This document shows, piece after piece, positions 1 through 64,000 of a stretch of 64,000 nt of DNA. The position numbers and the translations under genes are program-made. How positions within the stretch are numbered: position 1 is the first letter of the stretch; every line of letters begins with the position of its first letter. Origin of the DNA: Escherichia coli (GTDB lineage: Bacteria > Pseudomonadota > Gammaproteobacteria > Enterobacterales > Enterobacteriaceae). The stretch is from NCBI RefSeq assembly GCF_044324785.1, contig NZ_CP172128.1. One strand, given 5' to 3'. Below the pieces are notes generated by a model, which saw nothing but the letters and a program-made list of their open reading frames with translations, searched no databases and was not told the origin of the DNA.

Positions 1-78
1 TTTATGAGTACTGACAGTATTCATTATTGTTATCCTCACGGGACTGAGTGCAGGGAGCCGTGACCGGCTCCGGTCCTT

Positions 79-2205
79 TTATGCCAAACGTTCAAGGGCA
101 ATCAGCATGGCGCTTTCCGGATCCAGCACGGGAAGCTGAATACCGGCCTGCGCCAGCCATTCCCCACTGATGTCGGAGGTCTGGTTCATCCAGCCGGGCA
201 GCCTGCGCATGGTATGCCCGCCTTCACCGACCAGCTGAATATCCGGATGGTCAACAACACGAAGCCGGTAACGGGCCTGTGGTGCCAGCCCCGGAAAACG
301 TAGAGCACCCGGCAGGGTGTGATCCGGCATGGCAAGCTGGCTCACCAGGAAGAGCGCCTGCGACTGATCCGGGCTGACCACCCCCTGCACCTGTGTCGCC
401 GCATCCGGCATATCCACCCGCCATAGGGTGCCCGTGTGGATAAGCTGCCGCCATTCTTTGTAGAGCGAGGCATAGCGGCGGTAACCGGCGGATTCCTCTT
501 CTCCGGCCGTTACCGGATCCAGCTCCAGTCCCATATGACCGAACAGGGCCGTCAGACCGCGAAAGGCAATGCTGTGCTGCCGGAAGGTGGCATGGCAGCG
601 ATGATGACCGATGTGTGCCCCCATAACCTCCGGCGGGAAAAAGTAACTCATGCCACGCTGTATGGTGCAGCGCTCCAGGGCGTCATTGTTGTCAGAAGCC
701 CAGAAGCGGTGCGTGCGGGTCAGAACCTCAAAGTCGATACGTCCACCGCCGGAAGCGCAGGACTCAAACTCAACACGGGGAAAACGTTCGCGCAGGAGAT
801 CCAGCAGCCGGTAAAACTGACGGGTCTGCGCGTCCGCCGCCGCCCGACCTTCATGCCCGGCCTGGACCAGCTCGCGGTTCATGTCCCATTTCACATAGTC
901 AACTGGGTGTTCGCCCAGCAGCCATAAACAGCGTTCATAAATGTAAGCAAAGGCCTCAGGAATGTTCAGGTTGAGAACATACTGATGTCTCCCGGTTGGT
1001 TGTGTGTACCCCGGCATTGACAGTACCCAGTCAGGATGGCGGCGAAAGAGGTCAGAGTCCGGGTTAATCATTTCCGGTTCCACCCAGATACCGAACTCCA
1101 TGCCGAGAGATTTCACATGGTTAATCACCGGCATCAGTCCGTCCGGATACTTCTGTTCATCCAGATACCAGTCGCCCAGAGCCGCATGGTCATCATTGCG
1201 CCCCTTAAACCAGCCGTCGTCGATAATGAAACGTTCAACGCCAAGCGCTGCCGCACGTCCGGCCATCTGCATGATGTAGTTCGGGTCGTGGTCAAAATAA
1301 ATACCTTCCCAGGTATTGAGGTGCACCGGACGGGGTTTCTGCTCAGGAAAACGGATGATTTCATCGCGCAGAAAACGGTGGTACTGCTGACTCATACCAT
1401 TGAGCCCCTCCGGGGAATAGCTGGCGTACAGCCACGGCGTGTACACGGTCTCATCCTTCTTCAGGGCTTTTTCTCCGGGCATCCACAGTGCTTCCGCCTG
1501 GAGGTAACGCCGTCCGTCAGTTTTGACCTCACATTTCATGCGATGGTTGCCACTCCAGCCCAGATGTACGGCCCACACCTCGCCCTGCTGTTCTGAGAAA
1601 CCGGGGGCACCGGCAATCAGTGCCGGAAAATGCTCATGGGACGTGCGGCCCCGGCGGTTCTCCAGCACAAAACCGTCATGTGTGAGACGGACCCTGTGCG
1701 GCTGAAACTCACGAGTCCAGCGTCCGTGGAAGGCCATGACTTCCTCTGCCCTTTCAGCCACAGGGAGCGTGATGGCGAAGCGGTTCACCTGCCAGTCCCC
1801 TTCACGGAGGTTCGTCAGGGCATGACGCATCTTCAGCACACCGGACGATGTCAGCACCAGTTCACTGACCATGCGCAGACCCGCCACTGCATCCTCACTG
1901 GTCAGGGTGAGTGATTCTCCGGCCTGTACCACGCTGATGGTACGGAACACAGGGGACGCATCCAGCCCGTTGCGGTGTCCCTCCAGCCCCGGCGAGCCAA
2001 AAAGTCCCGCGCCGTTTTCGGCCATCAGCGTCAGTGGGGTGTCGGTATCCAGACGACCATTCGCAACCGGCCTTTCCAGGCTGATACAGTCATCCGGTGA
2101 AAAGTGTTTCAGGGTGGATCCCCACCAGACAATCTCTGCATACGGGTGGGTTTTAATAATCAGGTCTGAGTGGGGACTGGTCAGCCTGCGGTACATCGGT
2201 TCCAT
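79..2205 (-). CDS. rafA: alpha-galactosidase, GH36 (raffinose operon RafA-like)
   Basis: 708-aa ORF with GH36 melibiase-type blocks (FIIDDGWF, KWDMNRE); lies directly downstream of a LacI-type repressor with operator palindromes, as in plasmid raf operons. Confidence 0.85.
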   Translation of the reverse strand: MEPMYRRLTSPHSDLIIKTHPYAEIVWWGSTLKHFSPDDCISLERPVANGRLDTDTPLTLMAENGAGLFGSPGLEGHRNGLDASPVFRTISVVQAGESLTLTSEDAVAGLRMVSELVLTSSGVLKMRHALTNLREGDWQVNRFAITLPVAERAEEVMAFHGRWTREFQPHRVRLTHDGFVLENRRGRTSHEHFPALIAGAPGFSEQQGEVWAVHLGWSGNHRMKCEVKTDGRRYLQAEALWMPGEKALKKDETVYTPWLYASYSPEGLNGMSQQYHRFLRDEIIRFPEQKPRPVHLNTWEGIYFDHDPNYIMQMAGRAAALGVERFIIDDGWFKGRNDDHAALGDWYLDEQKYPDGLMPVINHVKSLGMEFGIWVEPEMINPDSDLFRRHPDWVLSMPGYTQPTGRHQYVLNLNIPEAFAYIYERCLWLLGEHPVDYVKWDMNRELVQAGHEGRAAADAQTRQFYRLLDLLRERFPRVEFESCASGGGRIDFEVLTRTHRFWASDNNDALERCTIQRGMSYFFPPEVMGAHIGHHRCHATFRQHSIAFRGLTALFGHMGLELDPVTAGEEESAGYRRYASLYKEWRQLIHTGTLWRVDMPDAATQVQGVVSPDQSQALFLVSQLAMPDHTLPGALRFPGLAPQARYRLRVVDHPDIQLVGEGGHTMRRLPGWMNQTSDISGEWLAQAGIQLPVLDPESAMLIALERLA

Positions 2206-2240
2206 AAGACATCTCCGTTTTCGGGTATGCCTTACTGTTG

Positions 2241-2279
2241 ATCCGAATCGTTTCGGATAGCAACCGAAACGATTCGGAT
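2241..2279. promoter_or_regulatory. two operator-like palindromes in rafR-rafA intergenic region
   Basis: ATCCGAATCGTTTCGGAT (2241-2258) and CCGAAACGATTCGG (2263-2279), imperfect palindromes of LacI-family operator type just upstream of rafA start. Confidence 0.5.
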
Positions 2280-2298
2280 TTGTGAGCGGGATTAAAAA

Positions 2299-3309
2299 TC
2301 AGGCGGAGGGAGCAAGCGTTGTCTTGCCAGGATGAAATTCCGGCTGCCAGAGTACTTGTAGCATTTCAGGTGAAACATTCGTGACCAGCTGGCGTATCAT
2401 GTCGGCAACCTGACGACCGACGCGATGTCGTGTTGACTGAAGAACTGCAGCCACATCCTGTTCAATAATACTGTCTTGCGGCAGACCATCATAAACCACA
2501 AGAGAGACGGCATCCTCTCCGGACAGATGACCGGATAACTGCAGCGACATGGCCGCGCCATCACCGATCAGGTCACTGTCGGTAATAATGGCCGTCGGGG
2601 GAAGCGGAAGTGACATTAACTCAGTCACTGCCTGGAAACCTGAGCGTCGGGTGGGAGAGACCCGGCGTAGCCAGGTCTCAGGCAGACCATGTTCACTCAG
2701 GGCATCGCGCCATCCCTGACGTCGTGCAGTGACATAGGTACGGGAGTTGTCCTCACTCAGCAGGGCAATTCGCTGATGGCCCAGGGCAATCAGGTGCTGT
2801 GTGGCCTGCCAGGTTCCTGCATGGTTATCAAAGTCAAACCAGGCACAGGGAAGACCGGACGGCACCTGACCGAGTGCCAGAAACGGAATACCGGCCTCCT
2901 GCAGGTGTGTAAGACGCGGGTCATTATCCAGCGTGTGCGCCACGATAAGGGCATCAACCCGGCGGCTTTCGACCAGACGCATATAGCTGTGGCTGTCAGC
3001 CCGTTCATCATCGGCTATCAGCAGTAAGTCAATATCATGGCGGGCCAGTTCCCGGCTGATACAACTGACCATATCCACAAACACACTACTGCTGAACAGT
3101 ACAGCATGTTCAGGGAAGACCAGGCCGACCGCATCGGTTTTACCGGTTTTGAGACGTCTTGCCAGGGTATTCGGGCGATAACCACGACGCCGAGCTTCCG
3201 CTTCTACACGTGCACGGGTCGAAGCGGAAACGTCCGAAAATCCGCCAAGCGCCCGGCTGACTGTGGTGACAGAGATCCCGAGTTCGGCGGCGATAGCCTT
3301 GAGTGACAT
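2299..3309 (-). CDS. rafR: LacI-family transcriptional repressor (raffinose repressor-like)
   Basis: 336-aa ORF; N-terminal HTH (LKAIAAELGISVTTVSRAL), periplasmic-binding-protein-like C-domain; adjacent to rafA. Confidence 0.75.
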   Translation of the reverse strand: MSLKAIAAELGISVTTVSRALGGFSDVSASTRARVEAEARRRGYRPNTLARRLKTGKTDAVGLVFPEHAVLFSSSVFVDMVSCISRELARHDIDLLLIADDERADSHSYMRLVESRRVDALIVAHTLDNDPRLTHLQEAGIPFLALGQVPSGLPCAWFDFDNHAGTWQATQHLIALGHQRIALLSEDNSRTYVTARRQGWRDALSEHGLPETWLRRVSPTRRSGFQAVTELMSLPLPPTAIITDSDLIGDGAAMSLQLSGHLSGEDAVSLVVYDGLPQDSIIEQDVAAVLQSTRHRVGRQVADMIRQLVTNVSPEMLQVLWQPEFHPGKTTLAPSA

Positions 3310-3643
3310 ATTTTCTCCTGCGGATAACTGAACAGCCCTGTCCCTGATGCGGGTGATCCGGGCAACAAACCTGACAGAGACGCCTGCATAAGTGGTCGCG
3401 CTGTACCAGTATGAGCCTCCATCATCCTGATTTGTGTATTAACTTTCAATACCGGAGGACGATTTGATTACCGGTTGTTAGCAGGAGTGCGAATATTAGA
3501 CCGACGGTGGAGATCTAAGACTCAGTGAGCATAGCGATACACTATATTACTGTAATTAAGCCAGTAAACTTCCTGTTCACTGGCTTAAACGCTAATGATG
3601 TATGCAGTTGAACAAGCTTTTAAACTAATGATTAATTGATATA

Positions 3644-4980
3644 TGAGCTGGCCCCCTGAAACACCAGACAGTAGATGTATCTTAAAATAAGAGGTAGGCT
3701 TGGATATATGTCTAACACTAGTTCTAATTTTGAGATGGCTGGCGTTTTGTTAGGAAAAGAGGTGCGTAAACGTAAAACACCTCAGGAAAAAATCACAATT
3801 ATTCAACAGACTATGGAGCCAGGCATGACGGTGTCTCACGTGGCGCGTTTGCATGGAATTCAGCCCAGCCTGTTGTTTAAGTGGAAAAAACAATACCAGG
3901 AAGGAAGTCTCACTGCTGTGGCTGCGGGTGAAGACGTTGTTCCTGCTTCTGAACTGGCCGCTGCGATAAAGCAGATTAATCAGCTTCAGCGTTTACTGGG
4001 CAAGAAAACAATGGAAGTTGAGCTCCTCAAAGAAGCGGTGGAGTACGCGCAATCGCGAAAATGGATAGCGCATGTGCCCTTGTTACCTTCGGACAAGGAA
4101 TAGCCCCGGTAAGCCGTGTTCTGGGCGTGTCGCGTGCGCAGTTAACATTACGGATGAAGGCATCTGATAACAAGACAGATAAACGGCGTCAGAGACGCGA
4201 TGAGGCTGCGGATGCAGAAGTCTTATCGCGCATCCTGGATATCATTGGCGATATGCCAACATATGGGTATCGCCGTGTCTGGGCGATACCCAGACGGCAG
4301 TCCCGAAATGAAGGCCTGCCGTTCGTGAATGCAAAACGCGTTTACCGGATAATGAGCGAAAACAGCCTGTTGTTGTTGCATGACAAACCATCACGACCTC
4401 AGCGGGCACATAAAGGCCGTGTAGAGGTTAATAAAAGCGACCAGCGTTGGTGTTCCAATGGCTTTGAGTTCGGTTGCGATGATGGCGAAAAAGTCCGGGT
4501 TACGTTCGCCCTGGACTGTTGCGATCGTGAAGCTATCGACTGGGCAGCCAGTACGGGAGGTTACGATAAATCGACAGTGCAGGATGTGATGTTAGGCGCG
4601 ATAGAAAAACGCTTTGGCGATAAAGTGCCGGAACAGTCGATCCAGTGGCTGACAGATAACGATTCAGCGTACAGAGCGCATGAAACACGGCAGTTCGCCA
4701 GAGAGCTGAATCTGGAGCCCTGTACGACGGCAGTCAGCAGTCCTCAGAGTAATGGAATGGCAGAACGGTTCGTGAAAACGATGAAGGAAGACTACATCGC
4801 GTTCATGCCGAAACCGAATGTAAGAACGGCAGTGCATAACCTTGCAGTGGCGATCGAGCATTATAACGAATGGCATCCGCATAGTGCACTGGGTTATCGC
4901 TCGCCACGGGAATATCTGCGGCAGCAGGCCAGTAATGGGTTAAGTGATAACAGGTGTCTGGAAATATAGGGGCAAATCCA
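3644..4980 (+). mobile_element. IS3-family insertion sequence, IS2-like variant (orfA 3675-4103, orfB 4061-4969)
   Basis: overlapping orfA/orfB typical of IS3 family; orfB C-terminus and right end (GGAAATATAGGGGCAAATCCA) identical to IS2; left end TGAGCTGGCCCCCTGAA resembles IS2 IRL; no clear target duplication. Confidence 0.7.
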
Positions 4981-5242
4981 CTGCTGATAATTTAAGTCTG
5001 GCACTAATGATTTTTAGCAATTTTGCGGGTGGGGATGATTTTTTATCCGGAGCAAACCCAATACTTTTCAGATAACAGAGAAGAGCGGCAAAACCAAACC
5101 GGCTGGCAGGTTTACGGTGAACATTGATAATTGCCAGATCCTGTTCACTGAAATACGTCATTCGAGTCAGTGTTAACTCATCGTCTGGTAATGCCAGTAA
5201 TGATTCTTTTTCCGACTGCGAAAGAATCTGCCTCCTTGCCAT
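4981..5242 (-). pseudogene. tnpA: Tn21/Tn3-family transposase TnpA, N-terminal ~87 codons only (truncated by IS2-like element)
   Basis: translation MARRQILSQSEKESLLALPDDEL... matches the conserved N-terminus of Tn21-subfamily TnpA; ORF runs into the IS right end at 4980. Confidence 0.6.
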
Positions 5243-5408
5243 ATAGCCTTCCTTGTAAATTATTTAGTGCGTTATTTTTGATTAAAAAGTTATTGTATAA
5301 GGGTATACCCTGATGCAATAGACAAAACGTGACAGCACTCCAATAATGACATAACCTATATGCGATAGAATAAATGCAATAATCTAAACGCGATAGCGTG
5401 GTAGAAAA
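5243..5408. promoter_or_regulatory. putative res site / divergent promoter region between tnpA and resolvase
   Basis: AT-rich 166-bp divergent intergenic region with repeated GCGATAG motifs; position equivalent to res in Tn3-type modules. Confidence 0.3.
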
Positions 5409-6050
5409 ATGTTCATCAGAGCTTATTTAAGGGCATCGACAGAAGATCAGTTCGCCGATCGGGCAAAAGAGATGCTGGAGCAGTTCGTTCAGGAGCGGGG
5501 GCATAAAATCGCCAGCTACTACCGGGAGAACATCAGCGGCACAAAACTAGACCGCCCGGAACTGGGACGCTTACTGATGGACAGTCATCGCAATGATATC
5601 TTGCTGGTCGAGCAGATAGACCGCCTGACCCGTCTTAGCAACAGTGACTGGATAACGCTGAAAAAGCAGATAGAACAACACGAGTTGCGGATTGTCAGTC
5701 TTGATGTGCCCACATCATGGCAGGCTCTGTCAGATAAAGATCCTTCGCAAGCGGACCCGATCACCCGCACAGTAATAACCGCAATAAATAATATGCTTAT
5801 CGACCTGATGGCTGCAATGTCGCATAAAGACTGGCTGAGTCGTCGTCAACGACAAAAACAGGGAATTGAACGTGCCCATACTTTAGGTAAGTATCGGGGC
5901 AAACAGGCAGATCGGGAACGACATCAGAAAGTAATGTACTACCGGCAGATCAAGAAACTGAGCATCCGTGAAACGGCAGAGGTGACAGGCTATAGTACTT
6001 CCCAAGTTTGTCGCATTCAGGCGCTCTATAAAGAGGTTAAACCTGATTAA
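5409..6050 (+). CDS. serine recombinase (resolvase/invertase family)
   Basis: 213 aa; N-terminal catalytic motif YLRASTEDQ with Ser10; C-terminal HTH region; divergent from tnpA fragment. Confidence 0.7.
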   Translation: MFIRAYLRASTEDQFADRAKEMLEQFVQERGHKIASYYRENISGTKLDRPELGRLLMDSHRNDILLVEQIDRLTRLSNSDWITLKKQIEQHELRIVSLDVPTSWQALSDKDPSQADPITRTVITAINNMLIDLMAAMSHKDWLSRRQRQKQGIERAHTLGKYRGKQADRERHQKVMYYRQIKKLSIRETAEVTGYSTSQVCRIQALYKEVKPD

Positions 6051-6058
6051 AAAATAGC

Positions 6059-6096
6059 CTTAACGTACAATATTTTCCGTTTCCCAAACGGAGCCC
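6059..6096. repeat. Tn21-type 38-bp terminal inverted repeat
   Basis: reverse complement GGGCTCCGTTTGGGAAACGGAAAATATTGTACGTTAAG: GGG outer end, ACGGAAAATA core, TAAG inner end. Confidence 0.55.
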
Positions 6097-6579
6097 AAGA
6101 AGACGGCCGGCGGGCGGAATACGGCACGCTACCTGGGTCGTTATCTGAAGAAGCCACCAATAGCGGCTTCCCGGCTGGCACATTACAACGGAGGGGCGAG
6201 CCTGAGCTTCCGTTACCTGGACCACAAAACGGGAGAGACAGCGACGGAAACGCTGACGCAGCGTGAGCTGGTCGCGAGGATGAAACAGCACATCCCGGAG
6301 AAGTTTTTTAAGATGGTGAGGTACTTCGGGTTCCTTGCCAACCGGGGGTGTGGAGAGAAGCTGCCGCAGGTGTACCGAGCTCTGGGGATGGATAAACCGG
6401 AACCGGTGGCGAAAGTGTGCTATGCACAAATGGTGAAACAGTTCCTGAGTCGTGACCCGTTCGAATGCGTGCTGTGTGGCAGCCGGATGGTATACCGCCG
6501 GGCCCTTGCGGGGCTGAATGTATCAGGGCTGAAGAAAAACGCGCGGGATATCAGTCTGCTGAGGTATGTGCCGGCCTGA
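6097..6579 (+). pseudogene. IS91-family transposase, C-terminal fragment
   Basis: in-frame translation ...YLGRYLKKPPIAASRLAHYNG...VRYFGFLANRG... resembles IS91-family transposase C-termini; 5' part replaced by the Tn21-type IR. Confidence 0.5.
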
Positions 6580-7309
6580 TACAGGGTAAGTGTGTCAGCA
6601 ATCCGGGGAAAGGATAAAAAACCCCATCCGCAGTATAAAAACCGACCACGCAGAGAGAAAAAACACCGGCGTGATGTGAAAAACAGCTTACCGCACGAGG
6701 CATAAGACGCGGACAGTGGTATCGCTTAGTTTTTCAATTTCCTATACGTGAACAGACCAATTTTGCATTCGCCGTCCAGGAGTTTGAGGGGAAAGTAGTC
6801 AGTGTTTTACGCTCAGTCAGGGAAAGTGTGCAATGATAAATGACACGAAAGGAATCGTAGCACATGGGCACCGCGATTCAATATTCAAGGAAAACACAAT
6901 ACAGCAATGTACTTGTTCTGTTTCTATTATTCTAGCGATTTCAATAAAGGCACTTGCTCGCGCTCTGTCATTTTCTGAAACTCTTCATGCTGCATTTCGA
7001 TTTTCCTTCTAAGATCATAACTCGCATACCTGTTCTTTTTATGTATATCCATATCTATTTTTGTGACGAGTTCAAACCACAATGTTCGCACTCCCCATGC
7101 AGCGTTATGAAACATTTCCGCAACGGCTAGTCTGTATTAACTGCTTCGGTCATGTAGTCGCTAATACGTTCAGCGGTAATTTTCGTTATTTCATCGTAAT
7201 TCATTTTATCTCCTACAAGATTATTTAATGGAATGAAAAATATCTGGCCTGATAATAATGTTCCAGAATTAATATCTGCAGGCTATGTTAAGTTGTCCCC
7301 ACACACAAT

Positions 7310-7585
7310 CTACCTGTTTTCTCGTGTGTGCCACAGGCGCAATACATAAATAGTCTGGCCATTAAGTTCGTAACGGATTTCGTACTCGCCAGCAAAAATC
7401 CGTCTGACCTCCCTGGGTTCAAACTGAAACAACTGTTCTCCCATACGTGGATGAGTTAACAGAATGACCGGTGCCTGTGTCAGGGACTGCACCGTTCTGG
7501 CGGCCGCAGGTTTACTGGCCAGCACCAGAAAATCATATAACCGCGCCAAATCAGAAAGCGCCTTACTGGTCCACTTCAGTTCCAT
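7310..7585 (-). CDS. type II toxin, RelE/ParE family
   Basis: 91 aa, RelE/ParE-like size and C-terminal basic residues; start overlaps stop of upstream small RHH-type ORF. Confidence 0.7.
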   Translation of the reverse strand: MELKWTSKALSDLARLYDFLVLASKPAAARTVQSLTQAPVILLTHPRMGEQLFQFEPREVRRIFAGEYEIRYELNGQTIYVLRLWHTRENR

Positions 7586-7869
7586 CAGCGTGGCACCGGT
7601 AACGGATTGTCAGTACTGAGGCTGTCCGCCCAGGCCTGTACAGCCTGATGGTCGATAACCTGTCCGGATTTCACATCGTCCAGGGCTTCCAGCGTCAGGC
7701 GATTACGCTCCTCCTCCTGGGCAAGCCATGCAGAAAGCGCCTGTTTGATAACCCAGCCCCGGGAGCGTTCCAGTCTGGCGGCCATCTGGTCGACTTTATC
7801 AGCCATTGGTAATGGCACATGCGCGGTAATGACTTTTGTTGCCTGTGCGGTATTGTTTTTCATTTGCAT
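7585..7869 (-). CDS. type II antitoxin (ribbon-helix-helix, ParD/CopG-like)
   Basis: 94 aa, directly upstream of and overlapping the toxin gene. Confidence 0.6.
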   Translation of the reverse strand: MQMKNNTAQATKVITAHVPLPMADKVDQMAARLERSRGWVIKQALSAWLAQEEERNRLTLEALDDVKSGQVIDHQAVQAWADSLSTDNPLPVPR

Positions 7870-7925
7870 ACCCGATTAGTTGTTAATCATATTTAATCAT
7901 AGTGATTACTTTCAGACGGAACAAG

Positions 7926-9631
7926 GCAAATAATGCGCGTCAGCGCATGTAAGGCGGCACTCCGTTGTTGCATATGGCACAGGAGTAAAACCGCCGAAGC
8001 CCGGCGTAAGCCGGTACTGACTGATAGATTTCACCTTACCCATCCCCAGCCCTTGTATGTAATAGGACTCGATGGCTAGCTACCATCATATGAAGCAGAG
8101 TGAGCTTGTCCCAGCCCTGAACAGTCAGACTTTGATTAGCAGCAAAAGCCCTCTGCTTCACCTTTCACGCCAGCATTAACATTGAACGGTTGCCAAGAGC
8201 GATGACTCTGCATGTACAAGGGGAATAGGCGTGATGGTTTGGTGAAAGGAGAATATTCATGTTTCAGTTAGGTATTGATGTCAGCAAGAAAACGCTGGAT
8301 TTGTGCCTGCTGCGCGAAGGCGTAAAAGGCAGAGTTAAAACCCGAAAGCTTCAGAATGATATTAATGCTGTCAGCGCGGTAATAGCCTGGCTCAGTAAGC
8401 AACATTGTAAACCTGAAGATGTCCATATCATCATGGAAGCCACTGGTGTTTATCATGAATCACTGGCTTACGGGCTTCACAAAGCCGGGGGCCGGATATC
8501 ACTTGCCAACCCACACAGGGCAAGAGAGTTTGCCCGGGGTATGGGAATGCTGACCAAAAATGACCGGGTTGATGCTTATATGCTGGCTTGCTATGGCGTG
8601 CTTAAAGCACCGGAGCCATGGCTTCCTCCACCGGAAGAAGTCCGCCATCTCAGTGCACTGCTCCGCAGACGTGATGCTCTTGTGGCTGACAGTACTCGCG
8701 AAAAAAACAGGCTGGAAAAATACCTGGCAACAGACACACCTTCTGTTATAGCTGAATCCGTAGAGGCAATGATTGGTCAGTTGAACGCAGAAATTAAACG
8801 TCTGGACAGACTGATCCGTTCACACCTTAACCAGCATCCTGAATTAAAAAAGGATTTTGACCTGCTGACGTCAATAAAATCCGTAGGTTATCAGTTAGGT
8901 CTGAATATGCTTGTCATCCTGCGGAGCCATGATTTCGCCACAGCAGAACAGGTGGCTGCATTTTTAGGTGTCGTTCCCGTTGAAAAATATTCCGGCACCT
9001 CGGTCAGAGGGTGTCCGAAACTGTCAAAAATTGGTCCGCCGGAAATCCGGGCGAAACTGTATCTGGCTTCGTTGTGTGGTCTGAGATTTAACCCATTGAT
9101 GAAAGCGATGTATGAGCGATTATGCCTGAGAGGTAAGGGCAAAATGTGTGCCATTGGTGCGCTGATGAGAAAACTCGTGCACTGGTGCTATGGCGTACTG
9201 AAGACCCAAAAACCGTTTGATGTGGGCTATTTGCCTTCATATGCGCGTAGCGCATGTAAGGCGGCATGATGTAGTTACATATGGTACAGGAGTAAAACCG
9301 CCGAAGCCCGGCGTAAGCCGGTACGTATTGATAGGTTTCACCTATCCCATCCCTGCCCTGCGAGGCCATACGGGCTTTCAGCGATGATGAAGTATAGGTA
9401 AGCCCTTTTAACCCCGTTAGCGCGGCTATGCCGCGCTGTATCGGGGACTTAGTGCTGACAGCTTGCTGGCAGTACTTAGGGGGCTGTACGTCGGAGTTCA
9501 AGCGATTTTTCTTGACAGAACACGGTAGCTGCTAAGCCATACCCGCTTTCAGCCATGAGAGAGCTTCTGTGCGCGGTCGGAGTGGTCCCGACGAGGGTTT
9601 ACCCGAAGTCGGGACGTATCTCCGCGTTAGC
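7926..9631 (+). mobile_element. IS110-family insertion sequence (boundaries uncertain)
   Basis: contains the IS110-type transposase; ~100-bp imperfect direct repeats at 7926-8040 and 9240-9345; highly structured non-coding tail 9270-9631. Confidence 0.4.
8259..9269 (+). CDS. IS110-family transposase (DEDD-type recombinase)
   Basis: 336 aa, N-terminal MFQLGIDVSKKTLDLCLL characteristic of IS110/IS1111 transposases. Confidence 0.8.
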   Translation: MFQLGIDVSKKTLDLCLLREGVKGRVKTRKLQNDINAVSAVIAWLSKQHCKPEDVHIIMEATGVYHESLAYGLHKAGGRISLANPHRAREFARGMGMLTKNDRVDAYMLACYGVLKAPEPWLPPPEEVRHLSALLRRRDALVADSTREKNRLEKYLATDTPSVIAESVEAMIGQLNAEIKRLDRLIRSHLNQHPELKKDFDLLTSIKSVGYQLGLNMLVILRSHDFATAEQVAAFLGVVPVEKYSGTSVRGCPKLSKIGPPEIRAKLYLASLCGLRFNPLMKAMYERLCLRGKGKMCAIGALMRKLVHWCYGVLKTQKPFDVGYLPSYARSACKAA

Positions 9632-9699
9632 GGGGTCAGTTTGGAATTCGGAAAATAAACCATGTTAAGACTATTTTTTAGCCAAAGGGCTTTCAGGAA

Positions 9700-9840
9700 T
9701 CGCCAGAATGGCGGGACAACAGTGGTTTTGGTGTCCGAAATCGACCGGTTTCGGACATTGTTAAACAGATATATCCGAAAGTCAGCGAAATTACTTTCGG
9801 ACATGCATTATAATATGTACACCCATTTCGTACAGAAGAT
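9700..9840. promoter_or_regulatory. res-site-like repeats upstream of tnpR
   Basis: palindromic subsites TGTCCGAAATCGACCGGTTTCGGACA and CCGAAAGTCAGCGAAATTACTTTCGGACA. Confidence 0.45.
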
Positions 9841-9846
9841 CTCACT

Positions 9847-10437
9847 ATGTCTCGAATTTTTGCCTATTGTCGGGTTTCCACTCTGGAACAGACGACCGAA
9901 AATCAACGTCGGGAAATCGAAAGCGCGGGTTTTAACGTCAGACCCCAACGAATAATCGAAGAACAAATTAGTGGATCAGTAGCAGCCAGTGAACGTCCAG
10001 GTTTTAACCGGTTGCTTGATCGTCTGGAAAGTGGCGATGTATTGATAGTCACAAAACTGGATCGCCTCGGTCGTAATGCAATGGATATCAGGAAAACAGT
10101 GGAGCAACTGACCGAATCTGGCATCAGGGTACATTGCCTGGCATTAGGTGGTGTTGATCTGACCAGTCCGGCAGGAAAAATGACAATGCAAGTGATTTCA
10201 GCGGTCGCTGAATTTGAACGAGATCTTTTACTTGAACGAACTTATTCAGGGATAGCAAGAGCACGGGATGCAGGAAAACGTTTTGGTCGCCCACCGGTAT
10301 TAAATGAAGAACAAAAACAGAAGGTACTCGAACACATTAAGTCTGGGGGAAGTATAAGTGCTATTGCCAGGGAATTCCGAACCACACGGCAAACAATTCT
10401 GAGAGTTAGAGCGAAACAGCAAACTGTTACTGTATAG
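9847..10437 (+). CDS. tnpR: serine resolvase TnpR
   Basis: 196 aa; catalytic N-terminus [11 protein letters not shown]; C-terminal HTH; Tn3-family resolvase architecture. Confidence 0.8.
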
Positions 10438-10483
10438 AAAATAGTCTTAGCGTGGGATATTTTCCGTTTTCCAAGCGGACCCC

Positions 10484-10680
10484 AAGGAAGACTACATCGC
10501 GTTCATGCCGAAACCGAATGTAAGAACGGCATTGCATAATCTTGCAGTGGCGATCGAACATTACAATGAAAACCATCCGCACAGTGCGTTGGGTTATCGC
10601 TCTCCGCGAGAATATCGACGTCAGCGGGTAACATTAACTTAAGATACAACCCCTGTCTGGAAATAAGGGGGCAAGAACAC
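10484..10680 (+). pseudogene. 3' fragment of IS2-like orfB transposase with right-end remnant
   Basis: near-identical at nucleotide level to 4785-4980 of the IS2-like element; begins abruptly at the mini-element IR. Confidence 0.55.
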
Positions 10681-10791
10681 ATTGACACTGTAAATATGGC
10701 ATTGTATAAAACCCCGCGATAATAATGAGTTTCATTTGCATTACTCCCATTTGCTGGTCATCCACTCGCCTGTTTACAAGGATAGCGTTTA

Positions 10792-11790
10792 ATGAAGAAG
10801 GTCCTTTGCGCGTTAGGCTTGATGTTCACCGCCGTCAGTTCCGCGCTGGCAACAACCTACCCCCTGACGATTGAAAACTGCGGCTATCAGGAGACCTTCA
10901 CCCGGCCGCCGGAGCGCGTGGTCGCGCTGGGGCAAAATACGGTCGAAATTCTGCTGCTGCTCGGGCTGCAAAAGCAGGTGGTCGCCAGCGCCTTCTGGCC
11001 GACCAGCGTTTTACCGCAGCTGGCTGAGCAAAACGCGAAGATTAAAACCTTGACGGTGGAAATTCCGAGCCTGGAATCGGTGCTGGCGCAAAATCCTGAT
11101 TTCGTTCCCGCCCAGTTGCCGCTGCTGCTGGGGCCGGAAAGCAAAGTCGCCAGGCGTGAAGATCTCGCCACCGTCGGCGTGAACAGCTACGTCTCACCGG
11201 GGGTGTGCGCCACCAAAAAGGCCACCGGCGATATGTACGGCAGCCGGCAAAAGCTGTGGGATATGACCTGGCTGTATCAGGAAATTAGCGATTTTTCCCG
11301 CATTTTCAACGTCGAAGATCGTGGTCAGGCGCTGATTGCCGATTTCAAAAAACGTGAAGCCGACCTGCGCCAGGAGTTTGGTAAAAGCAAAAAGGATCTC
11401 TCCTTCGTCTTCTGGTTCTCCAGCGCCTCACCTTCGGCCGATGCCTATGTCGGCGGCAAAAACAGCGCCTCCGGATTTATCGCCAGCGTGCTGGGCGGAC
11501 ATAATGCGATTACCTCCGAAACCGAGTGGCCCACGGTGAGCTGGGAGAGCATTATTGCCGCCAACCCGGATGTGATCGTGGTCGCCAGCCTGGATCGTAA
11601 CCGCTGGGCGCTGGATAAAGCCGAGGAGAAGATCAAATTCCTCAAAAGCGATCCCGCCGTCAGCCAGCTGGAGGCGGTGAAAAAAGGCCATATCGTGGTC
11701 ATGGACGGTCAGGCGATGAATCCGACCATTCGCACGCTTTACGGAGCGGAGCAGGTGGGCGAGCAGCTGAGAAAAATGGGGCTGAACTGA
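10792..11790 (+). CDS. ABC transporter periplasmic substrate-binding protein (iron/siderophore type)
   Basis: 332 aa with signal peptide; followed by FecCD-type permease and ATPase genes. Confidence 0.7.
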   Translation: MKKVLCALGLMFTAVSSALATTYPLTIENCGYQETFTRPPERVVALGQNTVEILLLLGLQKQVVASAFWPTSVLPQLAEQNAKIKTLTVEIPSLESVLAQNPDFVPAQLPLLLGPESKVARREDLATVGVNSYVSPGVCATKKATGDMYGSRQKLWDMTWLYQEISDFSRIFNVEDRGQALIADFKKREADLRQEFGKSKKDLSFVFWFSSASPSADAYVGGKNSASGFIASVLGGHNAITSETEWPTVSWESIIAANPDVIVVASLDRNRWALDKAEEKIKFLKSDPAVSQLEAVKKGHIVVMDGQAMNPTIRTLYGAEQVGEQLRKMGLN

Positions 11791-12827
11791 TGAGCGTCGG
11801 CGCGATTGAGACGTGCCGCAGCATACTGCTCACCGGCTGGTGTGTACTGGCAGCGATCGTGCTGGCGCTGGTGATCGCTGTGGGCGTCAGCGTTGGCGAG
11901 CTGGCCATCCCGCTGCAGAATGTCTTTTATGCTATCAGCAACAGAACCGGCTTAACCGCTGAGCCGCTCAACCGTATCTATGAGAGCGTTATCTGGGATT
12001 TCCGCCTCAGCCGCGCGCTGGTCGCCGCCTGCTGCGGCGCCGGCCTCGCTATCTGCGGTGTCGTGCTGCAAAGCTTGCTGAAGAATGCCCTCGCCGAACC
12101 CTACGTCCTCGGCGTCTCCGCCGGGGCCTCCACCGGCGCGGTGTCGATCGTGGTGCTGGGCCTTGGCTCTGGCGCAATTTCCCTCTCGGCAGGCGCCTTT
12201 GCCGGGGCCTTCGCCGCCTTCGCCTTTGTCGCCTTGCTGACTAACGGCGCGCGCGGCGGCAATGAGCGTACGATTCTTGCGGGCGTCGCCGCCTCGCAGT
12301 TATTTAACGCCATCACGGCCTATACCATCAGCACCACCGCCAGCGCGCAGCAGGCGCGCGATGTGATGTTCTGGCTGCTGGGCAGCTTCAGCGGCGTCCG
12401 CTGGCCCGAATTCCAGTTGGTCATCGTGGTGGTGCTCGCGGGTCTGGCGGTCTGCCTGTGGTATGCCCGGGCGCTGGACGCGTTCACCTTCGGCGACGAT
12501 GCCGCCGCCTCGCTGGGGATTGCTGTGCCGCGCGTGCGCCTGATCCTCTTCACCACTGCGGCGCTGATCACCGCCACCATCGTCAGCATGGCCGGCTCAA
12601 TCGGCTTTGTTGGCCTGGTGGTGCCGCACGTGATGCGTTTCTTCTTTGGCCCGCTGCACCGAACGTTGCTGATCGCCAGCGCGCTGGCAGGGGCGATATT
12701 GATGGTACTGGCGGACATTGCGTCGCGCCTGCTGATTGCCCCGCAAAGTCTGCCCGTTGGGGTAGTAACCGCCCTGGTTGGGGTGCCTTTCTTTGCCGTG
12801 ATTATCTACCGCTCAAGGAATAAGTGA
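11790..12827 (+). CDS. ABC transporter permease, FecCD family
   Basis: 345 aa, multi-pass hydrophobic, FecCD-like conserved glycine-rich segments; start overlaps upstream stop. Confidence 0.75.
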   Translation: MSVGAIETCRSILLTGWCVLAAIVLALVIAVGVSVGELAIPLQNVFYAISNRTGLTAEPLNRIYESVIWDFRLSRALVAACCGAGLAICGVVLQSLLKNALAEPYVLGVSAGASTGAVSIVVLGLGSGAISLSAGAFAGAFAAFAFVALLTNGARGGNERTILAGVAASQLFNAITAYTISTTASAQQARDVMFWLLGSFSGVRWPEFQLVIVVVLAGLAVCLWYARALDAFTFGDDAAASLGIAVPRVRLILFTTAALITATIVSMAGSIGFVGLVVPHVMRFFFGPLHRTLLIASALAGAILMVLADIASRLLIAPQSLPVGVVTALVGVPFFAVIIYRSRNK

Positions 12828-13588
12828 TGAGTATTTGCGCTGAAAATATCACCTGGAAGGCAGGCAAAAAGGTCATCGTCAATAATGTCTCGCTGCGGGT
12901 GCCGCGCGGAGAAACGGTCGGACTGCTGGGGCCCAACGGCTGCGGCAAATCCTCGCTGCTGCGCGTTCTGGCGGGCCTGCGCCGCCCGGATGCAGGTCGC
13001 GTCACCCTCGACGGCCAGGATATCGCCCGGATGGCGAAAAAGCAGCTCGCCCGCCGCGTGGCTTGCGTCGAGCAACACGGCATGACCGAGGCCAATATGC
13101 GGGTGCGCGACGTCGTGCGCCTGGGACGCATTCCCCACCACTCTCCGTTCTCAAACTGGAGCGCTCAGGATGACGAAGCGATTGCCGCCGCGCTGCAGCG
13201 GGTAGCGATGCTGGAGAAAAGCGAACAGGGATGGTTAAGCCTCTCCGGCGGCGAGCGGCAGCGGGTGCATATCGCCCGCGCGCTGGCGCAGAGCCCGAGC
13301 GAAATCCTGCTGGATGAGCCGACCAACCATCTGGATATACACCATCAGATGCAGTTAATGCAGTTGATCAGCGAGCTGCCGGTAACCAGCATTGTGGCCA
13401 TTCACGATCTTAACCATGCCGCGATGTTCTGCGATTCGCTGATCGTGATGCAGCAGGGGCAGATCCTCGCCAGCGGGACGCCGGAGGAGATTTTGTCCGA
13501 AGCGCTGCTGTGGGACGTTTTCCGGGTGAAAACCAAAATCGAGATCTCCCCTTACCACGGCAAAAAGCACATTCATTTCATCGTTTAG
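12824..13588 (+). CDS. ABC transporter ATP-binding protein
   Basis: Walker A GPNGCGKSS, signature LSGGERQR, Walker B LLDEPT. Confidence 0.85.
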   Translation: MMSICAENITWKAGKKVIVNNVSLRVPRGETVGLLGPNGCGKSSLLRVLAGLRRPDAGRVTLDGQDIARMAKKQLARRVACVEQHGMTEANMRVRDVVRLGRIPHHSPFSNWSAQDDEAIAAALQRVAMLEKSEQGWLSLSGGERQRVHIARALAQSPSEILLDEPTNHLDIHHQMQLMQLISELPVTSIVAIHDLNHAAMFCDSLIVMQQGQILASGTPEEILSEALLWDVFRVKTKIEISPYHGKKHIHFIV

Positions 13589-13599
13589 GTTGGGCGGAT

Positions 13600-14832
13600 A
13601 TGCCTCTTTTCTCCCTGCGCCCTGCGGCAACCCTCTGGCCTCCGGTGTTACTGGGAAGCCAGTTCGTTTTTAATATTGGCTTTTACGCGGTCGTACCTTT
13701 CCTCGCCCTCTTCCTGCGCGACGACATGCTGCTCTCAGGCGGACTTATCGGCCTGATCCTCGGGCTGCGTACCTTCTCCCAACAGGGGATGTTTATCCTC
13801 GGCGGGACGCTGGCCGACCGCTATGGCGCTAAGGCGATCATTCTCGCCGGCTGCGTCGTTCGCGTCGCCGGTTTTCTCCTGCTGGCGTGCGGGGCGTCGC
13901 TGTGGGCCATTATCCTTGGCGCCTGCCTGACCGGCGTCGGCGGCGCCCTGTTCTCCCCGTCGATAGAGGCCCTGCTGGCGCGGGCCGGTACCCACAGCCA
14001 GGCCAACGGGAAACGCAGCCGCGCCGAGTGGTTTGCGCTGTTTGCGGTATGCGGTGAACTGGGAGCGGTGATCGGCCCGGTGGCCGGAGGCGTGCTGAGC
14101 GGGATCGGCTTTCGACATATCGCCCTCGCCGGCGCGGGAATATTTCTTCTGGCGCTGGCGGTGCTCTTTTTCGGTCTGCCCGCCGACGGGCACACGACAA
14201 CAACGCGCAGACGAGTCCCATGGTGGACGCCTTTGCGCCAGCCGCGCTTTGTCGCGTTTATTCTCGCCTACAGCTCATGGCTGTTGAGCTACAACCAACT
14301 CTACCTCGCTCTGCCGGTGGAGATCCAACGTTCCGGCGGCCGCGAGCAGGATCTGGCGCCGCTCTTTATGCTGGCCTCGCTGTTGATTATCACCCTCCAG
14401 CTCCCTCTCGCCCGCTTCGCCCGGCGAATGGGCGCCGTGCGCATCCTGCCGGTGGGCTTTCTGCTGCTGTCGGCTTCCTTTGCCAGCGTGGCGTTATTCG
14501 CCGCCGCCCCACCCGCCGAAAGTTGGCTGCGGTTAATGCCGGCGGCTGGTTTTGTCACGCTGCTCACCCTCGGCCAGATGCTGTTAGTGCCCGCAGCCAA
14601 GGATCTGATCCCGCTGTTCGCCGAGGAGTCGACGCTGGGCGCCCACTACGGAGCGCTCGCCACCGCAGGAGGGTGCGCGGTGTTAGCCGGGAATTTACTG
14701 CTCGGTCATTTACTTGACCAGGCGCTCATTCCGTCGCCGCAGGCGGTTTATCCCTGGCTTCTGCTGGCGCTGTTTCCGCTGTGCAGCGCCGTCGCCCTGC
14801 GGGCGATCTGTCGCCCGCTGGCGGCAACATGA
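13600..14832 (+). CDS. MFS transporter
   Basis: ~410 aa hydrophobic 12-TM-like protein; ATG at 13600 just after ATPase stop preferred over the 13510 ORF-track start, which overlaps the ATPase. Confidence 0.6.
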   Translation: MPLFSLRPAATLWPPVLLGSQFVFNIGFYAVVPFLALFLRDDMLLSGGLIGLILGLRTFSQQGMFILGGTLADRYGAKAIILAGCVVRVAGFLLLACGASLWAIILGACLTGVGGALFSPSIEALLARAGTHSQANGKRSRAEWFALFAVCGELGAVIGPVAGGVLSGIGFRHIALAGAGIFLLALAVLFFGLPADGHTTTTRRRVPWWTPLRQPRFVAFILAYSSWLLSYNQLYLALPVEIQRSGGREQDLAPLFMLASLLIITLQLPLARFARRMGAVRILPVGFLLLSASFASVALFAAAPPAESWLRLMPAAGFVTLLTLGQMLLVPAAKDLIPLFAEESTLGAHYGALATAGGCAVLAGNLLLGHLLDQALIPSPQAVYPWLLLALFPLCSAVALRAICRPLAAT

Positions 14833-14909
14833 CGCAGAGCGGGTAACAGCCCGCTCTGGAAGTGAACAGCTGGTATCCATATTTTCAGCTAATCCTTTAA
14901 CAAAGATCC

Positions 14910-15085
14910 TCAGCCCTGTTTAAACCCCGGCTTGCCGTTTTTGGCTCGCCATTCCTTCACTTCTTTTACGATACCTTCAGGACTGTCCTCACGGTCATCC
15001 CTTGGATAATAAATAAGATCAGAACCATCAGGGTGTTCAGCTAATCGACGAAATTCATCCACTAATTTATCGTCATCAGCCTCAG
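14910..15085 (-). pseudogene. colicin E-type DNase immunity protein (Im family), 3' fragment truncated by IS1
   Basis: minus-strand translation ...[41 protein letters not shown] matches the conserved C-terminus of Im2/Im7/Im9-type proteins; ORF enters IS1 end. Confidence 0.5.
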
Positions 15086-15853
15086 GGTGATGCTGCCAAC
15101 TTACTGATTTAGTATATGATGGTGTTTTTGAGGTGCTCCAGTGGCTTCTGTTTCTATCAGCTGTCCCTCCTGTTCAGCTACTGACGGGGTGGTGCGTAAC
15201 GGCAAAAGCACCGCCGGACATCAGCGCTATCTCTGCTCTCACTGCCGTAAAACATGGCAACTGCAGTTCACTTACACCGCTTCTCAACCCGGTACGCACC
15301 AGAAAATCATTGATATGGCCATGAATGGCGTTGGATGCCGGGCAACAGCCCGCATTATGGGCGTTGTCCTCAACACGATTTTACGTCACTTAAAAAACTC
15401 AGGCCGCAGTCGGTAACCTCGCGCATACAGCCGGGCAGTGACGTCATCGTCTGCGCGGAAATGGACGAACAGTGGGGCTATGTCGGGGCTAAATCGCGCC
15501 AGCGCTGGCTGTTTTACGCGTATGACAGGCTCCGGAAGACGGTTGTTGCGCACGTATTCGGTGAACGCACTATGGCGACGCTGGGGCGTCTTATGAGCCT
15601 GCTGTCACCCTTTGACGTGGTGATATGGATGACGGATGGCTGGCCGCTGTATGAATCCCGCCTGAAGGGAAAGCTGCACGTAATCAGCAAGCGATATACG
15701 CAGCGAATTGAGCGGCATAACCTGAATCTGAGGCAGCACCTGGCACGGCTGGGACGGAAGTCGCTGTCGTTCTCAAAATCGGTGGAGCTGCATGACAAAG
15801 TCATCGGGCATTATCTGAACATAAAACACTATCAATAAGTTGGAGTCATTACC
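15086..15853 (+). mobile_element. insAB: IS1 copy 1 (insA 15141-15416, insB 15335-15838)
   Basis: 768 bp, ends GGTGATGCTGCCAACTTACTG ... GTTGGAGTCATTACC; no flanking 9-bp duplication. Confidence 0.9.
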
Positions 15854-16048
15854 CGAACTAAAGAGGGGATGGCTGTTGCCCGTTCAAAGGGAAAATTGAA
15901 AGGAAAACAGCCTAAATTATCTGAAAAACAACAAAAAGAACTATGCCGTATGCGTGATACTGGCCAGTACTCTATCAGCGATCTAGCGGAACTATTTACC
16001 GTCTCGCGTGCAACGGTTTATCGAACACTTTCACGAGGACAAAAATGA
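15854..16048 (+). pseudogene. serine resolvase, C-terminal HTH fragment
   Basis: in-frame translation ...GKLKGKQPKLSEKQQKELCRMRDTGQYSISDLAELFTVSRATVYRTL... is a resolvase C-terminal domain; begins at IS1 end. Confidence 0.45.
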
Positions 16049-16307
16049 CCGATTTAACTACACAGCAACATCTAGTAAAAATTGTCCATGATTATGCCTG
16101 CCCTCAAAAGGGTCATGGACAGTCCATCAAAGGTTCAAATGGATTACATCTGCATTCAATACCCAGATTACTTCCGCTTTGCTAAATGGATAGAACGGTT
16201 GGCGTAGGGTATTGTTGATGGTGTAATTAAAGTTCCTAAAGATCATTAAAATATCAGATCGGAAATTTAGGCGGTTCCGGCGTAGAACCCAGAACCCCTT
16301 ATCCGAA

Positions 16308-17171
16308 TTATTGTTCAGTTAACTTCATTTCGACAAGTAAAGGTAAATGATCTGAGACAGATGCATATGGCTTACTTTCAGGGGTCGCTCTATCTGACGG
16401 TTTAGGAATATATACATCTTTAATGTCCCATTTTTGAGCATTTGATGTAAGTATATAATCAATTTTCCTGTCTGGATTCCATGATGGTGCCGTGTACTTC
16501 AATTCCTTATCAGTGTCATTGAACCATGCTGTTAAATCCAAGTACTCTGTTGATTGAGGTGGTAAATTAAGATCACCCACTATAATTGGAAGTGCATTTT
16601 TAAACTGCCAAGAAGAGAATTCTGTTTGAAGAGTTCTTACTTGCTCTGCTCGTAATGGCTGCGTAGTGAAGTCCAAATGAGTAGTTACTAACATAACAGG
16701 CGCAGGATAATTAGGGACATCAACTTCTACAGCACAGGCCGCTCTTTGCTCCGCACCTTTGATGTTAGGTAGTTCCATCCTTTTACTCAATTTCAAATCA
16801 TACTTAGACAGTACTGCTGTACCATATTCCCCACCATCATGATCTATAGCCTTGCAGAAGTAATAATTCATTCCCAACTTATTAGCTATATACTCTGCTT
16901 GATTGACTGGGTTAGAACCCTCTTTACTAAAGTTCTTACCAGAACGCCCAGTCATGTTATCAACTTCTTGCAGTCCAATAATATCAACATTCATTTTACG
17001 AATTGCTTCTACAATGGCATCAGTACTCCCCATTCTAGAGGCCATTATGTTATATGACCCAACACGAATACTATCGGTATCTGCTGGACCATCCATGAGG
17101 CGATCAGAAGCTAAAGTTGAAGAGGAAAGAACTATAAACCCTATAACCGCAGCAATGCTTGTTAATTTCAT
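16308..17171 (-). CDS. secreted endonuclease/exonuclease/phosphatase (EEP, DNase I-like fold) family protein
   Basis: 287 aa; N-terminal signal peptide; EEP-type motifs (GLQEV, VGDLN, C-terminal SDHLP); low-GC gene. Confidence 0.6.
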
Positions 17172-17192
17172 TTTTACACCTTGTTATTTTTG

Positions 17193-18523
17193 TAGACTGG
17201 CCCCCTGAATCTCCAGACAACCAATATCACTTAAATAAGTGATAGTCTTAATACTAGTTTTTAGACTAGTCATTGGAGAGCAGATGATTGATGTCTTAGG
17301 ACCGGAGAAACGCAGACGGCGTACTACACAGGAAAAGATCGCTATTGTTCAGCAGAGTTTTGAACCGGGAATGACGGTCTCCCTTGTTGCCCGGCAACAC
17401 GGTGTGGCAGCCAGCCAGTTATTTCTCTGGCGCAAGCAATACCAGGAGGGAAGTCTTACTGCTGTGGCCGCAGGAGAGCAGGTCGTTCCTGCCTCTGAAC
17501 TTGCTGCTGCCATGAAGCAGATTAAAGAACTCCAGCGCCTGCTCGGCAAAAAAACGATGGAAAATGAACTCCTTAAAGAAGCCGTTGAATACGGGCGTGC
17601 AAAAAAGTGGATAGCGCACGCGCCCTTATTGCCCGGGGATGGGGAGTAAGCTTAGTCAGCCGTTGTCTCCGGGTGTCGCGTGCGCAGTTGCACGTAATTC
17701 TCAGACGAACCGATGACTGGAAAGATGGTCGCCGCAGCCGTCACTCAGATGATACGGATGTGCTTCTCCGTATACACCATGTTATCGGAGAGCTGCCCAC
17801 GTATGGTTATCGTCGGGTATGGGCGCTGCTTCGCAGACAGGCCGAACTTGATGGTATGCCTGCGATCAATGCCAAACGTGTTTACCGGATCATGCGCCAG
17901 AATGCGCTGTTGCTTGAGCGAAAAACCGCTGTACCGCCATCGAAACGGGCACATACTGGCAAAGTGGCCGTGAAAGAAAGCAATCAACGATGGTGCTCTG
18001 ACGGGTTCGAGTTCCGCTGTGATAACGGAGAAAAACTGCGAGTCACGTTCGCGCTGGACTGCTGTGACCGTGAGGCACTGCACTGGGCAGTCACTACGGG
18101 CGGCTTCGACAGTGAAACAGTACAGGACGTCATGCTGGGAGCGGTGGAACGCCGCTTCGGCAACGAGCTTCCGGCGTCTCCAGTAGAGTGGCTGACGGAT
18201 AATGGTTCATGCTACCGGGCTAATGAAACACGGCAGTTTGCCCGGATGTTGGGGCTTGAACCGAAGAACACGGCGGTGCGGAGTCCGGAGAGTAACGGCA
18301 TAGCAGAGAGCTTCGTGAAAACGATAAAGCGTGACTACATCAGTATCATGCCTAAACCAGACGGGTTAACGGCAGCAAAGAACCTTGCAGAGGCGTTCGA
18401 GCATTATAACGAATGGCATCCGCATAGTGCACTGGGTTATCGCTCGCCACGGGAATATCTGCGGCAGCAGGCCAGTAATGGGTTAAGTGATAACAGGTGT
18501 CTGGAAATATAGGGGCAAATCCA
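17193..18523 (+). mobile_element. IS2 copy 1 (insC 17284-17649, insD 17607-18512)
   Basis: 1331 bp, IRL TAGACTGGCCCCCTGAATCTCCAGACAACC, right end ...GGGGCAAATCCA; 5-bp target duplication TTTTG on both sides. Confidence 0.9.
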
Positions 18524-18673
18524 TTTTGATAGTAAATTTACATATCAAAATAAATCATAAAATCGCTTTTTTTAGTGATAAAAACCTCAAAAACAAAAAC
18601 AATTAGTGATCAACATCTCATAAGTAGTACATTTATCAACCGTTCCATTAATGTTTCATTCTATCGCGAATTA

Positions 18674-19441
18674 GGTAATGACTCCAACTTATTGATAGTG
18701 TTTTATGTTCAGATAATGCCCGATGACTTTGTCATGCAGCTCCACCGATTTTGAGAACGACAGCGACTTCCGTCCCAGCCGTGCCAGGTGCTGCCTCAGA
18801 TTCAGGTTATGCCGCTCAATTCGCTGCGTATATCGCTTGCTGATTACGTGCAGCTTTCCCTTCAGGCGGGATTCATACAGCGGCCAGCCATCCGTCATCC
18901 ATATCACCACGTCAAAGGGTGACAGCAGGCTCATAAGACGCCCCAGCGTCGCCATAGTGCGTTCACCGAATACGTGCGCAACAACCGTCTTCCGGAGCCT
19001 GTCATACGCGTAAAACAGCCAGCGCTGGCGCGATTTAGCCCCGACATAGCCCCACTGTTCGTCCATTTCCGCGCAGACGATGACGTCACTGCCCGGCTGT
19101 ATGCGCGAGGTTACCGACTGCGGCCTGAGTTTTTTAAGTGACGTAAAATCGTGTTGAGGACAACGCCCATAATGCGGGCTGTTGCCCGGCATCCAACGCC
19201 ATTCATGGCCATATCAATGATTTTCTGGTGCGTACCGGGTTGAGAAGCGGTGTAAGTGAACTGCAGTTGCCATGTTTTACGGCAGTGAGAGCAGAGATAG
19301 CGCTGATGTCCGGCGGTGCTTTTGCCGTTACGCACCACCCCGTCAGTAGCTGAACAGGAGGGACAGCTGATAGAAACAGAAGCCACTGGAGCACCTCAAA
19401 AACACCATCATATACTAAATCAGTAAGTTGGCAGCATCACC
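18674..19441 (-). mobile_element. insAB: IS1 copy 2 (inverted relative to copy 1)
   Basis: 768 bp; insA/insB ORFs identical to copy 1; no flanking duplication. Confidence 0.9.
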
Positions 19442-19616
19442 CAAGGGGCCAGTCTAGCAGATTATGGTGCGCAGTTATACAACAGCAGTAATGAGGAGTC
19501 TACTATTTCTCTTGTTATGCCAGATGCAATTGAATGGAACGGAAAGAATACGCCAAGACGGCAATACATGATAAAATATATTGCCGTATTTAAATATTAA
19601 AATTTATTTTTGTAGA

Positions 19617-20024
19617 TTATCTGAATTTTCGGTGACCTTCAAGTTTTATATCGTTCATTTTATCCAGAGACTCACGTAATGATTCTATATCCCCGTCCTC
19701 AACTTTCTTTTTTGCAATATTGATTTCATGTTGTAGTTTTTTTAACTCTTCCTTATAACTATCTACAGAAACTTTATCATTAACATCTATCTTTTCAGGA
19801 ATAATATTCATAGAAGAATCTACAGATTTATCCATCATTTCAAGAGCATTTAATAGTGATGATTTATCATTGGAAGATTGTAGAATACTCATACTTTTGG
19901 CAAGAGACTGCATGTTTTTATCCAGGCCGGAAGCCAAAGATACGTTGCTGAGAGATAAAAAAATAGCTAGTACAGCACCTGAGAAAAATACCTTTTGTTT
20001 TTTCATTAATATATTCCTGTTCAA
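19617..20024 (-). CDS. cytochrome b562 family protein
   Basis: signal peptide plus four-helix-bundle-sized protein ending ...HRKFR, like the ...HQKYR C-terminus of E. coli cytochrome b562; alternative start at Met7. Confidence 0.55.
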   Translation of the reverse strand: MNRNILMKKQKVFFSGAVLAIFLSLSNVSLASGLDKNMQSLAKSMSILQSSNDKSSLLNALEMMDKSVDSSMNIIPEKIDVNDKVSVDSYKEELKKLQHEINIAKKKVEDGDIESLRESLDKMNDIKLEGHRKFR

Positions 20025-20204
20025 AGTTGATTATAGTTATGTCAATTTAAGTTTATTATTATGATTTTTTATTTTTGTACTATGAATCTCCTGTATGCTT
20101 ATATGTGCAGAAAATCTCATTTTATCAAGAAGAATATCAAATTTTCTCCGATACTTCTACATACTCCATCATTCATGCTCCTTTTATCCGTGCACCGTAA
20201 AACC

Positions 20205-20338
20205 CCGTCCTTCAGCGGGGATATAAGGCGCTGTTTTCCACCTAACCAGGTGTCTGCTGCTATTCAATGTATTGGCGGATGACGGATGCCGCCCGTTGAA
20301 GCAGGAACCCTCGTCCTTAGGGCGTGGAGGATGTCAAA
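20205..20338 (+). repeat. 134-bp direct repeat, copy 1
   Basis: ~97% identical to 28891-29024; contains short hairpins (CCCCG..CGGGG, GGCGG..CCGCC). Confidence 0.7.
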
Positions 20339-20439
20339 ATGAAAACTTGTGGTATGAATCAATCCATTCATCATCCTTTCGGATCATTGCATTCAGTATA
20401 ACGCTGGAAGAGCCTGGCAATATCACTGTATTGATGGTA

Positions 20440-21330
20440 TTACGCCATGAATTGCTTATTTCTTAAATACGACATGCACCACAGACAGGCTTTTCCTATA
20501 CCATCGGAACGAGCGGCAAGAAATAACTTGGTGGCGTGTTTATGTTCGCGCATTGGCTTTTTAAGCAATTTACCTCTGTTCAATAACGGCAATGCCAGAT
20601 GATGTGGAATATAACCAATACCGACGTTTTGTTCTATTAAGCTGATTGCCATGGCGAAGTCAGGAACAAAAATAGGTTTTTGTCCTTCCAACAACCAGGC
20701 TTGCATTGGGGGGAAGTTAACGGAGGTATCCCGGATACAAACCGCAGGATAATGACGCAATTCACTGTTTTCTAATGGATTCCGCTTCACTGCCAGTGGA
20801 TGAAGTGGGCTGACGACAAAATCCCATTCTATTTGTCCGACCGGTTCGCTAATGATGCCTTCACTGCTTGGTACTGCATGAGGAGCACCGTAGACCAGAT
20901 CAGCACGTTTACTGTACAGCGCATCCCAGCAGCCGTTGTATACTTCAATATCTACCGTCAGTGTTGTTGATGTGAATTGCCGTTCAAAATCTTGAATAAA
21001 TGACACCAGAAAATCACCAGGTATAATATTGTTCACCGCAATTGTCAGTTCACGCTCAATACCATCGTGAATCAGCACTGTGTTGCGCTTTAATGCATCC
21101 AGATCGCGGAGAATATTTTTGCTATGTTCGATGAAGTAACTCCCCGCCGGAGATAATTCAATATATCGTCCCTTACGAATGAACAGTTCAACGCCCAGGG
21201 TTTCTTCCGCTTTCTTCAGGGTGTAACTGATAGTAGAAGGGACTTTATTTAACTGTTCGGCTGCGGTGGTGATGTTCTGGTGTCTGGCGACCAGATGAAT
21301 AATTCGAATCGTTTCGTCTGAGATGAACAT
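20440..21330 (-). CDS. LysR-family transcriptional regulator
   Basis: 296 aa; N-terminal HTH (IRIIHLVARHQNITTAAEQLNKVPSTISYTLKKAEE) and LysR substrate-binding domain. Confidence 0.8.
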   Translation of the reverse strand: MFISDETIRIIHLVARHQNITTAAEQLNKVPSTISYTLKKAEETLGVELFIRKGRYIELSPAGSYFIEHSKNILRDLDALKRNTVLIHDGIERELTIAVNNIIPGDFLVSFIQDFERQFTSTTLTVDIEVYNGCWDALYSKRADLVYGAPHAVPSSEGIISEPVGQIEWDFVVSPLHPLAVKRNPLENSELRHYPAVCIRDTSVNFPPMQAWLLEGQKPIFVPDFAMAISLIEQNVGIGYIPHHLALPLLNRGKLLKKPMREHKHATKLFLAARSDGIGKACLWCMSYLRNKQFMA

Positions 21331-21407
21331 AAGGCTCCCTGGTCAGTGGTAAAGTGGCTGAATCTCTCCAGATTCAGCCGTAATCATTGCCTGAGTATAC
21401 CCAGGAA

Positions 21408-22628
21408 TTAGCGGTGTTGACTTGCCCGACTGAGAATCGCATACGCGATACATGCCACCAGAATGGAGTCAACTGAAGGGATCGTCGTCAGGGTGAATAA
21501 GCCTTTTACGGTCATAAAGCCAACCGCTGTGCCTGTGATCCATGCAGCGAATGTCAGTACTTTAACCTGTGACTCCTGAGTTAACACCGACTCTTGATAG
21601 CCATTACGGCGATAAAGGAAAAAGTCAGCGATATAAATTCCGGCAACTGGGGGAGTCGCGATACCCAGGAACAGCAGAAACGGAATAAACCACGCCATAA
21701 TATCCATACTGCCTACGATGGCGGAAAGGATACCCAGCGCAACGGTAATCTGCCATTTGGGAAAGCGGCTAAGCAGTGTGGAAACTACCAACGTCCCCTG
21801 GAACATATTGCCCGCATTACCGGTGACGCAGGCGAATATCAGCAACAGTGCTGCAGGCATAACCGCACCGAATACTGCCATAGCATTCAGTAAAGAGCCC
21901 TGGCCGCTAATGGCACTCGGCGTTGCACCCGCCCAGTATAGCAGAGGGTAGGCAACCAGAAACGTCATACCTGCGGCAATCAGAGCATGTTTTCGGTTAT
22001 GTACAAAACTACCGAAGTCGGGAAGTGTAGCAACCAGAACAATAATAGTGCCAACAACGGTGGAAACGGCGACACCTGTACTCATCTCCGCTATCGCTGC
22101 TGGCGCTGATACTTCGGTATGGGTTGCCACATAGAGTATATAACACAGCACCAGTGCGATAACCGGCACGGCGACCTGGGCAACTTTGCCCAGAATGGAA
22201 AAACCAAAGGCCGTAGAGGCGACAAAAATGACACAACCAGCTGCCACTAACAGTGCCAGTGGCGCTTCAATCCCATTCTGCGCCAGTAAGTCATGCACCG
22301 AATGACCAAACATATTAGCGGTAACGGCAATCCAGCCGAACAGACTTATAGCCATCAAAATATTAATGGCGATGGCCCCTTTTTCGCCAAATGAATATTT
22401 CACAATACCGTATGTTGGCAGGCGGGCTTTTTCTCCCACACTAATGGTGATGGCTGAAAGTAAGGTCAGAATGACGCCGCCTAATAGTACGACGCTAATT
22501 AAACTACCACTGGAAAGTTGATTGCCGAGGCTTGAGGATGACAACAGCACAGGTGTGACGGCAATACCCAGCAAAATCATGGTAATACGCAATCCTGATG
22601 CCGTATTCATATTATCTTCTTTACGCAT
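21408..22628 (-). CDS. NCS1-type (cytosine/purine/allantoin-like) permease, putative
   Basis: 406 aa polytopic membrane protein with a transporter-like profile. Confidence 0.5.
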   Translation of the reverse strand: MRKEDNMNTASGLRITMILLGIAVTPVLLSSSSLGNQLSSGSLISVVLLGGVILTLLSAITISVGEKARLPTYGIVKYSFGEKGAIAINILMAISLFGWIAVTANMFGHSVHDLLAQNGIEAPLALLVAAGCVIFVASTAFGFSILGKVAQVAVPVIALVLCYILYVATHTEVSAPAAIAEMSTGVAVSTVVGTIIVLVATLPDFGSFVHNRKHALIAAGMTFLVAYPLLYWAGATPSAISGQGSLLNAMAVFGAVMPAALLLIFACVTGNAGNMFQGTLVVSTLLSRFPKWQITVALGILSAIVGSMDIMAWFIPFLLFLGIATPPVAGIYIADFFLYRRNGYQESVLTQESQVKVLTFAAWITGTAVGFMTVKGLFTLTTIPSVDSILVACIAYAILSRASQHR

Positions 22629-22653
22629 AATATGTTTCCTTTATAAATGCGCG

Positions 22654-23043
22654 TTACATCGTGTGAAAATTCCCGGTGTATTTGCGCCAGCCCCCCAGTG
22701 CTGTAATCTCCTTCTGGCCTTCAGTCAGCCAGCTTTCTGCCAGTACGCCCAGTACTTCGCTACCATCGGCAAGTTTGATTTTTCCAATGGTCAGGCCTTC
22801 GGGTTCGTTCATTAACAGTTCGGCAAAACTGGCCAGAGGCAGTTGCCAGATTTCTACGTCTACGTGTGCTCCTCCTTCATTCACGCGGATCATTCCGGGA
22901 TGACGATCATTAATACTCCATAACCGGTAATGGGCGTCAGTTCGGTCTTCACGGACAAAAATACCGCCCGCTTTTTGCATATTTGGGTTGAGTTCCAGAC
23001 CGCGCATCAGCGTTCCGTTAACGGCTAAAAGTGTTGTAGTCAT
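22654..23043 (-). CDS. AIG2/gamma-glutamylcyclotransferase-like protein
   Basis: 129 aa with GGCT-like fold signature at the N-terminus; family assignment tentative. Confidence 0.4.
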   Translation of the reverse strand: MTTTLLAVNGTLMRGLELNPNMQKAGGIFVREDRTDAHYRLWSINDRHPGMIRVNEGGAHVDVEIWQLPLASFAELLMNEPEGLTIGKIKLADGSEVLGVLAESWLTEGQKEITALGGWRKYTGNFHTM

Positions 23044-23059
23044 TGTGTTCTCCAGAGAA

Positions 23060-24016
23060 TTAAAGGGTTATCCATGTTCCGCTCTGATGTGCCAGGGCTG
23101 CTTTTATGGTTTGCGGTGAAGTAATCAGTCCGCTGGCCTGTTTGCCTTGTTGCTGGCTGGCATTGATGAAATCAATAATGGCTTCCACTTTGGGTTGCAT
23201 ACTGCCGACACCAAACTGACCTTCCTGCAACAGCGTTTGAGCTTCGTAGACGCTGATAGCGTCGAGCCATTGTTGTTGTGGTGTACCAAAGTTAATCGCC
23301 ACTTTTTCTACACCGGTGGGGATCACCAGCAGATCAGCGCCTAACTGACTGGCGAGCAATGCGGAGGCCAGGTCTTTATCGATCACGGCTTCCACACCTT
23401 TCAGTTGTTGCCCGTCTCGCACCACAGGTATACCGCCGCCGCCGCAGGCTATAACCAGATATCCCTGGCGCACAAGGTGAGCGATGGTGTGGTGCTCAAT
23501 AATTTCCAGTGGCGCAGGAGAGGGAACTGTACGCCGCCAACCACGCCCGGCGTCCTCCATCAGCGTCCAGCCGAGTTGTTGTTGGCATTGTTGTGCTGTT
23601 TCTTCATCAAGAAACGCGCCAATCGGTTTACTGGGGCTGGCGAAAGCATCGTCATATGGGCTGACTCGCGTTTGTGTCACCAGGGTAATTACCGGTTTGT
23701 TTATGCCACGGCGAGCCAATTCGTTATGCAGCGCTTTCTGGAACATGTATCCAATGGCGCCTTGGGTATCACCCACGGCGTAATCCAGAGGAACCGGAGA
23801 AACTTCGTTACTGGCAAGTTCAGAGCGGCGCAGAATAAAGCCTACCTGCGGGCCATTACCGTGGGTTAGCACCAGGTCCCATCCGGCTTCAACCATATCA
23901 ACGATATGCTGCACGCTTTCCATTACTGCAACATATTGATCGGGAATACTATTGCGTTTATCGTCCTGAATGAGCGCATTGCCGCCAACCGCGACGACAG
24001 CCAGTGGCTTAACCAT
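23060..24016 (-). CDS. carbamate kinase-like protein (YahI/YbcF-type)
   Basis: AVVAVGGNAL ... THGNGPQVG amino-acid-kinase motifs; start taken at MVKPLAVVAVGG rather than the upstream ORF-track start. Confidence 0.75.
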   Translation of the reverse strand: MVKPLAVVAVGGNALIQDDKRNSIPDQYVAVMESVQHIVDMVEAGWDLVLTHGNGPQVGFILRRSELASNEVSPVPLDYAVGDTQGAIGYMFQKALHNELARRGINKPVITLVTQTRVSPYDDAFASPSKPIGAFLDEETAQQCQQQLGWTLMEDAGRGWRRTVPSPAPLEIIEHHTIAHLVRQGYLVIACGGGGIPVVRDGQQLKGVEAVIDKDLASALLASQLGADLLVIPTGVEKVAINFGTPQQQWLDAISVYEAQTLLQEGQFGVGSMQPKVEAIIDFINASQQQGKQASGLITSPQTIKAALAHQSGTWITL

Positions 24017-25433
24017 GATGGTTCTCCTTTGCGACGATCTCCGCCAGTTCACGTACAGCAGCGACAAAACAGGCCATCGGTGCAGTGGTGATCCCGGCAC
24101 CAATTTGTCCGACTCCCGCTTGTTTGTGGGCGATACCCGTATTGATGACCGGTAAAATGCCACGATCGGTCACTTTACACGCATCAATACCTGCTGCGGT
24201 GGGGGCAAAATTGAGGGCTGGAAGTGTAAATGCGGGGTTACCGCCGAGGGTGATTGCCTGCATCCGACGGCTGTTATTGGTGGCATCGGCAGGGGTGCCT
24301 CCCACAAATTTAACAATCGCCGGAGATGACGCCATCGCGAAGCCACCCACACCTGCGGTTTCAGTAATTGCGCTATCACCCAGGTCAGCAGCGGCGTCGT
24401 CAACGCCAAATCCGGGGAAGAACAGACCTTCAACTGCATTGGCAGGAGCCTGGAACCAGCGATCGCCAGTACCGGAAAGCCGAATACCAAAATTCACCCC
24501 GTTACGCGCCATCACCGTAACCATTGAACTGAACGGTACATTGGCGGCGGCATCCATCATTGCTTTACAGGCAGCCATCGACAAATTGAGGAAGAAGTGA
24601 TCGTTACCTGTGATAAATGCCACGACGCGCTGGATATGTTCCTGTGGAAGAGAGCAGGCCAGCAATGCCGGGAGCAGGCGCTTAATCAGCAAACCGGTAG
24701 CGGCAGCATTGCGGTTATGAACTTCATCCCCCATATGCAGCGCCTGCGCCATTAATGGCTTGAGTTCCAGCTCGCCGTGTTGTGCGATTGCTGCTTTCAT
24801 GGCCGGCGCCAGTTCATCACGCATCCAGGCCAGACGATTGAGAACTTCATCGTTATTGGCACCAAAACGGAGAACCTTACCCAGACCCTCATTGAAATTG
24901 CTAAAAGTACGATGGCCGTTGGTTTTGTTTTCCACCACCCATAATGGCATAGACGGGCTGATAATGCCTGCCATTGGTCCAACCGCGTGATAATGATGAC
25001 AAGGAGCAAGGTCGATTTCGCCTGCGTTTATCTGGTTTTCTGCGTCTTTCTGGCTTGTAGCCCAGCCTTCGTACAGCATGGCACCAATAATCGCCCCTTT
25101 TACCGGACCACACATATCTTCCCAGGCAATCGGTGGACCAGAGTGTAAAATGCGTTTTTGTTCAGCCATTTCGGGGATGGCTTCTTTAGCGAGCATGACA
25201 TCCACCAACACGGGCTGTGCTTCGAGATAACGTGTCATGGCGATTTGGTTGGCACTTTCTACCAGTGGATGGCGTAGTAATGACGCCAGAACCAAACCGG
25301 TGTCAATATCACCTTGTGCTGGCGGCTGCCAGTTGAGGGATATAGCATGCCCTCCTGCATGTTGAATATTGTCAGCAAAACTGTGTAGTCCCGCGTTCAC
25401 GACCTTCAAAGGCTGATTAAATAAGGTATTCAT
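24009..25433 (-). CDS. DUF1116 protein (YahG/YlbE-like)
   Basis: ~474 aa, conserved partner of FdrA-like and DUF2877 proteins; start taken at MNTLFNQPL. Confidence 0.65.
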   Translation of the reverse strand: MNTLFNQPLKVVNAGLHSFADNIQHAGGHAISLNWQPPAQGDIDTGLVLASLLRHPLVESANQIAMTRYLEAQPVLVDVMLAKEAIPEMAEQKRILHSGPPIAWEDMCGPVKGAIIGAMLYEGWATSQKDAENQINAGEIDLAPCHHYHAVGPMAGIISPSMPLWVVENKTNGHRTFSNFNEGLGKVLRFGANNDEVLNRLAWMRDELAPAMKAAIAQHGELELKPLMAQALHMGDEVHNRNAAATGLLIKRLLPALLACSLPQEHIQRVVAFITGNDHFFLNLSMAACKAMMDAAANVPFSSMVTVMARNGVNFGIRLSGTGDRWFQAPANAVEGLFFPGFGVDDAAADLGDSAITETAGVGGFAMASSPAIVKFVGGTPADATNNSRRMQAITLGGNPAFTLPALNFAPTAAGIDACKVTDRGILPVINTGIAHKQAGVGQIGAGITTAPMACFVAAVRELAEIVAKENHHG

Positions 25434-26989
25434 GCATTTAGCTCCTTTTTCTGCAACTGAGTCTGTGCAACGGTGCTGGCCCATAGCGCCGCCTGTGCAT
25501 TGCTGTTGGCAATGATGACGCCTGCATTTTGTAGTGAGCTTATCTGCTGACTGCGTATTTGCGGATCAGCTTCTGTTCCGCAAACGTGGGCAATCAGCAA
25601 CGGTGCATTATTCATGTCGATGTGTGAAAGTTGGTCCAGTAATTCGCTGACAGGCGTAGCGGAGGTGCCATAACCAAGTACAAGGTCGAATAACACAACG
25701 GCAGTATGTGAGTCGTTGAGTTCGTTGAGCAGACGTTGATTGCGCAGAGTCGGGTCGATCATTGGATGCGGTTTGCCACGGGTGAAATCATCGTCCCCCA
25801 TATCAATCAGTGTATGATCTTCACTTTGCCAGATATTTGCCAGAGCACGATTACCCGCAACTGGCGTATTGGAGGCGGCATGGAATCCCTTTTGTTGGCA
25901 GATAAGCTGAGCTTCGTAACAGAAGGTTCCTCCGGCGAAAACACCGCGTATCGCCTGGCGATGGACTGGCAGACTTTGGCAGGCGTTTTGTAACATTGTG
26001 AGATCGTCGCAGGAAACCTCGTTCTCGACAGCCGGAAGTGGCTGATCATTCAGTAACGCCACAGCGATGTCGGCGGCGCTGGCAAGTGTGGTGGCGGCAG
26101 TGATATTGGGACGTGCCAGATCATGCGGATTCGCCCCGAGGAAATTCACCACCACGGGTTTTCCACAAGCCTCGGCGCGCTCCAGAATAGTCCGGGCAAC
26201 GATCGGTGAAGGCGGTTTTGAAATAAGAACAATCACGTGAGTTTCATCGTCTTGTGCCAGCGCATCTAAAGCAAAGAGCATTGATATTCCACCAATCTCT
26301 TCACTGAGATCATGTCCGCCTGTTCCCAACGCCTGAGAAATACCCGCTCCGAGCTGGTCGATTCGGCAAGTCACTTCCTGTAGCCCGGTGCCTGACGCGC
26401 CAATAACACCAATTGCTCCGCGTTTCACCACATTAGCGAAGCCTAACGGAATGCCGTTAACAATGGCGGTTCCACAGTCAGGTCCCATTACGATACGCTG
26501 ACGTTCTCGGGCAAGCGTTTTGATGTATTTTTCCTGCCCGATACTGACGTTATCGCTGAACATCATCACGTTCATTCCGAGGTTTAACGCTTTAATTGCT
26601 TCGGCGGCGGCGTAGTCTCCCGGTACAGAAATGAGTGCCAGGTTGGCTTCGGGTTCAGCTTCCAGTGCCATTTCCAGGCTGACCTTTTCCGGTGATTTAA
26701 TGCCACAATCCGTTTCATCATCGGGTTTGCTGGTCAGACGTTGCTGGGCCAGTAGCAGTGCTTCATTGCAAATATCTTCTTCACCCATGACTGCAATCAC
26801 TAAATCATTGGGACTGGCGTTGATTTCGTTACCCAGACCCGCATCGCGCAATTGCTCGAGATTATTGGGTGTTCCCATGACGACCGAGGCCTGTTGAATA
26901 CCGGGCAACTTGCTGATTTGCGCGGAAATCTGCATCAGAGAAACTGAGTCCTGATAAAGATTACTGAAAACTTTATATTTAACTTTCAT
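25430..26989 (-). CDS. FdrA-like protein (YahF-type, succinyl-CoA-synthetase-alpha-like fold)
   Basis: ~519 aa, CoA-ligase/NAD-binding Rossmann-like N-domain; start taken at MKVKYKVF. Confidence 0.65.
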   Translation of the reverse strand: MKVKYKVFSNLYQDSVSLMQISAQISKLPGIQQASVVMGTPNNLEQLRDAGLGNEINASPNDLVIAVMGEEDICNEALLLAQQRLTSKPDDETDCGIKSPEKVSLEMALEAEPEANLALISVPGDYAAAEAIKALNLGMNVMMFSDNVSIGQEKYIKTLARERQRIVMGPDCGTAIVNGIPLGFANVVKRGAIGVIGASGTGLQEVTCRIDQLGAGISQALGTGGHDLSEEIGGISMLFALDALAQDDETHVIVLISKPPSPIVARTILERAEACGKPVVVNFLGANPHDLARPNITAATTLASAADIAVALLNDQPLPAVENEVSCDDLTMLQNACQSLPVHRQAIRGVFAGGTFCYEAQLICQQKGFHAASNTPVAGNRALANIWQSEDHTLIDMGDDDFTRGKPHPMIDPTLRNQRLLNELNDSHTAVVLFDLVLGYGTSATPVSELLDQLSHIDMNNAPLLIAHVCGTEADPQIRSQQISSLQNAGVIIANSNAQAALWASTVAQTQLQKKELNA

Positions 26990-27083
26990 GCTGTTACGCC
27001 TGTTCCATTCCGCCCGATAGCAAAATTCGGGCAAAGCATCCCCGTGTAGCCCCATAAACGGGCTACGGGAGAAAAGGTTGAAA

Positions 27084-27944
27084 TCAATTCATGGTGTTCA
27101 GGGTTCGAAATCCATGCAGCATTCCTGCAAGGCAATTTACTCCTGATGTTGCGCCAAATTGCATGATCTGTTCTGTACAGGATGCGATTGTCATTGCCGA
27201 TGCGCTCCCAACCAGTTGTGCGAGTAACCGGCAAATCGGTTCTGAAAAATGTCCCTGAAGCGCACGTTGCAGATAATGACGACTTATATCCGTGGTGTTG
27301 TGTGCATGTTGTTCAATTGCCTTCTGCAACCTGTATTGATGATTGGCAAGTGGTGCAGGGAGTTGCCATAACCAGAGGGCTGCCAGATAGCCCAGCAAAT
27401 AGTCATCTCCATCGGGCGTTAAGCCTTTACCAAAGCCGATCAGTTGGGGTACCTGGCGTTCCAGCGCATCTGGATGTTCCATAATATCTAATCCCTGGTG
27501 CGTGAGACTATCCGGCAGGTGCAATGTGCTTTGAACGTTATGCTCCAGACAAAATAAAAGCCGTTGCGATGCTATCGTGGGGTAGTGCTGGAAAACCAAA
27601 GGCAATGCCTCAAGAGTCAGCATTCCCCCCACAAATGGCGACTGCCAGAGCGTTGCGTTATCGAGCGCCACACAAAATCGAGGTGTCCGCAGTAAGCCTG
27701 GGGTTAACTGAATGGGATCTGAATGGGCAATCTCTCTTCGCCAGTCCCAACATTCAGGTAGCCAGACTCTGGCAGCATCAGGGAGATTCAGATACGTTTG
27801 CGCACACAACAGAGTGATGAATGTTCCCGCGTCTGAATACAGATTTACCGCATGTTTAAAAGCGCTATGTAGACGTAAATCTTGCGTTTCATTCTGCGGG
27901 AAAAGATATCCTAACGACGATGCACAAAGCGTAACCTGTACCAT
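27084..27944 (-). CDS. DUF2877 protein (YahE/YlbF-like)
   Basis: 286 aa; conserved third member of the FdrA/DUF1116/DUF2877 trio. Confidence 0.6.
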   Translation of the reverse strand: MVQVTLCASSLGYLFPQNETQDLRLHSAFKHAVNLYSDAGTFITLLCAQTYLNLPDAARVWLPECWDWRREIAHSDPIQLTPGLLRTPRFCVALDNATLWQSPFVGGMLTLEALPLVFQHYPTIASQRLLFCLEHNVQSTLHLPDSLTHQGLDIMEHPDALERQVPQLIGFGKGLTPDGDDYLLGYLAALWLWQLPAPLANHQYRLQKAIEQHAHNTTDISRHYLQRALQGHFSEPICRLLAQLVGSASAMTIASCTEQIMQFGATSGVNCLAGMLHGFRTLNTMN

Positions 27945-27949
27945 CGGCG

Positions 27950-28618
27950 TTAGCCTTCCAGACCTGCAATAATGGCTTTGGAATCAGTAACCCAACCGAA
28001 AATGGCACCTTGTGCTTTGATCATCTCAAGGGCGTATTTCTGGAATTCCGGGAAATAGGAGCCAACGCAATCTTCCGGTATGATGCATTCATAGCCACGG
28101 TCATTTGCTTCACGCACGGTGGTGGTTACGCAAACTTCGGTAGTCACGCCACAAACAATAAGTGTCTTGATACCACGCTTTTGCAAAATCAGATGTAAGT
28201 CGGTTTGATAAAAAGCGCCTTTACCGGGTTTATCAATCACAGGTTCGCCTGTCACTGGATACAGTTCAGGAATGATGTCATGACCTGCCTCACCCCTGAC
28301 CAGAATGCGTCCCATCGGTCCTGGTTCACCAATAAAGGTTTTTCCGCCGCGCGTCAGTTTGGCTGATGGGCAGTCGCTTAAGTCTTCACGATGGCCTTCA
28401 CGGGTATGAATAACCATAATTCCTTTTTGACGTGCGGCTACCAGAACTTCTTTACATGGTGCGATAGCCGTGCGAACCAGTGAAACATCATTACCCAATG
28501 CTTCTCCAAACCCTCCTGCTTCGACAAAATCACGTTGCATGTCTATCATGATCAGTGCCGTTGTGCACGGATCAAAGGGTAATTCAAAGGGTTGAGCCTG
28601 AAAAATGGATATCGTCAT
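27950..28618 (-). CDS. isochorismatase-family cysteine hydrolase
   Basis: ALIMIDMQRDF ... catalytic-Cys region IVCGVTTEVCV typical of isochorismatase/N-carbamoylsarcosine amidase family; start at MTISIF with GGAG RBS. Confidence 0.75.
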   Translation of the reverse strand: MTISIFQAQPFELPFDPCTTALIMIDMQRDFVEAGGFGEALGNDVSLVRTAIAPCKEVLVAARQKGIMVIHTREGHREDLSDCPSAKLTRGGKTFIGEPGPMGRILVRGEAGHDIIPELYPVTGEPVIDKPGKGAFYQTDLHLILQKRGIKTLIVCGVTTEVCVTTTVREANDRGYECIIPEDCVGSYFPEFQKYALEMIKAQGAIFGWVTDSKAIIAGLEG

Positions 28619-28890
28619 GACAAATCTCCAGTATATATTGTTTACTGGTGACGAGTATTCAATATAAAGGTGACCCACAACAGAAAAAAAAGTTGTTTTA
28701 CAGGAGCGAATATTTTTGAGGTGTCTAAATGTTGTTATGAAAAATGTGATTTATATCAATCTATGACATTCATAAACAACTTTTTTCAAATGTTTATTTG
28801 TTTAATATTAAAAAAATTGTCGATATATTGTGATATTAATCATCCTATTTGGCAGGGATAGTGCTGATTTTTAACAAATACCCCTTACAT

Positions 28891-29024
28891 CCGTCCTTCA
28901 ACGGGGATATAAAGCGCTGTTTTCCACCTAACCAGGTGTCTGCTGCTATTCAATGTATTGGCGGATGACGGATGCCGCCCGTTGAAGCAGGAACCCACGT
29001 CCTTAGGGCGTGGAGGATGTCAAA
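28891..29024 (+). repeat. 134-bp direct repeat, copy 2
   Basis: ~97% identical to 20205-20338, same orientation. Confidence 0.7.
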
Positions 29025-29076
29025 TACCCGCCCTCATTGAGAGAGAAGCTACGAGATTTTCGCTAAGGGACACAGG

Positions 29077-30560
29077 TCATACGGGAGATGGCGGTTCCCA
29101 GCGTTTATCCTGCTCCGGCGGAGGCAGTGATGCGTCATCGTTGCTGTTCGCCGCGATATAATCGCGGTAGTAGCGTTCACTTCCTTCCCGGTGATGATCC
29201 ACATCCGGTCGTGTAATCCTGTAGTCTTCGTGACCGGTACGGCCTGTCACATTATGCCAGGCAACCATTTCAGCAAAGACCTGGTTAAATTGTTTGTCGT
29301 TTCCTTCTGGTTCAAAGCCCATTCTGGGATCACGCTCAAACAATACAGGTGCAATCAAATCCAGTTTATCTGCCAGCGCATTGCGGTCATGGTGATTACG
29401 GAAAACAACCCTGTCACCATAATCCGTACAGACAAACTCTCCCGTCCGACGGTCACGGAAACGAACACTCCCGTTCTTCTGCAAACGGGCCTCGAGATCA
29501 CCGGTATTACCGTATACCGGCGTTCCGCCCGGTTCACAAAGCACGACACAGCGGTCTGTTGTTGTTGTGCGTGACTTGTCTTTACGGCGATCGCGATAAT
29601 CCCAGCCTCTCAACTGCGATACAGCAGCCCTGTCTCCCTGAGCAGCCTGAATTTCGACCCACTGACGGTAAGAGGGTGGATACCACTTCCCGTCAGCAAT
29701 AAGTTTCTGTCGCTCATCCCTGATGTCTTCTTTCAGCCTGATCAACGCCTGCATTCGCTGAACTTCTGCAATGTGATAATGCAGCTTACGTAATGCCGGA
29801 TCATCGTACTGCGCACGAATGTGTGACTTCCGCAGACGGCATGCCTGATGAATTTCCCGACAACGTTCCCCATTACGCAGATCTGGTTTACGCCATTGTT
29901 CACGCCATGCCAGATAGCGGGCACGCAGGTCAGCACGGGCCTCAGCTCTGGCTTCACGTCGCTGCCGGCGCAGCATTGGGTCACGTTTACTGCTGACCCC
30001 GTACCTGTCACTGACAGCCAGCTCCGGGTTATAGCGACTTTCAGGTTGCACCCTGTCAAACAAATCTGCTGGGGCACTCACAAAAGGTCCGGCCTGTGGC
30101 TCTGCACGCCCCAGAGTCAGATCAGGATGAATGCTGCTGGCCTTCACCGGCGTTTGCTCATGATTAAAGGCATCAACGACAACAAGCCCGTGATGTTGTT
30201 TCTGTAGCATCAGTCCCTGTTGTGCAAACAGCTCATGACAACGCTGCCAGGTAAACTCACCCTGTGTGATCATTTCTTCAATCTGAGGGCTACAATGGCT
30301 GATGCTGTATCCCCACAGACTTTCTTTATCAGAAAACAGTTCGCGTTTGATAGCCCCCTGCGGCCCCGTGCCTGTACGCATACGGTGCCATTCTTTATCG
30401 GTCGCAGGACAGCTCTCCATACGACGACCACGGAAGCGTTCTGTTGGCGTAACCTGGCGGAAAATATCTGTTGGTACAGGCTGCCAGCCACCATCGAGTT
30501 GATTCACATTGTCGAGCGTCAGCAGTGACCATACGCTGTCAGCACGAACGGGAGTCTGGT
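29077..30560 (-). pseudogene. NikB-like MOBP relaxase, C-terminal ~490 codons only
   Basis: N-terminal part of the translation (..TPVRADSVWSL..QPVPTDIF..) aligns with the C-terminal region of the nikB at the window end; relaxase catalytic domain absent. Confidence 0.55.
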
Positions 30561-30613
30561 TATGATATTTTTCGGATCCCGGTGAAAAAAGAGAGAAACA
30601 TGCAGATACCATG

Positions 30614-30732
30614 CATATCCATATGTTTGGCATCTGCATATGACAGGCATACGCATATCTCACACATCTGCATATCTATAACATATACATATGTATCACA
30701 TCTGCATATACTAAACATATATAAAAGCCGTC
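30614..30732. repeat. seven tandem 17-bp direct repeats, core CAT(C/A)NNCATAT
   Basis: core motif starts at 30614, 30631, 30648, 30665, 30682, 30699, 30716: exact 17-bp period; directly upstream of vagC. Confidence 0.7.
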
Positions 30733-30748
30733 TTGCCAGGAGGAAGAC

Positions 30749-30979
30749 ATGAGAACCGTATCTATTTTCAAAAATGGCAATAACCGCGCGATCCGTCTGC
30801 CCCGCGATCTGGATTTTGAGGGGGTGAGTGAGCTGGAGATTGTACGGGAAGGGGACAGAATCATTCTGCGTCCCCTCCGCCCGAGCTGGAGCTCATTCCT
30901 GGAGCTAGAAAAGGCCGATCCGGGCTTTATGACGGAACGCGAGGACGTTGTCTGCGACGAAGGACGATTTAACCTGTGA
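30749..30979 (+). CDS. vagC: VagC/VapB antitoxin (AbrB/SpoVT domain)
   Basis: 76 aa, MRTVSIFKNGNNRAIRLPRDL.. swapped-hairpin antitoxin; start/stop overlap with PIN toxin. Confidence 0.85.
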   Translation: MRTVSIFKNGNNRAIRLPRDLDFEGVSELEIVREGDRIILRPLRPSWSSFLELEKADPGFMTEREDVVCDEGRFNL

Positions 30980-31392
30980 ACAAGATCTATATGCTCGACA
31001 CGAACATCTGCTCGTTCATCATGCGCGAGCAGCCTGAAGCAGTGCTTAAGAATCTGGAGCAGGCGGTGCTGCGCGGTCACCGTATAGTGGTCTCGGCCAT
31101 CACCTACTCCGAGATGCGCTTCGGCGCCACCGGTCCAAAGGCATCGCCACGCCACGTGCAGCTGGTTGACGCGTTCTGCGCCCGTCTCGATGCCATCCTG
31201 CCCTGGGATCGCGCTGCGGTGGATGCAACCACGGAGGTTAAGGTGGCGCTGCGCCTCGCCGGCACGCCGATCGGTCCGAACGACACGGCGATCGCCGGGC
31301 ACGCCATCGCCACCGGGGCAATACTGGTGACGAATAATGTGAGAGAGTTTGAGCGGGTGCCTGGACTGGTACTGGAAGACTGGGCAGGATAA
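30976..31392 (+). CDS. vagD: VagD/VapC PIN-domain toxin
   Basis: 138 aa, PIN-domain acidic residues (MLDTNICSF.., ..VTNN..). Confidence 0.85.
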   Translation: MNKIYMLDTNICSFIMREQPEAVLKNLEQAVLRGHRIVVSAITYSEMRFGATGPKASPRHVQLVDAFCARLDAILPWDRAAVDATTEVKVALRLAGTPIGPNDTAIAGHAIATGAILVTNNVREFERVPGLVLEDWAG

Positions 31393-31395
31393 AGG

Positions 31396-31430
31396 AGTAA
31401 GGCCGCCCCCGACGGCCTTACCACTATTTT
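31396..31430 (+). terminator. rho-independent terminator-like hairpin after vagD
   Basis: GTAAGGCCG-CCCCCGAC-GGCCTTAC followed by T-rich tract. Confidence 0.5.
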
Positions 31431-31899
31431 GCGATGTCAGTCGTATTCATTTTCAGCGTTAAAAAAGGGCTCTATACGAATACGTGTATCAGCGTGAGTA
31501 AGTTTCGGCGGCCTGATAAATCCACTATTTCCCAGCTGGACAGCCAGTTGCCACATGGCATCACTACGGGGAATGCTACGATAATTCCTCTCTGTGAGGA
31601 AAGCGGCATAATCCTGATGCCCGAACGTCATGAGCACCTGTCTGATGAACTTGTGTGACCCACCGTCATTTTTAAGACATTGCATCAGCAGTGCCTGCTT
31701 CTGCCGGTCATCGGTTATTTTGGTGGAGAACCTTATCAGGGCTTGCTGGCTGAGAAGTGGTGCCTCAGAGAGCAGGGCTTCATCTTTTTCCCAGAGCCAG
31801 TTCAGGATACTGATACAGACTTCATCTGCAATCTTATCGCCATTCAGAATTAAACGAGTAATCCCCAGGTCAAACTGGTCATCAGCAAATAAAACAAGC

Positions 31900-33208
31900 T
31901 GAACCGCCCCGGGAATCCTGGAGACTAAACTCCCTGAGAAAGAGGTAAACAGAATGACTAAAAATACTCGTTTTTCCCCCGAAGTCCGTCAGAGGGCGAT
32001 TCGTATGGTTCTGGAAAGTCAGGGCGAATATGACTCACAGTGGGCGGCAATTTGTTCCATTGCCCCAAAGATTGGCTGTACACCGGAGACTCTGCGTGTC
32101 TGGGTACGCCAGCATGAGCGGGATACCGGAGGCGGTGATGGCGGGCTCACCACCGCTGAACGTCAGCGTCTGAAAGAGCTGGAACGTGAAAATCGTGAAC
32201 GCGCCGCAGTAACGATATCCTTCGCCAGGCTTCCGCTTATTTTGCGAAGGCGGAGTTCGACCGCCTCTGGAAAAAGTGATGCCACTGCTGGATAAGCTGC
32301 GTAAGCTGTACGGGGTCGGACGGGTATGCAGTGAACTACATATTGCCCCGTCAACGTATTACCACTGTCAGCAACAGCGACATCATCCTGATAAACGCAG
32401 TGCCCGTGCGCAGCGCGATGACTGGCTGAAGAAAGAGATACTGCGCGTATACGATGGGAATCATCAGGTATATGGTGTGCGTAAAGTCTGGCGTCAGTTG
32501 TTACGGGAAGGAATCAGGGTAGCCAGATGTACAGTGGCGCGCCTCATGGCGGTTATGGGACTTGCCGGTGTTCTCCGGGGTAAAAAGGTCCGCACTACCG
32601 TCAGCCGGAAAGCCGTTGCCGCAGGCGACCGCGTAAACCGTCAGTTTGTGGCAGAACGTCCTGACCAGTTGTGGGTGGCTGATTTTACTTACGTCAGCAC
32701 ATGGCAGGGGGTCGTCTATGTGGCGTTCATCATTGATGTGTTTGCCGGATACATCGTGGGGTGGCGGGTCTCATCGTCTATGGAAACGACATTCGTGCTG
32801 GATGCTCTGGAGCAGGCGTTATGGGCCCGTCGACCGTCCGGCACAGTCCATCACAGTGATAAAGGTTCTCAGTATGTATCGCTGGCCTACACACAGCGGC
32901 TTAAGGAAGCCGGATTACTGGCATCAACAGGAAGTACTGGTGACTCGTATGACAACGCGATGGCGGAGAGCATCAATGGCCTTTACAAAGCGGAGGTAAT
33001 ACACCGTAAGAGCTGGAAAAACCGGACAGAAGTGGAGCTGGCCACACTCACGTGGGTGGACTGGTATAACAATCGACGATTGCTGGAAAGGCTGGGCCAT
33101 ATCCCACCGGCAGAAGCAGAAAAAGCTTATTATGCTTCCATCGGAAACGATGATCTGGCAGCCTGAGTTCACAGATAAAACACTCTCCAGGAAACCCGGG
33201 GCGGTTCA
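31900..33208 (+). mobile_element. IS3-family insertion sequence (orfA 31954-32295, orfB 32276-33166)
   Basis: terminal inverted repeats TGAACCGCCCCGGGAATCCTGG / CCAGGAAACCCGGGGCGGTTCA; orfB with DDE-type transposase hallmarks; orfA/orfB overlap. Confidence 0.8.
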
Positions 33209-33556
33209 AACACCCTTTCTTCATCCATCCTGCGCGCTCCATCTGATAATGTTCTGACAGGTAAAAATCAAATTCTGTATGATTTTTGTGTTATCGATTT
33301 ATGATAATATCAGATATTTTTTCATTACTTATGATTAAAATCATATCTAATATGAATTTATGTGTATTGCTTAATTATCATATCACCTGCCCGTTTCCCG
33401 CCGCGCAGATCCGGTTTCCGGCTGAAGTGGATCCAGACCTGATTTGTTGCTGAGTATCGGTAAAAGTGCGGCTTATAAGCTATTCTGAAACATGGCAACT
33501 GAATCTGGGCTGTATAATTCCGGCAAGTGTCATCTGTATTTAAAGGACGTGTGAGT

Positions 33557-34009
33557 ATGAAATTTATGGAATGTGCTGTCCGGGATGTGATTTATGGGAC
33601 CAATGTCCGTCTTGTCAAACCGGTCAACATTTATGAATGTGAACTCGGGGACAATGTGTTTGTCGGCCCCTTCGTTGAGATACAGAAAGGCTGTGTCATT
33701 GGTAGTGGAAGTCGGATACAGTCGCACACGTTTATTTGTGAGAACGTAACACTGGGGGAGAAGTGCTTCATTGGTCATAACGTGACGTTCGCCAACGATC
33801 TGTTTCGTTCAGGAGCACCAGATCCGTCACCGGATAACTGGATCAGCATTACCCTGGGGGATTCGGTTACTGTTGGCAGTGGAGCCATTATTCTGTCTCC
33901 GTATATATGCAGCGGAGCTGTTATTGGTGCGGGTTCAGTTGTGGTAAAACCGATTGAGAACAAAGGCATTTATGCAGGAAACCCGGCAAGACTGCTCAGA
34001 ATATTATGA
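33557..34009 (+). CDS. hexapeptide-repeat (left-handed beta-helix) acetyltransferase
   Basis: repeated [LIV]G-x4 hexapeptides (IGSGSRIQ, IGHNVTFAND, VGSGAIILSP, IGAGSVVVKP). Confidence 0.65.
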   Translation: MKFMECAVRDVIYGTNVRLVKPVNIYECELGDNVFVGPFVEIQKGCVIGSGSRIQSHTFICENVTLGEKCFIGHNVTFANDLFRSGAPDPSPDNWISITLGDSVTVGSGAIILSPYICSGAVIGAGSVVVKPIENKGIYAGNPARLLRIL

Positions 34010-34013
34010 AAAA

Positions 34014-34042
34014 GAAAAGGGCCGTTACTGGCCCTTTTTATC
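34014..34042 (+). terminator. rho-independent terminator
   Basis: AAAAGGGCCGTTACTGGCCCTTTTTATC. Confidence 0.6.
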
Positions 34043-34277
34043 AGAGGTAGGTCTGTGAATACGGCAGGTGTACAGAAATCGACTGCCGGGGATCGATTTC
34101 CAGGGCCGCCCGGTATTCTGCGTCAGTGATATCACCTTTTTTCGGTAAATAACCGAGAGCATCGTTTCCCAGCCCTGACAGTATGCGTATTCTGGCGATC
34201 CGGAAATCAAACAGGCTGTCCATCATACCATGCTCCGGAAATGCGGGAGGAGTGGCCAGATAGGCAGGTTTGACCAT

Positions 34278-34405
34278 TGTCCTAAAGTGCCTTCAGGAAG
34301 AGATAATCGGGAAGCGCCTTCACTGATCGAAAGTTGATTTTCAAGAACCGTTCTGACAGCTTCGGCTTTGAACTCTTTAGAGTAACGTTGGGTTTTTCTG
34401 CTCAT
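34278..34405 (-). pseudogene. IS3-family orfA-like N-terminal remnant
   Basis: MSRKTQRYSKEFKAEAVRTVLENQLSISEGASRL.. fits the IS3-family orfA N-terminal pattern; no intact downstream transposase. Confidence 0.3.
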
Positions 34406-34763
34406 TATTAGCTCCTTCTGATGCCATTCTATTTCAGGAAGGAGTGTCCGTTAAACCCAGGCTACCTCATAGTTCATTTTCTGTTGATGCGCTGAAGATC
34501 ATTTCATTCAAAATACTGACATCTTTCATAAAGACCTCCATTTTATGTCGGGGAAAAATAAAGCACAGATAAACTATATTTTCACATTTAATTTACAAAT
34601 TGGTGGTATCAGTCACAAATAACTTACAGGTCCGGTAATATCGGTCTGTTAGTGATATTTACTGAAAATGATGGAAAGATATTGATAACGTGGTTGCCAT
34701 AACCAATGCTTCAGGGAAGCCGATATGGTTAATGTCATTACAATCGTCGCCACAGTTGCCTGT

Positions 34764-36094
34764 TAGACTGGCCCCCTGAATCTCCAGACAACCAATATCA
34801 CTTAAATAAGTGATAGTCTTAATACTAGTTTTTAGACTAGTCATTGGAGAGCAGATGATTGATGTCTTAGGACCGGAGAAACGCAGACGGCGTACTACAC
34901 AGGAAAAGATCGCTATTGTTCAGCAGAGTTTTGAACCGGGAATGACGGTCTCCCTTGTTGCCCGGCAACACGGTGTGGCAGCCAGCCAGTTATTTCTCTG
35001 GCGCAAGCAATACCAGGAGGGAAGTCTTACTGCTGTGGCCGCAGGAGAGCAGGTCGTTCCTGCCTCTGAACTTGCTGCTGCCATGAAGCAGATTAAAGAA
35101 CTCCAGCGCCTGCTCGGCAAAAAAACGATGGAAAATGAACTCCTTAAAGAAGCCGTTGAATACGGGCGTGCAAAAAAGTGGATAGCGCACGCGCCCTTAT
35201 TGCCCGGGGATGGGGAGTAAGCTTAGTCAGCCGTTGTCTCCGGGTGTCGCGTGCGCAGTTGCACGTAATTCTCAGACGAACCGATGACTGGAAAGATGGT
35301 CGCCGCAGCCGTCACTCAGATGATACGGATGTGCTTCTCCGTATACACCATGTTATCGGAGAGCTGCCCACGTATGGTTATCGTCGGGTATGGGCGCTGC
35401 TTCGCAGACAGGCCGAACTTGATGGTATGCCTGCGATCAATGCCAAACGTGTTTACCGGATCATGCGCCAGAATGCGCTGTTGCTTGAGCGAAAAACCGC
35501 TGTACCGCCATCGAAACGGGCACATACTGGCAAAGTGGCCGTGAAAGAAAGCAATCAACGATGGTGCTCTGACGGGTTCGAGTTCCGCTGTGATAACGGA
35601 GAAAAACTGCGAGTCACGTTCGCGCTGGACTGCTGTGACCGTGAGGCACTGCACTGGGCAGTCACTACGGGCGGCTTCGACAGTGAAACAGTACAGGACG
35701 TCATGCTGGGAGCGGTGGAACGCCGCTTCGGCAACGAGCTTCCGGCGTCTCCAGTAGAGTGGCTGACGGATAATGGTTCATGCTACCGGGCTAATGAAAC
35801 ACGGCAGTTTGCCCGGATGTTGGGGCTTGAACCGAAGAACACGGCGGTGCGGAGTCCGGAGAGTAACGGCATAGCAGAGAGCTTCGTGAAAACGATAAAG
35901 CGTGACTACATCAGTATCATGCCTAAACCAGACGGGTTAACGGCAGCAAAGAACCTTGCAGAGGCGTTCGAGCATTATAACGAATGGCATCCGCATAGTG
36001 CACTGGGTTATCGCTCGCCACGGGAATATCTGCGGCAGCAGGCCAGTAATGGGTTAAGTGATAACAGGTGTCTGGAAATATAGGGGCAAATCCA
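34764..36094 (+). mobile_element. IS2 copy 2
   Basis: ORFs identical to copy 1; 5-bp target duplication CCTGT on both sides. Confidence 0.9.
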
Positions 36095-36722
36095 CCTGTG
36101 TATCCGGATATTTGAAATGGATCTTCCAGAAGCGGACTCGGGTAGTATCTTCATGGTTTGGCTTTCAGCAGATCTGTGACTCTGCTATTTATTGATGAAT
36201 ATGACCTTTACAATTCCAGTTATTGTTCTGATTGCAATAATCACTTCATCACAATAATCCACCATTTTTTGTGATTATCTGGCAATAATTTTCTTTTCTG
36301 CTCCAGAGATCCGAAAACTCCTGGTTCCGGATCCGCGGATCCTTCGCTGCCGCCCGCTGGTCCGCTTTCACAGGATGTGGTGTCCCGCTCCGCTGACATG
36401 ACACTGTATGTTGTGTTTCTTCCCGTGTTCCCGAGCCAGTCATCAGCGGCAGAAAAGATCGCTTCGCTTATTCACTGATCCTGATTCACTTCCGGAAAAT
36501 CCTGAATCCGATAAAAATCGGATCATAGAAAAACAGTCATCCTGTAATTTATCATAGTTACTACATTGCAGGTTATTATTGTCATGATTACTTTTCAGGT
36601 CAGTTATTGATGGTGGTGTTAATAATAGCTGGATAACAATATTCCGTTGCCGGAGGCATGTTATAGCGTAATACTGGTGTATACTTAATGGTGTACAGAG
36701 AGTATGTAAGATGAGGTGCATT

Positions 36723-37248
<526 letters not shown>

Positions 37249-38058
37249 ATGTCAGGCTCCGTTATACACAGCCAGTCTGCAGCCATGGTACCGGCAGTGT
37301 ATTCTGCCGGACAGTCTGCACAACTTCCTGTTGCCATTGATTATCCGGCAGCTCTGGCACTCCGCCAGATGTCGATGGTTCATGATGAACTGCCGAAATA
37401 TCTGCTGGCTCCCGAGGTGAGTGCCCTGCTTCATTATGTCCCGGATCTGCGCCGCAAGATGCTGCTGGCCACTCTGTGGAACACCGGCGCGCGTATTAAT
37501 GAAGCACTAGCGCTGACGCGGGGGGATTTTTCGCTCACGCCTCCGTATCCGTTTGTGCAGCTGGCCACTCTGAAGCAGCGGACAGAAAAAGCCGCCAGGA
37601 GGGCAGGAAGGATGCCCGCCGGTCAGCAGACTCACCGTCTGGTTCCGCTCTCCGACGCCTGGTACGTCAGCCAGCTGCAGACGATGGTGGCCACACTGAA
37701 AATCCCCATGGAACGGCGTAATAAACGAACAGGCAGGACAGAGAAAGCGCGGATCTGGGAAGTGACGGACAGAACGGTCAGGACCTGGATTGGGGAGGCG
37801 GTTGCCGCCGCTGCTGCTGACGGTGTGACGTTCTCTGTTCCGGTCACACCACATACGTTCCGCCATTCCTATGCGATGCACATGCTGTATGCCGGTATAC
37901 CGCTGAAAGTTCTGCAAAGCCTGATGGGACATAAGTCCATCAGTTCAACGGAAGTCTACACGAAGGTTTTTGCGCTGGATGTGGCTGCCCGGCACCGGGT
38001 GCAGTTTGCGATGCCTGAGTCCGATGCGGTCACAATGCTGAAAAACAGACATGTATAA
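37249..38058 (+). CDS. resD: ResD tyrosine site-specific recombinase (F-plasmid D protein type)
   Basis: 269 aa; tyrosine recombinase C-terminal motifs (HTFRHSYAMHML, GHKSISSTEVYTKV); immediately downstream of ccdB as in F. Confidence 0.8.
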   Translation: MSGSVIHSQSAAMVPAVYSAGQSAQLPVAIDYPAALALRQMSMVHDELPKYLLAPEVSALLHYVPDLRRKMLLATLWNTGARINEALALTRGDFSLTPPYPFVQLATLKQRTEKAARRAGRMPAGQQTHRLVPLSDAWYVSQLQTMVATLKIPMERRNKRTGRTEKARIWEVTDRTVRTWIGEAVAAAAADGVTFSVPVTPHTFRHSYAMHMLYAGIPLKVLQSLMGHKSISSTEVYTKVFALDVAARHRVQFAMPESDAVTMLKNRHV

Positions 38059-38230
38059 TAAGTCACAATTATGAATTGTGATTTCTTCTATAAAAAAGAG
38101 ACCACTGCAATATGTGATCTCTTGTATTATTTCATAATTGTTAAAGCCACTTCACATTATGCTCACATTGTACGGATATATTCGTAATGTTTTTTTATAT
38201 CGAATGAACGACAGAAGTTGTGGAGATTTT

Positions 38231-38584
38231 ATGAAAGTAATTAGCATGAAATTTATTTTTATTTTAACGATTATTGCTCTTGCTGCTGTTTTTTTCTGGT
38301 CTGAAGATAAAGGTCCGGCATGCTATCAGGTCAGCGATGAACAGGCCAGAACGTTTGTAAAAAATGATTACCTGCAAAGAATGAAACGCTGGGACAACGA
38401 TGTACAACTTCTTGGTACAGAAATCCCGAAAATTACATGGGAAAAGATTGAGAGAAGTTTAACAGATGTTGAAGATGAAAAAACACTTCTTGTCCCATTT
38501 AAAGCTGAAGGCCCGGAGGGTAAGAGAATGTATTATGGCATGTACCATTGTGAGGAGGGATATGTTGAATATGCGAATGACTAA
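38231..38584 (+). CDS. cmi: colicin M immunity protein
   Basis: 117 aa with N-terminal membrane anchor; convergent with and adjacent to cma. Confidence 0.7.
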   Translation: MKVISMKFIFILTIIALAAVFFWSEDKGPACYQVSDEQARTFVKNDYLQRMKRWDNDVQLLGTEIPKITWEKIERSLTDVEDEKTLLVPFKAEGPEGKRMYYGMYHCEEGYVEYAND

Positions 38585-38633
38585 TACACTGTTATAAAGG
38601 CTGCATAAAAATGCCGGAACCCCGGCCCTTATA

Positions 38634-39449
38634 TTATCGCTTACCACTTTCTTTAATGTGAATTTCACCAGGAAGCAGTATCTGGTACTCTTTACCAGAA
38701 AACATCGCCCCGAGCCTTGTGAGCGACTCTCCGATAATGCCACGGTGAGTGCTGGCGTTAAAATCATATTTATCATCATATGAACGAACAACGCCATTGT
38801 AAATCCAGGAGCCATTGGCAGAGATAGTTAAAGTACCTTCTGTTTTCAGTGTGATATTACCAAGATATGCACCGGTAATAACATTATAATCACCAGTGGC
38901 ATGTGTGAACTTTGTAGAAACAGGGAATGTACCTACTACACCAGATTTTATAATGTCTTTTATCTGATTAATTTTCATAGGGGAAATTTTAAGACCAATG
39001 TTGGCGATATTAACGCTCCTTTCAGCGCCATTACCCCATAAATAGTGAGCAAGCGCCACAATTGGTGTAGTGACATTACCGCTCATTTGTTTCATATTCA
39101 TTGAGCGATAGTCATATTGACTTGGCGCTGGTTTTGCGAAGTGGTAAGCGTCATAAACGCTTATTCCAGGGTGAAGAACCAGATTTCGGTCGGCGTTACA
39201 GAAGTAACCAATATTTGTCGATATGATCTGCAATGTGAGAGGGTTGCTGGCCCCATGTTTTTTGATGTAATCCTCAAGTTGAGTTAAAGCCTGAAGACAC
39301 ATGTTTGGACTCTGGAAAAAACTATAAACAACCTGGACTAAAAGAGGGCCAGCACCAGGCACATGTGGTGCTGAAAGAGAAAATGCACCATTGCCATAAC
39401 TTGGTAAGTTAGTTGATGGTGATGGTGCATGAACAGTTAAGGTTTCCAT
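38634..39449 (-). CDS. cma: colicin M (lipid II-cleaving bacteriocin)
   Basis: 271 aa from METLTVHAPSPSTNLPSYGNGAFSL.. to ..EIHIKESGKR matches colicin M. Confidence 0.85.
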   Translation of the reverse strand: METLTVHAPSPSTNLPSYGNGAFSLSAPHVPGAGPLLVQVVYSFFQSPNMCLQALTQLEDYIKKHGASNPLTLQIISTNIGYFCNADRNLVLHPGISVYDAYHFAKPAPSQYDYRSMNMKQMSGNVTTPIVALAHYLWGNGAERSVNIANIGLKISPMKINQIKDIIKSGVVGTFPVSTKFTHATGDYNVITGAYLGNITLKTEGTLTISANGSWIYNGVVRSYDDKYDFNASTHRGIIGESLTRLGAMFSGKEYQILLPGEIHIKESGKR

Positions 39450-39690
39450 ACATAACTCCTTATAAGTTAACAAGATAACAGAGTTCGCCGCTGGCTAACG
39501 CCTCCGCCGGCGAACAAACCCCATGAGAGAGGCTCCCCATAACATTGTTTGCCTGATATGCCGTTAAAAATGGTAGGGCAGCTCCTGAACTACCATATAT
39601 AAGATATATATCTGTACACTCCATTAAATACTGGAAATATATTGAGAACTCTGATATATAATCTATATATAAAATACAAAAGGTATATAT

Positions 39691-40218
39691 ATGACCAGCA
39701 ATAAAGATAAGAACAAGAAAGCAAACGAAATATTATATGCATTTTTCATAATCGGGATTATTCCATTAATGGCTATATTAATACTTCGAATAAATGATCC
39801 ATATTCTCAAGTACTGTACTACTTATATAATAAGGTGGCATTTCTCCCTTCTATTACATCATTGCATGATCCCGTCATGACAACACTTATGTCAAACTAC
39901 AACAAGACAGCACCAGTTATGGGTATTCTCGTTTTTCTTTGCACATATAAGACAAGAGAAATCATAAAGCCAGTAACAAGAAAACTTGTTGTGCAATCCT
40001 GTTTCTGGGGGCCCGTTTTTTATGCCATTCTGATTTATATCACACTGTTCTATAATCTGGAACTAACAACAGCAGGTGGTTTTTTTAAATTATTATCTCA
40101 TAATGTCATCACTCTGTTTATTTTATATTGCTCCATTTACTTTACTGTTTTAACCATGACATATGCGATTTTACTGATGCCATTGCTTGTCATTAAATAT
40201 TTTAAAGGGAGGCAGTAA
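39691..40218 (+). CDS. cbi: colicin B immunity protein
   Basis: 175-aa polytopic membrane protein located between cba and cma on the opposite strand. Confidence 0.7.
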   Translation: MTSNKDKNKKANEILYAFFIIGIIPLMAILILRINDPYSQVLYYLYNKVAFLPSITSLHDPVMTTLMSNYNKTAPVMGILVFLCTYKTREIIKPVTRKLVVQSCFWGPVFYAILIYITLFYNLELTTAGGFFKLLSHNVITLFILYCSIYFTVLTMTYAILLMPLLVIKYFKGRQ

Positions 40219-40235
40219 CACTGCCTTCCTTTTAA

Positions 40236-40891
40236 TTATTTTATGATCTTGTGATTCAGCTCATCAACAAATTTATCATCGATAAATGCACCAATAGCAC
40301 CTGCAATAACTACGCCAACAAAACCAACAACTGTGGCCGAAAGACCAAAGGCTATAAGGGCCGAGCCTAATGTCAAAGAAAACAAACTAAGAGCTACAGC
40401 AGATGCCATCCCACTGATAACCCAGGACTCGACTTCCAGCATTAATGGCCCCCAGTTACCAGTCTGGTAACCCTCAATACTCTTCTCCCTGATGTTGTTT
40501 GCCTTTATTGCATAATCTGCTGCTTTGAACGTTTTACCCAACGCAGCAAATTTATTCCCCATATCCTCAGCATTAAATGCTTTCCACGCATTCACAATGG
40601 CTTCTTTGTCCGTTGCATTTATTTTAAGGCTGGGGTTAGCCATTAACTTATTAATGGAAGACATTGCATCATCATAACTACGAATCGTTTTTCCCTGAAA
40701 ATTATTTATATTCTCTGCAATTTCACGGGAAAGCGCCTTGTATTTATCTCCAAGATATTCCCCGACTTTGTCACCGACACTAATGATGACCTCGCTGGTT
40801 TTTGTCAGGACCGTCTTCTCGTCATTTTCTTGTTCTTTCTTGACTCTGAAGTCATCCTTTGCGTTATTTTCGGCTTCCTGGCGCTGGCTTA
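40236..40891 (-). pseudogene. cba: colicin B, C-terminal pore-forming part (gene split by IS1)
   Basis: hydrophobic helical hairpin of pore-forming colicins; reading frame continues upstream to the IS1 end. Confidence 0.8.
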
Positions 40892-40900
40892 AACTATTAC

Positions 40901-41668
40901 GGTGATGCTGCCAACTTACTGATTTAGTGTATGATGGTGTTTTTGAGGTGCTCCAGTGGCTTCTGTTTCTATCAGCTGTCCCTCCTGTTCAGCTACTGAC
41001 GGGGTGGTGCGTAACGGCAAAAGCACCGCCGGACATCAGCGCTATCTCTGCTCTCACTGCCGTAAAACATGGCAACTGCAGTTCACTTACACCGCTTCTC
41101 AACCCGGTACGCACCAGAAAATCATTGATATGGCCATGAATGGCGTTGGATGCCGGGCAACAGCCCGCATTATGGGCGTTGGCCTCAACACGATTTTACG
41201 TCACTTAAAAAACTCAGGCCGCAGTCGGTAACCTCGCGCATACAGCCGGGCAGTGACGTCATCGTCTGCGCGGAAATGGACGAACAGTGGGGCTATGTCG
41301 GGGCTAAATCGCGCCAGCGCTGGCTGTTTTACGCGTATGACAGGCTCCGGAAGACGGTTGTTGCGCACGTATTCGGTGAACGCACTATGGCGACGCTGGG
41401 GCGTCTTATGAGCCTGCTGTCACCCTTTGACGTGGTGATATGGATGACGGATGGCTGGCCGCTGTATGAATCCCGCCTGAAGGGAAAGCTGCACGTAATC
41501 AGCAAGCGATATACGCAGCGAATTGAGCGGCATAACCTGAATCTGAGGCAGCACCTGGCACGGCTGGGACGGAAGTCGCTGTCGTTCTCAAAATCGGTGG
41601 AGCTGCATGACAAAGTCATCGGGCATTATCTGAACATAAAACACTATCAATAAGTTGGAGTCATTACC
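40901..41668 (+). mobile_element. insAB: IS1 copy 3, inserted in cba
   Basis: 768 bp; 9-bp target duplication AACTATTAC (40892-40900 and 41669-41677); minor aa differences from copies 1/2. Confidence 0.9.
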
Positions 41669-42548
41669 AACTATTACTGTCCAGAATCTCCACGGCTGAA
41701 ATATATAGCGGAGAAACTCCACTGCCTTCAGGAAAACGGACAATGACATCATGATTATTACTGGACATCGTATAACCAGCCTCAACATAATTCCCTGTCT
41801 CAGAAATAACGCCATCTTCCTGGATTTCGGGATTAGACCGAACTGGAGTATTCATCTGACCCACACTTAATACCAGGTCCGGTAGATTTGGTGATACAGG
41901 GGCACTGTAAACATCTTTAATATTGGTTCCCGGACGACTCCGGTCCGGAACTGGAACGGCATCCACTACTGGCACTGTCATCGGAATACCTCCGATAATA
42001 GCCATATATTGTGTACCATTCTGCATAAGGTCCGTCAGACGATATTTTACCGGTACATTATTACCCGCTGCTGGTAACTGGCTGGCAGGGATATCCGTTA
42101 CCTGCTCCAGTTGCTGTGTAACCATAAGACGAATAATTTTTTGCTCATTTCCGGAAGCAGGCTCCAGACGGGCAAAAGAAACAGCAGCCGGGCGAGACGG
42201 TTCTGGCAAACCACCACGTAAACCATTTTCAAGAACTGTTCGTGCAGCGGAAACTTTCTCGTTTCCCCAGGGGCTATGCACACTGACAGACCATCCCGAC
42301 CAGTCTCCCTCTTCAAGTTCCTTATCAAGAATAATCCGGCGAATAATTCCAGGAAAAAGAACACTTTGTACAAGTGCGATACCTTGTGGGCTGTAATCCC
42401 CCCATCCCGGAGGCATGGATGGAGCGAGACCTGATGAGCCTCCGGGTTTCACATCACCGCCCGGAATTCGTCCTGTTGACGGCCACACAACCATTGTGTC
42501 CCCGTAATCAATACCTTCTGTCGGTACACTACCTTCATTATCACTCAT
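41669..42548 (-). pseudogene. cba: colicin B, N-terminal translocation/receptor part (gene split by IS1)
   Basis: MSDNEGSVPTEGIDYGDTMVVWPSTGRIPGG..; the two parts minus one duplication copy sum to 1536 bp (511 codons + stop). Confidence 0.8.
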
Positions 42549-42592
42549 AGAAAACCTCTTTGACTTTAAAAACAATCAATTAAAATTAAATA

Positions 42593-42622
42593 CTGTACAT
42601 ATAACCACTGGTTTTATGTACA
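42593..42622. promoter_or_regulatory. overlapping dual LexA (SOS) operator of colicin promoter
   Basis: CTGTACATATAACCACTGGTTTTATGTACAG, the tandem-overlapping SOS-box architecture of colicin promoters, ~45-75 bp upstream of cba start. Confidence 0.7.
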
Positions 42623-42759
42623 GATCAAAAATTACGCCGCTGTGTTTTCTCTGTCAAGACTGTGGATTTCAATTTTTGTGAAAACGATCAAAAAACAGGC
42701 ACTCACACCACGTGCTATTCTCGCCTGATACCACAAAAAACTGCACAAGCATTACTGGT

Positions 42760-43222
42760 CAGGACGGCAGGAAGAATGCCCGCCGGCCAGCAGACTCACC
42801 GGCTGGTTCCGCTCTCGGACTCCTGGTACGTCAGCCAGCTGCAGACGATAGTGGCCACACTGAAAATCCCCATGGAACGGCGTAATAAACGAACAGGCAG
42901 GACAGAGAAAGCGCGGATCTGGGAAGTGACGGACAGAACGGTCAGTACCTGGATTGGGGAAGCGGTTGCCGCCGCTGCCGCTGATGGTGTGACGTTCTCT
43001 GCCCCGGTCACGCCACATACGTTCCGCCATTCCTATACGATGCACATGCTGTATGCCGGTATACCGCTGAAGGTCCTGCAGAGCCTGATGGGGCATAAGT
43101 CCATCAGCTCAACGGAAGTCTACACGAAGGTGTTTGCGCTGGATGTGGCTGCCCGGCACCGGGTGCAGTTTTCGATGCCTGAGTCCGATGCGGTCACAAT
43201 GCTGAAAAACAGACACGCATAA
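42760..43222 (+). pseudogene. resD paralog, 3' fragment (~155 codons)
   Basis: ~90% identical to 37590-38058 including downstream 70 bp; 5' part absent. Confidence 0.65.
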
Positions 43223-43358
43223 TTCATAAATCATAATTATGAATTGTGATTTATTCTGTAAAAAAGAGACCACTGCAATATGTGATCTCTTGTATGCAAG
43301 GGGGCTTAAACAGTATGAATTCACAAGTGTGATTTCATAAGTAATAACTTTTTGATTA

Positions 43359-43634
43359 TTATGTTAGTGTTTTTAAGTATTGCTCAAGGGCTACTCTGAC
43401 GATGGCACTTACATTTTTTGGATCTTTACCATTGCGTTTATTCCTCAATGCCAGATCTTCTATTGTGACAAGCATGCTTTCACCAAGAGAGATTGTCGTC
43501 CGACATTGTTTTTCTGGTTCGGTTTTTTCCGGCGCGCCGTATGGTTTATCCGCAAGGCGCTGAGCCAGAGCCTCTGCTTGTTCTACCGTAACTGCAGCTC
43601 TGTTTAATGCTTGCTGGCTGGGTTTCTTCACCAT
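43359..43634 (-). CDS. ParG-like RHH partition/centromere-binding protein
   Basis: 91 aa with C-terminal ribbon-helix-helix-like segment; immediately downstream of ParA-type ATPase. Confidence 0.5.
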   Translation of the reverse strand: MVKKPSQQALNRAAVTVEQAEALAQRLADKPYGAPEKTEPEKQCRTTISLGESMLVTIEDLALRNKRNGKDPKNVSAIVRVALEQYLKTLT

Positions 43635-44272
43635 GGGCCAAATACCTCATTCATTAAATGTTCAATTTCTGCTTTGGCTGCTGTATTGTTCGTTTCTACT
43701 ACACCGGTGCCGTTGCTCATGCAATCGCGATAGACTTTTCTGAAACAAATAACTGAATCCAGAACTTGAATTGTTGGGAATTCTTCAAGATATTCAAGGA
43801 ATTCTTTTCTCTCATTTCCCCTCAAAACCGGATTGGTTGTTGCCATACTTTGTAAACAATAAACCTTAAGTTCCGGGTTAAGGTTACGCATTGCGTCTAT
43901 CTGTTGTTCTAGTTCTGTAAGAGTATCCAGGTCTGGTTGAGAACACTGTAGTGGCGCAATTATTTGATGTGCGACAACTCCACTCGTTATGAATTCCTTT
44001 GAGTTTCTTCCTGCGACATCCACTATTACATCATCGAACTTTTCATTCAGAGCCTGTAGTGTTTGTGTCAGATTATCAAATTTCTCAACAAGAGTTATTG
44101 CTGGTAAAAGTCCTGCAGCTTCTCGTTCCGCATGATGTTTTGCGGCTGTTCGTTGTAGATCTCCGTTTAACAGGCAGACTTCCCTTCCTTTATTTGCGAG
44201 AGCAATAGCCAGGTTTGATGCAATGGTAGTTTTCCCTGAACCACCTTTGTTCCCACCAACTACAGTAATCAT
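43628..44272 (-). CDS. small ParA/ParF-type partition ATPase
   Basis: 214 aa, deviant Walker A GGNKGGSGKTT; type Ib size. Confidence 0.7.
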   Translation of the reverse strand: MITVVGGNKGGSGKTTIASNLAIALANKGREVCLLNGDLQRTAAKHHAEREAAGLLPAITLVEKFDNLTQTLQALNEKFDDVIVDVAGRNSKEFITSGVVAHQIIAPLQCSQPDLDTLTELEQQIDAMRNLNPELKVYCLQSMATTNPVLRGNERKEFLEYLEEFPTIQVLDSVICFRKVYRDCMSNGTGVVETNNTAAKAEIEHLMNEVFGPW

Positions 44273-44500
44273 TGCAACCTCATAAATGTGATGTGTGAAG
44301 TATGATGATATTTTGACACGGTAACCTGAGGTGTCAATATGCGTTCATATTTATGAAGTATGAAACATGAAGTGTTTCATATGATGTAATAAATAATACT
44401 TGTGTTTTGTGATTTCATAACTATGATAGTACTCAAATTGAGTATTACCTTGCAACCAGAAACAGTGATTTACTCAGATTGAGTATTTAAGGGGCTATAG
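44273..44500. promoter_or_regulatory. shared divergent promoter / candidate centromere region
   Basis: AT-rich; direct repeats ACTCA(A/G)ATTGAGTATT x2 and TGAAGTATGA-type repeats between the two divergent partition operons. Confidence 0.45.
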
Positions 44501-45472
44501 ATGAACGTATACTGCGATGATGGTTCAACAACAATCAAGTTGGCATGGAATGACAATGGGAAAATCAGTAAGTCGTTGTCGCAAAACTCATTTCGTCATG
44601 GATGGAAGGTTGACGGGTTAGGGATTCGCCAGACATTTAACTATGAACTGGATGGTAAAAAATACACGTATGATGAAGTTAGCAACCAATCTATTCTTAC
44701 GACTCATATTGAGTATCAATATACGGATGTTAACCTGTTAGCTGTGCATCACGCTTTACTGAATAGTGGATTAGTGCCTCAGCCTGTATCATTGACTGTG
44801 ACTTTGCCTATCAGTGAGTTCTACACGAAAGAGTGTCAAAAAAATGAACTCAACATTCAGCGTAAAATTGAGAATTTAATGAGGCCGATTCGTCTTAATA
44901 AAGGCGATGTTTTCACCATTGAACACGTTGATGTGATGCCTGAATCATTGCCAGCTGTGTTTTCTCGTCTGGTCATGGATAAAGTTGGTCAGTTCGAAAA
45001 ATCGCTGGTAGTTGATATTGGCGGCACTACGCTTGATGTTGGTGTTATCGTTGGTCAATTTGACTCTGTAAGTGCCATTCATGGTAATTCTGGCATTGGT
45101 GTGTCTTCAGTTACGAAAGCTGCAATGAGTGCATTGCGCATGGCATCCAGTGATACCAGTTTCCTCGTTGCAGATGAATTGATTAAACGTCGTAATGACC
45201 CGGACTTTGTTCGGCAGGTTATAAATGACGAAACAAAAACTGATCTGGTCCTTAATACCATTGAGGGGGCTATTGCCAGTCTGGGGGAGCAAGTAGTCAA
45301 TGAGCTCGGTGATTTTCATCATGTGAATCGTGTTTATGTTGTCGGTGGTGGGGCACCGTTGATCTATGATTCGATAAAAACGGCATGGCACCATCTTGGG
45401 CAAAAAGTAGTGATGATGGAGTCGCCACAGACAGCACTGGTTGAAGCTATCGCGGCTTTCAAAGAGGAGTAA
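44501..45472 (+). CDS. stbA: StbA/ParM actin-like partition ATPase
   Basis: 323 aa, ParM-like N-terminus (VYCDDGSTTIKLAW) and actin-fold phosphate motifs (DIGGTTLD). Confidence 0.8.
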   Translation: MNVYCDDGSTTIKLAWNDNGKISKSLSQNSFRHGWKVDGLGIRQTFNYELDGKKYTYDEVSNQSILTTHIEYQYTDVNLLAVHHALLNSGLVPQPVSLTVTLPISEFYTKECQKNELNIQRKIENLMRPIRLNKGDVFTIEHVDVMPESLPAVFSRLVMDKVGQFEKSLVVDIGGTTLDVGVIVGQFDSVSAIHGNSGIGVSSVTKAAMSALRMASSDTSFLVADELIKRRNDPDFVRQVINDETKTDLVLNTIEGAIASLGEQVVNELGDFHHVNRVYVVGGGAPLIYDSIKTAWHHLGQKVVMMESPQTALVEAIAAFKEE

Positions 45473-45476
45473 TATT

Positions 45477-45869
45477 GTGGACGATGAACGGAAAAGGAAA
45501 AAATTCACACTTTATCTGCATCCGGAAAAAGCTGCAGACTTTCAAACTTTGGAAGCGATAGAGTCCGTTCCGCGTTCTGAGCGTGGTGAGCTGTTCCGGA
45601 ATGCATTTATTTCTGGAATGGCGTTACACCAACTTGATCCTCGCCTGCCTGTATTGCTGACTGCCATTTTGAGCGAGGAGTTTTCAGCAGATCAGGTTGT
45701 AACCTTACTCAGTCAGACGACTGGATGGAAGCCTTCTCAGGCCGATATCAGAGCTGTGTTGACTGAACTCGGTGCTTCGCAATCTGCTGAAAAAATGCCT
45801 CCTTCTGCTACTGATTCGGTGCAGGAGGCAATGAATGATGTGCGCCTTAAAATGCAAAAATTATTCTGA
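45477..45869 (+). CDS. stbB: StbB/ParR-like partition adaptor
   Basis: small ORF after stbA; GTG start at 45477 proposed (ORF-track ATG at 45441 overlaps stbA). Confidence 0.55.
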   Translation: MDDERKRKKFTLYLHPEKAADFQTLEAIESVPRSERGELFRNAFISGMALHQLDPRLPVLLTAILSEEFSADQVVTLLSQTTGWKPSQADIRAVLTELGASQSAEKMPPSATDSVQEAMNDVRLKMQKLF

Positions 45870-45873
45870 TATA

Positions 45874-47145
45874 TCAGAATGAAGCAATGGGGATCTCAGT
45901 CCATTGTGTTGTATACGAAGGCGAGAGCATTTCCCGTTTCATTTGCCATTCAGGGGCGGTTCCTCGCCCCGCAAACCACACTTTCCCTTTTCCCGACTGG
46001 TTCAGTTCATCGAGTGTTTTCATTAACTTTTCACTGTTTTTACGGGGCTGGATTTCATCAAATAATCCCGGCTGCGCTATACCCGATGGTGTGAAATCAG
46101 CCAGCATGACTCCTGCCTTCATATAGCGGTACCCTTCACGCCAGACATGGTTTAAGGCTCTGCATGCGGCGGCAATAATGTCCCGGCTGTCCTGTGTGGG
46201 CAATGGAAGCTTTTCCACAGCGGCATTGCTGTAACAGGGTTCTTTTACTGCAAAGGGGGATGTCCGTACAAATGTCGTCACCTGCCGGCAATACTGACGC
46301 TCCCCACGTAGTTTCTCTGCGGCCCGCTCTGCATACTGAACAACAGCCTGGTGCATGGCATCTTTGTCTGTGATTCGTTCACCAAAACTGCGACTACAGA
46401 CAATCTGCTGTTTTGCCGGTGGTGCTTCTTCCAGGGATATGCAGGACTCGCCGTTGAGTTCGCGTACCGTACGCTCAAGAATGACGCTGAAGTTTTTCCG
46501 GATGAATGCCGTGTTAGCCTGCGCCAGCTGCAGTGCTGTGTTAATACCCAGCGCATTCAGCTTTTCCGTCAGTCTGCGTCCTACTCCCCAGACCTCACCA
46601 ACTGGCTGCAGTCCCAGTAGCTTCAAGATCCGATTACGGTTTTCTGCCGTCAGCGCGACCACACCGGAAAACTGTGGCCATTGCTTTGTTGCCCACTGTG
46701 CACTTTTAGCCAGCGTTTTTGTAGGCGCAATGCCCACCCCCATGGTGAGTCCTGTCCAGCTCTTTACCTGTTCCCTGAGCTGATGACCAAAAAACTCCGG
46801 AGAGATGCAATGATTTATCCCCCGCAAATCAATAAACATTTCATCAATTGAGTAGGGCTCAACTGCGGGAGAAAGCGACTCCAGAACAGCCATGACCCGT
46901 TGGCTCATGCTGTGGTACAGCGCATAATTGCTGGAAAATACATGTATTTTCTTCTCCAGGCGCATCTGTCTCACCTGAAACCAGGGCTGCCCCATTCTGA
47001 TGCCAAGGGCTTTTGCCTCCGGGCTGCGCGCGATCACACAGCCATCGTTATTGCTGAGTACGATGACCGGTTCGTTGCGAAGGTCCGGGCGGAAAACTTT
47101 TTCACATGAGGCGTAGAAACTGTTGATATCAGCCAGTGCAAACAT
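45874..47145 (-). CDS. impB: translesion DNA polymerase V catalytic subunit (UmuC/ImpB family)
   Basis: 423 aa Y-family polymerase (MFALADINSFYASCE..., SIDEMF). Confidence 0.85.
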   Translation of the reverse strand: MFALADINSFYASCEKVFRPDLRNEPVIVLSNNDGCVIARSPEAKALGIRMGQPWFQVRQMRLEKKIHVFSSNYALYHSMSQRVMAVLESLSPAVEPYSIDEMFIDLRGINHCISPEFFGHQLREQVKSWTGLTMGVGIAPTKTLAKSAQWATKQWPQFSGVVALTAENRNRILKLLGLQPVGEVWGVGRRLTEKLNALGINTALQLAQANTAFIRKNFSVILERTVRELNGESCISLEEAPPAKQQIVCSRSFGERITDKDAMHQAVVQYAERAAEKLRGERQYCRQVTTFVRTSPFAVKEPCYSNAAVEKLPLPTQDSRDIIAAACRALNHVWREGYRYMKAGVMLADFTPSGIAQPGLFDEIQPRKNSEKLMKTLDELNQSGKGKVWFAGRGTAPEWQMKREMLSPSYTTQWTEIPIASF

Positions 47146-47582
47146 CAGCGTAACTCCCGCGTCCTGTGTATCACGTGAGTGACAACACCAAAAATACAGA
47201 TGTTTTCCGGATACAGTGTGCGGAACTCCGGGCTGTCTGAAACCGGCTCCAGTGCCGGGCGTGGGCGCAACAGCAGTCGTTTGACGGTGAACTCACCGTC
47301 GATCTCAGCGATAACGATGTCCCCGTGTTGTGGTTTTTCGGCCCTGTCCACTACCAGCAGATCACCATTCTGCACGCCAGCCTGGTTCATCGATTCACCG
47401 CTGGCGCGCAGAAAGAAGGTGGCTGCAGGTCTGCTGATGCAATAGCTGTTCAGATCCAGTTCCTGCTCAGCATAATCAGTGGCAGGCGAAGGAAAACCGG
47501 CCTGGCAACGATCGGCAAACAACGGTCGCACGTAACTGTCATCGCCTGAAGGGTCAGCCGGACGGTGATAAACGGTACTCAT
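47145..47582 (-). CDS. impA: UmuD/ImpA-like self-cleaving SOS protein
   Basis: 145 aa, S24 peptidase (LexA-like) domain with Ser/Lys dyad region (ASGESM ... FTVKRL). Confidence 0.8.
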   Translation of the reverse strand: MSTVYHRPADPSGDDSYVRPLFADRCQAGFPSPATDYAEQELDLNSYCISRPAATFFLRASGESMNQAGVQNGDLLVVDRAEKPQHGDIVIAEIDGEFTVKRLLLRPRPALEPVSDSPEFRTLYPENICIFGVVTHVIHRTRELR

Positions 47583-47826
47583 GCTGCAGGCAGCCAGCTG
47601 TCGTCCTGCCAGATTTCTTCCAGCAGAGACAGGATACGTTCTTTATCCTTGTCGTTGCGGGCTCCTGTGACAGATACAGACGGGGCGCTGCCCTGGTCTA
47701 TACGCAGCCAGATTTCCGGGTAGTGTGGTTTCAGACGTTGTTCGATTTCATTCTGTAGCGCCTGAAGTGTGCCTGATTTGAGGTTTTTGTGCTCTGGCGG
47801 TCGAAAAGAATTTCAATGCGGATCAT
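47579..47826 (-). pseudogene. impC: impC-like small ORF with apparent frameshift
   Basis: ATG at 47826 encodes MIRIEILFDRQSTK then stops; a second frame continues to a stop overlapping impA start; frames join at an A/T5 homopolymer near 47783-47787. Confidence 0.45.
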
Positions 47827-47848
47827 GTTCTCATCTCCCTTTTCTATT

Positions 47849-47866
47849 GCTGTATGTATATACAGT
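47849..47866. promoter_or_regulatory. LexA (SOS) box upstream of impCAB
   Basis: GCTGTATGTATATACAGTA, perfect CTGT-N8-ACAG. Confidence 0.75.
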
Positions 47867-48219
47867 ATTCTAATAACTGAATCCACACACAGTCAAATGT
47901 CATTATTGTGACTAAAAAACGCTCAATTCTCTGAGGGTGTGGCTGTATGCCTGCTGTGGAGTGCTGTGTCCAGCTTATCCACAGCATTTTGTGCACGGTT
48001 CTGTGGACAAAATACCTGGTTACCCAGGCCGTGCCGGCACGTTAACCGGGCTGCATCCGATGCAAGTATGTCGCTGTCGCCGGCCTCCTCACCCGGTCAC
48101 GTTTCGTCGTTCCTCCTCCACGCGCTGCGGCTTCGGGGCCGCACCTGCATTCGTATGCGGTCGCCCGGTAACAGGTGCGGCACGGCCTGATGGAGGCCGC
48201 ATGTGAGAGGAGAATTCCC

Positions 48220-49146
48220 ATGCCAAACTGGTGCTCGAATCGTATGTATTTTTCTGGTGAACCGGCACAGATCGCTGAGATTAAACGACTGGCCAGTGGT
48301 GCAGTCACACCGCTTTATCGCCGCGCCACAAATGAAGGTATTCAGCTGTTTCTGGCCGGAAGTGCCGGACTTCTGCAGACCACTGAAGATGTGCGGTTTG
48401 AACCATGCCCCGGACTGACGGCTGCCGGACGTGGTGTTGTATCTCCGGAGAATATAGCGTTCACCCGCTGGCTGACACACCTGCAGAACGGTGTACTGCT
48501 GGATGAGCAAAACTGCCTGATGCTGCATGAACTCTGGCTGCAGAGCGGTACTGGACAGCGTCGCTGGGAAGGATTACCGGACGATGTCAGGGATACCATC
48601 ACCGCACTTTTCACCGCAAAAAGAGGTGACTGGTGTGGCTTCTGGAGTAACGAGGATGTATCGGTGTGGTGGAACCGTCTGTGTGACAATGTACTGCCGG
48701 AAAAAACCATGCCGTTTGACCTGCTGACGGTTCTGCCGACCCGCCTTGATGTTGAAGTGAATGGCTTCAACGGTGGTGTTCTGAACGGTGTTCCTTCTGC
48801 ATATCACTGGTATACAGAACTGTATGGTGTGAAGTGGCCTTGTGGGTATGACCTGAATATCAGCAGTCAGGGGGAAAACTTCATTCAGGTGGATTTCGAC
48901 ACGCCGTGGTGTCAGCCGGAAAGCGACGTTATTGCAGCATTAAGCCGCCGTTTCAGCTGCACGCTGGAGCACTGGTATGCCGAACAGGGCTGTGATTTCT
49001 GTGGCTGGCAGTTGTATGAGCGCGGAGAGCTTGTTGATGTGCTGTGGGGGGAACTGGAATGGTCTTCCCCGACAGATGACGATGAGCTGCCGGAAGTCAC
49101 CGGACCTGCGTGGATAGTCGACAATGTGGCGCATTATGGCGGATGA
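48220..49146 (+). CDS. hypothetical leading-region protein (Cys/Trp-rich, ~308 aa)
   Basis: long ORF with GAGGAG RBS before ATG at 48220; not recognised. Confidence 0.5.
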   Translation: MPNWCSNRMYFSGEPAQIAEIKRLASGAVTPLYRRATNEGIQLFLAGSAGLLQTTEDVRFEPCPGLTAAGRGVVSPENIAFTRWLTHLQNGVLLDEQNCLMLHELWLQSGTGQRRWEGLPDDVRDTITALFTAKRGDWCGFWSNEDVSVWWNRLCDNVLPEKTMPFDLLTVLPTRLDVEVNGFNGGVLNGVPSAYHWYTELYGVKWPCGYDLNISSQGENFIQVDFDTPWCQPESDVIAALSRRFSCTLEHWYAEQGCDFCGWQLYERGELVDVLWGELEWSSPTDDDELPEVTGPAWIVDNVAHYGG

Positions 49147-49194
49147 AGTATGACGGAGACGGGCGGGAAACCGCCCGTTTCTTTTCCGACAAAG

Positions 49195-49551
49195 GATGTC
49201 GCCGGCGGCTCCGCTTTACCCGGCCATGCGGGGCATGGCCTTGTGGGTTTTCAACTCTGTAGCCTCAGCGTCGTGTGCGGGCTGTGCCGTGCCTCCATCG
49301 TAGCCGGGCTTCTGCGGGCGGGTTGCAAGGTAAGGTGAACCGCTGCGGTCACCCGGTCCCTCCTTCCCGTCTGCCGTGATTTTCCGGTCGTTCACCCGCT
49401 CAGATTTCGCGGTCTCACCCTCCAACTCCCGTCAGCCGTGTGCGTCAGGCTGCGGCTTCCCTTGCGCCCTTGCAACCCTGCAGGCCCGGCAAAGATGGAG
49501 GCACGGCACCGCCCGGTGTCGCGGAATATGTGAACAACGGAGGAAAACATC
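49195..49551 (+). repeat. GC-rich structured leading-region repeat, type B copy 1 (Frpo/ssi-like)
   Basis: ~360 bp nearly identical to 56148-56507; ends at klcA start. Confidence 0.6.
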
Positions 49552-49977
49552 ATGCAATATGCGAAACCTGTCACTCTGAATGTTGAAGAGTGCGACCGTC
49601 TCTCCTTTCTGCCTTACCTGTTTGGCAACGATTTTCTGTATGCCGAGGCGTATGTGTACGCGCTGGCGCAAAAAATGATGCCGGAATATCAGGGAGGCTT
49701 CTGGCACTTCATCCGCCTGCCGGACGGTGGCGGTTACATGATGCCGGATGGCGACCGTTTCCACATGGTGAACGGTGCAAACTGGTTTGACCGTACCGTG
49801 AGTGCTGATGCCTGCGGCATCATTCTGACTTCCCTTGTGATTAACCGCCAGTTGTGGCTGTACCACGACAGCGGGGATGCGGGACTGACACACCTTTACC
49901 GGATGCGCGATGCGCAGTTGTGGAGCCACATCGAATTTCACCCCGAATGCAATGCGATTTACGCGGCACTGGACTGA
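49552..49977 (+). CDS. klcA: KlcA/ArdB-family antirestriction protein
   Basis: 141 aa, size and sequence character of KlcA/ArdB. Confidence 0.65.
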
Positions 49978-50023
49978 TTAACGGACGGGGCGGCGATGCC
50001 GCCCCTGTAAAGGAGACGAGAAC

Positions 50024-50443
50024 ATGTACTGTACTGTTAAAGAAATTATCCGCGAAGTGCTGGATACAGACGTGCCGGACAGTGAATGCGTTTTTGCTGT
50101 GGTGCTGACCCGTGGGGATGTACGTCACATAGCCCGGGACTGGAACCTGACAGACGATGAGCTGGAAACCGTCATGCAGCGGCTGGACGATGCCTTTGAG
50201 CATGGTGCTGATGTCAGCATTGTTCACGACGTTGTTCGTGAACTGATGGAGGAAAAGCGCGTAAACCGTCTTGTAACAGTCCCTGCGGTGCTGCTGGAAA
50301 AAGTGATGGTGATGGCTGGTAGTGAAATTTATCGCCTCCATGCTGTAGGGAGCGAGAACGGGGGCGACGGTGACGCATTTGTCAGGGAAGAACGTGAGAT
50401 TATGCGGTTGATGCGTCAGGCGCTGGACGGGGAGAACGGGTAA
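50024..50443 (+). CDS. hypothetical leading-region protein
   Basis: 139-aa ORF, acidic; not recognised. Confidence 0.45.
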   Translation: MYCTVKEIIREVLDTDVPDSECVFAVVLTRGDVRHIARDWNLTDDELETVMQRLDDAFEHGADVSIVHDVVRELMEEKRVNRLVTVPAVLLEKVMVMAGSEIYRLHAVGSENGGDGDAFVREEREIMRLMRQALDGENG

Positions 50444-50634
50444 TGAATATCAGCACAGAAACCCGCGAAATTCTGCGCAATTACAAAGCCGTGATTAATG
50501 CACGACGTCGTGAGATGGGGCAGAAACCGCTCACCACCGCGCAGATTGTTGATGAAATCTGCGATTTTGTGGCAAATCAGCAGGCTGTTTTCCTCGGCGG
50601 TCACTACATCCTTCAGGGCAGCAGAAACAGGTGA
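50443..50634 (+). CDS. hypothetical small protein
   Basis: 63-aa ORF with start overlapping upstream stop. Confidence 0.35.
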   Translation: MNISTETREILRNYKAVINARRREMGQKPLTTAQIVDEICDFVANQQAVFLGGHYILQGSRNR

Positions 50635-50835
50635 TACAGGGCAGGCGGTGGAGGCCGCCTGTCAGCCCGCGCGAAAACCCCTGGCAGGCTGACGCCTGCC
50701 GGAAATGCGGGGTGCAGCGCCTGCGGCGCTGCCGGCCCGGCTTTCCGGTCAGAAGATAGTGTATGGCTGTATGCCAGGAACAGGTGCGATATTCCGTGAC
50801 ACTGTCACTGTTTCTGGCTGTCTTTTATTGCGCCC

Positions 50836-51403
50836 ACTTCGGCTCCCGGCTGCCTGGCGGCATCCGGTCGTCAGGCCCGACTACGACAGGCAGCTGCTTG
50901 CGCACCCGCCAGTCTCCGCCGAACCCGCTGGCGCGGTTTCGGGCTGTCGCTACGGTCCGATGCGTGAAAAACCGGGCTTGCAGCGACCGTTCCGGTCGCG
51001 CCGCCTCTGTCGCGCCGTGACCTGCGCTCCCTGCACACCTGACGGTGTGTGAGGAAACTGCGCCTGATGGCGCAGCAGTCTTCCCTCCTGCCGCCACCTC
51101 TGCGGCCTGTTTCCCGCTGTGGACTTTCCGGGGGGCAGACGTAACCCCCTCCCGTTCCATCTGTCCAGGGTGAGATGCACCGGCCACAAAATTTTTAGCC
51201 ATGAACCCGGCTAAAAATTTTGCGTCCGCCCCCGGACAGCTGTCCCGTGAGGCGGTAAACGGGCCCCCATCGGAAAGGTCCACTGCGGGGAGAAACCCCT
51301 GTGAAGTGGACGGCAGGAGGAGCTTTCGCTCCTCTGAAGGGGCACATGAACGTCCCGTCGCCGGTATCCGGTTTATCTCACATCTTTCAGTCAGGAGGTT
51401 CTT
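50836..51403 (+). repeat. GC-rich structured leading-region repeat, type A copy 1 (Frpo/ssi-like)
   Basis: homologous to 57192-57739 and 60527-60897; ends at ssb start. Confidence 0.6.
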
Positions 51404-51931
51404 ATGAGTGCACGTGGTATCAACAAGGTCATCCTCGTCGGGCGTCTGGGCAATGATCCGGAAGTCCGTTACATCCCCAACGGGGGCGCAGTGGCAAACC
51501 TGCAGGTGGCCACGTCAGAAAGCTGGCGCGACAAACAGACGGGGGAGATGCGGGAGCAGACGGAATGGCACCGCGTGGTGCTGTTCGGCAAGCTCGCGGA
51601 AGTGGCAGGTGAATATCTGCGCAAGGGCGCGCAGGTCTACATCGAGGGGCAACTCCGTACCCGTAGCTGGGAAGATAACGGTATCACCCGTTACGTCACT
51701 GAAATTCTTGTTAAGACCACGGGCACCATGCAGATGCTGGGGAGTGCACCACAGCAGAACGCTCAGGCGCAACCGAAGCCTCAGCAGAATGGGCAGCCAC
51801 AGAGTGCTGACGCGACGAAAAAAGGTGGCGCGAAAACGAAAGGCCGTGGACGTAAGGCCGCGCAGCCCGAGTCTCAGCCGCAACCGCCGGAGGGGGAGGA
51901 TTACGGGTTTTCAGACGATATCCCGTTCTGA
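51404..51931 (+). CDS. ssb: plasmid single-stranded DNA-binding protein
   Basis: OB-fold N-terminus [23 protein letters not shown].., Gly/Gln-rich linker, acidic tail DDIPF. Confidence 0.9.
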
Positions 51932-51949
51932 CTGGCCTGACTGTGATAA

Positions 51950-52222
<273 letters not shown>

Positions 52223-52285
52223 GAGAGGTGCCGGACGGGAACGCGTCCGGCAGACATACAACCATCCCGGTCAAAGGAGAAATAT

Positions 52286-54244
52286 ATGTCAGTTACAGAG
52301 TCTAAGACAAAAACGGAGCGTAAATCCAGCCGTAAACCTGCAAAAACGCAGGAAACTGCACTGTCTGCCCTGCTGGCGCAGACGGAGGAAGTGAGCGTGC
52401 CGCTGGATTCACTGATTAAATCACCGCTGAATGTGCGCACGGTGCCGTATTCTGCGGAGTCCGTCAGTGAACTGGCTGATTCCATTAAGGGAGTCGGCCT
52501 GCTGCAGAATCTGGTTGTTCATGCCCTGCCAGGTGACCGTTACGGTGTCGCCGCAGGTGGTCGCCGACTGGCAGCACTCAACATGCTGGCAGAGCGTGAC
52601 ATCATTCAGGCTGACTGGCCTGTCCGCGTGAAAATTATTCCGCAGGAGCTGGCGACGGCTGCATCGATGACCGAGAACGGTCATCGTCGGGATATGCACC
52701 CTGCCGAACAGATTGCCGGATTCCGCGCAATGGCGCAGGAAGGCAAAACACCTGCGCAAATCGGTGATTTGCTGGGCTATTCACCCCGCCATGTCCAGCG
52801 AATGCTGAAACTGGCTGACCTTGCGCCTGTCATCCTCGATGCGCTGGCAGAAGACCGCATCACCACCGAACACTGTCAGGCGCTGGCGCTGGAGAACGAC
52901 ACCGCGCGTCAGGTGCAGGTGTTTGAAGCCGCCTGCCAGTCAGGATGGGGTGGAAAACCGGATGTGCGGGTTATCCGCAACCTGATTACGGAAAGTGAAG
53001 TGGCGGTGAAGGACAACACTAAATTTCGCTTTGTGGGGGCTGATGCTTTCTCGCCTGACGAACTGCGCACCGATTTGTTCAGCGATGACGGGGACGGTTA
53101 TGTCGACCGCGTGGCGCTCGATGCCGCCCTGCTGGAAAAACTCCAGGTTGTTGCAGAGTCCCTTCGGGAAGCAGAAGGCTGGGAATGGTGCGCCGGGCGC
53201 ATGGAGCCAGTCGGTGAGTGCCGTGAGGATGCCGGAACATACCGCTGTCTGCCGGAGCCGGAAGCGGTGCTGACGGAGGCGGAAGAAGAACGCCTGAACG
53301 AACTGATGACGCGTTACGACGCGCTGGAAAACCAGTGTGAGGAATCCGACCTGCTGGAAGCAGAAATGAAGCTGATGCGCTGCATGGCGAAGGTCAGAGC
53401 GTGGACGCCGGAGATACGTGCCGGAAGCGGTGTGGTGGTGTCCTGGCGTTATGGCAACGTATGTGTCCAGCGTGGTGTGCAGTTGCGCAGTGAAGATGAC
53501 GCGACTGACGACGCTGACCGCACGGAACAGGTGCAGGAGAAAGCGTCAGTGGAGGAAATCAGTCTGCCACTGCTGACGAAAATGTCTTCCGAACGCACGC
53601 TGGCAGTCCAGGCGGCACTGATGCAGCAACCGGACAAATCCCTGACACTGCTGGCATGGACGCTCTGCCTGAATGTGTTTGGCAGCGGAGCGTACAGTAA
53701 ACCAGCACAAATCAGCCTGGAATGTAAACATTATTCGCTGACCAGCGATGCGCCGTCAGGGAAGGAAGGTGCCGCATTCATGGCGCTGATGGCAGAAAAA
53801 GCCCGTCTTGCGGCCCTGTTACCGGAGGGATGGTCACGGGACATGACGACATTCCTTTCACTCAGTCAGGAGGTGCTGTTATCCCTGCTCAGTTTCTGCA
53901 CCGCGTGCAGCATCCACGGCGTTCAGACCCGCGAGTGTGGTCACACGTCACGCAGCCCGCTGGACACGCTGGAGAGCGCCATCGGTTTTCACATGCGCGA
54001 CTGGTGGCAGCCGACAAAAGCAAACTTCTTCGGACACCTGAAAAAGCCGCAGATTATCGCAGCCCTGAATGAGGCAGGACTGTCCGGTGCCGCACGGGAC
54101 GCGGAGAAGATGAAGAAAGGCGATGCGGCTGAACATGCAGAGTTCCATATGAAAGACAACCGCTGGGTGCCTGGCTGGATGTGTGCACCACGTCCACAGA
54201 CGGATACCACTGAACGCACTGATAACCTGGCTGATGCCGCCTGA
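52286..54244 (+). CDS. ParB-like nuclease domain protein
   Basis: 652 aa; N-terminal ParB/Srx-like segment (..LLQNLVVHALPGDRYGVAAGGRRLAAL..). Confidence 0.7.
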   Translation: MSVTESKTKTERKSSRKPAKTQETALSALLAQTEEVSVPLDSLIKSPLNVRTVPYSAESVSELADSIKGVGLLQNLVVHALPGDRYGVAAGGRRLAALNMLAERDIIQADWPVRVKIIPQELATAASMTENGHRRDMHPAEQIAGFRAMAQEGKTPAQIGDLLGYSPRHVQRMLKLADLAPVILDALAEDRITTEHCQALALENDTARQVQVFEAACQSGWGGKPDVRVIRNLITESEVAVKDNTKFRFVGADAFSPDELRTDLFSDDGDGYVDRVALDAALLEKLQVVAESLREAEGWEWCAGRMEPVGECREDAGTYRCLPEPEAVLTEAEEERLNELMTRYDALENQCEESDLLEAEMKLMRCMAKVRAWTPEIRAGSGVVVSWRYGNVCVQRGVQLRSEDDATDDADRTEQVQEKASVEEISLPLLTKMSSERTLAVQAALMQQPDKSLTLLAWTLCLNVFGSGAYSKPAQISLECKHYSLTSDAPSGKEGAAFMALMAEKARLAALLPEGWSRDMTTFLSLSQEVLLSLLSFCTACSIHGVQTRECGHTSRSPLDTLESAIGFHMRDWWQPTKANFFGHLKKPQIIAALNEAGLSGAARDAEKMKKGDAAEHAEFHMKDNRWVPGWMCAPRPQTDTTERTDNLADAA

Positions 54245-54298
54245 TGAACAACCACACCGCCCCGCCGGAGACGGGGCGGCAGCAAGGGAGATACCGTG

Positions 54299-54733
54299 AT
54301 GAAAACTGAACTGACCCTGAATGTCCTGCAGACCATGAACGCACAGGAATATGAAGATATCCGTGCTGCGGGAAGCGATATGCGCCGTAATCTCACTCAC
54401 GAGGTGATGCGTAAAGTGGACGCACCGGCTAACTGGATGATGAATGGCGAGTATGGCAGTGAGTTCGGGGGCTTTTTCCCCGTCCAGGTTCGTTTCACGC
54501 CAGCCCACGAACGTTTCCACCTGGCATTATGTTCGCCGGGAGACGTCTCTCAACTCTGGATGCTGGTTCTGGTGAATGGTGGTGGACAGCCTTTCGCCGT
54601 CGTTCAGGTGCAACATATCTTCACGCCTGTCGCGATCAGTCACACGCTGGCGCTCGCCGCGACACTTGATGCGCAGGGATACAGTGTTAACGACATCATT
54701 CATATTTTGATGGCAGAAGGAGGTCAGGCATGA
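54299..54733 (+). CDS. psiB: PsiB, plasmid SOS-inhibition protein B
   Basis: [27 protein letters not shown].. matches PsiB. Confidence 0.85.
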
Positions 54734-55449
54734 GCGCACGTTCACGGGCACTGATCCCCCTCAGCGCAGAACAACAGGCCGCCATGCAGGCTGTGGCTGT
54801 CACCGAACAACGTCGTCGTCAGGGACGCACACTTTCAGCATGGCCTTATGCCAGCGCTTTCTTTCGCTGCCTGAATGGCAGTCGCCGGATTTCGCTGACC
54901 GATCTCCGCTTTTTTGCCCCTGCGCTGACGAAGGAGGAATTTCATGGCAACCGTCTCCTGTGGCTGGCTGCCGTGGATAAACTGATTGAAAGTTTTGGTG
55001 AAGTCTGTGTTCTTCCCCTGCCATCCGATGCGGGGCATCGTCTGTTCCCGTCTGTTCCTTTTCGTGAAGGTGAGCGTCGTCGTCAGAAAACCACGCTGAC
55101 AGAGCAGAAATACAGCCGCCAGCGGGAACGTGAGGCAGAACGACGGGAACTGGAATACCAGACATGTTTTGCTCAGGCGCAGATTGACCTTGCGTTTCAT
55201 ACTCCCGCCACGGTCGGAAGCTGGTTGTCCCGCTGGTCTGGTGTTGTTGAGGAGCATGATCTGGAAACGATTTTCTGGGGGTGGTGCGGGCGTTTTCCGT
55301 CACTGTCATCATTTGACCGGTTTTTCTGGCAGGAGGGACCACTCTGGCGGCTGATTTTTGAAGCCGGTGAGGCCGGTCGTGGTGCACCGGTACAGGTACG
55401 TGCACTTGAGCAGTGGATGATCCCGAACAAGCTGGAGAACGTAATATGA
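54730..55449 (+). CDS. psiA: PsiA
   Basis: 239-aa ORF overlapping psiB stop, PsiA-like. Confidence 0.75.
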
Positions 55450-56042
55450 TGAAATCAGACGAAAAATATCAGGTTCCCGTGTGGATGCGACCTCTGTTGC
55501 CGTTGCTCTGCAACACCGGGGGGAACGATCCGGAAGAACTGCTGAATGATACAGCAACCACTGTCAGTGCGAATGTTGTCCGTTATGTACTGATAGTTGC
55601 TGTGCGGTCGCAGGTTGATCTGCTGCAGATTCTGTACAGGAAAGGGCTGTTGCGCACAGAGATACCAGGTGGCTTTTCACCGGAAGAAGCGCAGGCACTC
55701 CTGGATAATCTGGTGCGCAGCCATATCAGCAGGGCGCTGTCGGGTGAGCGAATGGCAGCCCGTGACAGAAATGCCGATCTGGCCTGGATTCGACAGCAAC
55801 TGGTCGATGCCGCCTGGTTTGTCCGTGCCACACTGGAGGCGCATGGGATGGGCGTCGGAAATGAGAGTCCCCCTGCTCAGCCGGAGACAATGCCGGACAT
55901 ACAGACACGGGAACTGGTGATGTTGATCAAGCGACTGGCATCATCGCTGAAAGCGGTGAAACCGGACAGTTGTGTGGTGCGTGAAGCGCAGGACTGGCTG
56001 CGCGACAGAAAACTTGTGAGCATCACGGATGTTCTTCGGTGA
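55446..56042 (+). CDS. hypothetical leading-region protein
   Basis: ~198-aa ORF overlapping psiA stop. Confidence 0.45.
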   Translation: MMKSDEKYQVPVWMRPLLPLLCNTGGNDPEELLNDTATTVSANVVRYVLIVAVRSQVDLLQILYRKGLLRTEIPGGFSPEEAQALLDNLVRSHISRALSGERMAARDRNADLAWIRQQLVDAAWFVRATLEAHGMGVGNESPPAQPETMPDIQTRELVMLIKRLASSLKAVKPDSCVVREAQDWLRDRKLVSITDVLR

Positions 56043-56147
56043 ACCAGTGGAGGTATGCTTGAGGGGCAGGGACATGCCGGTCATGATCGTTTCGTTCCAG
56101 GGGTGGTCTGGAGATCATGCGGTGTGCTCCCTGCTCTCGCCGGAATA

Positions 56148-56507
56148 AGGACGTCGCCGGCGGCTCCGCTTTTACCCGGCCATGCGGGGCATGGCCTTGT
56201 GGGTTTTCAGGTATGAAGCCATCGTGTCGTGTGCGGGCTGTGCCGTGCCTCCATCGTAGCCGGGCTTCTGCGGGCGGGATGCAAAGGTACGCTTCGCCGC
56301 TGCGGTCACCCGGTCCCTCCTTCCCGTCTGCCGTGATTTTCCGGTCGTTCACCCGCTCAGATTTCGCGGTCTCACCCTCCAACTCCCGTCAGCCGTGCGC
56401 GTCGGGCTGCGGCTTTCCTTGCGCCCTTGCATCCCTGCAGGCCCGGCAAGGATGGAGGCACGGCACCGCCCGGTGCCGCAGAACATGTGACTATGGAGGA
56501 TTCGGGA
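56148..56507 (+). repeat. GC-rich structured leading-region repeat, type B copy 2 (Frpo/ssi-like)
   Basis: nearly identical to 49195-49551; ends at ardA start. Confidence 0.6.
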
Positions 56508-57008
56508 ATGTCTGTTGTTGCACCTGCTGTATACGTTGGAACCTGGCACAAATACAACTGCGGAAGCATCGCCGGACGCTGGTTTGACCTGACCACGTTT
56601 GATGATGAACGCGATTTTTTCGCCGCCTGCCGTGCCCTTCACCAGGATGAAACCGATCCGGAACTGATGTTTCAGGATTATGAGGGATTCCCGGGGAATA
56701 TGGCCTCTGAATGTCATATCAACTGGGCCTGGGTTGAAGGCTTCCGCCGGGCGCGGGATGAAGGCTGCGAAGAGGCTTATCGTCTCTGGGTGGATGATAC
56801 CGGTGAGACGGATTTTGACACCTTCCGCGATGCCTGGTGGGGCGAGGCTGACAGTGAGGAGGCTTTTGCGGTTGAGTTCGCCAGTGATACCGGCCTGCTG
56901 GCTGGCGTGCCGGAGACGGTGGCGCTCTATTTTGACTATGAGGCGTATGCGCGGGATTTATTCCTGGACTCCTTCACCTTTATTGACGGTCATGTGTTCC
57001 GTCGGTGA
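56508..57008 (+). CDS. ardA: ArdA antirestriction protein (DNA mimic)
   Basis: 166 aa from MSVVAPAVYVGTWHKYNCGSIAGRWFDL.., highly acidic. Confidence 0.85.
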   Translation: MSVVAPAVYVGTWHKYNCGSIAGRWFDLTTFDDERDFFAACRALHQDETDPELMFQDYEGFPGNMASECHINWAWVEGFRRARDEGCEEAYRLWVDDTGETDFDTFRDAWWGEADSEEAFAVEFASDTGLLAGVPETVALYFDYEAYARDLFLDSFTFIDGHVFRR

Positions 57009-57191
57009 TTTACTCCCCCGCTCCGGCGGGGGTATGGCCTGCCGGGCCGCCGGAAAACCCTGGCAGGCTTACGCCTGCCTGAAATGCAGGAGGGCCGCGC
57101 CTGCGGCGCTGCCCTTCCTGCCCGTCATGGTGTGAGGCATTTTTCTGTTATGTCGTTTCTGTTGTTCTGATTTCCGGAGGCGGGGACACCC

Positions 57192-57739
57192 TTCGGCTCC
57201 CGGCTGCCTGGCGGCATCCGGTCGTCAGGCCCGACTCCGACAGGCAGCTGCTGGCGCACCCGCCAGTCTCCGCCGAACCCGCTGGCGCGGTTTCGGGCTG
57301 CCGCTACGGTCCGATGTCTGAAAAACCAGGCCTGCAGCGACCGTTCCGGTCGCGCCGCCCCTGTCGCGCCGGAAACGGCGCTCCCTGCACACCTGACGGT
57401 GTGTAAGGCCACTGCGCCTGATGGCGCAGTTGTCTGCCCTTCCGCCGCCACCCCTGCGGCCTGTTTCCCGCTGTGGACTTTCCGGGGGCTGAAGCGGCCA
57501 CAACACGTTTCAGCCGTCCAGGGGAGAGATGTACCAGCCACAAAACTTTTTGCCGCAGGCGTCAAAAACTTTTGCGTCTGCCCCCGGACAACTGCCCCGT
57601 GCCGTGGCAGTCGCTGCCCCATCGGAAAGGTCCACTGCGGGGAGAAACCCCGAAGAAGTGGACGGCAGAAGGGGCTTTCGCCCCTCCGGGGAATAACCGG
57701 TCGGCCCGGCGACCTGATTCAGCAGAAGGAGACTTTTTC
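57192..57739 (+). repeat. GC-rich structured leading-region repeat, type A copy 2 (Frpo/ssi-like)
   Basis: homologous to 50836-51403 and 60527-60897. Confidence 0.6.
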
Positions 57740-58174
57740 ATGACAGTCAGCAGCACGATTTCCGTTTTTTGCCGCGACGGGGTGTTCCGTACCGTTTACT
57801 GCCACCTGCACGGTGAGCCGGCCCGGAACGGTCGCATCCTGCATACCCACTATGCCACCGGTCAGCAGGCCGAAGCCCTAGTTGAACACGGTGATATCCG
57901 TTGCCTCGGTCCCCGTTGCGACAAACCCGCCGGGCATACGCTTCAGAACCCGGTGGACGGTGTGACGGCTTATTACGGACGTGACAGTGGTTTCCGGATG
58001 GACAGTGAAGCGCGTGAGTACCGCTCTTTCAGGGAGGCTATTGCCACTGAAAGCACAGAAGAGGTGCGCTTCCATTATGTGTTCATCGACGGCTACTGGA
58101 AGGTGATGTACCGCACGCCGGAAGGCTGGAAGATGAAAGCGCTCGCGCTGGCACTGCGTCGCTGTCCGGAATGA
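57740..58174 (+). CDS. hypothetical leading-region protein (144 aa)
   Basis: AAGGAG RBS 8 bp before ATG at 57740; Cys/His-containing; not recognised. Confidence 0.5.
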   Translation: MTVSSTISVFCRDGVFRTVYCHLHGEPARNGRILHTHYATGQQAEALVEHGDIRCLGPRCDKPAGHTLQNPVDGVTAYYGRDSGFRMDSEAREYRSFREAIATESTEEVRFHYVFIDGYWKVMYRTPEGWKMKALALALRRCPE

Positions 58175-58266
58175 AAAAAAGCAGGGCGATAACCCCTGCC
58201 TTTCTCCGCCGGCGCTTCCCCGTACGGAAGTCCGGCATCTCATTCACTAACTATGGAGATTATGCC

Positions 58267-58533
58267 ATGAGACCATCAATTATCTTCGCAACCGCCGAGT
58301 ATGTAAAGCGTCTGCGTGAAGAGTGCCGGCGGGAGAACAAACCCCTGCACCGCCATACCCGCTTCAGACGCCAGGAACTGGCACCGGATGAGATTAACCC
58401 GGACGTCCTGGCGATGGGCGGTCATATCGCCAGACGCTGCAGTGAGCGGAAGCGGGTGCGTATCCCCGCCATGAAAGTCAGCGAATGGGGCCACCTGCTC
58501 CGCGCGCTTGAAATTGAACGGGTCTGCCACTGA
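58267..58533 (+). CDS. hypothetical small basic protein
   Basis: 88-aa ORF; weak support. Confidence 0.3.
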   Translation: MRPSIIFATAEYVKRLREECRRENKPLHRHTRFRRQELAPDEINPDVLAMGGHIARRCSERKRVRIPAMKVSEWGHLLRALEIERVCH

Positions 58534-58597
58534 TTACCCCTTGCCGTCTGCCTGTGCAGGCGGCAGGATACGTTCAGACATCTCACCAGGAGGAACC

Positions 58598-59560
58598 GTG
58601 AGTAAGAAGAAAAACACCACAACGCCCACGCCGCATGATGCTGCGTTCCGGTCGTTCCTGGCGAATCCCGACGTCGCCAGAGATTTTCTGGAACTGCATC
58701 TTCCGGCGGAGTACCGGCAGTTGTGCGACCTGTCCACGCTGAAGCTGGAACCCGCCACCTTTGTTGAGCCGGACCTGCATCAGTACGCCAGCGATATCCT
58801 CTGGAGTGTGAAAACCACCGGGGGTGAAGACGGCTATGTTTATACGCTCATCGAGCACCAGAGCACCGAAAATCTGTACATGCCTTTCCGCATGATACGT
58901 TACAGTGTGGCGGCGATGCAGAGACATCTGGAGCAGCACAAAACATTGCCACTGGTGATTCCGGTGCTGTTCTATCATGGTGAGCGCAGCCCGTACCCGT
59001 ACAGCATGAACTGGCTGGACTGTTTTGAGGATCCGGCGCTTGCGGCTAAAATATACACAAAGCCGTTTCCGCTGGTTGATATCACTGTCGTTGATGACAA
59101 TGAAATCATGAACCATCGCCGGATGGCCGCACTGACGCTGCTGATGAAGCATATCCGCCATCGTGACATGATGGAGCTGCTGGACAAACTCCCGCAGGTC
59201 ATGGTGGAAATTTCAGACGAGCAGGTGCGTGTTCTGATTCATTACATCGTTAACGCAGGGGACTCTGTATCACCGGAATTTATGCGGGCGCTGGCTGAGC
59301 GTCTGCCGCAGCATGAGGATAAACTGATGACTATTGCCGAACGTCTTGAGCAGCAAGGAATACAGAAAGGAATACAGCAGGGAATACAGCAGGGAATACA
59401 GCAGGGAATACAGCAGGGAATACAGCAGGGAATACAGAAAGGCCGCATGGAGGAGAAGCAGGATATTGCGCGTCAGCTTCAGAAAACGGGAATGCCATCT
59501 GCACAAATCTGTCAGATCACCGGACTTTCCGAAGCTGAACTGAAGAACATCACTCACTGA
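58598..59560 (+). CDS. Rpn-family (YhgA-like) recombination-promoting nuclease / putative transposase
   Basis: GTG start after AGGAGG RBS; N-terminus ..TPHDAAFRSFLANPDVARDFLELHLP.. and ..YTLIEHQS.. typical of Rpn/YhgA PD-(D/E)XK proteins; C-terminal (GIQQ)x7 repeat. Confidence 0.7.
   Translation: MSKKKNTTTPTPHDAAFRSFLANPDVARDFLELHLPAEYRQLCDLSTLKLEPATFVEPDLHQYASDILWSVKTTGGEDGYVYTLIEHQSTENLYMPFRMIRYSVAAMQRHLEQHKTLPLVIPVLFYHGERSPYPYSMNWLDCFEDPALAAKIYTKPFPLVDITVVDDNEIMNHRRMAALTLLMKHIRHRDMMELLDKLPQVMVEISDEQVRVLIHYIVNAGDSVSPEFMRALAERLPQHEDKLMTIAERLEQQGIQKGIQQGIQQGIQQGIQQGIQQGIQKGRMEEKQDIARQLQKTGMPSAQICQITGLSEAELKNITH
59357..59440 (+). repeat. in-frame 12-bp tandem repeat x7 (GGAATACAGCAG) encoding (GIQQ)n inside rpn-like gene
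   Basis: perfect tandem copies visible directly. Confidence 0.85.
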
Positions 59561-59571
59561 TGAGAACCACA

Positions 59572-59598
59572 AAGCCCGGCAAAATGCCGGGTTTTTTT
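59572..59598 (+). terminator. rho-independent terminator-like hairpin
   Basis: AAAGCCCGGCAAAATGCCGGGTTTTTTTG. Confidence 0.6.
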
Positions 59599-59622
59599 GT
59601 CAGCAGGAGCAGAGCAAACAGC

Positions 59623-59784
59623 ATGACGATTGCAGAACGTCTTGAGCAAAAAGGTCGCCAGGAAGGAGCGCTTGAAAAAGCCCTGGCCATTGCGTGCCAG
59701 CTTCAGAAAATGGGGATGACGCCGGAGCAGATTAAGCAGGCTACCGGACTGTCCGAAGCTGAACTGAAAAAAATCATTCACTGA
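59623..59784 (+). CDS. stand-alone Rpn C-terminal-domain paralog (53 aa)
   Basis: MTIAERLEQKG..GLSEAELKKIIH parallels the C-terminus of the upstream Rpn-like protein. Confidence 0.45.
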   Translation: MTIAERLEQKGRQEGALEKALAIACQLQKMGMTPEQIKQATGLSEAELKKIIH

Positions 59785-59794
59785 TGAGAGCATC

Positions 59795-59822
59795 ACAGCC
59801 CGGCAGAATGCCGGGCTTTTTT
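59795..59822 (+). terminator. rho-independent terminator-like hairpin
   Basis: CAGCCCGGCAGAATGCCGGGCTTTTTTG. Confidence 0.6.
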
Positions 59823-59842
59823 GCCAGCAGGGGCAGAGCAGT

Positions 59843-60037
59843 ATGACTATTGCAGAACGTCTTATACAGAAAGGTTTCGACGAGGGTTTTAAACAAGGTT
59901 TTAAACAAGGGGCTCTTGAAGTGGCGCGGGAAATAGCCTGCCGGCTGCGGGATATAGGCTGGCCGCCGGAACGGATTCAGGAGGTCACGGGACTTTCCGG
60001 TGAAGAACTGAAAAAGCTGTTTCCTGATGAGCAGTAG
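59843..60037 (+). CDS. stand-alone Rpn C-terminal-domain paralog (64 aa)
   Basis: MTIAERLIQKG..GLSGEELKKLF parallels the same domain. Confidence 0.45.
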   Translation: MTIAERLIQKGFDEGFKQGFKQGALEVAREIACRLRDIGWPPERIQEVTGLSGEELKKLFPDEQ

Positions 60038-60068
60038 CCTGGCATTCAGCCAGGCTGTGAATCACCGC

Positions 60069-60320
60069 TCACACATCCTCTGCCGTTTCCCCCAGTTCAT
60101 TTTCCAGTCGCCTGATGATATCTGCCTTACGCATCCCCTGCATGTGAGGCAGCAGGTCACGGACTGAAAGAGCCTGGGTGGTCCTCCAGACGGTGACGTC
60201 CACCTGTTCCGCATTTTCCCAGGCGTGCCATGTTCTCTGCGTCACGCCAAATTCTCTGGCCGCTTTTTCGCGTGACCAGAGCATGCTTTTTCGCCAGATT
60301 CGCAGTTCCCAGCCGGTCAT
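60069..60320 (-). CDS. small HTH-type DNA-binding protein, putative
   Basis: 83-aa ORF; inverted repeat AAAGTGAAAAAACTTCACTTT just upstream of its start. Confidence 0.4.
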   Translation of the reverse strand: MTGWELRIWRKSMLWSREKAAREFGVTQRTWHAWENAEQVDVTVWRTTQALSVRDLLPHMQGMRKADIIRRLENELGETAEDV

Positions 60321-60526
60321 AAAACACCTTTGAAAAAGTGAAAAAACTTCACTTTATTTTATCATCATAATCATCAAATCAGCGCGATAAATAAGTGTAA
60401 AAAAATGAAGAAATTTCACTTTTTTTTGCTTGTAAATGTCGTGCGGTTTTCTCTGTTTTCACCTGTGCGGGAGTGGTGTGCCAGTGACCACCACATGCCA
60501 TTGTTGTGCCGTCGTTTTTCTTCAGT

Positions 60527-60897
60527 CGCGCCGTATGCGGCGCTCCCTGCACACCTTACGGTGTGTAAGGCCACTGCGCCTGATGGCGCAGCTGTCTCTG
60601 CCTGTCTGCCGCCGCACTGCGGCCTGTTCTCCGCAGACGGACTTTCCGGGGGTACATACATGACCACATCCCGTTTCAGTCGTCCAGGGGAGAGATGTAC
60701 CAGCCACAAAACTTTTTGCCGCAGGCGTCAAAAACTTTTGCGTCTGCCCCCGGACAACTGCCCCGTGACGTGGTGAGCGTCCCCCGTCGGAAAGGTCCAC
60801 TGCGGGGAAATCCCCGAAGACCCGGACGGCAGAAGGAGCTTCGCTCCTCCGGGAAATGACCTGGCTGACCCGGCAGTCGTGACGATGAGGAGACAAT
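60527..60897 (+). repeat. GC-rich structured leading-region repeat, type A copy 3 (Frpo/ssi-like)
   Basis: homologous to the 3' ~370 bp of the other type A copies. Confidence 0.6.
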
Positions 60898-60900
60898 GTG

Positions 60901-61749
60901 ATGAATCAGACTTTACCCACTGCTGACCTGAATACTGCCGGCACGACAGATGTTATTCCGTCTGTGGCTATCGACCGCATCATCGCGCAGCGTAACGAAG
61001 GTATTGCACTGTTCATGCAGGCGATGGAATGCCTGGCGACAGCGCGCAAGATTCTGCTCGATGCGTCAGGTGATATTTTTCTTTACGGGTTTGAAGACTG
61101 CGTGACTGATTCCGTTCGTCGCATAGATAAACCGGAAGAAGCGAAAAGGAATATCACCCGTCTTGCCGACCGGAAAATCTGGGAGCGCCTGATGACAGAT
61201 ACGGGCATGTACACCTTCATGAGTTCATGCCAGCGTGATGAGTGGAACAGCCAGCTGATGAGCGACACCTGTCCTGAAATCACCCTGGACAATGTACTGG
61301 CAACATTCCGCCATCTGAATGCCTGCAAGATGCAGACATTTGAACAGGGACTGATTGATGTCTACCGGAAATTGTCATGGGATTACAGAACCAATAATCC
61401 CTGCCGTCTGGGTAAGAAAATCATTATTGAAAACCTGCTGTACCGCTGGAGTAACGGGCGTGTGACGCTGGACTGCAGCGGACGGGAGGCACTGGATGAC
61501 CTGGTACGTCCGTTTTATCTGCTGGAGGGGCGCAACGTTCCTGACTTCAGGAACAGCATCGGGGCGCAGTATGGTGAATTTCTCGGGAACGGCGACAATG
61601 TCGGTAAGCTGTTAGAAGGGGAATATTTTACGGTGCGTGGCTACCAGAAAGGGACCGTACACATTGTCTTTAATCGTTCTGACCTTGTTGAAAAACTGAA
61701 TGATATTATTGCACGGCATTATCCAGGTGTATTGCCGCCACGAGTCTGA
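60901..61749 (+). CDS. hypothetical leading-region protein (282 aa)
   Basis: GAGGAG RBS; long ORF ending at a strong terminator; not recognised. Confidence 0.5.
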   Translation: MNQTLPTADLNTAGTTDVIPSVAIDRIIAQRNEGIALFMQAMECLATARKILLDASGDIFLYGFEDCVTDSVRRIDKPEEAKRNITRLADRKIWERLMTDTGMYTFMSSCQRDEWNSQLMSDTCPEITLDNVLATFRHLNACKMQTFEQGLIDVYRKLSWDYRTNNPCRLGKKIIIENLLYRWSNGRVTLDCSGREALDDLVRPFYLLEGRNVPDFRNSIGAQYGEFLGNGDNVGKLLEGEYFTVRGYQKGTVHIVFNRSDLVEKLNDIIARHYPGVLPPRV

Positions 61750-61758
61750 TTAAACAGA

Positions 61759-61790
61759 AAAGCCCTGGTATTTATGCCGGGGCTTTTTTT
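61759..61790 (+). terminator. rho-independent terminator
   Basis: AAAAGCCCTGGTATTTATGCCGGGGCTTTTTTTTC. Confidence 0.65.
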
Positions 61791-61834
61791 TCTGTAATCA
61801 TCATAATCTCAGAACACGATGTGACATTGTCACA

Positions 61835-62176
61835 TCAATTGTTGTTCATATCGATGCCATCTTTCCTGCCTGAATCTGTCTTTTTAGGTGCTGTTTTAGA
61901 GGAAGAACGGCGGGATGGTTTTTTCGATTCTGCTTCCCGAATAATGTCACGAAGTGCCTTCTCTCCTACTTCATACCCTGCATTTTTGAGCGTGTCACGA
62001 ACATCTGCCAGTGTATAACCCTTTGTCCTTATCAGGACAATAATGTCATCACGAATGGCATCAAGAAAATCACGCAATGTTTTCCGTTGAGCGGTGAGAT
62101 CTGGCAATTCCGATAAAGCAGCTTTTGCCAGCTGGATGTCATCATCTGAGTAAAATTTTTTAGAAGCCATTGGCAC
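61835..62176 (-). CDS. hypothetical protein, divergent from nikA
   Basis: 113-aa ORF with Lys/Ser-rich basic tail. Confidence 0.4.
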   Translation of the reverse strand: MPMASKKFYSDDDIQLAKAALSELPDLTAQRKTLRDFLDAIRDDIIVLIRTKGYTLADVRDTLKNAGYEVGEKALRDIIREAESKKPSRRSSSKTAPKKTDSGRKDGIDMNNN

Positions 62177-62289
62177 TTTCTCTCCGTTTCATGTTGAAGT
62201 CTGATTTTATCATCAAAAACTGACTCCTGGCAGGGCTGCGCCCTGCCTCTGCCGTCTGCATAAGACTATGATGCACAAAAATAACAGGC

Positions 62290-62390
62290 TATAATGGCCT
62301 GAAAAACGGGACAGGATGTGTAATCGTATAACCGCGCACACACGGCTATACGATTACCACCTGGTCAGGGCTTAGCCCCGACACCCCGGT
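62290..62390 (+). promoter_or_regulatory. oriT region (putative nic site and NikA binding repeats) with nikA promoter
   Basis: inverted repeats CGTATAACC..GGCTATACG and GGGCTTAGCCC directly upstream of nikA, the expected oriT position in IncI-type transfer modules. Confidence 0.5.
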
Positions 62391-62402
62391 AAGGAGCAGA
62401 CC

Positions 62403-62735
62403 ATGAGTGAGAAGAAAACCCGAAGTGGCAGTGAGAAACGGCAAAAGAATGTCCTCATTGCTGTTCGTTTTTCACCAGAAGAGGCTGAGATTGTTAAAGA
62501 AAAGGCAGAAAAAAACGGACTGACAGTTTCAACTCTGATAAGAAAAACTGTGCTGGGAAAACAGATAAATGCCCGCATTGATGAAGATTTTTTGAAAGAG
62601 CTGATGCGTCTTGGTCGCCTGCAGAAGCATCTGTTTGTGGAAGGAAAACGCACGGGAGATAAAGAGTATGCAGAGGTTCTCGTTGCTATTACAGAGCTTG
62701 CTAATACTCTGCGAAGAGATTTAATGGGACGCTGA
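62403..62735 (+). CDS. nikA: NikA relaxosome accessory protein (RHH)
   Basis: 110-aa ORF (size of IncI1 NikA) immediately upstream of the relaxase. Confidence 0.75.
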   Translation: MSEKKTRSGSEKRQKNVLIAVRFSPEEAEIVKEKAEKNGLTVSTLIRKTVLGKQINARIDEDFLKELMRLGRLQKHLFVEGKRTGDKEYAEVLVAITELANTLRRDLMGR

Positions 62736-62746
62736 GATAATCGCTG

Positions 62747-64000
62747 ATGAATGCCATCATTCCGAAAAAAAGACGCGACGGAAAGTCTTCTTTTGAAGAC
62801 CTGATTGCGTACACCTCAGTGCGGGATGATGTGCCGGAAGATGAACTCAGGCCAGACACGGAAATGAAAGCTGAGATTCCGCACCGGAACCGCTTCAGAC
62901 GTCTTGTTGATTATGCAACACGTCTGCGTAATGAAAAATTTGTTTCCCTGATTGATGTGATGAAAGACGGCAGTCAGTGGGTGAATTTCTATGGTGTGAC
63001 CTGCTTTCATAACTGTTTGTCTCTTGAATCTGCGGCTGAAGAAATGCAGAAAGCAGCAGACCTTGCTCATTTTTCCAAAGATGATACAGATCCTGTTTTT
63101 CACTATATTCTCTCCTGGCCTGCGCACGAAAGTCCGCGTTCTGAGCAGCTTTTTGACTGTGTGCGTCACACCCTGAAATCCCTTGAGCTGTCAAAACATC
63201 AGTATGTGGCAGCCGTTCATACAGACACGGATAACCTGCATGTACATGTTGCAGTGAATCGTGTCCACCCTGAAACCGGCTATATCAATTGCCTTCCGTG
63301 GAGCCAGGAAAAACTCAGCCGTGCATGTCGTGAACTTGAACTTAAGCACGGATTCGCGCCTGATAATGGCTGCTTTGTGCATGCACCCGGCAACCGTATT
63401 GTGCGCAAAACAGCGCTGGTACGTGAGCGCCGTAATGCCTGGCGACGCGGGAAAAAGCAGACGTTCAGGGAATATATTGCGCAGATGTCGATTGCCGGTC
63501 TGCGTGAAGAGCCCGCACAGGACTGGTTATCTTTGCATAAACGGCTGGCCAGTGATGGTCTGTATATCACGATGCAGGAAGGGGAACTGGTGGTGAAGGA
63601 TGGCTGGGACAGAGCGCGGGAAGGTGTTGCACTCAGTTCGTTCGGACCGTCATGGACAGCTGAAAAACTGGGGCGGAAACTGGGGGAATATCAGCCTGTA
63701 CCGACAGATATTTTCAGTCAGGTGGGGGCACCCGGTCGTTATGATCCGGAAGCCATTAACGTGGATATCCGGCCGGAAAAAGTGGCAGAAACGGAGAGTC
63801 TGAAACAGTACGCCTGTCGTCACTTTGCTGAACGCTTACCGAAAATGGCGCGAAATGGTGAACTGAAAAGTTGCCTGGCTGTACACCGTACTCTGGCAGA
63901 GGCGGGATTATGGATGGGGATTCAGCACGGGCATCTGGTACTGCATGATGGATTTGAACCACAGCAGACGCCGGTTCGTGCAGACAGTATATGGCCGTTG
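62747..64000 (+). CDS. nikB: NikB MOBP relaxase, 5' part (runs off window end)
   Basis: open frame from ATG 62747 to window end; relaxase motifs VFHYILSW and HTDTDNLHVHVAVNRV. Confidence 0.8.
   Translation, partial: MNAIIPKKRRDGKSSFEDLIAYTSVRDDVPEDELRPDTEMKAEIPHRNRFRRLVDYATRLRNEKFVSLIDVMKDGSQWVNFYGVTCFHNCLSLESAAEEMQKAADLAHFSKDDTDPVFHYILSWPAHESPRSEQLFDCVRHTLKSLELSKHQYVAAVHTDTDNLHVHVAVNRVHPETGYINCLPWSQEKLSRACRELELKHGFAPDNGCFVHAPGNRIVRKTALVRERRNAWRRGKKQTFREYIAQMSIAGLREEPAQDWLSLHKRLASDGLYITMQEGELVVKDGWDRAREGVALSSFGPSWTAEKLGRKLGEYQPVPTDIFSQVGAPGRYDPEAINVDIRPEKVAETESLKQYACRHFAERLPKMARNGELKSCLAVHRTLAEAGLWMGIQHGHLVLHDGFEPQQTPVRADSIWPL

Follow-up and report, generated by a model that had tools for sequence, protein, structure and literature searches.

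In Tn3 and Tn1000, the transposase gene tnpA and the resolvase gene tnpR are divergent, with res lying between them and their promoters probably located inside res (PMC7157771). Members of the Tn21/Tn501 subgroup carry the colinear order res-tnpR-tnpA (PMC7157771), a layout that the Tn21 copy of R100 shows, too. TnEc1 has been described as a cargo-less Tn3-family element of E. coli plasmids, and Tn7489 as a cargo-bearing relative (bioRxiv 10.1101/2022.09.12.507718). Among the small serine recombinases, Sin-like systems act at a res composed of an inverted site I and a direct-repeat regulatory site II, and Sin-type resolvases are thought to stabilise plasmids via dimer resolution (PMC2428073).

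Here, we describe a locus in which fragments of such elements adjoin one another. It lies within a stretch of 64,000 nucleotides from Escherichia coli (contig NZ_CP172128.1), hereafter the window, to which all unqualified coordinates refer. The locus is an ordinary scar: a TnEc1-like stub inside a broken IS91-family gene, bounded by a hybrid IS2-type insertion sequence (IS). Its host is a mosaic poultry E. coli plasmid of the IncK2/Z type, near-identical to pLH10-b-1-A, on which the locus is very probably an immobile relic of successive mobile-element events. The transposon-derived DNA (4981-6096) corresponds to the right-hand 1116 bp, or the last 29%, of a 3875-bp cargo-less Tn3-family transposon that is found intact in E. 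albertii. Aligned over 1118 bp, the DNA shares 99.0% of its positions with the intact transposon, although the alignment reaches 6098, running past the terminal inverted repeat (IR) by one base shared by chance. A preliminary description had reported a truncated Tn21-family module over 4981-6579, and the tnpA N-terminus, res, resolvase gene and single IR that it named were all recovered. Each of its named elements is present, with matches that are beyond chance as judged by sequence comparison; the transposon part, however, ends at 6096 rather than at 6579. An Rfam scan of 3000-11000 on both strands revealed no RNA family, and two minus-strand open reading frames (6037-6429, 130 aa; 5585-5770) were taken as spurious, being antisense to well-supported genes or fragments.

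The truncated tnpA (4982-5242, minus strand) comprises codons 1-87 of 995, approximately half of the N-terminal DUF4158 domain. When the 995-aa TnpA of E. albertii pESA135_2 was compared with the window by tblastn, its first 87 residues aligned at 5242-4982 with 98.9% identity; the N-terminal similarity, on which the preliminary description had allowed its reading to stand or fall, thus survives formal alignment. The stub scores against Pfam DUF4158 (E=1e-16) and the NCBIfam Tn3 transposase model (E=3e-11), remaining under the cut-off of the latter because it is a fragment, while the intact relative reaches 1145 bits against transpos_Tn3 and contains both Pfam domains (DUF4158 and DDE_Tnp_Tn3). 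By these profiles, the stub is a Tn3-family transposase by descent, and the copy here lacks the catalytic domain. Comparison with the native sequence identified base 4981 as the first base of tnpA codon 88, and read-through from the stub into the IS end creates a 100-aa fusion ORF (4940-5242).

Whole-plasmid searches were performed on the closest public relative (NZ_CP100531.1, reconstructed whole). The window is collinear with pLH10-b-1-A at an identity of at least 99.9% but has two extra IS copies of ~1.33 kb, and because of these additional ISs the searches speak for the closest relative. The 3' part of tnpA, which the preliminary description had proposed to seek elsewhere on the plasmid, is absent from both the window and this closest complete plasmid: tblastn with residues 88-995 gave no match at E<1 in either, and blastn with the whole 3875-bp transposon returned, beyond the stub, only IR-like matches of 33-55 bp. 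The IR of the tnpA end is also missing from the window and the closest complete plasmid. The record of the latter contains an unrelated degenerate solo IR ~32 kb away. Elsewhere, in p720632_86, the same tnpA has been truncated independently by IS2 at another position.

At the tnpR end, the terminal IR (6059-6096, minus strand; 38 bp, GGGCTCCGTTTGGGAAACGGAAAATATTGTACGTTAAG read inward) is identical to either IR of the intact 3875-bp copies and continues imperfectly to ~47-48 bp (to ~6049). The flanks of the two intact E. albertii copies do not match (CTCTG/AATAT and AATAT/TGATA), and the AATAT common to both suggests flank exchange between them.

Assignment of this module to the Tn21 family, as first proposed, suits some of its parts and not others. 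The TnpA is 56% identical to the Tn21 TnpA of R100 over its full length, versus 28% to the Tn1000 TnpA (pairwise comparisons), and the IR matches that of Tn21 at 27 of 38 positions, including AAACGGAAAATA and the terminal TAAG. The resolvase, in contrast, is only 26% identical to the Tn21 TnpR and has 213 aa where the latter has 186, and res also differs. Instead of following the colinear res-tnpR-tnpA order, the two genes point away from res, tnpA on the minus strand and tnpR on the plus strand, as in Tn3/Tn1000. The Tn21 TnpA of R100 itself carries the PGAP label 'TnAs3 family'. The features of the TnEc1 group were found throughout: the cargo-less structure IR-tnpA<-res->tnpR-IR without passenger genes, a resolvase of ~213-222 aa, a res conserved motif for motif, and near-identical extended IRs (~47 bp in TnEc1; 32 of the 38 IR positions shared with the TnEc1 family). 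These comparisons were made against a copy labelled 'TnEc1 family' by PGAP rather than the ISfinder TnEc1 reference. Because the TnEc1-family TnpA is only 76% identical to that of the transposon here, the latter is regarded as a distinct TnEc1 relative and not as TnEc1 itself.

The resolvase gene tnpR (5409-6050, plus strand) is intact and encodes a 213-aa small serine recombinase (Pfam Resolvase, E=6e-21; HTH_23) with the motifs YLRAS(10)TEDQ and DRLTR and a C-terminal HTH. The protein, WP_052897785.1, is common to the plasmid record and the intact E. albertii copies, so that stub and intact transposons encode identical resolvases, and it is 92% identical to a resolvase located beside a PGAP 'TnEc1 family' transposase (213 versus 222 aa). 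Its best relative of solved structure is Sin/Bin3 (2r0q; 209 aa; E=5e-6 over residues 4-185), whereas the gamma-delta and Tn3 resolvases match only at ~1e-4, and identity to the Tn1000 resolvase (29%) is confined to the first 99 aa. The catalytic Ser10 and DRLTR align to Sin, which is similar in size and alignable over nearly its full length, but the sequence similarity at that E value is weak. The resolvase had at first been considered longer than a typical TnpR and atypically placed beside the IR; this view is not borne out, as TnEc1 relatives have resolvases of 213-222 aa and a tnpR that ends 8 bp from the IR. Because the intact copies and the TnEc1 relatives consist of IR-tnpA<-res->tnpR-IR only, the placement of the resolvase next to the IR is native. 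A second resolvase gene is present in the window at 9847-10437, and a site-specific integrase is annotated in the closest public plasmid record.

Between the two divergent genes lies a 166-bp segment (5243-5408) that is inferred, from alignment together with motif and promoter scans, to contain res and the divergent promoter region. Candidate site I consists of two 9-mers in inverted orientation (5290-5298 and 5313-5321) around the centre GGGTA|TACCC, and is accompanied by four predicted direct 9-mers (consensus ATGCGATAA) that start at 5346, 5360, 5374 and 5388 with an exact period of 14 bp. A scan for the motif yielded 6 sites, where shuffled sequences would give 0.77, and the motifs are conserved across 7 aligned family members. 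A sigma-70-like promoter, TAGACA-17-AATAAT, is predicted at 5319-5347 in the orientation of tnpR. Within the inferred site I, the copy described here shows a private C-to-T substitution in the left half, at a column in which the six other aligned copies all have C. A res of the Tn3/gamma-delta type was considered and ruled out, as there is one inverted pair only and the remaining repeats are direct; Tn3/Tn1000 res has three inverted-repeat subsites, in contrast to the direct-repeat accessory motifs of the res inferred here. The res of Sin and the beta recombinase likewise combines one inverted site with directly repeated half-sites, which here are suggested by the motifs. The Sin-like res, however, has a single direct-repeat pair rather than four repeats at a 14-bp period, and the Sin-like system includes a site for an architectural protein, whereas no HU/IHF site was identified in the present segment. 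An intact serine recombinase gene stands beside a conserved 166-bp repeat region, the putative internal res and cognate resolvase of a Tn3-family element.

With one IR and no transposase, the remnant is unable to transpose. As far as its sequence indicates, it retains all of the cis-acting res region as well as an intact resolvase gene, and its sole remaining activity could be site-specific recombination at res. If this res is active, the resolvase would regulate its own expression and resolve dimers of the plasmid, or the site would recombine with further copies of itself. Whether the tnpR-res stub has been retained (domesticated) as a multimer-resolution cassette that stabilises the large plasmid is therefore worth considering, and such a role would account for the intactness of tnpR and res beside a broken tnpA; nevertheless, we regard it as unlikely. 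In favour of such a role, the resolvase ORF is unbroken and encodes the same protein as the intact transposons, and the predicted res motifs are present, but the remnant has diverged from the intact copies by only 1%, such that intactness may merely reflect youth. Several PLSDB matches list a recombinase without a Tn3 transposase; because PLSDB gene tables omit pseudogenes, however, these rows amount to an unfair count. The independently truncated copy in p720632_86 still has a resolvase gene, together with the portion of res nearest to tnpA, and a plasmid-stabilising role has been ascribed to Sin-type resolvases (PMC2428073), whereas the plasmid studied here possesses the other recombinases mentioned above (the second resolvase and, in the closest record, the integrase), and the private substitution of the stub falls within its inferred site I. 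A broader proposal, which must be considered decidedly doubtful, is that the TnEc1-group resolvase and res form an uncharacterised Sin-like system, comprising a single palindromic crossover site and four direct repeats in 14-bp phase, in a transposon with a Tn21-related transposase, and that large enterobacterial plasmids retain stubs of such transposons because these act as independent dimer-resolution cassettes once tnpA has been lost.

On its left, the stub is bounded by a 1337-bp IS2-group element of the IS3 family (3644-4980, plus strand), which contains orfA (3675-4103) and orfB (4061-4969). This IS is a hybrid of an ISEc48-like body (3644-~4858) and an IS2-derived right end of 117 bp (4864-4980). 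All discriminating positions up to 4853 are ISEc48-like, while from 4864 onward 33 of 35 agree with the IS2 of plasmid F, and the crossover lies within the 10 bp shared by both elements (4854-4863). Over 4864-4980, 112 of 117 positions are identical to IS2, versus 79 of 117 for the ISEc48-like element. Where compared, the body shows 100% identity to its ISEc48-like counterpart in pLH50-c-A, with one mismatch in 3250-3950; it is ~96% identical to elements labelled ISEc48 family by PGAP and ~69% identical to IS2. The best NCBIfam matches are the IS2 OrfA and OrfB models, both under their cut-offs. With IS2, whose ends and 5-bp target-site duplication were verified on plasmid F, the element shares its terminal sequences, the arrangement of orfA and orfB, and a right end reading ...GGGGCAAATCCA. 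The copy here nevertheless departs from IS2 (1331 bp, with IS2 left and right inverted repeats and a 5-bp duplication), as only its last ~117 bp are IS2; it is a chimera of IS2 and ISEc48 without a target duplication. The left flank reads ATATA and the right flank CTGCT, and no duplication was found with the left boundary set at any plausible position (3620, 3634 or 3644). The left flank is a LacI-type regulator of the raf operon and not tnpA. An exact match to the hybrid junction occurs in four PLSDB records only, all of which contain the whole structure. Recognition of this layer as an ISEc48-like::IS2 recombinant adds to what was seen in the preliminary description, in which tnpA was said to be cut by an IS2-like element. 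That gene does end at an IS2-type right end, but the absence of a duplication, the raf flank on the left and the chimeric nature of the IS speak against a simple insertion; taken together, they identify the left junction as the product of IS-IS recombination and deletion.

These observations also bear on a plain three-layer nesting, in which the transposon entered the IS91-family gene, one IS2-like element entered tnpA, and nothing more took place. The right-hand junctions at 4980|4981 (IS end) and 6096|6097 (IR) are both as clean as such nesting would have them, and disruption of the same tnpA by IS2 does recur, at another position, in p720632_86. However, nesting predicts tnpA from codon 88 onward and a 5-bp duplication to the left of the IS, where raf DNA and the unequal flanks ATATA/CTGCT are found instead; a search of the complete closest relative revealed neither the remainder of tnpA nor the IS91 N-terminus; and the IS combines two different elements. 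This simpler account is thus highly improbable.

To the right of the IR lies the 3' part of an IS91-family (IS1294-like) transposase gene (6097-6579, plus strand), consisting of the C-terminal 160 codons and the stop codon, with IS91-like DNA extending to ~6752. The fragment matches NCBIfam transpos_IS91 (E=9e-30, positions 229-355 of 356) and Pfam Y2_Tnp (E=9e-26), i.e., the C-terminal profile part of an HUH/Y2 rolling-circle transposase. An intact 390-aa gene of pAPEC-O1-ColBM shares 99.8% identity with it (breakpoint L005 3999|4000); the uninterrupted gene is found in the same context, at 99.8% identity, in that plasmid and six others, and DNA identity to IS1294 and ISSbo1 copies is ~91-93%. 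The N-terminal ~230 codons are missing, and the truncated gene, judged from its sequence, cannot be functional. In contrast to IS1294 and ISSbo1, the gene is cut here by the transposon IR and its N-terminal part has gone from the plasmid: neither the window nor NZ_CP100531.1 contains that part, the only match being an 85%-identical stretch of another element. As originally described, the 38-bp IR interrupts the IS91-family gene, with IS91 homology starting at the base directly after the IR (6096|6097) and the outermost IR base abutting codon 230.

Elements of the IS91 family are known to transpose in a one-ended manner and to rearrange the DNA next to them. An origin of the IR|IS91 junction in such rolling-circle (one-ended) activity, or in a deletion, rather than in transposon insertion is scarcely credible despite this family trait and a TGAA-flanked 223-bp indel at the opposite end of the IS91 copy, as the break falls inside the gene (codon 230) and not at an IS91 terminus, and its position is exactly that of the outermost base of a perfect 38-bp IR, a precision that is the signature of transposon insertion.

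The history of successive insertion and recombination that we favour comprises three steps. In the first, to which the comparison with uninterrupted relatives attests, a 3.9-kb cargo-less TnEc1 relative entered the transposase gene of an element of the IS91 family situated in a ColBM/ColV-type virulence segment (IS91 - relE/parE - resolvase - sitABCD), yielding the precise IR|IS91 junction at 6096|6097. In the second, likewise evident from comparison, an IS2-type right end broke tnpA after codon 87. In the third, homologous recombination within the 10-bp stretch would have joined a raf-side ISEc48-like element to IS2, producing the hybrid IS and connecting the raf (raffinose) operon region to the tnpA stub; this step would have removed both the first ~230 IS91 codons and a 2.76-kb portion of the transposon containing tnpA codons 88-995 along with the second IR. 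The chimera itself is observed; the order of events is inferred.

One predicted intermediate would read raf - ISEc48-like - TCTGC - complete IS2 - CTGCTGATAA (tnpA stub). A similar arrangement exists in the sibling plasmid pLH50-c-A, where the same raf flank and ISEc48-like body, the latter with its own right end, are followed by TCTGC and then IS2, and native tnpA at the breakpoint reads AAAGC-TCTGC-TGATAA, which contains TCTGC. The register is off by one from a perfect 5-bp IS2 duplication (CCA|CTGCT seen, CCA|TCTGC expected), and pLH50-c-A is no direct ancestor because its IS91 copy is intact. A 500-bp synthetic query representing the predicted ancestral left junction (IS91 N-terminal part, the expected 5-bp duplication AAGAA, tnpA-end IR) had both halves covered in 0 of 72,556 plasmid records. 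Two E. albertii plasmids match across the crossover region at 95.5%, and a naturally mosaic IS lineage thus remains conceivable.

Outside plasmid archaeology, the significance of this locus is small. Within it, the locus marks the left boundary at which a ColBM/ColV-type virulence segment (sit iron/manganese uptake and neighbours) is joined to a raffinose/sucrose catabolism region, a join made by IS-IS recombination and not by insertion. For annotation, an apparent "IS2-like insertion" may turn out to be chimeric, with two ISs as its parents, and a resolvase gene beside the IR is the normal state of cargo-less TnEc1-type transposons.

Every element named in the preliminary description of this locus is real, as judged by profile matches and comparison of the terminal inverted repeat (IR). 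An IS2-group insertion sequence lies at 3644-4980 on the plus strand (orfA 3675-4103, orfB 4061-4969); its top models are NCBIfam IS2 OrfA and OrfB, both under their own cut-offs. Next come codons 1-87 of tnpA, a Tn3-family transposase gene (4982-5242, minus strand; Pfam DUF4158, E=1e-16; NCBIfam transpos_Tn3, E=3e-11), a 166-bp intergenic region (5243-5408), a gene for a 213-aa serine recombinase (tnpR, 5409-6050, plus strand; Pfam Resolvase, E=6e-21), a 38-bp Tn3-family terminal IR (6059-6096), and, at 6097-6579 on the plus strand, the final 160 codons of an IS91-family transposase gene (E=9e-30 against positions 229-355 of the 356-position NCBIfam profile). The transposon-derived DNA amounts to 1116 bp (4981-6096). 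While the observation is confirmed, its interpretation is only partly supported and needs correcting as to the native layout, the Tn21 label, and the left junction. Read-through of the tnpA stub into the IS2 end generates a 100-aa ORF (4940-5242, minus strand) consisting of 87 aa of the TnpA N-terminus and 13 residues encoded by the IS; the ORF, which contains just half of the DUF4158 domain, is still positioned downstream of the putative res promoters.

The closest public plasmid is E. coli pLH10-b-1-A (NZ_CP100531.1; 169 kb), which originates from pooled poultry faeces in Switzerland, is typed as IncK2/Z, and has an IncFII-type repA annotated at the start of its record. It is 100% identical to 4700-6800 and collinear with the whole window at 99.9% or more, apart from two extra IS copies. 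These IS3-family (IS2-group) copies (17196-18523 and 34764-36094), each of ~1.33 kb and ~71% identical to the IS at 3644-4980, are missing in NZ_CP100531.1, and the window thus comes from a slightly different relative. The 2.1-kb structure is also present at 99.9% identity in OY754359, OY757114, and OY757127 (hen or E. coli plasmids); it is already in public records under generic annotation, and all of its components are known families.

Two complete copies of the transposon, 3875 bp each, are found in the Escherichia albertii plasmid pESA135_2 (NZ_CP070283.2) and contain only an IR, a leftward tnpA (995 aa), an intergenic region, a rightward tnpR, and an IR. The resolvase (WP_052897785.1) is the same protein in the window and the intact copies, and the stub is 99.0% identical to the intact transposon over 1118 aligned bp (98.9% over TnpA aa 1-87). 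Because tnpR in the intact element stops 8 bp from the IR, the supposedly atypical placement of the resolvase gene is in fact the native layout. The length of the resolvase, also remarked upon, is likewise native to the clade: E. coli pSCU-172-2, pChi7122-2, and a copy with the PGAP label "TnEc1 family" all show an identical layout, with resolvases of 213-222 aa. Identity to this last copy is 92% for TnpR and 76% for TnpA, with IR agreement at 32 of 38 positions. TnEc1 has been described as a Tn3-family element that lacks cargo genes and has 47-bp IRs (bioRxiv 10.1101/2022.09.12.507718); the present element is related to it but distinct, and TnpA proteins at least 95% identical to its own occur in only five PLSDB records. 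One of the two pESA135_2 copies interrupts a traI-like gene. Their flanks are CTCTG/AATAT and AATAT/TGATA, and the occurrence of AATAT at opposite ends suggests a flank swap by recombination between the copies.

Assignment of the module to the Tn21 family holds for the transposase and the IR but not for the resolution module. Mosaicism between these modules is familiar in the Tn3 family. TnpA of Tn21 from R100 (PGAP name "TnAs3 family") is 56% identical to that of the element over its full length, compared with only 28% for TnpA of Tn1000 from F, and the Tn21 IR has 27 of 38 positions in common with that of the element. In contrast, Tn21 TnpR is just 26% identical to the resolvase (gamma-delta resolvase reaches 29% over the first 99 residues), and tnpA and tnpR diverge from res, whereas Tn21-subgroup elements, including the R100 layout, have colinear genes with res upstream of tnpR (PMC7157771).

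The tnpA stub had further been described as cut by an IS2-like element. The terminus at 4980 is an IS2 end (...GGGGCAAATCCA), but the left junction is not that of a simple insertion. No target duplication surrounds it (flanks ATATA versus CTGCT; on plasmid F, used as a check, the IS2 ends were confirmed, with a 5-bp duplication, CCCGC), and on its left stands not tnpA but the regulator end of a raf-type operon. The raf flank is shared by pLH50-c-A (NZ_CP100501.1), a sibling plasmid from the same study as pLH10-b-1-A, whose ISEc48-like element matches the window IS at 100% up to 4863 but retains a right end of its own (...GGGGTCAAGAACA) that differs from the window's; beyond it come TCTGC and an IS2, in that order. 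In the window IS, all discriminating positions up to 4853 are of the ISEc48-like type, whereas 33 of 35 in 4864-4980 are of the IS2 type (identity 112/117 to IS2 of F versus 79/117 to the ISEc48-like element), and the parentage switches within 10 shared bases. This sharp switch marks the IS as a recombinant; its left junction arose when two ISs recombined, not through simple insertion, which adds a fourth layer to the locus. Only four plasmids, all with the whole structure, have this exact hybrid junction, and two E. albertii plasmids match across it at 95.5%.

The TCTGC between the two ISs of pLH50-c-A is also what native tnpA reads at the breakpoint (AAAGC-TCTGC-TGATAA), which suggests a common ancestor in which an ISEc48-like end already abutted the tnpA stub; IS2 would then have landed 5 bp from that end, and the two ISs would have recombined to yield the window arrangement. 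Because TCTGC misses a perfect IS2 duplication by one base, this reconstruction is considered likely but unproven. An independent event of like kind is found in E. coli p720632_86 (NZ_CP025846.1, ~2440-2890), where the same tnpA is cut short by the right end of a genuine IS2 at a point 147 bp nearer its start than in the window; the resolvase gene is retained. In pAV54_F (NZ_OQ344286.1, ~1385-2760), an ISEc48 copy has an identical 15 bp, CTCAAAATTATTATG, on each side, far longer than the 5-bp IS2 duplication on F.

At the other end of the stub, pAPEC-O1-ColBM and six other plasmids carry the 390-aa IS91-family gene uninterrupted, in the same context of relE/parE toxin-antitoxin genes, a resolvase gene, and sitABCD. 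The window is 99.8% identical to pAPEC-O1-ColBM over 6097-6752, with homology beginning one base past the IR (3999|4000 in the pAPEC-O1-ColBM segment compared); the IR/IS91 boundary is a transposon-insertion junction within codon 230. Neither the window nor the closest complete plasmid contained the part of this IS91 copy that encodes the N-terminus, and the predicted other junction between transposon and IS91 gene had 0 PLSDB records. The rest of tnpA was likewise sought elsewhere on the plasmid, and TnpA aa 88-995 gave no match at E<1 in the window or the whole of NZ_CP100531.1. The remaining similarities to the transposon in these two sequences are IR-like only, namely one on each side (9632-9680 and 10435-10483) of a second resolvase gene in the window and, ~32 kb upstream in NZ_CP100531.1 and outside the window, a degenerate solo IR beside a gamma-delta-like IR. 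At ~3018-3090 of NZ_CP100531.1, outside the window, two solo Tn3-family IRs stand back to back without a transposon interior, a gamma-delta-like one (GGGGTTTGAGGGCCAATGGAACGAAAGCGTACGGTAAG) and, immediately after it, a TnEc1-like one (GGGCTCCGTTTGGGAAACGGACAATATTGTACGG).

Several neighbouring features were also noted. Directly after the IS91-family end, 223 bp (6753-6975) bounded on both sides by TGAA are missing in pAPEC-O1-ColBM, which could be a small deletion in that lineage. An IS110-family element (8054-9528; transposase 8259-9269), inserted relative to pAPEC-O1-ColBM, has the relE/parE-RHH toxin-antitoxin pair on one side and the second resolvase on the other. The latter (196 aa; 9847-10437) belongs to an 852-bp miniature Tn3-family-like element without transposase (9632-10483), which has two 49-nt inverted repeats of GGGGTCAGTTTGGAATTCGGAAAATAAACCATGTTAAG type (82% complementary) at its ends and, besides the resolvase gene, encloses nothing but a res-like region that carries TGTCCGAAA/TTTCGGACA repeats; it is also present in pAPEC-O1-ColBM, adjoining sitABCD. 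Against its outer IR lies an ISEc48-like right-end fragment (10484-10680; ...GGGGCAAGAACA), 82% identical to 4784-4975, making this the second Tn3-type IR in the window with an IS2-group end directly against it.

The solved structure nearest to the stub's resolvase is Sin/Bin3 (2r0q; E=5e-6, residues 4-185 aligned), with gamma-delta and Tn3 resolvase structures reaching ~1e-4 only, over the N-terminal 100 residues only; Sin aligns with it at nucleophile S10 (YLRASTEDQ), at DRLTR, and at the helix-E motif. Alignment of the intergenic regions of seven family members (84-99% identical overall) revealed strong conservation of a block immediately 5' of tnpR, together with a conserved palindrome, TTATYGCATAAGGGTAYACCCTGAYGC.ATA. 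Scanning for the 9-mer ATGCGATAA (two mismatches or fewer) located six sites versus 0.77 expected in shuffles: an inverted pair (5290-5298 and 5313-5321; centre GGGTA|TACCC), taken to be the putative crossover site I, and four direct copies starting at 5346, 5360, 5374, and 5388 with an exact 14-bp period. The window copy has a private C-to-T change in the left half of this candidate site, in a column where C is invariant among the remaining six copies of the alignment. A single inverted site with direct repeats after it is closer to Sin-like res than to the three inverted subsites of Tn3/gamma-delta (PMC2428073), and the putative res, as read from its motifs, resembles the former. A promoter scan placed a sigma-70-like TAGACA-17-AATAAT (5319-5347) facing tnpR and overlapping the 9-mer sites; this predicted promoter would fit autoregulation as known for Tn3 (PMC7157771).

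The stub, having a single IR and lacking a transposase, is immobile. At just 1% divergence from the intact copies, it may be under selection or may simply not have decayed yet. Judging by its sequence, it appears to retain all parts needed for site-specific recombination in cis, and its sole remaining activity would plausibly be resolvase expression from the predicted res promoters and recombination at res, serving dimer resolution or recombination with other copies.

Follow-up and report, generated by a model that had tools for sequence, protein, structure and literature searches.

The locus at 7310-7869 is probably an intact type II toxin-antitoxin (TA) operon of the ParE/RHH kind, a reading to which a probability of about 0.75 is assigned, and the existence of a real ParE-subfamily TA gene pair at this place is held with high confidence. 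The two genes, which follow each other on the minus strand with the antitoxin gene first and the toxin gene second, are:

7869..7585, minus strand: antitoxin gene, an ORF of 94 aa as annotated, Pfam RHH_1
7585..7310, minus strand: toxin gene, an ORF of 91 aa, RelE/ParE superfamily (ParE subfamily)

Base 7585 belongs to both genes: it closes the TGA stop of the antitoxin gene (7587-7585) and opens the ATG start of the toxin gene (7585-7583), reading TGATG, and this overlap of 1 nt would fit a translational coupling of toxin to antitoxin. The toxin matches Pfam PF05016 (ParE_toxin) over its full length, with E=7.7e-17 and 62 bits for a cutoff of 23, while the antitoxin matches PF01402 (RHH_1) with E=1.2e-10, above the gathering score. 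The antitoxin is made up of an N-terminal ribbon-helix-helix (CopG-type) DNA-binding domain and a C-terminal region predicted to bind the toxin; in precomputed Pfam results its homologues carry RHH_1 together with PF27535 'RelB3_C', the latter family being taken by name only. In an 81%-identical Aeromonas orthologue the antitoxin starts at the position equivalent to M3, so translation of the window gene probably begins at its third codon, the ATG at 7863, which would give a protein of 92 aa.

The window, that is, the whole 64-kb stretch of DNA that was analysed, has nearly the same sequence as the E. coli plasmid pLH10-b-1-A (NZ_CP100531.1), the difference being two extra IS insertions elsewhere. 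In that plasmid both ORFs are annotated by RefSeq/PGAP with proteins identical to those of the window: the toxin is WP_000421257.1, labelled 'type II toxin-antitoxin system RelE/ParE family toxin', and the antitoxin is WP_012006537.1, labelled 'CopG family ribbon-helix-helix protein'. An earlier note on this DNA, made from the sequence, had described a RelE/ParE-type pair of overlapping small genes in antitoxin-first order, lying between IS91 debris and an IS110-family element. The exact coordinates, the Pfam matches of both proteins and the RefSeq labels bear out the pair, the overlap on the minus strand bears out its arrangement, and a Y2_Tnp fragment (6097-6579) and an IS110 transposase (8259-9269) are indeed found on its two sides.

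Putative promoter region, flanking elements and other TA loci

The features proposed upstream of the antitoxin gene, together with the elements that flank the pair, are:

7886..7915, minus strand: promoter-like site from a consensus scan (-35 CTGAAA, 18-nt spacer, -10 TATGAT; 9/12 matches)
7883..7907, no strand: candidate operator, recognized as repeat and palindrome (palindrome AATCA-CTA-TGATT, then a second TATGATTAA copy 10 bp, one helical turn, away)
7933..8006, minus strand: two terminator-like hairpins upstream of the promoter (8006-7992 and 7948-7933), from the sequence
6097..6579, plus strand: IS91-family (Y2_Tnp) transposase fragment without its N-terminus (PGAP, Pfam Y2_Tnp)
7005..7204, minus strand: PGAP pseudogene downstream of the toxin gene, the remnant of a small conserved hypothetical ORF with a frameshift
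8054..9528, plus strand: IS110-family element, with breakpoints from the alignment with pO157
8259-9269, plus strand: IS110-family transposase (Pfam DEDD_Tnp_IS110 and Transposase_20)

The promoter-like site is found about 17 nt upstream of the annotated antitoxin ATG. The consensus scan returned promoter-like sites in this region in a number no higher than chance, and the site at 7886..7915 is therefore favoured by its position and its conservation across genera, not by the scan count. The candidate operator overlaps the -10 box, and its core, AATCACTATGATTAA, has been conserved in both the E. coli plasmids and the transposon-borne copies of Aeromonas, though synonymous sites are saturated at this distance. 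This conservation of the core across genera is the best support for reading the palindrome and direct repeat as a putative operator. Short repeats of this sort serve as binding sites for RHH antitoxins, CopA_SO among them (PMC8706911). Further upstream, the segment with the terminator-like hairpins is conserved in pO157 and pINV, and the hairpins probably insulate the TA operon from upstream transcription.

Counted from the annotated antitoxin ATG, the IS110-family element was inserted 184 bp upstream, about 139 bp beyond the -35 box and beyond both terminator-like hairpins. Since the element was inserted beyond the operon and its promoter, and its transposase is transcribed away from them, both have been left intact. 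The insertion is absent from pAPEC-O1-ColBM, which carries the TA locus at 99.9% identity and in which the IS91 copy is complete. On the other side of the pair, the remnant at 7005..7204 falls within a block of about 1.15 kb common to other IncF plasmids (the homology block with pO157 being 7011-8053). It matches no Pfam family, and there is no evident sign that it belongs to the TA system.

The way in which the module may operate can be drawn from the solved homologues ParE_SO-CopA_SO and P. aeruginosa ParDE. The antitoxin would dimerise via its RHH domain, bind the palindrome/direct-repeat operator over the -10 box and so repress the operon, while its C-terminal tail would wrap the two-helix hairpin of the toxin, leading to neutralisation. 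In an AlphaFold2 model of a fused antitoxin-linker-toxin chain, the C-terminal 40 residues of the antitoxin reached pLDDT 84-96 and the monomeric RHH part was low; as support for the contact between tail and toxin, such a fused-chain model is only suggestive. In the established biology of ParE systems, plasmid loss is followed by the decay of the labile antitoxin, and the freed toxin arrests growth. The same course of events can be proposed for this module: once the plasmid was lost, the labile antitoxin would decay and free the toxin, and growth would be arrested, most likely by gyrase poisoning, so that plasmid-bearing cells would be favoured. Plasmid addiction by the module is plausible; gyrase as the target of the toxin is judged an even bet, and a measurable contribution of the module to the maintenance of the plasmid of the window is put forward tentatively, at slightly worse odds.

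Two other TA loci are present in the window, for which the strand is not given:

30749-31392, strand not given: vapBC
about 36711-37248, strand not given: ccdAB

The pair was thus correctly counted by the earlier note as one of three TA systems, all of them type II, the locus which it called vagCD being vapBC. No further TA system was found within the 64-kb window. A fourth killer locus, of type I (pnd/hok), near 57.7 kb was considered on account of a PGAP label 'PndC' in the near-identical plasmid, and was rejected, as no partner toxin was detected: tblastn gave no match in the window to a Hok/SrnB/PndA-like peptide (with approximate query sequences), and the Rfam scan returned the ALIL pseudoknot only. 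The pemIK pair of pLH10-b-1-A lies just outside the end of the window. A role in anti-phage defence was set aside, PADLOC giving no match. Counting the present module as a working addiction system, and hence speaking of the addiction redundancy that had been drawn from these three loci, is premature.

Distribution, toxicity and origin of the module

The gene pair is already known, being a routinely annotated and very widespread plasmid TA module. It was found in about 2,800 of the 72,556 plasmids of PLSDB, most of which are conjugative plasmids of Escherichia, Klebsiella, Shigella and Salmonella, and in roughly a third of the complete E. coli genomes (1,757/5,426), where it is almost always plasmid-borne. 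With its annotation in RefSeq, this frequency and its mention in papers on pINV and pAA, the module has little discovery value. The full pair is present in only about half of the matching plasmids, and the remainder hold dead fragments. R100-like Klebsiella plasmids offer a typical case: next to parM/stbB they retain 240 bp from the 3' end of the toxin gene, about 94% identical, in which the toxin frame is not open. The IncFII repA and oriR are neighbours of the intact pair in pO157 and pAA1070, at a distance of about 0.9 kb and with no transposon genes; in Shigella pINV the pair is found near ccdAB.

Among E. coli-type plasmids the pN/pS of the toxin ranges from 0.05 to 0.25. Between the toxin and its Aeromonas and Pseudomonas copies pS is 0.8-0.9, which is near saturation, and pN is 0.12-0.14, giving a pN/pS of about 0.15. 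Moreover, in every homologous locus examined, down to a toxin identity of 54%, an overlapping antitoxin of 85-93 aa with RHH_1 and RelB3_C precedes the toxin. Judged from these sequence comparisons, both genes are under purifying selection and the pairing is the same across many bacteria; the strength of the selection on the toxin argues for a functional protein. Among the homologue matches there was also a 1950-aa protein with ten toxin-like stretches, which was set aside as probably spurious, since it has no Pfam ParE domain.

The only member for which experimental data were found is 'relE/parE 1' of plasmid pAA1070 from E. coli O104:H4 (PMC11950199). Its toxin (WP_000421273.1) is identical to that of the window at 89/91 positions (98%), differing by two conservative substitutions (A14S and L74I), and the published 'relE/parE 1' primers map onto its gene. 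The two pairs have the same gene sizes, the same 1-nt overlap and a CopG-family antitoxin, whereas their settings differ, since the pAA1070 pair adjoins IncFII/FIB replicons and the pair of the window, on a ColBM-type plasmid, is flanked by an IS91 fragment and an IS110-family insertion. When expressed from pBAD33 in LB, the pAA1070 relE/parE 1 caused no significant loss of viability in either of two E. coli hosts, DH5alpha and the cured native strain, and in M9 medium an effect of less than 10-fold was obtained for 'one of' two RelE/ParE constructs, which one being unspecified; protein production was not verified by the authors (PMC11950199). In the insert used in the assay, the toxin gene was preceded by only about 30 nt of its native sequence, in which no Shine-Dalgarno is obvious, as would be expected of a gene that is translationally coupled in its own operon. 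To our knowledge, pBAD33 supplies no ribosome-binding site. The earlier note had named a toxin ORF without toxicity when expressed alone as the observation that would speak against the system, and the pAA1070 result is formally of this kind; yet it is a weak test, since production was unverified, the insert has no evident Shine-Dalgarno and the vector probably brings no ribosome-binding site.

Taken at face value, the assay would suggest that the toxin is barely toxic and that the pair, attenuated or unable to kill in E. coli, persists through regulation by the antitoxin or the complex, or by hitch-hiking on successful IncF backbones. In agreement with this, pAA is said to lack a stabilising TA system (PMC11950199), and the dead fragments in about half of the matching plasmids indicate that loss of the toxin is tolerated. 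Nevertheless, this explanation is considered unlikely, since the pN/pS across genera, with synonymous sites saturated, is hard to square with an inert protein, the residues needed for the toxicity and neutralisation of ParE_SO are conserved, and the negative result was obtained with the construct described above. In the literature, no paper was found naming either protein by accession, and the paper on Shigella pINV lists 'parE/copG' among maintenance genes (PMC6489325).

A further explanation, to which rather less weight is given, concerns the origin of the module. It could be a passenger or an integral part of Tn3-family transposons, serving transposon maintenance or transposition, in which case the IncF copies would be a captured relic. 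Of five Aeromonas loci with homologues (toxin 79% and antitoxin 81% identical), four have the pair oriented divergently from the resolvase and transposase genes of a Tn3-family element; near the fifth, all that is left of such genes is tnpA fragments of the Tn3 family and a truncated resolvase. In P. aeruginosa, about 2 kb separates the homologues from a Tn3-family tnpA. The arrangement <T <A tnpR> tnpA> has been described for Tn3-family TA modules, including the Tn5501-type ParE/ParD (PMC7157771), in which the TA genes are placed with respect to tnpR and tnpA as in the close Aeromonas homologues. The Tn5501 antitoxin was reported without a Pfam match (PMC7157771), whereas the antitoxin of the window matches RHH_1, so by the published description the Tn5501-type pair is probably a different lineage. 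A recombinase gene in a comparable position is found in the window:

9847-10437, divergent to the antitoxin gene: serine recombinase gene, arranged likewise in pAPEC-O1-ColBM

Nevertheless, this recombinase is only 33% identical to the TnpR of Aeromonas, and the homology block with pO157 and pINV ends at 9632, before its gene; on these grounds it was rejected as the cognate TnpR. Moreover, no Tn3-family transposase adjoins the window copy or its serine recombinase, the copies of pO157 and pAA1070 adjoin the IncFII repA/oriR free of transposon genes, and the more distant homologues are found in ordinary chromosomal contexts. A transposon origin of the enterobacterial copy is possible. A more speculative variant, of low probability, is that the ParE-like protein may be no classical growth-arresting toxin at all, ParE and its RHH/RelB3_C partner being an accessory to Tn3-family transposition or resolution which was captured by IncF plasmids next to the FII origin and selected for something else than post-segregational killing, such as regulation, element competition or exclusion. 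If this were true, the published lack of toxicity would square with the pN/pS of about 0.15 across genera.

ParE or RelE

Regarding the type II TA operon as such, the subfamily of its toxin had to be settled by other means than the Pfam match, which alone leaves ParE against RelE undecided because PF05016 spans both. The profile search that had been proposed in the earlier note for this decision was run, with a toxin profile of 67 homologues (36-96% identity) searched against all PDB sequences, and its outcome favours ParE, the matches being almost all ParE toxins. The best of the nine significant matches up to E=0.1 is the Shewanella ParE_SO (7etr_C, E=2e-11). The others comprise ParE of Mesorhizobium (MoParE; 6x0a, 5ceg), P. 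aeruginosa (PaParE1; 6xrw_A), E. coli O157 (ParE2; 5cw7), M. tuberculosis (ParE1; 8c24), Caulobacter (ParE1; 3kxe) and Vibrio (ParE2; 7r5a), and PrpT (7ycs). Beyond these there are only a weak match to a T. thermophilus RelE-like protein (E=7e-4) and a non-significant one to 2l09_A (E=0.34). E. coli RelE, YoeB, HigB and YafQ are absent from the matches of the profile among all PDB sequences and, in addition, the toxin matches no NCBIfam family at E<=0.1 and hence no RelE/StbE model.

The partner points in the same direction. The antitoxin profile finds its best PDB matches in CopA_SO, at the RHH domain of that protein (6iya/7etr_A, about 1e-6), and in the ParD of P. aeruginosa (6xrw_B, 3e-6), and toxin and antitoxin map to both chains of the same ParE complexes, namely ParE_SO-CopA_SO (7ETR) and P. 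aeruginosa ParDE (6XRW). Furthermore, the AlphaFold model of the toxin is confident, and its top seven structural matches are all ParE, with longer alignments. The toxin has the ParE fold, that is, a short strand, a two-helix hairpin and a three-stranded sheet without the RelE-type C-terminal helix. The catalytic constellation of E. coli RelE consists of Lys52, Lys54, Arg61, Arg81 and Tyr87, the last of which sits on the C-terminal helix. In the predicted structure the toxin ends at residue 91, 5 residues past the last strand, and therefore lacks the helix that carries Tyr87 in RelE. In a comparison made without structural superposition, R61, H86 and R88 of the toxin are conserved and the Tyr87 helix of RelE has no counterpart; across the family, basic and aromatic residues are kept on the sheet and the tail (R61, Y68, Y72, H86, E89, R91).

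With sequence profile, partner and structure model in agreement, the question resolves towards ParE rather than RelE, and the module should be named ParE-type and not RelE-type. Were the toxin a RelE-type ribosome-dependent mRNA endonuclease instead of a ParE-type gyrase poison, the TA operon and its autoregulation would be unchanged; this is regarded as improbable, since it would have to accommodate the profile matches, the structural matches, the NCBIfam result, the missing helix and the pairing of both partners with ParE complexes, all of which run against it.

Comparison with known systems

The identification of the pair with the ParDE-I system (Kamruzzaman and Iredell 2019), known from IncI/IncF plasmids, or with a PrpT/PrpA-like copy-number controller, is very improbable: pAPEC-O1-ColBM is among the ParDE-I plasmids (PMC6614396) and the module adjoins the IncFII origin in pO157 and pAA1070, but ParD-I starts MA..., unlike the antitoxin of the window, and ParDE-I is refuted at the sequence level by the absence from the window of the pJIE512b locus promoter and of both qPCR primers (0 matches with up to 3 mismatches). 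An origin-binding role like that of PrpA was likewise rejected, since the antitoxin belongs to RHH_1 and PrpA to PF03693, and the operator-like motif is confined to the TA promoter, with no copy in the oriR region of pO157. ParDE-I (yacAB; IncI1/IncF), for which toxicity, SOS induction and plasmid stabilisation have been demonstrated (PMC6614396), shares the superfamily and the kinds of plasmid with the present module and is a different locus, which can co-reside with it, as in pAPEC-O1-ColBM. The module should not be mixed up with this characterised system on the same plasmids.

The nearest sequence relative of both partners in the PDB is ParE_SO-CopA_SO of the Shewanella oneidensis prophage CP4So (7ETR, 6IYA), with which the ParE-type pair of the window has in common an RHH antitoxin with a C-terminal tail that in the window is predicted to bind the toxin, a short ParE and short repeats, which in the window make up the candidate operator. 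The toxicity of ParE_SO needs His91, and neutralisation by CopA_SO needs Glu54 (PMC8706911). In the alignment, these residues correspond to the near-invariant H86 of the window toxin and to E61 of the window antitoxin, whereas Arg18 of ParE_SO is not conserved, being Tyr17 in the window toxin. The two systems are, however, only about 25% identical, and the operator motif of CopA_SO consists of GTANTAC repeats, while the candidate operator of the window reads AATCA/TGATT. The Shewanella system is prophage-borne and clearly toxic in E. coli (PMC8706911).

The chromosomal ParDE of P. aeruginosa (6XRW) is a distant relative, and PaParE has been reported as a gyrase inhibitor (reference 33, via PMC8706911); some ParE proteins, such as ParE2 of E. 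coli O157, have no gyrase inhibition (PMC8706911). Lastly, with the archetypes E. coli RelBE and RK2 ParDE the present module shares the fold of the superfamily and the antitoxin-first logic of the operon.

Mobile-element remnants around the toxin-antitoxin pair

The pair in question, a CopG-type antitoxin gene and a ParE-type toxin gene (minus strand, 7869..7585 and 7585..7310), has the following features in its vicinity:

4985-5242, N-terminal fragment of a Tn3-family transposase (DUF4158)
5409-6050, serine-recombinase (resolvase) gene
8054-9528, inserted IS110-family element, with a 147-bp stretch at its right end
9847-10437, serine-recombinase (resolvase) gene, different from the former

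Both serine-recombinase genes and the DUF4158 fragment, all less than 5 kb from the pair, were left in this mosaic region by one Tn3-family element or more. The IS110-family element entered a hairpin-rich segment (window 7933-8053 was compared). The 147-bp stretch (9241-9387), which overlaps the 3' end of the transposase gene, shares about 83% identity with the target region of pO157 (locus L004, 4624-4772), where no insertion interrupts it. Judged from this sequence comparison, the insertion site seems to have been a sequence similar to part of the element itself.

Comparison with the reference plasmid pLH10-b-1-A

Apart from the two insertions listed here, the window was 99.96-99.99% identical to this E. 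coli plasmid (NZ_CP100531.1). Each insertion shows about 73% similarity to the IS3-family element at 3735-4969. The third feature owes its name to the PGAP annotation of the reference.

17196-18523, insertion of about 1.33 kb
34764-36094, insertion of about 1.33 kb
about 57741-58175, ORF named 'post-segregation killing protein PndC'

No Hok/PndA-type toxin gene could be detected near this ORF or elsewhere in the window, and the name probably does not signify a working pnd killer locus there.

Decayed and transposon-borne relatives

About half of the PLSDB plasmids with a match carry a toxin-gene fragment only, with neither antitoxin nor open toxin frame; these are Klebsiella pBSI029-KPC2 (L006, 4001-4241), where the fragment adjoins parM/stbB genes of an R100-like backbone, and some 1,350 others. 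What remains is the 3' 240 bp (about 94% identity) or merely 65 bp. The module appears to have been an old feature of IncF backbones, destroyed repeatedly.

In pAA1070 of E. coli O104:H4, the orthologous ParE/CopG pair is immediately adjoined by another:

48876-49421 (locus L007), second ParE/ParD pair, annotated by PGAP as a pseudogene pair

Its toxin gene has an internal stop and its antitoxin gene a frameshift. The toxicity study (PMC11950199) assayed this pair as 'relE/parE 2', and given these lesions its absence of toxicity is to be expected.

In the Aeromonas loci L011, L013, L014 and L015 (plasmids or metagenome contigs), this toxin-antitoxin family is found in a Tn3-family transposon together with a carbonic anhydrase cargo gene (about 900-6100, locus coordinates). 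The neighbourhood of some copies, with ThsB-TIR, HEPN/MNT and SLATT genes, is defence-island-like.

Follow-up and report, generated by a model that had tools for sequence, protein, structure and literature searches.

The 852-bp unit at positions 9632 to 10483 of the window, the whole 64-kb stretch of DNA that was analyzed, was found to be a real transposase-less element of the Tn3 family and of the TIME-RES type, with the order IR, res, tnpR, IR. Comparison with its relatives indicates that the unit is probably a chimera, in which a TIME and a full-length transposon were joined at the center of res site I by a serine-recombinase crossover. Everything from the left IR through a 62-bp inner segment to the middle of site I would have come from a TIME donor of approximately 284 bp, and everything from the middle of site I onward, with sites II and III, tnpR and the right IR, from a 3.8-kb Tn2501/Tn2502-like donor. 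The first-pass annotation had described a mini-element; the transposase-less IR-res-tnpR-IR unit is real, but in place of a single trimmed transposon the comparisons point to a chimera made at site I. The unit and its surroundings were resolved into the following features.

Approximately 8054 to 9528, plus strand: IS110-family element in the repA4 region, outside the mini-element (NF033542, 206 bits; comparison with pEC-81009).
9529 to 9631, no strand assigned: left flank, IncFII repA4-region DNA, contiguous with 7936 to 8053 in the uninterrupted site of pEC-81009; annotated as partial RepA4 in RefSeq.
9632 to 9669, plus strand: left terminal IR, "X-type", 38 bp, GGGGTCAGTTTGGAATTCGGAAAATAAACCATGTTAAG; IR-like complementarity reaches 9680.
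9670 to 9731, plus strand: inner segment from the left IR to res site I, attributed to the TIME; it has no homology to the full-length transposon, where the start of tnpA sits.
9732 to 9757, plus strand: res site I, a 26-bp palindrome, TGTCCGAAATCG-AC-CGGTTTCGGACA; its center (9744 to 9745) is the chimera breakpoint and presumed crossover.
9772 to 9803, plus strand: res site II, 32 bp, inverted half-sites TATCCGAAA ... TTTCGGACA; half-sites conserved and spacer variable in 12 full-length relatives.
9809 to 9814, plus strand: conserved TATAAT between sites II and III, a putative tnpR -10 box from the alignment.
9816 to 9834, plus strand: res site III, TGTACACCCATTTCGTACA, a conserved block in the alignment.
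9847 to 10437, plus strand: tnpR, encoding a serine recombinase of 196 aa (catalytic Ser11); the sole long ORF between the IRs.
10446 to 10483, minus strand: right terminal IR, "parent type", 38 bp, GGGGTCCGCTTGGAAAACGGAAAATATCCCACGCTAAG; the extended arm starts at 10435.
10484 to 10631, plus strand: right flank, a 3' fragment of IS2 orfB (IS2 TnpB aa 241 to 288 of 301).

When the two ends of the unit were compared directly, the outer 38 bp were identical at 30 of 38 positions, with GGGG at the outer ends and TAAG at the inner ends, as the first-pass annotation had described for its two inverted 38-bp IRs. An inverted-repeat search gave arms of 49 nt (9632 to 9680 and 10435 to 10483) that were 82% complementary. 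The best inverted pair around tnpR scored 28/34 compared to a median of 19/34 around 80 related recombinase genes in the same scan; the IR pair of the unit is well above chance. The Tn21 IR matched the two unit IRs at 28/38 and 31/38 positions, and the IRs of Tn3 and gamma-delta gave a weaker match. Moreover, each IR was found to be a member of its own well-populated family at 36 to 38 of 38 positions. The right IR agrees at 36-38/38 positions with either IR of the full-length transposon relatives, and the X-type left IR is also present in the 284-bp TIME of colicin plasmids and, in a decayed form, upstream of pinR.

In sister ColV plasmids, IS4321 (pEND_Eco18006; L004 2731/4057) and IS5075 (pEC7-1; L009 3831/5160) were inserted at one identical position of the right IR, between GGGATATT and TTCCG. 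A statement in PMC8269217, made there with reference to Partridge & Hall 2003, is that IS4321 and IS5075 target the terminal IRs of Tn21-like transposons. Both ends of the unit are genuine Tn21-subgroup IRs, and the insertions in the right IR confirm the IR type in the manner of a natural experiment. The identity of 30/38 is unusually low for a single transposon and would agree with one of the two IRs being fortuitous, a case that the first-pass annotation had itself raised. The chance of this is practically nil and we regard the reading as refuted, given the family membership of each IR, the recognition of the right IR by IS4321 and IS5075, and a pair score far over the background.

The ORF list contained no transposase ORF between the IRs, and a tblastn search with the parent TnpA gave no match there. 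The tnpR product was assigned the Pfam domains Resolvase (E 1.1e-38) and HTH_7, and its Ser11 aligned with Ser9 of Gin; in an NCBIfam scan no family reached its cut-off for this protein. The ORF list, the domains and the three-subsite res uphold the earlier view that nothing other than a res-like region and a 196-aa resolvase gene lies inside the IRs. The reported lack of a 5-bp target duplication was also confirmed, with TTAGC on the left flank and AAGGA on the right.

To delimit the res region, the 175 bp upstream of tnpR were aligned with 12 relatives in which a Tn3-family tnpA is divergent. In these 12 transposase-linked relatives, inverted TGTCCGAAA/TGTACGAAA half-sites form three conserved blocks, separated by spacers that vary. 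The density of half-sites upstream of 81 related genes was 3.4 per 190 bp compared to a background of 0.16, and their positions were fixed at -114/-98 (site I) and -74/-52 (site II) relative to the start codon. The -74/-52 geometry of site II recurred in 35 of the 81 loci. Judged from the alignment, this upstream architecture is that of a resolvase res and not that of an invertase crossover site. A generic promoter and terminator scan gave no call upstream of tnpR, the TATAAT box being missed because a good -35 is absent, and an Rfam scan of 7800 to 10800 gave no match. Site I of the unit is the only perfect copy in the 64-kb window. A look-alike of the site I core with one mismatch, TCCGAAAACTCCTGGTTCCGGA, was found at 36310 to 36331, after an IS2 and upstream of ccdB/resD in the F-type region; it was considered as a true site I and judged to be a chance match, with no accessory half-sites nearby.

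The recombinase itself could be read in two ways. In sequence it is about equally distant from the Gin invertase and the gamma-delta/Tn3 resolvases, the best solved-structure match being Gin (E 1e-29), with gamma-delta resolvase at E 1.8e-24. It is 84% identical to PinQ and PinR; according to a 2025 paper (PMC12529663), these two proteins act in trans, when overproduced, to invert the P segment of e14, and for this reason the label "resolvase" is drawn from context. These similarities, together with a site I that forms a 26-bp palindrome, would agree with a mainly Pin-type invertase that acts in trans on tail-fibre segments, the IRs and res being relics. In contrast, a complete three-subsite res of conserved geometry precedes tnpR, 10 of 80 relatives are divergently linked to a Tn3-family tnpA, and no second site I in inverted orientation was found in the 64-kb window. 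The flanking IRs are Tn3-type ends, not invertase crossover sites. The res of pinR and pinQ has decayed, so that their activity in trans may be a secondary use. We consider an invertase of this kind unlikely and favor a primary role as a resolvase, because the res is intact, relatives are linked to tnpA and natural recombinants at site I exist, as described below; an additional invertase activity of the protein is possible.

TnpR would be expected to bind the three subsites and repress its own promoter, and to resolve res x res substrates such as cointegrates and plasmid multimers. An F-type ResD system is already encoded in the window at 37249 to 38058, and therefore a role of the unit in multimer resolution, itself conjectural, would be redundant. 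The unit resembles gamma-delta and Tn3 in its serine recombinase, which has a C-terminal HTH, in a res made up of three subsites with inverted half-sites, in the TGTCCGA-type half-site, and in the divergent tnpA of its parent. It differs from them in its distant sequence (E approximately 1e-24) and in subsite lengths and spacing, with a site I of 26 bp and centers of sites I and II 43 bp apart, and its IRs belong to the Tn21 subgroup and not to the Tn3 subgroup.

The two sides of site I were found to have different closest relatives. On the right, window 9723 to 10483 matched a full-length transposon of E. albertii p1RM9976 at its tnpR end with 98.0% identity, and the 738 bp from 9746 to 10483 (the right half of res, sites II and III, tnpR and IRR) were 98-99% identical to this 3.8-kb Tn2501/Tn2502-like transposon. 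The p1RM9976 transposon is 3,845 bp in length and consists of IRL, tnpA, res, tnpR and IRR, with tnpA and tnpR divergent; its IRs are 37/38 identical to each other and of the same type as the right IR of the unit. A second full copy was present in the E. coli plasmid pZ1322MEC0001-2, and ten further relatives, counted with one genome per species, have a TnpA 83-90% identical to that of E. albertii. A divergent Tn3-family tnpA was located approximately 160 bp away in the ten tnpA-linked loci of the 80 surveyed, as well as in L007 and L011, and the recombinases of those ten are 68-90% identical to the unit protein. Canonical 5-bp duplications were found in two relatives with both ends in the locus, TTGAA/TTGAA in L027 and TATTA/TATTA in L038, whose IRs match the right IR of the unit at 36-38/38; therefore the parent family is an active Tn3-family transposon.

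Among the transposons that have a name, Tn2502 of pYV is related more distantly, with IRs at 36-37/38 and a tnpR approximately 74% identical in DNA. It is an arsenic transposon that is defective and is complemented in trans by Tn2501 (PMC3316555). Compared to the Tn2501/Tn2502/Tn2503-type transposons and the unnamed 3.8-kb transposon, the unit has the same right 738-bp module (98-99% with the unnamed transposon) but is without tnpA, and its left end is from another element. The first-pass annotation had also allowed that the unit might only ever occur as the end of a full-length transposon. This applies to its right part, since approximately 760 bp are such an end elsewhere, and not to the left part, which appears to come from a TIME.

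On the left, window 9632 to 9745 was approximately 90% identical to a TIME in L005, and window 9628 to 9743 matched the left end of this 284-bp IR-to-IR element, which lies between cbi and cvi of a ColBM plasmid (L005 3992-4275). The element is gene-free and contains degenerate sites I to III; because these sites are inside it and a gene is absent, it is a res-bearing TIME. No published name for it was found in the literature surveyed on such TIMEs. TIMEs of approximately 280 bp with an X-type left IR, degenerate sites I to III and a parent-type right IR were present in three plasmid contexts, the other two being E. albertii pEA25_2 (L012 2618-2906), where the copy adjoins a parE gene, and the ColE1/EcoRI plasmid pCol-4 (L101 approximately 5464-5741), where it adjoins exc2 and the genes for EcoRI restriction-modification. 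None of these three copies showed a clean 5-bp duplication. Left-end fragments of the TIME, consisting of the IR and approximately 80 bp and ending in site I, were found in thousands of IncF plasmids. One relic in IncFII backbones, between IS1 and pemK (L008 929-1049), matched window 9641 to 9752 at 82% identity. It stops within site I, of which it retains the left half, together with an X-type IR and approximately 80 bp of the inner segment. IS101 and TIME244 (PMC13367494) are likewise miniature IR-to-IR elements with an internal res, the kind that would have donated the left end of the unit; these two and the 284-bp TIME are without a recombinase gene, in contrast to the 852-bp unit.

In a seven-sequence alignment, the unit followed the TIMEs up to ...TGTCCGAAATCG and then the transposons from the central dinucleotide on (CGGTTTCGGACATTG...), so that the mosaic switched exactly at the center of res site I (9744 to 9745). 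A resolvase-mediated origin of the joint is suggested, because a crossover at site I is what resolvases catalyze. An independent replicate was found in metagenome contig L100, which has a ColE1-type backbone and matched pCol-4 at 99.7% identity over the exc2 flank and the IR and on to the middle of site I. At the center of site I (after TCG-TA-C) L100 leaves the pCol-4 TIME and passes into a transposon-type res and tnpR, while pCol-4 continues as TIME; L100 is thus a second TIME x transposon recombinant at the same position. Its right part was 97% identical to that of the unit but its left part only 77-81%, and on this ground the two are considered to be separately arisen recombinants. Such natural recombinants indicate, from their sequences, that site I is used for crossover.

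The central dinucleotide was AC in the unit and the transposons and TA in the sampled TIMEs and in L100, and therefore either the actual TIME donor had AC or the crossover was imperfect. The collections searched contained neither of the parental insertions, the one being repA4 interrupted at TTAGC by a TIME and the other IS2 interrupted at AAGGA by a transposon. The pinR and pinQ elements share the asymmetric IR pair (approximately 83%), which points to an old lineage of such units; the 852-bp unit could be an old one in which the right half was later replaced, and this would still be an exchange at site I.

The order IR, res, tnpR, IR is also what would be expected after loss of tnpA from an IRL-tnpA-res-tnpR-IRR transposon, and plain internal deletion of one full-length transposon may be the origin of two other elements. 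These are 881-bp IR-res-tnpR-IR units at L071 464-1344 and L072 4823-5703, from an unclassified Proteobacteria MAG and an Acidithiobacillus MAG, respectively. They are 87% identical to each other, lie in different contexts, and encode proteins 71% identical to the unit protein; neither has a 5-bp duplication. Full-length, tnpA-bearing relatives of the two were found in L058 and L066, and because homology to these relatives starts a few bp before site I, both units may be deletion derivatives. For the 852-bp unit, however, the left 113 bp do not correspond to the left end of the parent, the IR there being just 81% alike, and the inner 62 bp are without a counterpart in the parent but match another element at approximately 90%. 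The IRs of the parent are 37-38/38 identical to each other compared to 30/38 here. A simple deletion is already contradicted by the alignment, and we regard it as very improbable.

The flanks of the unit were of unrelated origins, IncFII repA4 on the left and IS2 on the right, in a region 100% identical to the E. coli plasmid pLH10-b-1-A. The first-pass annotation had placed the left end directly against the IS110-family element. This did not hold, as 103 bp lie between that element and the left IR, and the pEC-81009 comparison and the RefSeq RepA4 call identify 9529 to 9631 as repA4 DNA that extends up to the IR. Its placement of the right end against an IS2-like fragment was correct; the fragment, labeled "integrase core domain, missing N-terminus" in RefSeq, is the C-terminal part of IS2 TnpB. 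The unit lies just upstream of the iron-transport genes eitABCD (10792 to 14832) in an IS-dense region. PLSDB contains at least 118 ColV-type virulence plasmids with the unit, which is annotated only as "recombinase family protein", and a search of the open-access literature gave nothing specific on the unit in ColV plasmids. At least 75 plasmids share one 1652-bp context, with repA4 on the left and the IS2 fragment on the right, upstream of eitABCD. Variants cut by IS26 or interrupted by IS5075, and four metagenome contigs, had the same context.

Every copy of the unit that was traced to its flanks was in this one context and without a target duplication, and the search for the same unit with 5-bp duplications elsewhere, which had been proposed as a check, found none. 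Among these copies there was no sign that the unit had been inserted at this spot as a whole. If a res x res event had joined a TIME located in repA4 to a transposon located in IS2, the outcome would be a deletion when both were on one molecule and a fusion otherwise. Each IR would then have retained its own original flank, IncFII repA4 on the left and the interrupted IS2 on the right, and the target duplication would be missing because of this. These findings suggest that a deletion or a fusion of replicons, mediated by a resolvase, took place at this site, and not an insertion of the unit.

The opposite course would be that the unit inserted whole, as a mini-transposon mobilized in trans, and that later rearrangements associated with IS2 or IS110 erased one flank together with the duplication. 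The region is a nest of IS elements, and units of the same design occur elsewhere, namely pinR and pinQ in the Rac and Qin prophages and the 881-bp elements of L071 and L072. Moreover, TIME-RES, an element of the same design, was mobilized in trans into a trap plasmid and produced a 5-bp duplication there (Szuplewska et al. 2014, PMC4133298; KJ934990). Against this, the one context of the at least 75 plasmids holds for all flank-traced copies, none of them has a 5-bp duplication, no plasmid was found in which the right IR is joined to the repA4 continuation, and the mosaic of 98% and approximately 90% identity broken at site I is explained without transposition of the unit. We therefore consider insertion of the whole unit rather improbable. 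On its structure, the unit could still be mobilizable if a cognate TnpA were supplied in trans.

From its sequence the unit can be placed as an enterobacterial member of the TIME-RES kind. TIME-RES itself is 1186 bp in length with 8 IR mismatches, is a hybrid of a TIME and the res-tnpR of Tn5563, and has one database copy without direct repeats (PMC4133298). Both are non-autonomous Tn3-family elements with imperfect IRs (8 mismatches each), a res and a resolvase gene and no transposase, and both are hybrids of a miniature TIME with the res-tnpR module of a full transposon. TIME-RES differs in its unrelated lineage, its length of 1186 bp, a 309-aa TnpR from the mercury transposon Tn5563, and a Pseudomonas host. 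Transposition was demonstrated for TIME-RES, whereas for the enterobacterial unit it is only presumed; for the unit, in turn, the joint can be placed at the center of res site I and has an independent replicate.

A relation to the prophage genes pinR (Rac) and pinQ (Qin) was apparent beyond the protein. The K-12 pinR and pinQ DNA was 83% identical to window 9789 to 10476, from 58 bp upstream of the start codon to the inner 31 bp of the right IR. Within the pinR and pinQ elements (L002/L003 2357-3193), a right IR remnant of 25/38 was found with the spacing to the stop codon that the unit has, and an X-type IR remnant of 26/38 was found 200 bp upstream of the start. In other surveyed loci without recognizable IRs, the best X-type score was 23 and typical scores were 17-21, compared to 26 for pinR and pinQ. 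The inner-left segment of pinR and pinQ aligned to that of the unit (z approximately 4), and their res was decayed, with no site I geometry. The decayed IRs of pinR were missed by the inverted-repeat finder and were visible only against the IR families. These comparisons suggest that pinR and pinQ are decayed copies of the IR_X-res-tnpR-IRR architecture. They have in common with the unit 84% protein and 83% DNA identity, the decayed X-type IR at -200 and a homologous inner-left segment. They differ in IRs reduced to 25-26/38, in a decayed res, in a prophage tail-fibre gene context, and in the reported inversion of the e14 P segment in trans. A query joining the flanks (600 nt) found no empty pinR or pinQ site in 5,426 E. 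coli genomes or 50,697 phage records. A 5-bp repeat, TTCCT, would be possible at pinR and pinQ only on the assumption that the right IR has lost 3 bp.

The two independent natural recombinants imply that res-bearing miniature elements swap partners with full transposons at site I, an exchange that can fuse or delete plasmid segments without target duplications, and a TIME-RES-type chimera of this kind would explain a ColV backbone junction. For the recombinase clade of PinR and PinQ, the biology of which is now under reinterpretation, the unit would also supply a cognate res and an origin in evolution. As a tentative extension, in which we place a little less than even confidence, res-bearing TIMEs may act as landing pads that repeatedly capture Tn2501/Tn2502-like res-tnpR modules at site I, giving rise to portable cassettes and to replicon fusions and deletions. 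The ColV eit region would have been joined to IncFII through such a scar, and pinR and pinQ, recently reported as phage-defence invertases, would descend from a Tn3-family TIME-RES and not from a phage invertase. No new principle is involved, as res-mediated mosaicism in Tn3-family elements and TIME-RES were already known; the present analysis adds that the joint can be located precisely at site I and has a replicate, that both parents are identified, that the flanks are corrected, and that pinR and pinQ are linked to the unit.

Several further observations were made in the neighborhood of the unit. The 3' part of the IS110-family element (9252 to 9387) contains 137 bp that copy the target region at 86% identity and span the insertion point of the element itself (L008 2517-2653), the target being 7936 to 8053 plus 9529 to 9634. 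The IS110 family has an RNA-guided transposase, and the 137-bp copy could be a target mimic or a second copy of repA4. A second, truncated Tn3-family end was present at 4988 to 6096. It consists of an 85-aa N-terminal TnpA fragment (4988 to 5242, minus strand, 54% to E. albertii TnpA), a divergent 213-aa serine recombinase (5409 to 6050) and a Tn21-type IR (6059 to 6096) located 8 bp past the stop codon, as in the unit. An IS3-family element at approximately 3735 to 4969, directly before this end, presumably truncated it. Outside the two right-hand IRs, 10484 to 10492 and 6097 to 6104 start alike (AAGGAAGAC and AAGAAGAC), and the flanks are otherwise unrelated; the likeness is probably due to chance. 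A RelE/ParE toxin and ribbon-helix-helix antitoxin pair was found at 7310 to 7869, immediately to the left of the repA4 remnant, and a parE-family gene also adjoins the TIME in E. albertii pEA25_2.

Follow-up and report, generated by a model that had tools for sequence, protein, structure and literature searches.

The questions raised by this locus are which system is encoded in a GC-rich island of an Escherichia coli plasmid and whether that system imports iron. The analyzed DNA, a stretch of 64,000 nucleotides herein referred to as the window, is part of a ColBM-type conjugative plasmid of poultry E. coli, close to pLH10-b-1-A. Segment 10677–14867 of the window is the already described eitABCD locus of APEC/ExPEC virulence plasmids. 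Along all of its 4,191 bp, it is 100% identical in nucleotide sequence to the type locus of pAPEC-O1-ColBM (NC_009837.1). Both PCR primers published for eitA (Mellata et al., 2012; PMC3251573) anneal without a mismatch, at 10876–10895 (+ strand) and 11251–11270 (- strand). The literature on eitABCD starts with the original description by Johnson in 2006, as cited in PMC3251573 and PMC2797631. Further eit plasmids include pChi7122-2 and pKF3-70. The cassette was found in approximately 4% of complete E. coli genomes, nearly all copies being plasmid-borne. The eitABCD of the window is already known, and the copy found here raises nothing new.

Four genes on the + strand were found in positions 10792–14832, encoding a binding protein, a FecCD permease, an ABC ATPase, and an MFS transporter (Table 1). 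An earlier note on this DNA had described an ABC system of the FecBCD/siderophore class with an MFS transporter downstream of it and with an IS fragment and IS1 as borders; the Pfam matches and the borders listed in Table 1 bear out this description. The corresponding open reading frames are 10792–11790, 11790–12827, 12824/12827–13588, and 13510/13600/13645–14832, with alternative starts for the last two. RefSeq names the genes eitA, eitC, and eitD, and the eitB product falls into the same 90% cluster as a UniRef entry that bears the name EitB. EitA has a Sec signal peptide, which ends at ...SSALA/TTYP. Against the NCBIfam equivalogs, EitA reached 696.1 bits (sider_BP_EitA, NF052484; cut-off 640) and EitC reached 518.7 bits (sider_ATP_EitC, NF052485; cut-off 485). 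For eitD, the ATG at 13600 is kept in five genera and agrees with the 410 aa of the RefSeq protein "MFS transporter EitD"; the start at 13645 (395 aa) is found in older annotations.

Table 1. Features of the eit cassette and its borders, with positions in the window.
Feature	Position	Strand	Description and evidence
IS3-family remnant, left border	10484..10679	+	Transposase C-terminal end and right terminal repeat; six-frame translation
Klebsiella-matching segment, complete eit transcription unit	10677..14867	+	Hairpin as right end
Putative sigma-70 promoter	10682..10710	+	TTGACA 10682-10687, 17-nt spacer, TATAAA 10705-10710; read from sequence
Fur-box-like operator AATAATGAGTTTCATTTGC	10721..10739	.	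Compared with GATAATGATAATCATTATC: 14/19 on - strand, 13/19 on + strand
eitA	10792..11790	+	Periplasmic substrate-binding protein, 332 aa; Pfam Peripla_BP_2 (PF01497) 1e-28
eitB	11790..12827	+	FecCD-family permease, 345 aa; Pfam FecCD (PF01032) 4.5e-86
eitC	12827..13588	+	ABC ATPase, 253 aa; Pfam ABC_tran (PF00005) 7e-36
eitD	13600..14832	+	MFS transporter, 410 aa; Pfam MFS_1 8e-31
10-bp GC-rich hairpin	14835..14858	+	Directly after eitD stop; without U-tract
Bacteriocin (colicin-type) immunity gene, 3' remnant	14910..15085	-	Translation; cut by IS1
IS1, complete, 768 bp, right border	15086..15853	+	IS1 terminal repeats in sequence

The segment extends from just upstream of the -35 hexamer to the hairpin past eitD and thus comprises one minimal transcription unit. 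Klebsiella, Pantoea, and Kluyvera share both hexamers of the putative promoter, and Cronobacter shares them in part; TTGACA was already named as the -35 in PMC2797631. The -10, TATAAA, is without the conserved final T, and the promoter scan omitted TTGACA-17-TATAAA because it demands T at position 6 of the -10. The proposal of the scan itself, ATGGCA-16-GATAAT, was rejected, its GATAAT -10 not being conserved in Klebsiella. At the other end of the unit, no T-tract terminator was found after eitD by the terminator scan, in which the hairpin is unlisted because it has no T run. The RNA fold of 14826–14880 has an energy of -22.1 kcal/mol (z = -3.47).

A search for a Fur box upstream of eitA, proposed in the earlier note, returned the Fur-like box of Table 1, located by a scripted mismatch count between the -10 and the start codon of eitA. 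Three sites with at least 14/19 matches were found in the 64 kb, this box being one of them; no match to the exact Fur consensus at three or fewer mismatches was found in the window. A Fur site in the eit promoter had already been pointed out (PMC2797631). The leader was compared across six genera, represented by the E. coli plasmid, Klebsiella, Serratia, Pantoea, Kluyvera, and Cronobacter, and AATGAnTTTCATT, the core of the box, was the sole invariant block. Control of the eit operon by Fur is suggested by this leader. The Zur-box search of the window gave no match, and Zur control was ruled out for the eit copy of the window, although a distant relative has such a box.

The GC content of 10677–14867 is 0.613 vs. 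0.504 for the remainder of the window, so that the island is as GC-rich as had been noted. In 500-bp stretches, the GC content is 0.55–0.68 over 10750–15000 and 0.39–0.52 in the flanks. The segment coincides with the highest value among all 4,191-bp stretches of the 64 kb (maximum 0.615, start 10800; mean 0.51, sd 0.047). In the comparison of genomes by nucleotide identity, the best match to the eit cassette was the Klebsiella pneumoniae chromosome. The high GC content is explained by this match, since the cassette is 98.4% identical over the whole segment to the GC-rich chromosome of K. pneumoniae (CP067826.1). K. quasipneumoniae matches the segment with 92.9% identity and the same end points. 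Chromosomal eit copies had been noted in Klebsiella MGH 78578 and 342 (PMC2797631).

The AF2 model of EitA (pLDDT 93.5) has the class III binding-protein fold, and Foldseek matched it to class III binding proteins with a probability of 1.00. All strong PDB matches of the model are proteins of this class, with heme, siderophores, B12, or molybdate as ligands. Both PDB phmmer and Foldseek placed structural-genomics orphans first, followed by binders of heme, molybdate, B12, and siderophores. The nearest solved structures are 4mlz, 4n01, 5cr9, and 4ljs, all orphans without an assigned ligand; the TM-score, normalized by target length, was 0.90 for 4mlz and approximately 0.8 for ShuT and BhuT, which bind heme. 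Additionally, EitA is under the cut-off for every ligand-defined equivalog family (hydroxamate, catecholate, citrate, heme, and B12). With orphan binding proteins as its nearest structures, EitA was assigned to no ligand class by sequence or fold, in line with the unclear substrate of the earlier note. That note had also named classification with non-metal substrates as an outcome that would speak against an iron-type importer. EitA does not classify in that way: metal chelates are the known ligands of its group, class III (Peripla_BP_2). By its fold, permease, and ATPase, EitABC is predicted to belong to the type II metal-chelate ABC importers.

In Gram-negative bacteria, a cognate TonB-dependent receptor gene near such an importer is usual, although not obligatory. 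No intact TonB-dependent receptor was found in the window, where only two open reading frames reach 650 aa (alpha-galactosidase and ParB), and the annotated genes of pLH10-b-1-A, the collinear plasmid, include none for siderophore biosynthesis, in agreement with what had been noted for the window. Likewise, no TonB-dependent receptor was found within 6–10 kb of eit in Klebsiella, Serratia, Pantoea, Kluyvera, and Cronobacter, and no chelator biosynthesis gene is linked to eit in the window or in these five genera. The flanks of eit in the five genera are unrelated to one another and gave no hints to the ligand. In the literature searched, no functional characterization of Eit and no iron or siderophore transport activity was found.

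The known eitABCD cassette, with a proposed role in the Fur-repressed import of a ferric chelate and with EitD as proposed exporter or recycler, is very probably the best explanation of the locus. Under iron-sufficient conditions, the eit operon would be repressed by Fur bound to the operator that follows the -10. Under iron limitation, EitA would be exported to the periplasm and bind a metal chelate of low molecular weight, in all likelihood one of ferric iron. The loaded EitA would then dock on EitB2-EitC2, a type II (BtuCD/FhuBC-like) ABC importer, and the chelate would be carried into the cytoplasm. For EitD, a DHA1-like MFS protein that accompanies EitABC in all enterobacterial genera examined, export or recycling of the free chelator is the most likely role. 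Fur control, iron as the metal, the direction of transport, and the role of EitD are inferred. Several observations count against this explanation: the negative iron assays described below, the lack of a linked receptor or chelator biosynthesis gene in the genera examined, the orphan status of the nearest solved structures, a "putative F420-0" transporter as the next NCBIfam family, the match of no more than 14/19 for the Fur-like box, the -10 without its final T, and the zinc-type contexts of more distant relatives.

A non-iron ligand, so that "iron" would be only a family-based label, is unlikely. Such a ligand could be a zinc, cobalt, or nickel metallophore, a corrinoid, heme, or a deazaflavin-like cofactor. 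In the study of Mellata et al. (2012; PMC3251573), an eit plasmid gave no signal on CAS agar, and growth in iron-limited medium was not improved by the plasmid, whether or not heme or hemoglobin was added. This missing iron phenotype would fit a non-iron ligand; the lack of benefit from heme counts against this reading. The second-best NCBIfam matches of EitA, EitB, and EitC all belong to the "putative F420-0 ABC transporter" set, and the heme, molybdate, and B12 binders that follow the orphans among the structural neighbors of EitA point in the same direction. The contexts of distant EitA relatives are heterogeneous, and some are of zinc type. A Zur box and DUF1826 are located upstream of a 37%-identical relative, a 61%-identical Paracoccus relative adjoins a gene annotated only as "GTP-binding protein" (a candidate COG0523-type one), and a Rhizobium relative is located downstream of a Mn/Fe-type metal ABC operon. 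The zinc-type contexts, however, belong to distant relatives, the substrate of which may differ, whereas the operator conserved in the six enterobacterial genera is Fur-box-like and no Zur-box match was found in the window.

Quite unlikely is a self-contained shuttle with no need of a receptor or a biosynthesis cluster, in place of a classical siderophore importer, in which EitD may export a metal-chelating common metabolite and EitABC may re-import the complex, or, alternatively, import of a plant- or host-derived chelate. If this were true, the EitA family would combine iron-type regulation by Fur in Enterobacterales with zinc-type regulation by Zur in its distant relatives. The negative published iron assays and the lack of linked receptor and biosynthesis genes in the genera examined allow this reading without lending it positive support.

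For EitD, we prefer a role in export or recycling of the chelator. A multidrug or metabolite efflux pump that shares the operon and is unrelated in function to EitABC is a very unlikely alternative, although the best curated NCBIfam match of EitD is MdtH (multidrug efflux), followed by Tet-type pumps, all below the cut-off. The EitA relatives of Rhizobium and Paracoccus are found without an adjoining MFS gene, which would also fit such a pump. An unrelated pump is nevertheless hard to reconcile with the conservation of the locus: the A-B-C-D order is retained in Klebsiella, Serratia, Pantoea, and Kluyvera despite unrelated flanks, and in Cronobacter eitD is retained next to eitABC in a rearranged, divergently transcribed form. 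The identity of EitD is 69–93%. Moreover, the gap between eitC and eitD is 11 nt, consistent with co-transcription.

The cassette now sits among IS remnants. The IS3-family remnant on the left is cut on its left side by an element at 9632–10483, is an 89% match to the IS3-family copy at 4784–4916, and its end aligns with that of the IS3-family insertion at 18523; in RefSeq, it is a partial "integrase core domain" pseudogene. On the right, 218 bp containing the truncated immunity gene separate the segment from IS1. The region of NZ_CP025329.1 matching this gene remnant is annotated as "bacteriocin immunity protein". The IS1 element is annotated as an IS1A-family transposase, and a second copy, identical and inverted, was found at 18674–19442; this pair brackets another segment, 15086–19442, and not eit. 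A composite transposon or integrative island moving as a unit between flanking IS elements is extremely improbable as the source of the high GC content: IS sequences lie on either side of eit, and IS or tnpA flanks differ between plasmids in published comparisons (PMC3251573), but this reading was rejected because the flanking elements are unmatched (a truncated IS3-family remnant on the left, IS1 beyond an unrelated gene remnant on the right, the second IS1 copy further right and none left of eit, a different IS3-family element as the right flank in another plasmid), no same-IS pair with a target-site duplication was found around eit, and the Klebsiella chromosome match fully accounts for the GC content.

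Scoring of eitA–D as "virulence genes" of ExPEC/APEC is routine. Whether a marker in such wide use belongs to an iron system in the first place would be decided by defining its substrate and any fitness role. Among known siderophore systems, an MFS exporter, EntS, is paired with an ABC importer, FepBCDG, and systems of the EntS type sit beside biosynthesis genes. Eit resembles this pair in combining the genes of an MFS protein and of a chelate ABC importer, and differs from it in having no biosynthesis genes and in the weak match of EitD to EntS (1.6e-6). The same parts, namely a class III binding protein, a FecCD-family permease, and an ABC ATPase, are found in FecBCDE, FhuBCD, FepBCDG, and BtuCDF; in contrast to these systems, Eit has no linked TonB-dependent receptor and an additional MFS partner, and EitA is below all their cut-offs.

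The pESA3/pCTU1-type eitCBAD of Cronobacter has orthologs of eitA, eitB, eitC, and eitD (EitA 76% identical) and keeps the leader motif, but its MFS gene is divergent from eitABC and its DNA is approximately 73–77% identical. In the chromosomal eitABCD of K. pneumoniae, the gene order is identical and the high identity given above covers the whole unit. This locus differs in its context, which is fixed: a LysR-family gene adjoins it on one side and the gene pair Meth_synt_2/MesX on the other, and IS elements are absent. Finally, eit plasmids of the pAPEC-O1-ColBM type have the same four genes and the same promoter with a Fur-like site, and other eit plasmids have the RelE/ParE-resolvase-IS3 remnant upstream, as in the window. 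The cassette itself is the same as in the pAPEC-O1-ColBM-type plasmids, and the surrounding mosaic alone differs, with an IS110-family insertion upstream and IS1 and the immunity-gene remnant downstream.

The block at 10792-14832 is the eitABCD locus, which has been known under that name since 2006. All four encoded proteins score far above the Pfam gathering thresholds for their families. Over 4,191 bp, the block is 100% identical to pAPEC-O1-ColBM (NC_009837.1); this plasmid is one of the two in which eitABCD was first described (PMC3251573). The eitA PCR primers from the same study match at 10876-10895 and 11251-11270 with 0 mismatches. EitA and EitC exceed the NCBIfam equivalog cut-offs (696 vs. 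640 bits and 519 vs. 485 bits, respectively), identical genes are named eitA, eitC, and eitD in recent RefSeq records, and the permease belongs to the same 90% cluster as a UniRef entry named EitB. The start of EitD is disputed in public annotations, being placed at 13600 (410 aa) or, in older records, at 13645 (395 aa). The ATG at 13600 is most likely the start codon; it is conserved in five genera, used by current RefSeq, and located 11 nt past the eitC stop codon.

Coordinates of features in the eit region
Feature	Coordinates	Strand	Remarks
Truncated IS3-family element (left border)	10484-10679		transposase C-terminus and terminal repeat
Putative promoter upstream of eitA	10682-10687; 10705-10710		TTGACA, 17-nt spacer, TATAAA
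Fur-like box AATAATGAGTTTCATTTGC	10721-10739	-	14/19 vs. 19-bp Fur consensus
eitA	10792-11790	+	Peripla_BP_2
eitB	11790-12827	+	FecCD
eitC	12824/12827-13588	+	ABC_tran
eitD	ends 14832	+	MFS_1
Colicin-type bacteriocin immunity gene, 3' remnant	14910-15085	-	cut by IS1
Complete IS1 (right border)	15086-15853

An earlier note, made from the sequence alone, had described four transport genes with a GC content above that of the flanks, bordered by an IS fragment and IS1; all of these features were recovered. The GC content is 0.55-0.68 across the block and 0.39-0.52 on either side. The most GC-rich 4.2 kb of the whole 64 kb falls on segment 10677-14867, whose GC content is 0.613 vs. 0.504 for the remainder of the window. 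This composition is explained by a match to the Klebsiella chromosome: K. pneumoniae is 98.4% identical over exactly 10677-14867, and K. quasipneumoniae is 92.9% identical with the same end points. In Klebsiella, the operon has a fixed chromosomal place, with a LysR-family gene on one side and a Meth_synt_2/MesX pair on the other. The plasmid segment starts 2 or 3 bases past the IS3 remnant, a short distance 5' of the -35 box, and ends just past a 10-bp GC-rich hairpin (-22.1 kcal/mol, z = -3.5) located 3' of the eitD stop codon. The mobilized segment thus comprises a minimal complete transcription unit. A composite transposon was rejected because the IS elements on the two flanks differ. The island is separated from IS1 by 218 bp, which hold the immunity-gene remnant, left over from a previous plasmid context.

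The A-B-C-D cassette was also found on the chromosomes of Serratia, Pantoea, and Kluyvera, where its flanks are wholly unrelated. In Serratia, eitABCD (L010:6729-12042) lies ~0.8 kb downstream of smpB; the adjacent tmRNA gene is a classic hotspot for island integration. This location would fit horizontal mobility of the cassette among Enterobacterales chromosomes too.

In E. coli, the cassette was found in 218 of 5,426 complete genomes (224 plasmid and 5 chromosomal copies, all at least 99% identical). Except for IS3-family insertions, the window is collinear with pLH10-b-1-A, a conjugative plasmid of poultry E. coli typed IncK2/Z, on which colicin M and its immunity gene occur together with the colicin B immunity gene. 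Adjoining and truncating the IS3 remnant beside eitA is an ~850-bp element (9632-10483). The inverted repeats that bound this element are imperfect (49 nt, 82% complementary) and of the GGGG...GTTAAG type, which resembles Tn3-family ends. Its sole gene encodes a serine resolvase (9847-10437), with no transposase; the resolvase/IS3-remnant junction is common to another eit plasmid. Direct repeats (7942-8046 and 9249-9353; 105-120 nt, about 87-88% identical), possibly a duplicated target or element ends, flank an IS110-family transposase gene (8259-9269), a copy missing at the matching position of plasmid p1040a. The interval 15086-19442 is delimited by a pair of identical, inversely oriented IS1 copies. 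Between them lie an endonuclease/exonuclease/phosphatase-family gene (16308-17171) and an IS3-family insertion of 1.3 kb (17196-18523); the latter is not present in the otherwise collinear pLH10-b-1-A.

The family assignments of EitA, EitB, and EitC predict a type II (BtuCD/FhuBC-like) ABC importer whose periplasmic binding protein is of class III; the earlier interpretation of these families, with an MFS partner, was correct. The structure model of EitA is confident (pLDDT 93.5, pTM 0.90), and in the PDB it strongly matches only class III binding proteins. The closest are structural-genomics orphans without ligand (4mlz, 4n01, 5cr9, and 4ljs), followed by heme binders, MolA, BtuF, and siderophore binders, all similarly distant. 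EitA also falls under the cut-off for every ligand-defined NCBIfam family, the second-best family being a hypothetical "F420-0" transporter. Therefore, its ligand class is not assignable from these matches. Gene context does not settle the ligand either: no linked TonB-dependent receptor or chelator biosynthesis gene was found in the window, as the earlier note had stated, or in any genus examined. EitD is DHA1-like, with MdtH as the best NCBIfam match, below cut-off. Its retention beside eitABC across genera (69-93% identity) is an argument for counting it as part of the system, where its most plausible role would be export of the free chelator. The only experimental test of eit in the papers searched was negative for iron uptake: neither CAS agar nor growth under iron limitation, whether heme or hemoglobin was added or not, revealed a phenotype of the eit plasmid (PMC3251573).

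The Fur-box search upstream of 10792 proposed earlier yielded one of only three sites in the 64 kb scoring at least 14/19. A stricter promoter scan of the window omits the TTGACA/TATAAA pair, as its -10 hexamer does not end in T. In a leader alignment of six genera, conservation is confined to the hexamers and to the core AATGAnTTTCATT, the rest having diverged, and the Serratia box is nearer to the Fur consensus than that of the window. This phylogenetic footprint is consistent with Fur control, in agreement with the Fur site already noted in the eit promoter (PMC2797631).

A non-iron substrate is possible. A metagenomic EitA relative (locus L017, 37% identity) has a Zur-box match in its promoter (1072-1094; 3 mismatches, 0 expected by chance), a second Zur-like repeat overlapping the start codon (1139-1160), and a divergent DUF1826 gene alongside, which suggests that some members of the family are zinc-responsive rather than iron-responsive. 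A Paracoccus relative (61% identity) adjoins a gene whose sole annotation is "GTP-binding protein" and which may be of COG0523 type, and a Rhizobium relative lies downstream of a Mn/Fe-type ABC operon. These contexts belong to distant relatives, the enterobacterial eit operator is Fur-like, not Zur-like, and a Zur-box search of the window gave no match. Many EitA relatives (P0175, P0178, P0180, P0184, and others) are 600-730 aa long and match in two stretches, which points to a tandem pair of EitA-like domains. On one metagenomic contig (L013:2076-5102), three paralogous Peripla_BP_2 genes lie in a row, with an acetyltransferase and then an RND-type efflux set after them.

Little is added to published work: the precise limits of the mobilized unit, the 98.4% figure for K. 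pneumoniae sensu stricto, the operator footprint across six genera, and the result that the ligand is settled by neither the fold nor the gene context. The Klebsiella chromosomal copies, the movement of eitABCD as an isolated element, and the Fur-type promoter were reported in 2010 (PMC2797631). Unlike the co-oriented A-B-C-D genes of the window, the eit genes of Cronobacter plasmids include a divergently transcribed MFS gene.

Follow-up and report, generated by a model that had tools for sequence, protein, structure and literature searches.

Two identical copies of IS1 lie inverted to one another on an Escherichia coli plasmid, both lacking the 9-bp target duplication that a third copy nearby displays, and the question raised by this locus is how such a structure arose. 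The window analysed here is a stretch of 64,000 nucleotides of contig NZ_CP172128.1 (assembly GCF_044324785.1). Missing IS duplications are generally put down to adjacent deletions or to recombination between identical IS copies (PMC11708052). A sequence-only reading of this DNA had left open whether inversion or deletion was responsible, and comparison with related plasmids, a check which that reading had suggested, now points to deletion-type events: the IS1 pair is probably the scar of several such events, and neither a single insertion nor an inversion.

The IS1 pair and its flanks

The window carries three copies of IS1:
15086-15853, + strand: IS1 copy 1, with insA (91 aa) and insB' (167 aa) frames intact
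18674-19441, - strand: IS1 copy 2, its inner junction being IRR and its outer junction IRL
40901-41668, + strand: IS1 copy 3, a simple insertion inside the colicin B gene, serving as the control case

Each copy is 768 bp long with imperfect terminal inverted repeats (GGTGATGCTGCCAACTTACTGAT... and ...ATCAATAAGTTGGAGTCATTACC), and in related plasmids IS1 is annotated as an IS1A family transposase. The overlapping insA and insB' reading frames occupy 15141-15416 and 15335-15838 (+) in copy 1, and 19111-19386 and 18689-19192 (-) in copy 2. Copies 1 and 2 are arranged head-to-head with zero differences over 768 nt, and a repeat search returned them as inverted arms at 15085-15853 and 18674-19442 (769 nt, 100% complementary, spacing 2820 nt); copy 3 differs from them at 2 positions. 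The sequence AACTATTAC stands on both sides of copy 3, a perfect 9-bp duplication (9/9). Copy 1 is flanked by CAGCCTCAG on the left and CGAACTAAA on the right, copy 2 by CGCGAATTA on the left and CAAGGGGCC on the right, and neither has a 9-bp target duplication. When flanks were paired directly and as reverse complements, at offsets within 14 nt, the best agreement apart from the copy 3 duplication was no higher than 6/9, and the outer flanks of the whole IS1-bounded block (CAGCCTCAG vs CAAGGGGCC) match at 2/9 positions.

The arms, flanks and pairwise comparison bear out the earlier description of an inverted pair without 9-bp duplications next to a copy 3 that has one, and exact re-inspection of copies 1 and 2 turned up no matching duplications. 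The missing duplications likewise uphold the view that these two copies, as they stand, are not simple insertions and that IS1-mediated rearrangement was involved. Their absence reflects later rearrangement, and membership of IS1 is not thereby lost.

Source of the enclosed segment

Between the two copies lie the following:
15854-16048, + strand: 3' fragment of tnpR, a Tn3-family serine resolvase gene (Pfam HTH_7; 64 codons and stop, HTH domain only)
16308-17171, - strand: intact gene of the endonuclease/exonuclease/phosphatase (EEP) family (Pfam PF03372, E=6.9e-17)
17193-18523, + strand: internal IS2 (IS3 family), complete at 1331 bp, with the duplication TTTTG at 17188-17192 and 18524-18528
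18524-18673, + strand: Tn3-family interior from the EEP gene to the IS1 site, collinear with L005 7335-7484 and ending with CGCGAATTA

A resolvase 3' fragment, an EEP gene and IS2 had been read from the letters, and all three were recovered at these positions. The EEP gene is a passenger of a Tn3-family transposon, found also on Providencia, IncHI1B and IncK2/Z plasmids; a PDB sequence search with its protein gave no match. The complete transposon (tnpA-tnpR-EEP, ~5.4 kb) is present in Providencia rettgeri p12100-PER (locus L005), with the Tn3 family transposase at 2424-5471, the recombinase at 5620-6195 and identical 32-nt GGGG-type terminal repeats (GGGGTTCTACGCCGGAACCGCCGAAATTTCCG), the norm for Tn3-family ends being about 38 bp with GGGG at the start. 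The tnpR fragment of the window is collinear with L005 6001-6195, part of a gene that is whole there (191 aa, 5620-6195). The elements of p12100-PER and pLH50-c-A are, in their interior, 99.85% identical to window 15854-17192 plus 18524-18673, but of the ~5.4 kb the window keeps only 1.48 kb, without tnpA, the res site, the tnpR catalytic domain or the terminal repeats, and so this fragment is incapable of Tn3-family transposition. The tnpR fragment is a dead gene. The 5-bp target duplications of the transposon are AGTAA in p12100-PER and ATGAA in pLH50-c-A; these and the terminal repeats were read in the relatives, the window having neither end.

In p12100-PER an IS1 occupies the same transposon site, 332 bp from the right inverted repeat, with CGCGAATTA on both sides, and pLH50-c-A retains the partner junction, IRL joined to CGCGAATTATTAAAT. 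In the latter plasmid the transposon sits in the tra region and its tnpR is intact. pLH50-c-A was considered as the pre-rearrangement ancestor and rejected: the immunity gene is absent and an IS1414-like copy directly follows eitD, which makes it a cousin and not an ancestor. The IncK2/Z tra region was also rejected as the origin of the Tn3 fragment in the window, given a clean empty site in pEF5-18-41_2.

The internal IS2 (orfA/orfB, ends TAGACTGGCCCC... and ...GGGGCAAATCCA) is a later simple insertion seen in the window plasmid alone, its junction at 17193 being absent from every relative and from all 5,426 E. coli genomes searched. Another complete IS2, at 34764-36094, is flanked by CCTGT at either end.

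Sequences cut at the outer junctions

Outside the pair, the neighbouring features are:
13645-14832, + strand: MFS transporter gene (Pfam MFS_1), intact, bordering the rearranged region on the left
14910-15085, - strand: 3' remnant of an Im2-like colicin DNase immunity gene (57 codons and stop), cut by IS1 copy 1
19442-19456, + strand: 15-bp remnant from the end of an older IS2 (CAAGGGGCCAGTCTA), adjoining IS1 copy 2 at its outer end
19617-20006, - strand: cytochrome b562 gene (Pfam and relatives' annotation), right neighbour of the IS1 pair

In the annotation of relatives, an ABC substrate-binding protein, a permease and an ATPase precede the MFS transporter gene, which closes an eitABCD-like iron ABC transport cluster, eitABCD being the name used on ColV plasmids. 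The truncated colicin-E-type immunity gene read outside copy 1 matches Pfam PF01320 (colicin/pyocin DNase immunity protein) over profile positions 36-82 of 82; the start and first 27 codons are missing, and only residues 29-85 are kept. In pCys-1 (locus L003) the gene is intact (85 aa, 36039-36296), with the window breakpoint mapping to 36120/36121, and the best PDB match of its protein is the colicin E2 immunity protein (Im2, E=1.8e-45). Upstream of it, the pCys-1 colicin gene is reduced to the final ~82 codons of a gene for a colicin E2-like DNase, an HNH stub that matches colicin E2/E9 residues 500-581. IncF ColV/ColBM virulence plasmids such as NC_007675.1 and pCys-1 carry the same immunity 3' part after the MFS gene, 99.3-100% identical, but with the immunity gene whole beside the 82-codon stub, whereas in the window the stub and the first 27 immunity codons are gone.

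In ~120 IncF ColV-type plasmids with an intact immunity gene, the adjoining colicin gene is annotated as a short HNH-motif protein; the stub was examined in pCys-1 and, for the others, taken from annotation. Since the colicin gene is already an 82-codon stub in these plasmids, the operon was not destroyed by IS1 in the window. The proposed loss of an ancestral colicin E-type operon therefore holds for the stub and the 27 immunity codons, which were removed, and is overstated for an operon that was already reduced. The immunity fragment of the window is a pseudogene. The plasmid has no functional colicin E-type system, and for annotation both the immunity and the resolvase fragments count as pseudogenes.

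On the right, the cytochrome b562 gene is the first gene in an island of ~10 kb with metabolic functions, which includes LysR, cytosine permease, arcC and fdrA among others and reaches to about 29510. The 15-nt remnant next to copy 2 matches the canonical IS2 terminus CAGGGGGCCAGTCTA at 14/15 positions. A 1.08-kb IS2 fragment in pCys-1 stops at exactly the same point, and pEF5-18-41_2 carries the canonical CAGGGGGCC. The pair had been said to truncate two genes; the immunity gene and tnpR are indeed cut, but the truncations number three, because copy 2 also adjoins the end of this older IS2. That the outer flank of copy 2 is an IS2 end, and that copy 2 was once an ordinary insertion with a duplication, had both been missed. 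The IncK2/Z clade has, more generally, gained modules of IncF ColV/ColBM type: eit, colicins B and M, and the carbamate-kinase/fdrA metabolic island.

Distribution of the junctions among public plasmids

All four IS1 junctions recur exactly in independent complete assemblies from Switzerland, Laos, China and other records, and an assembly from Pakistan has three of the four. The immunity-IS1 junction was found in ~14 records, all of them IncK2/Z-type chicken plasmids, while ~120 other records have the intact gene. The IS1-tnpR junction is found in 13 records, all of them in this clade, every other carrier continuing into tnpR. The junction of IS1 with the IS2 end is present in 11 records; at that point ~70 IncF plasmids have IS2 sequence and no IS1, matching the window from 19442 or 19445 on. 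Both junctions of copy 1 and the outer junction of copy 2 are thus confined to a clade of IncK2/Z plasmids of poultry E. coli. The pair is common to at least 13 related plasmids, with the inner segment in one orientation in all 13, and the left context is the same in 13/13 plasmids with the IS1-tnpR junction. Variation is confined to two records, whose outer flank at copy 2 is different and likewise lacks a duplication. The sequence-only reading had missed that the structure as a whole is shared by descent within a plasmid clade and is not recent.

Probable deletion at IS1 ends

Three relatives show what has happened at these ends elsewhere. In p135-1 a single IS1 has its IRR end joined to window position 19744, with 15854-19743 removed; in pPK8275-145kb the outer end of copy 2 borders a gat operon; and in pEF5-18-41_2 window positions 39797-40900 are missing beside its counterpart of IS1 copy 3. 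The same IS1 ends, to judge by these sequences, gave rise to further deletions in sister plasmids, and the locus presents IS1 ends as recurrent deletion points.

An exchange that conserved the displaced DNA would leave reciprocal junctions, which in letters would be ...GGTGAAACTGAGGCTG joined to GGTAATGACTCC or to GGTGATGCTGCC, ...CGACTACGAACTAAA joined to GGTGATGCTGCC, and ...GGAGATTCAGGGGGCC joined to GGTAATGACTCC. Among the 72,556 plasmids of PLSDB there was no junction of the immunity 5' half with CTGAGGCTG and an IS1 end, none of the tnpR 5' part with CGAACTAAA and IRL, and none of the IS2 interior with CAGGGGGCC and IRR. The best match in the IS2 search (98% coverage, 95.9% identity) falls short of full length and full identity and, on those figures, is probably a chance extension. 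In pEF5-18-41_2, compared over its nearly complete sequence (all but 711 bp), the immunity 5' half and colicin stub are not present. Deletion predicts that the reciprocal product is lost.

Intramolecular replicative transposition of IS1 has reportedly been known, from Reif and Saedler in 1975 and Turlan and Chandler in 1995, to yield adjacent deletions and inversions. The window shares with IS1 adjacent deletion that IS1 stays while the DNA beside one end, and with it the duplication on that side, is lost, that the reciprocal product is not kept, and that nested further deletions occur in sister plasmids. Unlike observed cases, the events here are known from their end products, and any junction could have come from recombination. 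Recombination between a pair of IS1 copies yields the same product as adjacent deletion, and the two routes look alike here.

The following order of events is proposed. First, as p12100-PER still displays, an IS1 entered the 5.4-kb Tn3-family transposon with the 9-bp duplication CGCGAATTA, becoming copy 2, whose inner junction has stayed unchanged since. Second, deletion-type IS1 events probably made the other three junctions, whether an IS1 end deleted the DNA beside it by intramolecular replicative transposition or directly oriented IS1 copies underwent homologous recombination. At the outer end of copy 2, the transposon would have lost its right end, together with all the DNA that reached to the last 15 bp of an IS2 next to the cytochrome b562 island. 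To the right of copy 1, tnpR would have lost its first 127 codons, along with tnpA and the res site; to the left of copy 1, the Im2-like immunity gene would have lost its first 27 codons, along with the colicin E2 stub. Third, the structure was fixed in an ancestor of the IncK2/Z poultry E. coli plasmid clade and then inherited. Fourth, an IS2 later entered the stretch that separates the EEP gene from copy 2, duplicating TTTTG, in the window plasmid alone. As three of the four IS1 junctions are affected, several events are needed. No intermediate with IS1 copy 1 and a duplication in the immunity gene or in tnpR was found among the plasmids searched, so the events of the second step are read from end products only. 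Copies 1 and 2 would lack duplications because IS1-driven deletions trimmed the neighbouring DNA.

The history of the junctions, the lack of reciprocals and the deletions in sister plasmids together make IS1-mediated deletion, and not inversion, the best explanation. Nothing suggests a function for the structure. The locus is an ordinary mobile-element mosaic showing ordinary plasmid wear, and its significance beyond annotation is little. It does provide a worked example in which an IS without target duplication is traced junction by junction via public plasmids.

Alternative explanations

Tn1681 (IS1-estA-IS1) is a compound transposon with inverted IS1 copies, and the window block resembles it in having inverted copies, outward IRL ends and a short segment with a single intact gene (EEP). 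A second IS1 might have inserted, inverted, into tnpR to give IS1-tnpR'-EEP-IS1 with two outward IRL ends. A single intramolecular replicative transposition of this element, ending in an inversion, would then make both outer junctions at once and turn the cytochrome b562 island round relative to eit, and the second element copy, with the other immunity half, would be lost later. IRL does stand at both outer junctions, as an inverted-IS1 compound element requires, and the island is inverted relative to eit in comparison with pCys-1-type IncF plasmids, with breakpoints exactly at the immunity gene and the IS2 end. Since pCys-1 and similar IncF plasmids have the cytochrome b562 island facing the other way relative to the eit cluster, an inversion did happen somewhere in the history of the region. 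However, pLH50-c-A (IncK2/Z) already has the orientation of the window without an IS1 pair; it is only because of this one plasmid, itself rearranged, that the inversion is ascribed to other elements. Against the compound element also stand the lack of a second copy or reciprocal junction in the nearly complete pEF5-18-41_2 or in PLSDB, and the extra, unobserved deletion that it requires. Unlike a Tn1681-type unit, the block has no flanking 9-bp duplication (CAGCCTCAG vs CAAGGGGCC), and it was found at no second locus, all 13 IS1-tnpR junctions sharing the same left context; with one locus and no duplication, there is no evidence of movement as a unit. This route is therefore considered unlikely. 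Far bolder would be the proposal that IS1-tnpR'-EEP-IS1 is a still-active, undescribed IS1 compound transposon spreading the EEP gene among enterobacterial plasmids, EEP being advantageous in the poultry gut. It would explain why EEP is kept beside IS1 in IncK2/Z, IncHI1B-type and Providencia plasmids amid erosion, and is highly improbable.

Inversion, which the sequence-only reading had entertained, could have proceeded by recombination between the inverted IS1 copies or by replicative inversion from a single IS1, swapping the flanks of two simple insertions. Identical, inverted copies are good recombination substrates, and plasmid-specific SNPs common to both suggest that they interact. However, the reverse-complement flanks that inversion predicts (left with left and right with right of copies 1 and 2) agree at 2/9 positions each, a result that largely refutes it. 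Replicative inversion from copy 2 predicts a flipped EEP segment, but the inner junction of copy 2 keeps the ancestral orientation to the EEP gene, as in p12100-PER, and the inner segment lies the same way round in 13/13 relatives, with no inversion isomer in these independent assemblies. Inversion is accordingly very unlikely.

An assembly artefact, in which repeat-induced misjoins at IS1 copies gave false junctions, is hardly credible: as a multi-copy repeat, IS1 is a classical cause of misassembly, and the identical copies in the window could be collapsed polishing, but all four junctions are exact in independent complete assemblies, that of IS1 with tnpR in 13. The four junction sequences are handy markers for one clade of IncK2/Z plasmids in poultry E. 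coli.

The IS1 pair and its flanks

A repeat search of the window recovered inverted arms at 15085-15853 and 18674-19442 (769 nt, 100% complementary, spacing 2820 nt), and a third IS1 at 40901-41668. All three copies are 768 bp long and have canonical IS1 ends, with the insA and insB' frames both intact; no base differs between copies 1 and 2, and copy 3 differs at two positions. The sequence-only reading had described copies 1 and 2 as inverted and both lacking a 9-bp duplication, unlike copy 3, and this can be seen in the sequence; the genes it named at the pair were also correct.

Features at the IS1 pair, and the control copy
14910-15085, - strand, immunity gene remnant (Pfam PF01320, profile positions 36-82 of 82)
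15086-15853, + strand, IS1 copy 1, abutting 9-mers CAGCCTCAG (left) and CGAACTAAA (right)
15854-16048, resolvase HTH fragment
16308-17171, - strand, endonuclease/exonuclease/phosphatase (EEP) family gene
17193-18523, IS2
18674-19441, - strand, IS1 copy 2, abutting 9-mers CGCGAATTA (left) and CAAGGGGCC (right)
40901-41668, + strand, IS1 copy 3, abutting 9-mers AACTATTAC (left) and AACTATTAC (right), a duplication

When all 9-mer flanks of the three copies were compared pairwise, directly and as reverse complements with offsets permitted, the copy 3 duplication was the only pairing, all others matching at 6/9 positions or fewer. Exact re-inspection of copies 1 and 2 gave no matching 9-bp duplications, so the observation stands. 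Copies 1 and 2 have plasmid-specific SNPs in common: both carry T at position 282 in the window only, and both carry T at position 262 in pLH10-b-1-A and in pPK8275. At position 29 most relatives still have unlike copies, the first with A and the second with G. The shared SNPs look like gene conversion between inverted copies without crossover; consensus polishing of collapsed repeats could produce them instead.

Related plasmids

The closest public records were large IncK2/Z (I-complex) conjugative plasmids of chicken E. coli, such as pLH10-b-1-A, pEF5-18-41_2, pTB-nb2 and pPK8275-145kb. They bear modules that are more familiar on IncF ColV/ColBM virulence plasmids, namely an eitABCD-like iron ABC/MFS cluster, colicins B and M, an autotransporter, EAST1-bearing IS1414 copies, and a 10-kb island with cytochrome b562, LysR, cytosine permease, arcC and fdrA. 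Thirteen records have this IS1 pair too, enclosing identical DNA except that the IS2 is missing.

The IS2 at 17193 is flanked by the duplication TTTTG, and neither PLSDB (72,556 plasmids) nor a set of 5,426 complete E. coli genomes has a record with it; this IS2 thus entered recently by simple insertion, in the window plasmid alone. A second complete IS2 (34764-36094, 5-bp duplication CCTGT), missing from pEF5-18-41_2, is identical to it over the first 300 nt and lies 17.6 kb away in direct orientation, and recombination between the two could delete the whole island. Within the island are direct repeats at 20203-20338 and 28891-29024 (134-136 bp, ~98% identity), and pTB-nb2 lacks exactly the DNA between them (window 20339-28890), as expected of homologous recombination between these repeats. 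Upstream of the eit cluster, beside a recombinase gene, the window has an insertion of ~1.5 kb (8054-9528) that pEF5-18-41_2 lacks and pLH10-b-1-A shares; the annotation of pLH10-b-1-A gives it as an IS110 family transposase.

Origin of the junctions

Outside its IS2, the enclosed segment matches the interior of a Tn3-family transposon at 99.85% identity. This transposon is complete in Providencia rettgeri p12100-PER (tnpA, tnpR of 191 aa, and the EEP gene), with identical 32-nt GGGG-type ends and the 5-bp duplication AGTAA. A second, independent insertion lies in the tra region of pLH50-c-A (duplication ATGAA), at a site that is empty in pEF5-18-41_2. Because the p12100-PER transposon carries an IS1 at the exact position and orientation of copy 2, with CGCGAATTA on both sides, and pLH50-c-A keeps the partner junction (IRL joined to CGCGAATTATTAAAT), the inner (IRR) junction of copy 2 is that of a simple insertion and has stayed unaltered.

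IncHI1B-typed plasmids have the EEP-IS1 junction too, with different outer flanks. In one of these, pPSS-08-2_2 (locus L004, 8253 onward), the flank outside this same IS1 starts with CAAGG, like CAAGGGGCC in the window, and then diverges; this 5-nt match was taken as chance. The EEP-carrying transposon (L005, in p12100-PER, 2390-8584; L010, a further record, 10535-15995), or parts of it, was seen in plasmids of Providencia, Proteus, E. coli and marine Vibrionaceae (Vibrio, Photobacterium). The resolvase end showed 93-94% identity in shrimp-associated Vibrio plasmids and the EEP gene 97.8% in Vibrio tapetis; a PDB sequence search gave no solved relative of the EEP protein.

The first 15 nt of the copy 2 outer (IRL) flank, CAAGGGGCCAGTCTA, are an IS2 terminus with one SNP, and pEF5-18-41_2 has the canonical terminus, CAGGGGGCC, at this place; copy 2 is thus joined to the former far end of an island-flanking IS2. 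In the IncF plasmid pCys-1, a 1.08-kb IS2 fragment stops precisely at this breakpoint, and in ~70 IncF plasmids the match to the window starts at 19442 or 19445, without IS1. Eleven of the 13 records with the pair have this outer junction.

The copy 1 outer flank matched 139 plasmids, about 14 of which (the pair-bearing clade and p135-1) have the IS1 junction, while the rest run on into an intact gene for an 85-aa immunity protein (best solved relative Im2, E=1.8e-45). Upstream of this gene, all that pCys-1 retains of a colicin E2/E9-like DNase is its last ~82 codons, and the same short HNH-motif protein was annotated in 25/25 of the matches listed, from 121 records with the colicin-stub region, including classical APEC plasmids, e.g. 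NC_007675.1. On this comparison, the colicin gene had therefore already been destroyed before IS1 arrived. The proposed loss of an ancestral colicin E-type operon was therefore overstated: what IS1 took away was the stub, together with 27 immunity-gene codons. The copy 1 inner (IRR) junction occurs in 13 clade members only, every other carrier of the sequence continuing into tnpR.

Deletion or inversion

IS1 is able to delete adjacent DNA by intramolecular replicative transposition. None of the three possible reciprocal junctions was found in PLSDB, and the nearly complete relative pEF5-18-41_2 lacks both the 5' half of the immunity gene and the colicin stub; missing reciprocal products are what deletion predicts, and count in its favor. 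Comparison with related plasmids yielded further evidence of this type. Sister plasmids show further deletions generated from the same IS1 ends: p135-1 has a single IS1, its IRR end joined within cytochrome b562 at window position 19744; in pPK8275, copy 2 adjoins a gat operon on its outer side; and pEF5-18-41_2 lacks window 39797-40900 beside its copy 3 equivalent. The pair would then be the outcome of loss of DNA adjoining IS1 ends rather than of inversion. Missing target duplications are generally put down to adjacent deletions or to recombination between IS copies (PMC11708052).

Relative to eit, the island is inverted compared with the IncF plasmids, and the breakpoints are the two outer junctions. 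A single intramolecular event of a compound IS1-tnpR'-EEP-IS1 element could account for this, but seems improbable: it requires a second copy, which was never observed, and the eit-island orientation of the window is already seen in pLH50-c-A, an IncK2/Z plasmid that lacks the pair. Tn1681 is an IS1 compound transposon with inverted IS1 copies, and elements of this type are alike in architecture; unlike them, the window unit has no 9-bp duplication around it and is found at no second locus.

Copies of a 1.3-kb repeat (31899-33208), rather than IS1, may be responsible for the differing eit-island orientations among plasmids. There are up to four in pEF5-18-41_2, one split by a group II intron, and two in pLH50-c-A. 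The repeat is probably IS1414, since an astA (EAST1) call lies near one copy in pEF5-18-41_2 and an annotated IS256-like IS1414 transposase carrying astA occurs elsewhere on that plasmid.

Inversion by recombination between two inverted simple insertions predicts reverse-complement flank matches, and none exist between copies 1 and 2; replicative inversion starting at copy 2 predicts an EEP segment turned around with respect to that copy, and the segment is seen in the ancestral orientation. The inner segment was flipped in none of the 13 relatives. Of the earlier proposal of IS1-mediated inversion or deletion, rearrangement was right and inversion wrong or unsupported.

With deletion as the preferred reading, the process is textbook IS1 behavior, and all components belong to well-known families (IS1, IS2, a Tn3-family transposon fragment, and an Im2-like immunity pseudogene). 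The pair is real and was accurately observed, but is ordinary.

The colicin B/M region

Copy 3 splits a probable colicin B gene spanning 40236-42575, and looks to have interrupted it; we take the gene to be colicin B from the ORF translations.

Parts of the interrupted gene (ORF translations)
41664-42575, - strand, colicin B N-terminal part
ending at 40236, - strand, colicin B C-terminal pore-forming part

Neighboring genes for a 175-aa membrane protein (39691-40218), colicin M (38634-39449) and its immunity protein (38231-38584) appear intact, the membrane protein being probably a cbi-like immunity protein. In pEF5-18-41_2 the annotation names the colicin M genes. The region is bracketed by tyrosine-recombinase-like genes in direct orientation, one full (37249-38058, 269 aa) and one shorter (42662-43222, 186 aa), which share a repeat of 95% identity (37596-37895 and 42760-43059).
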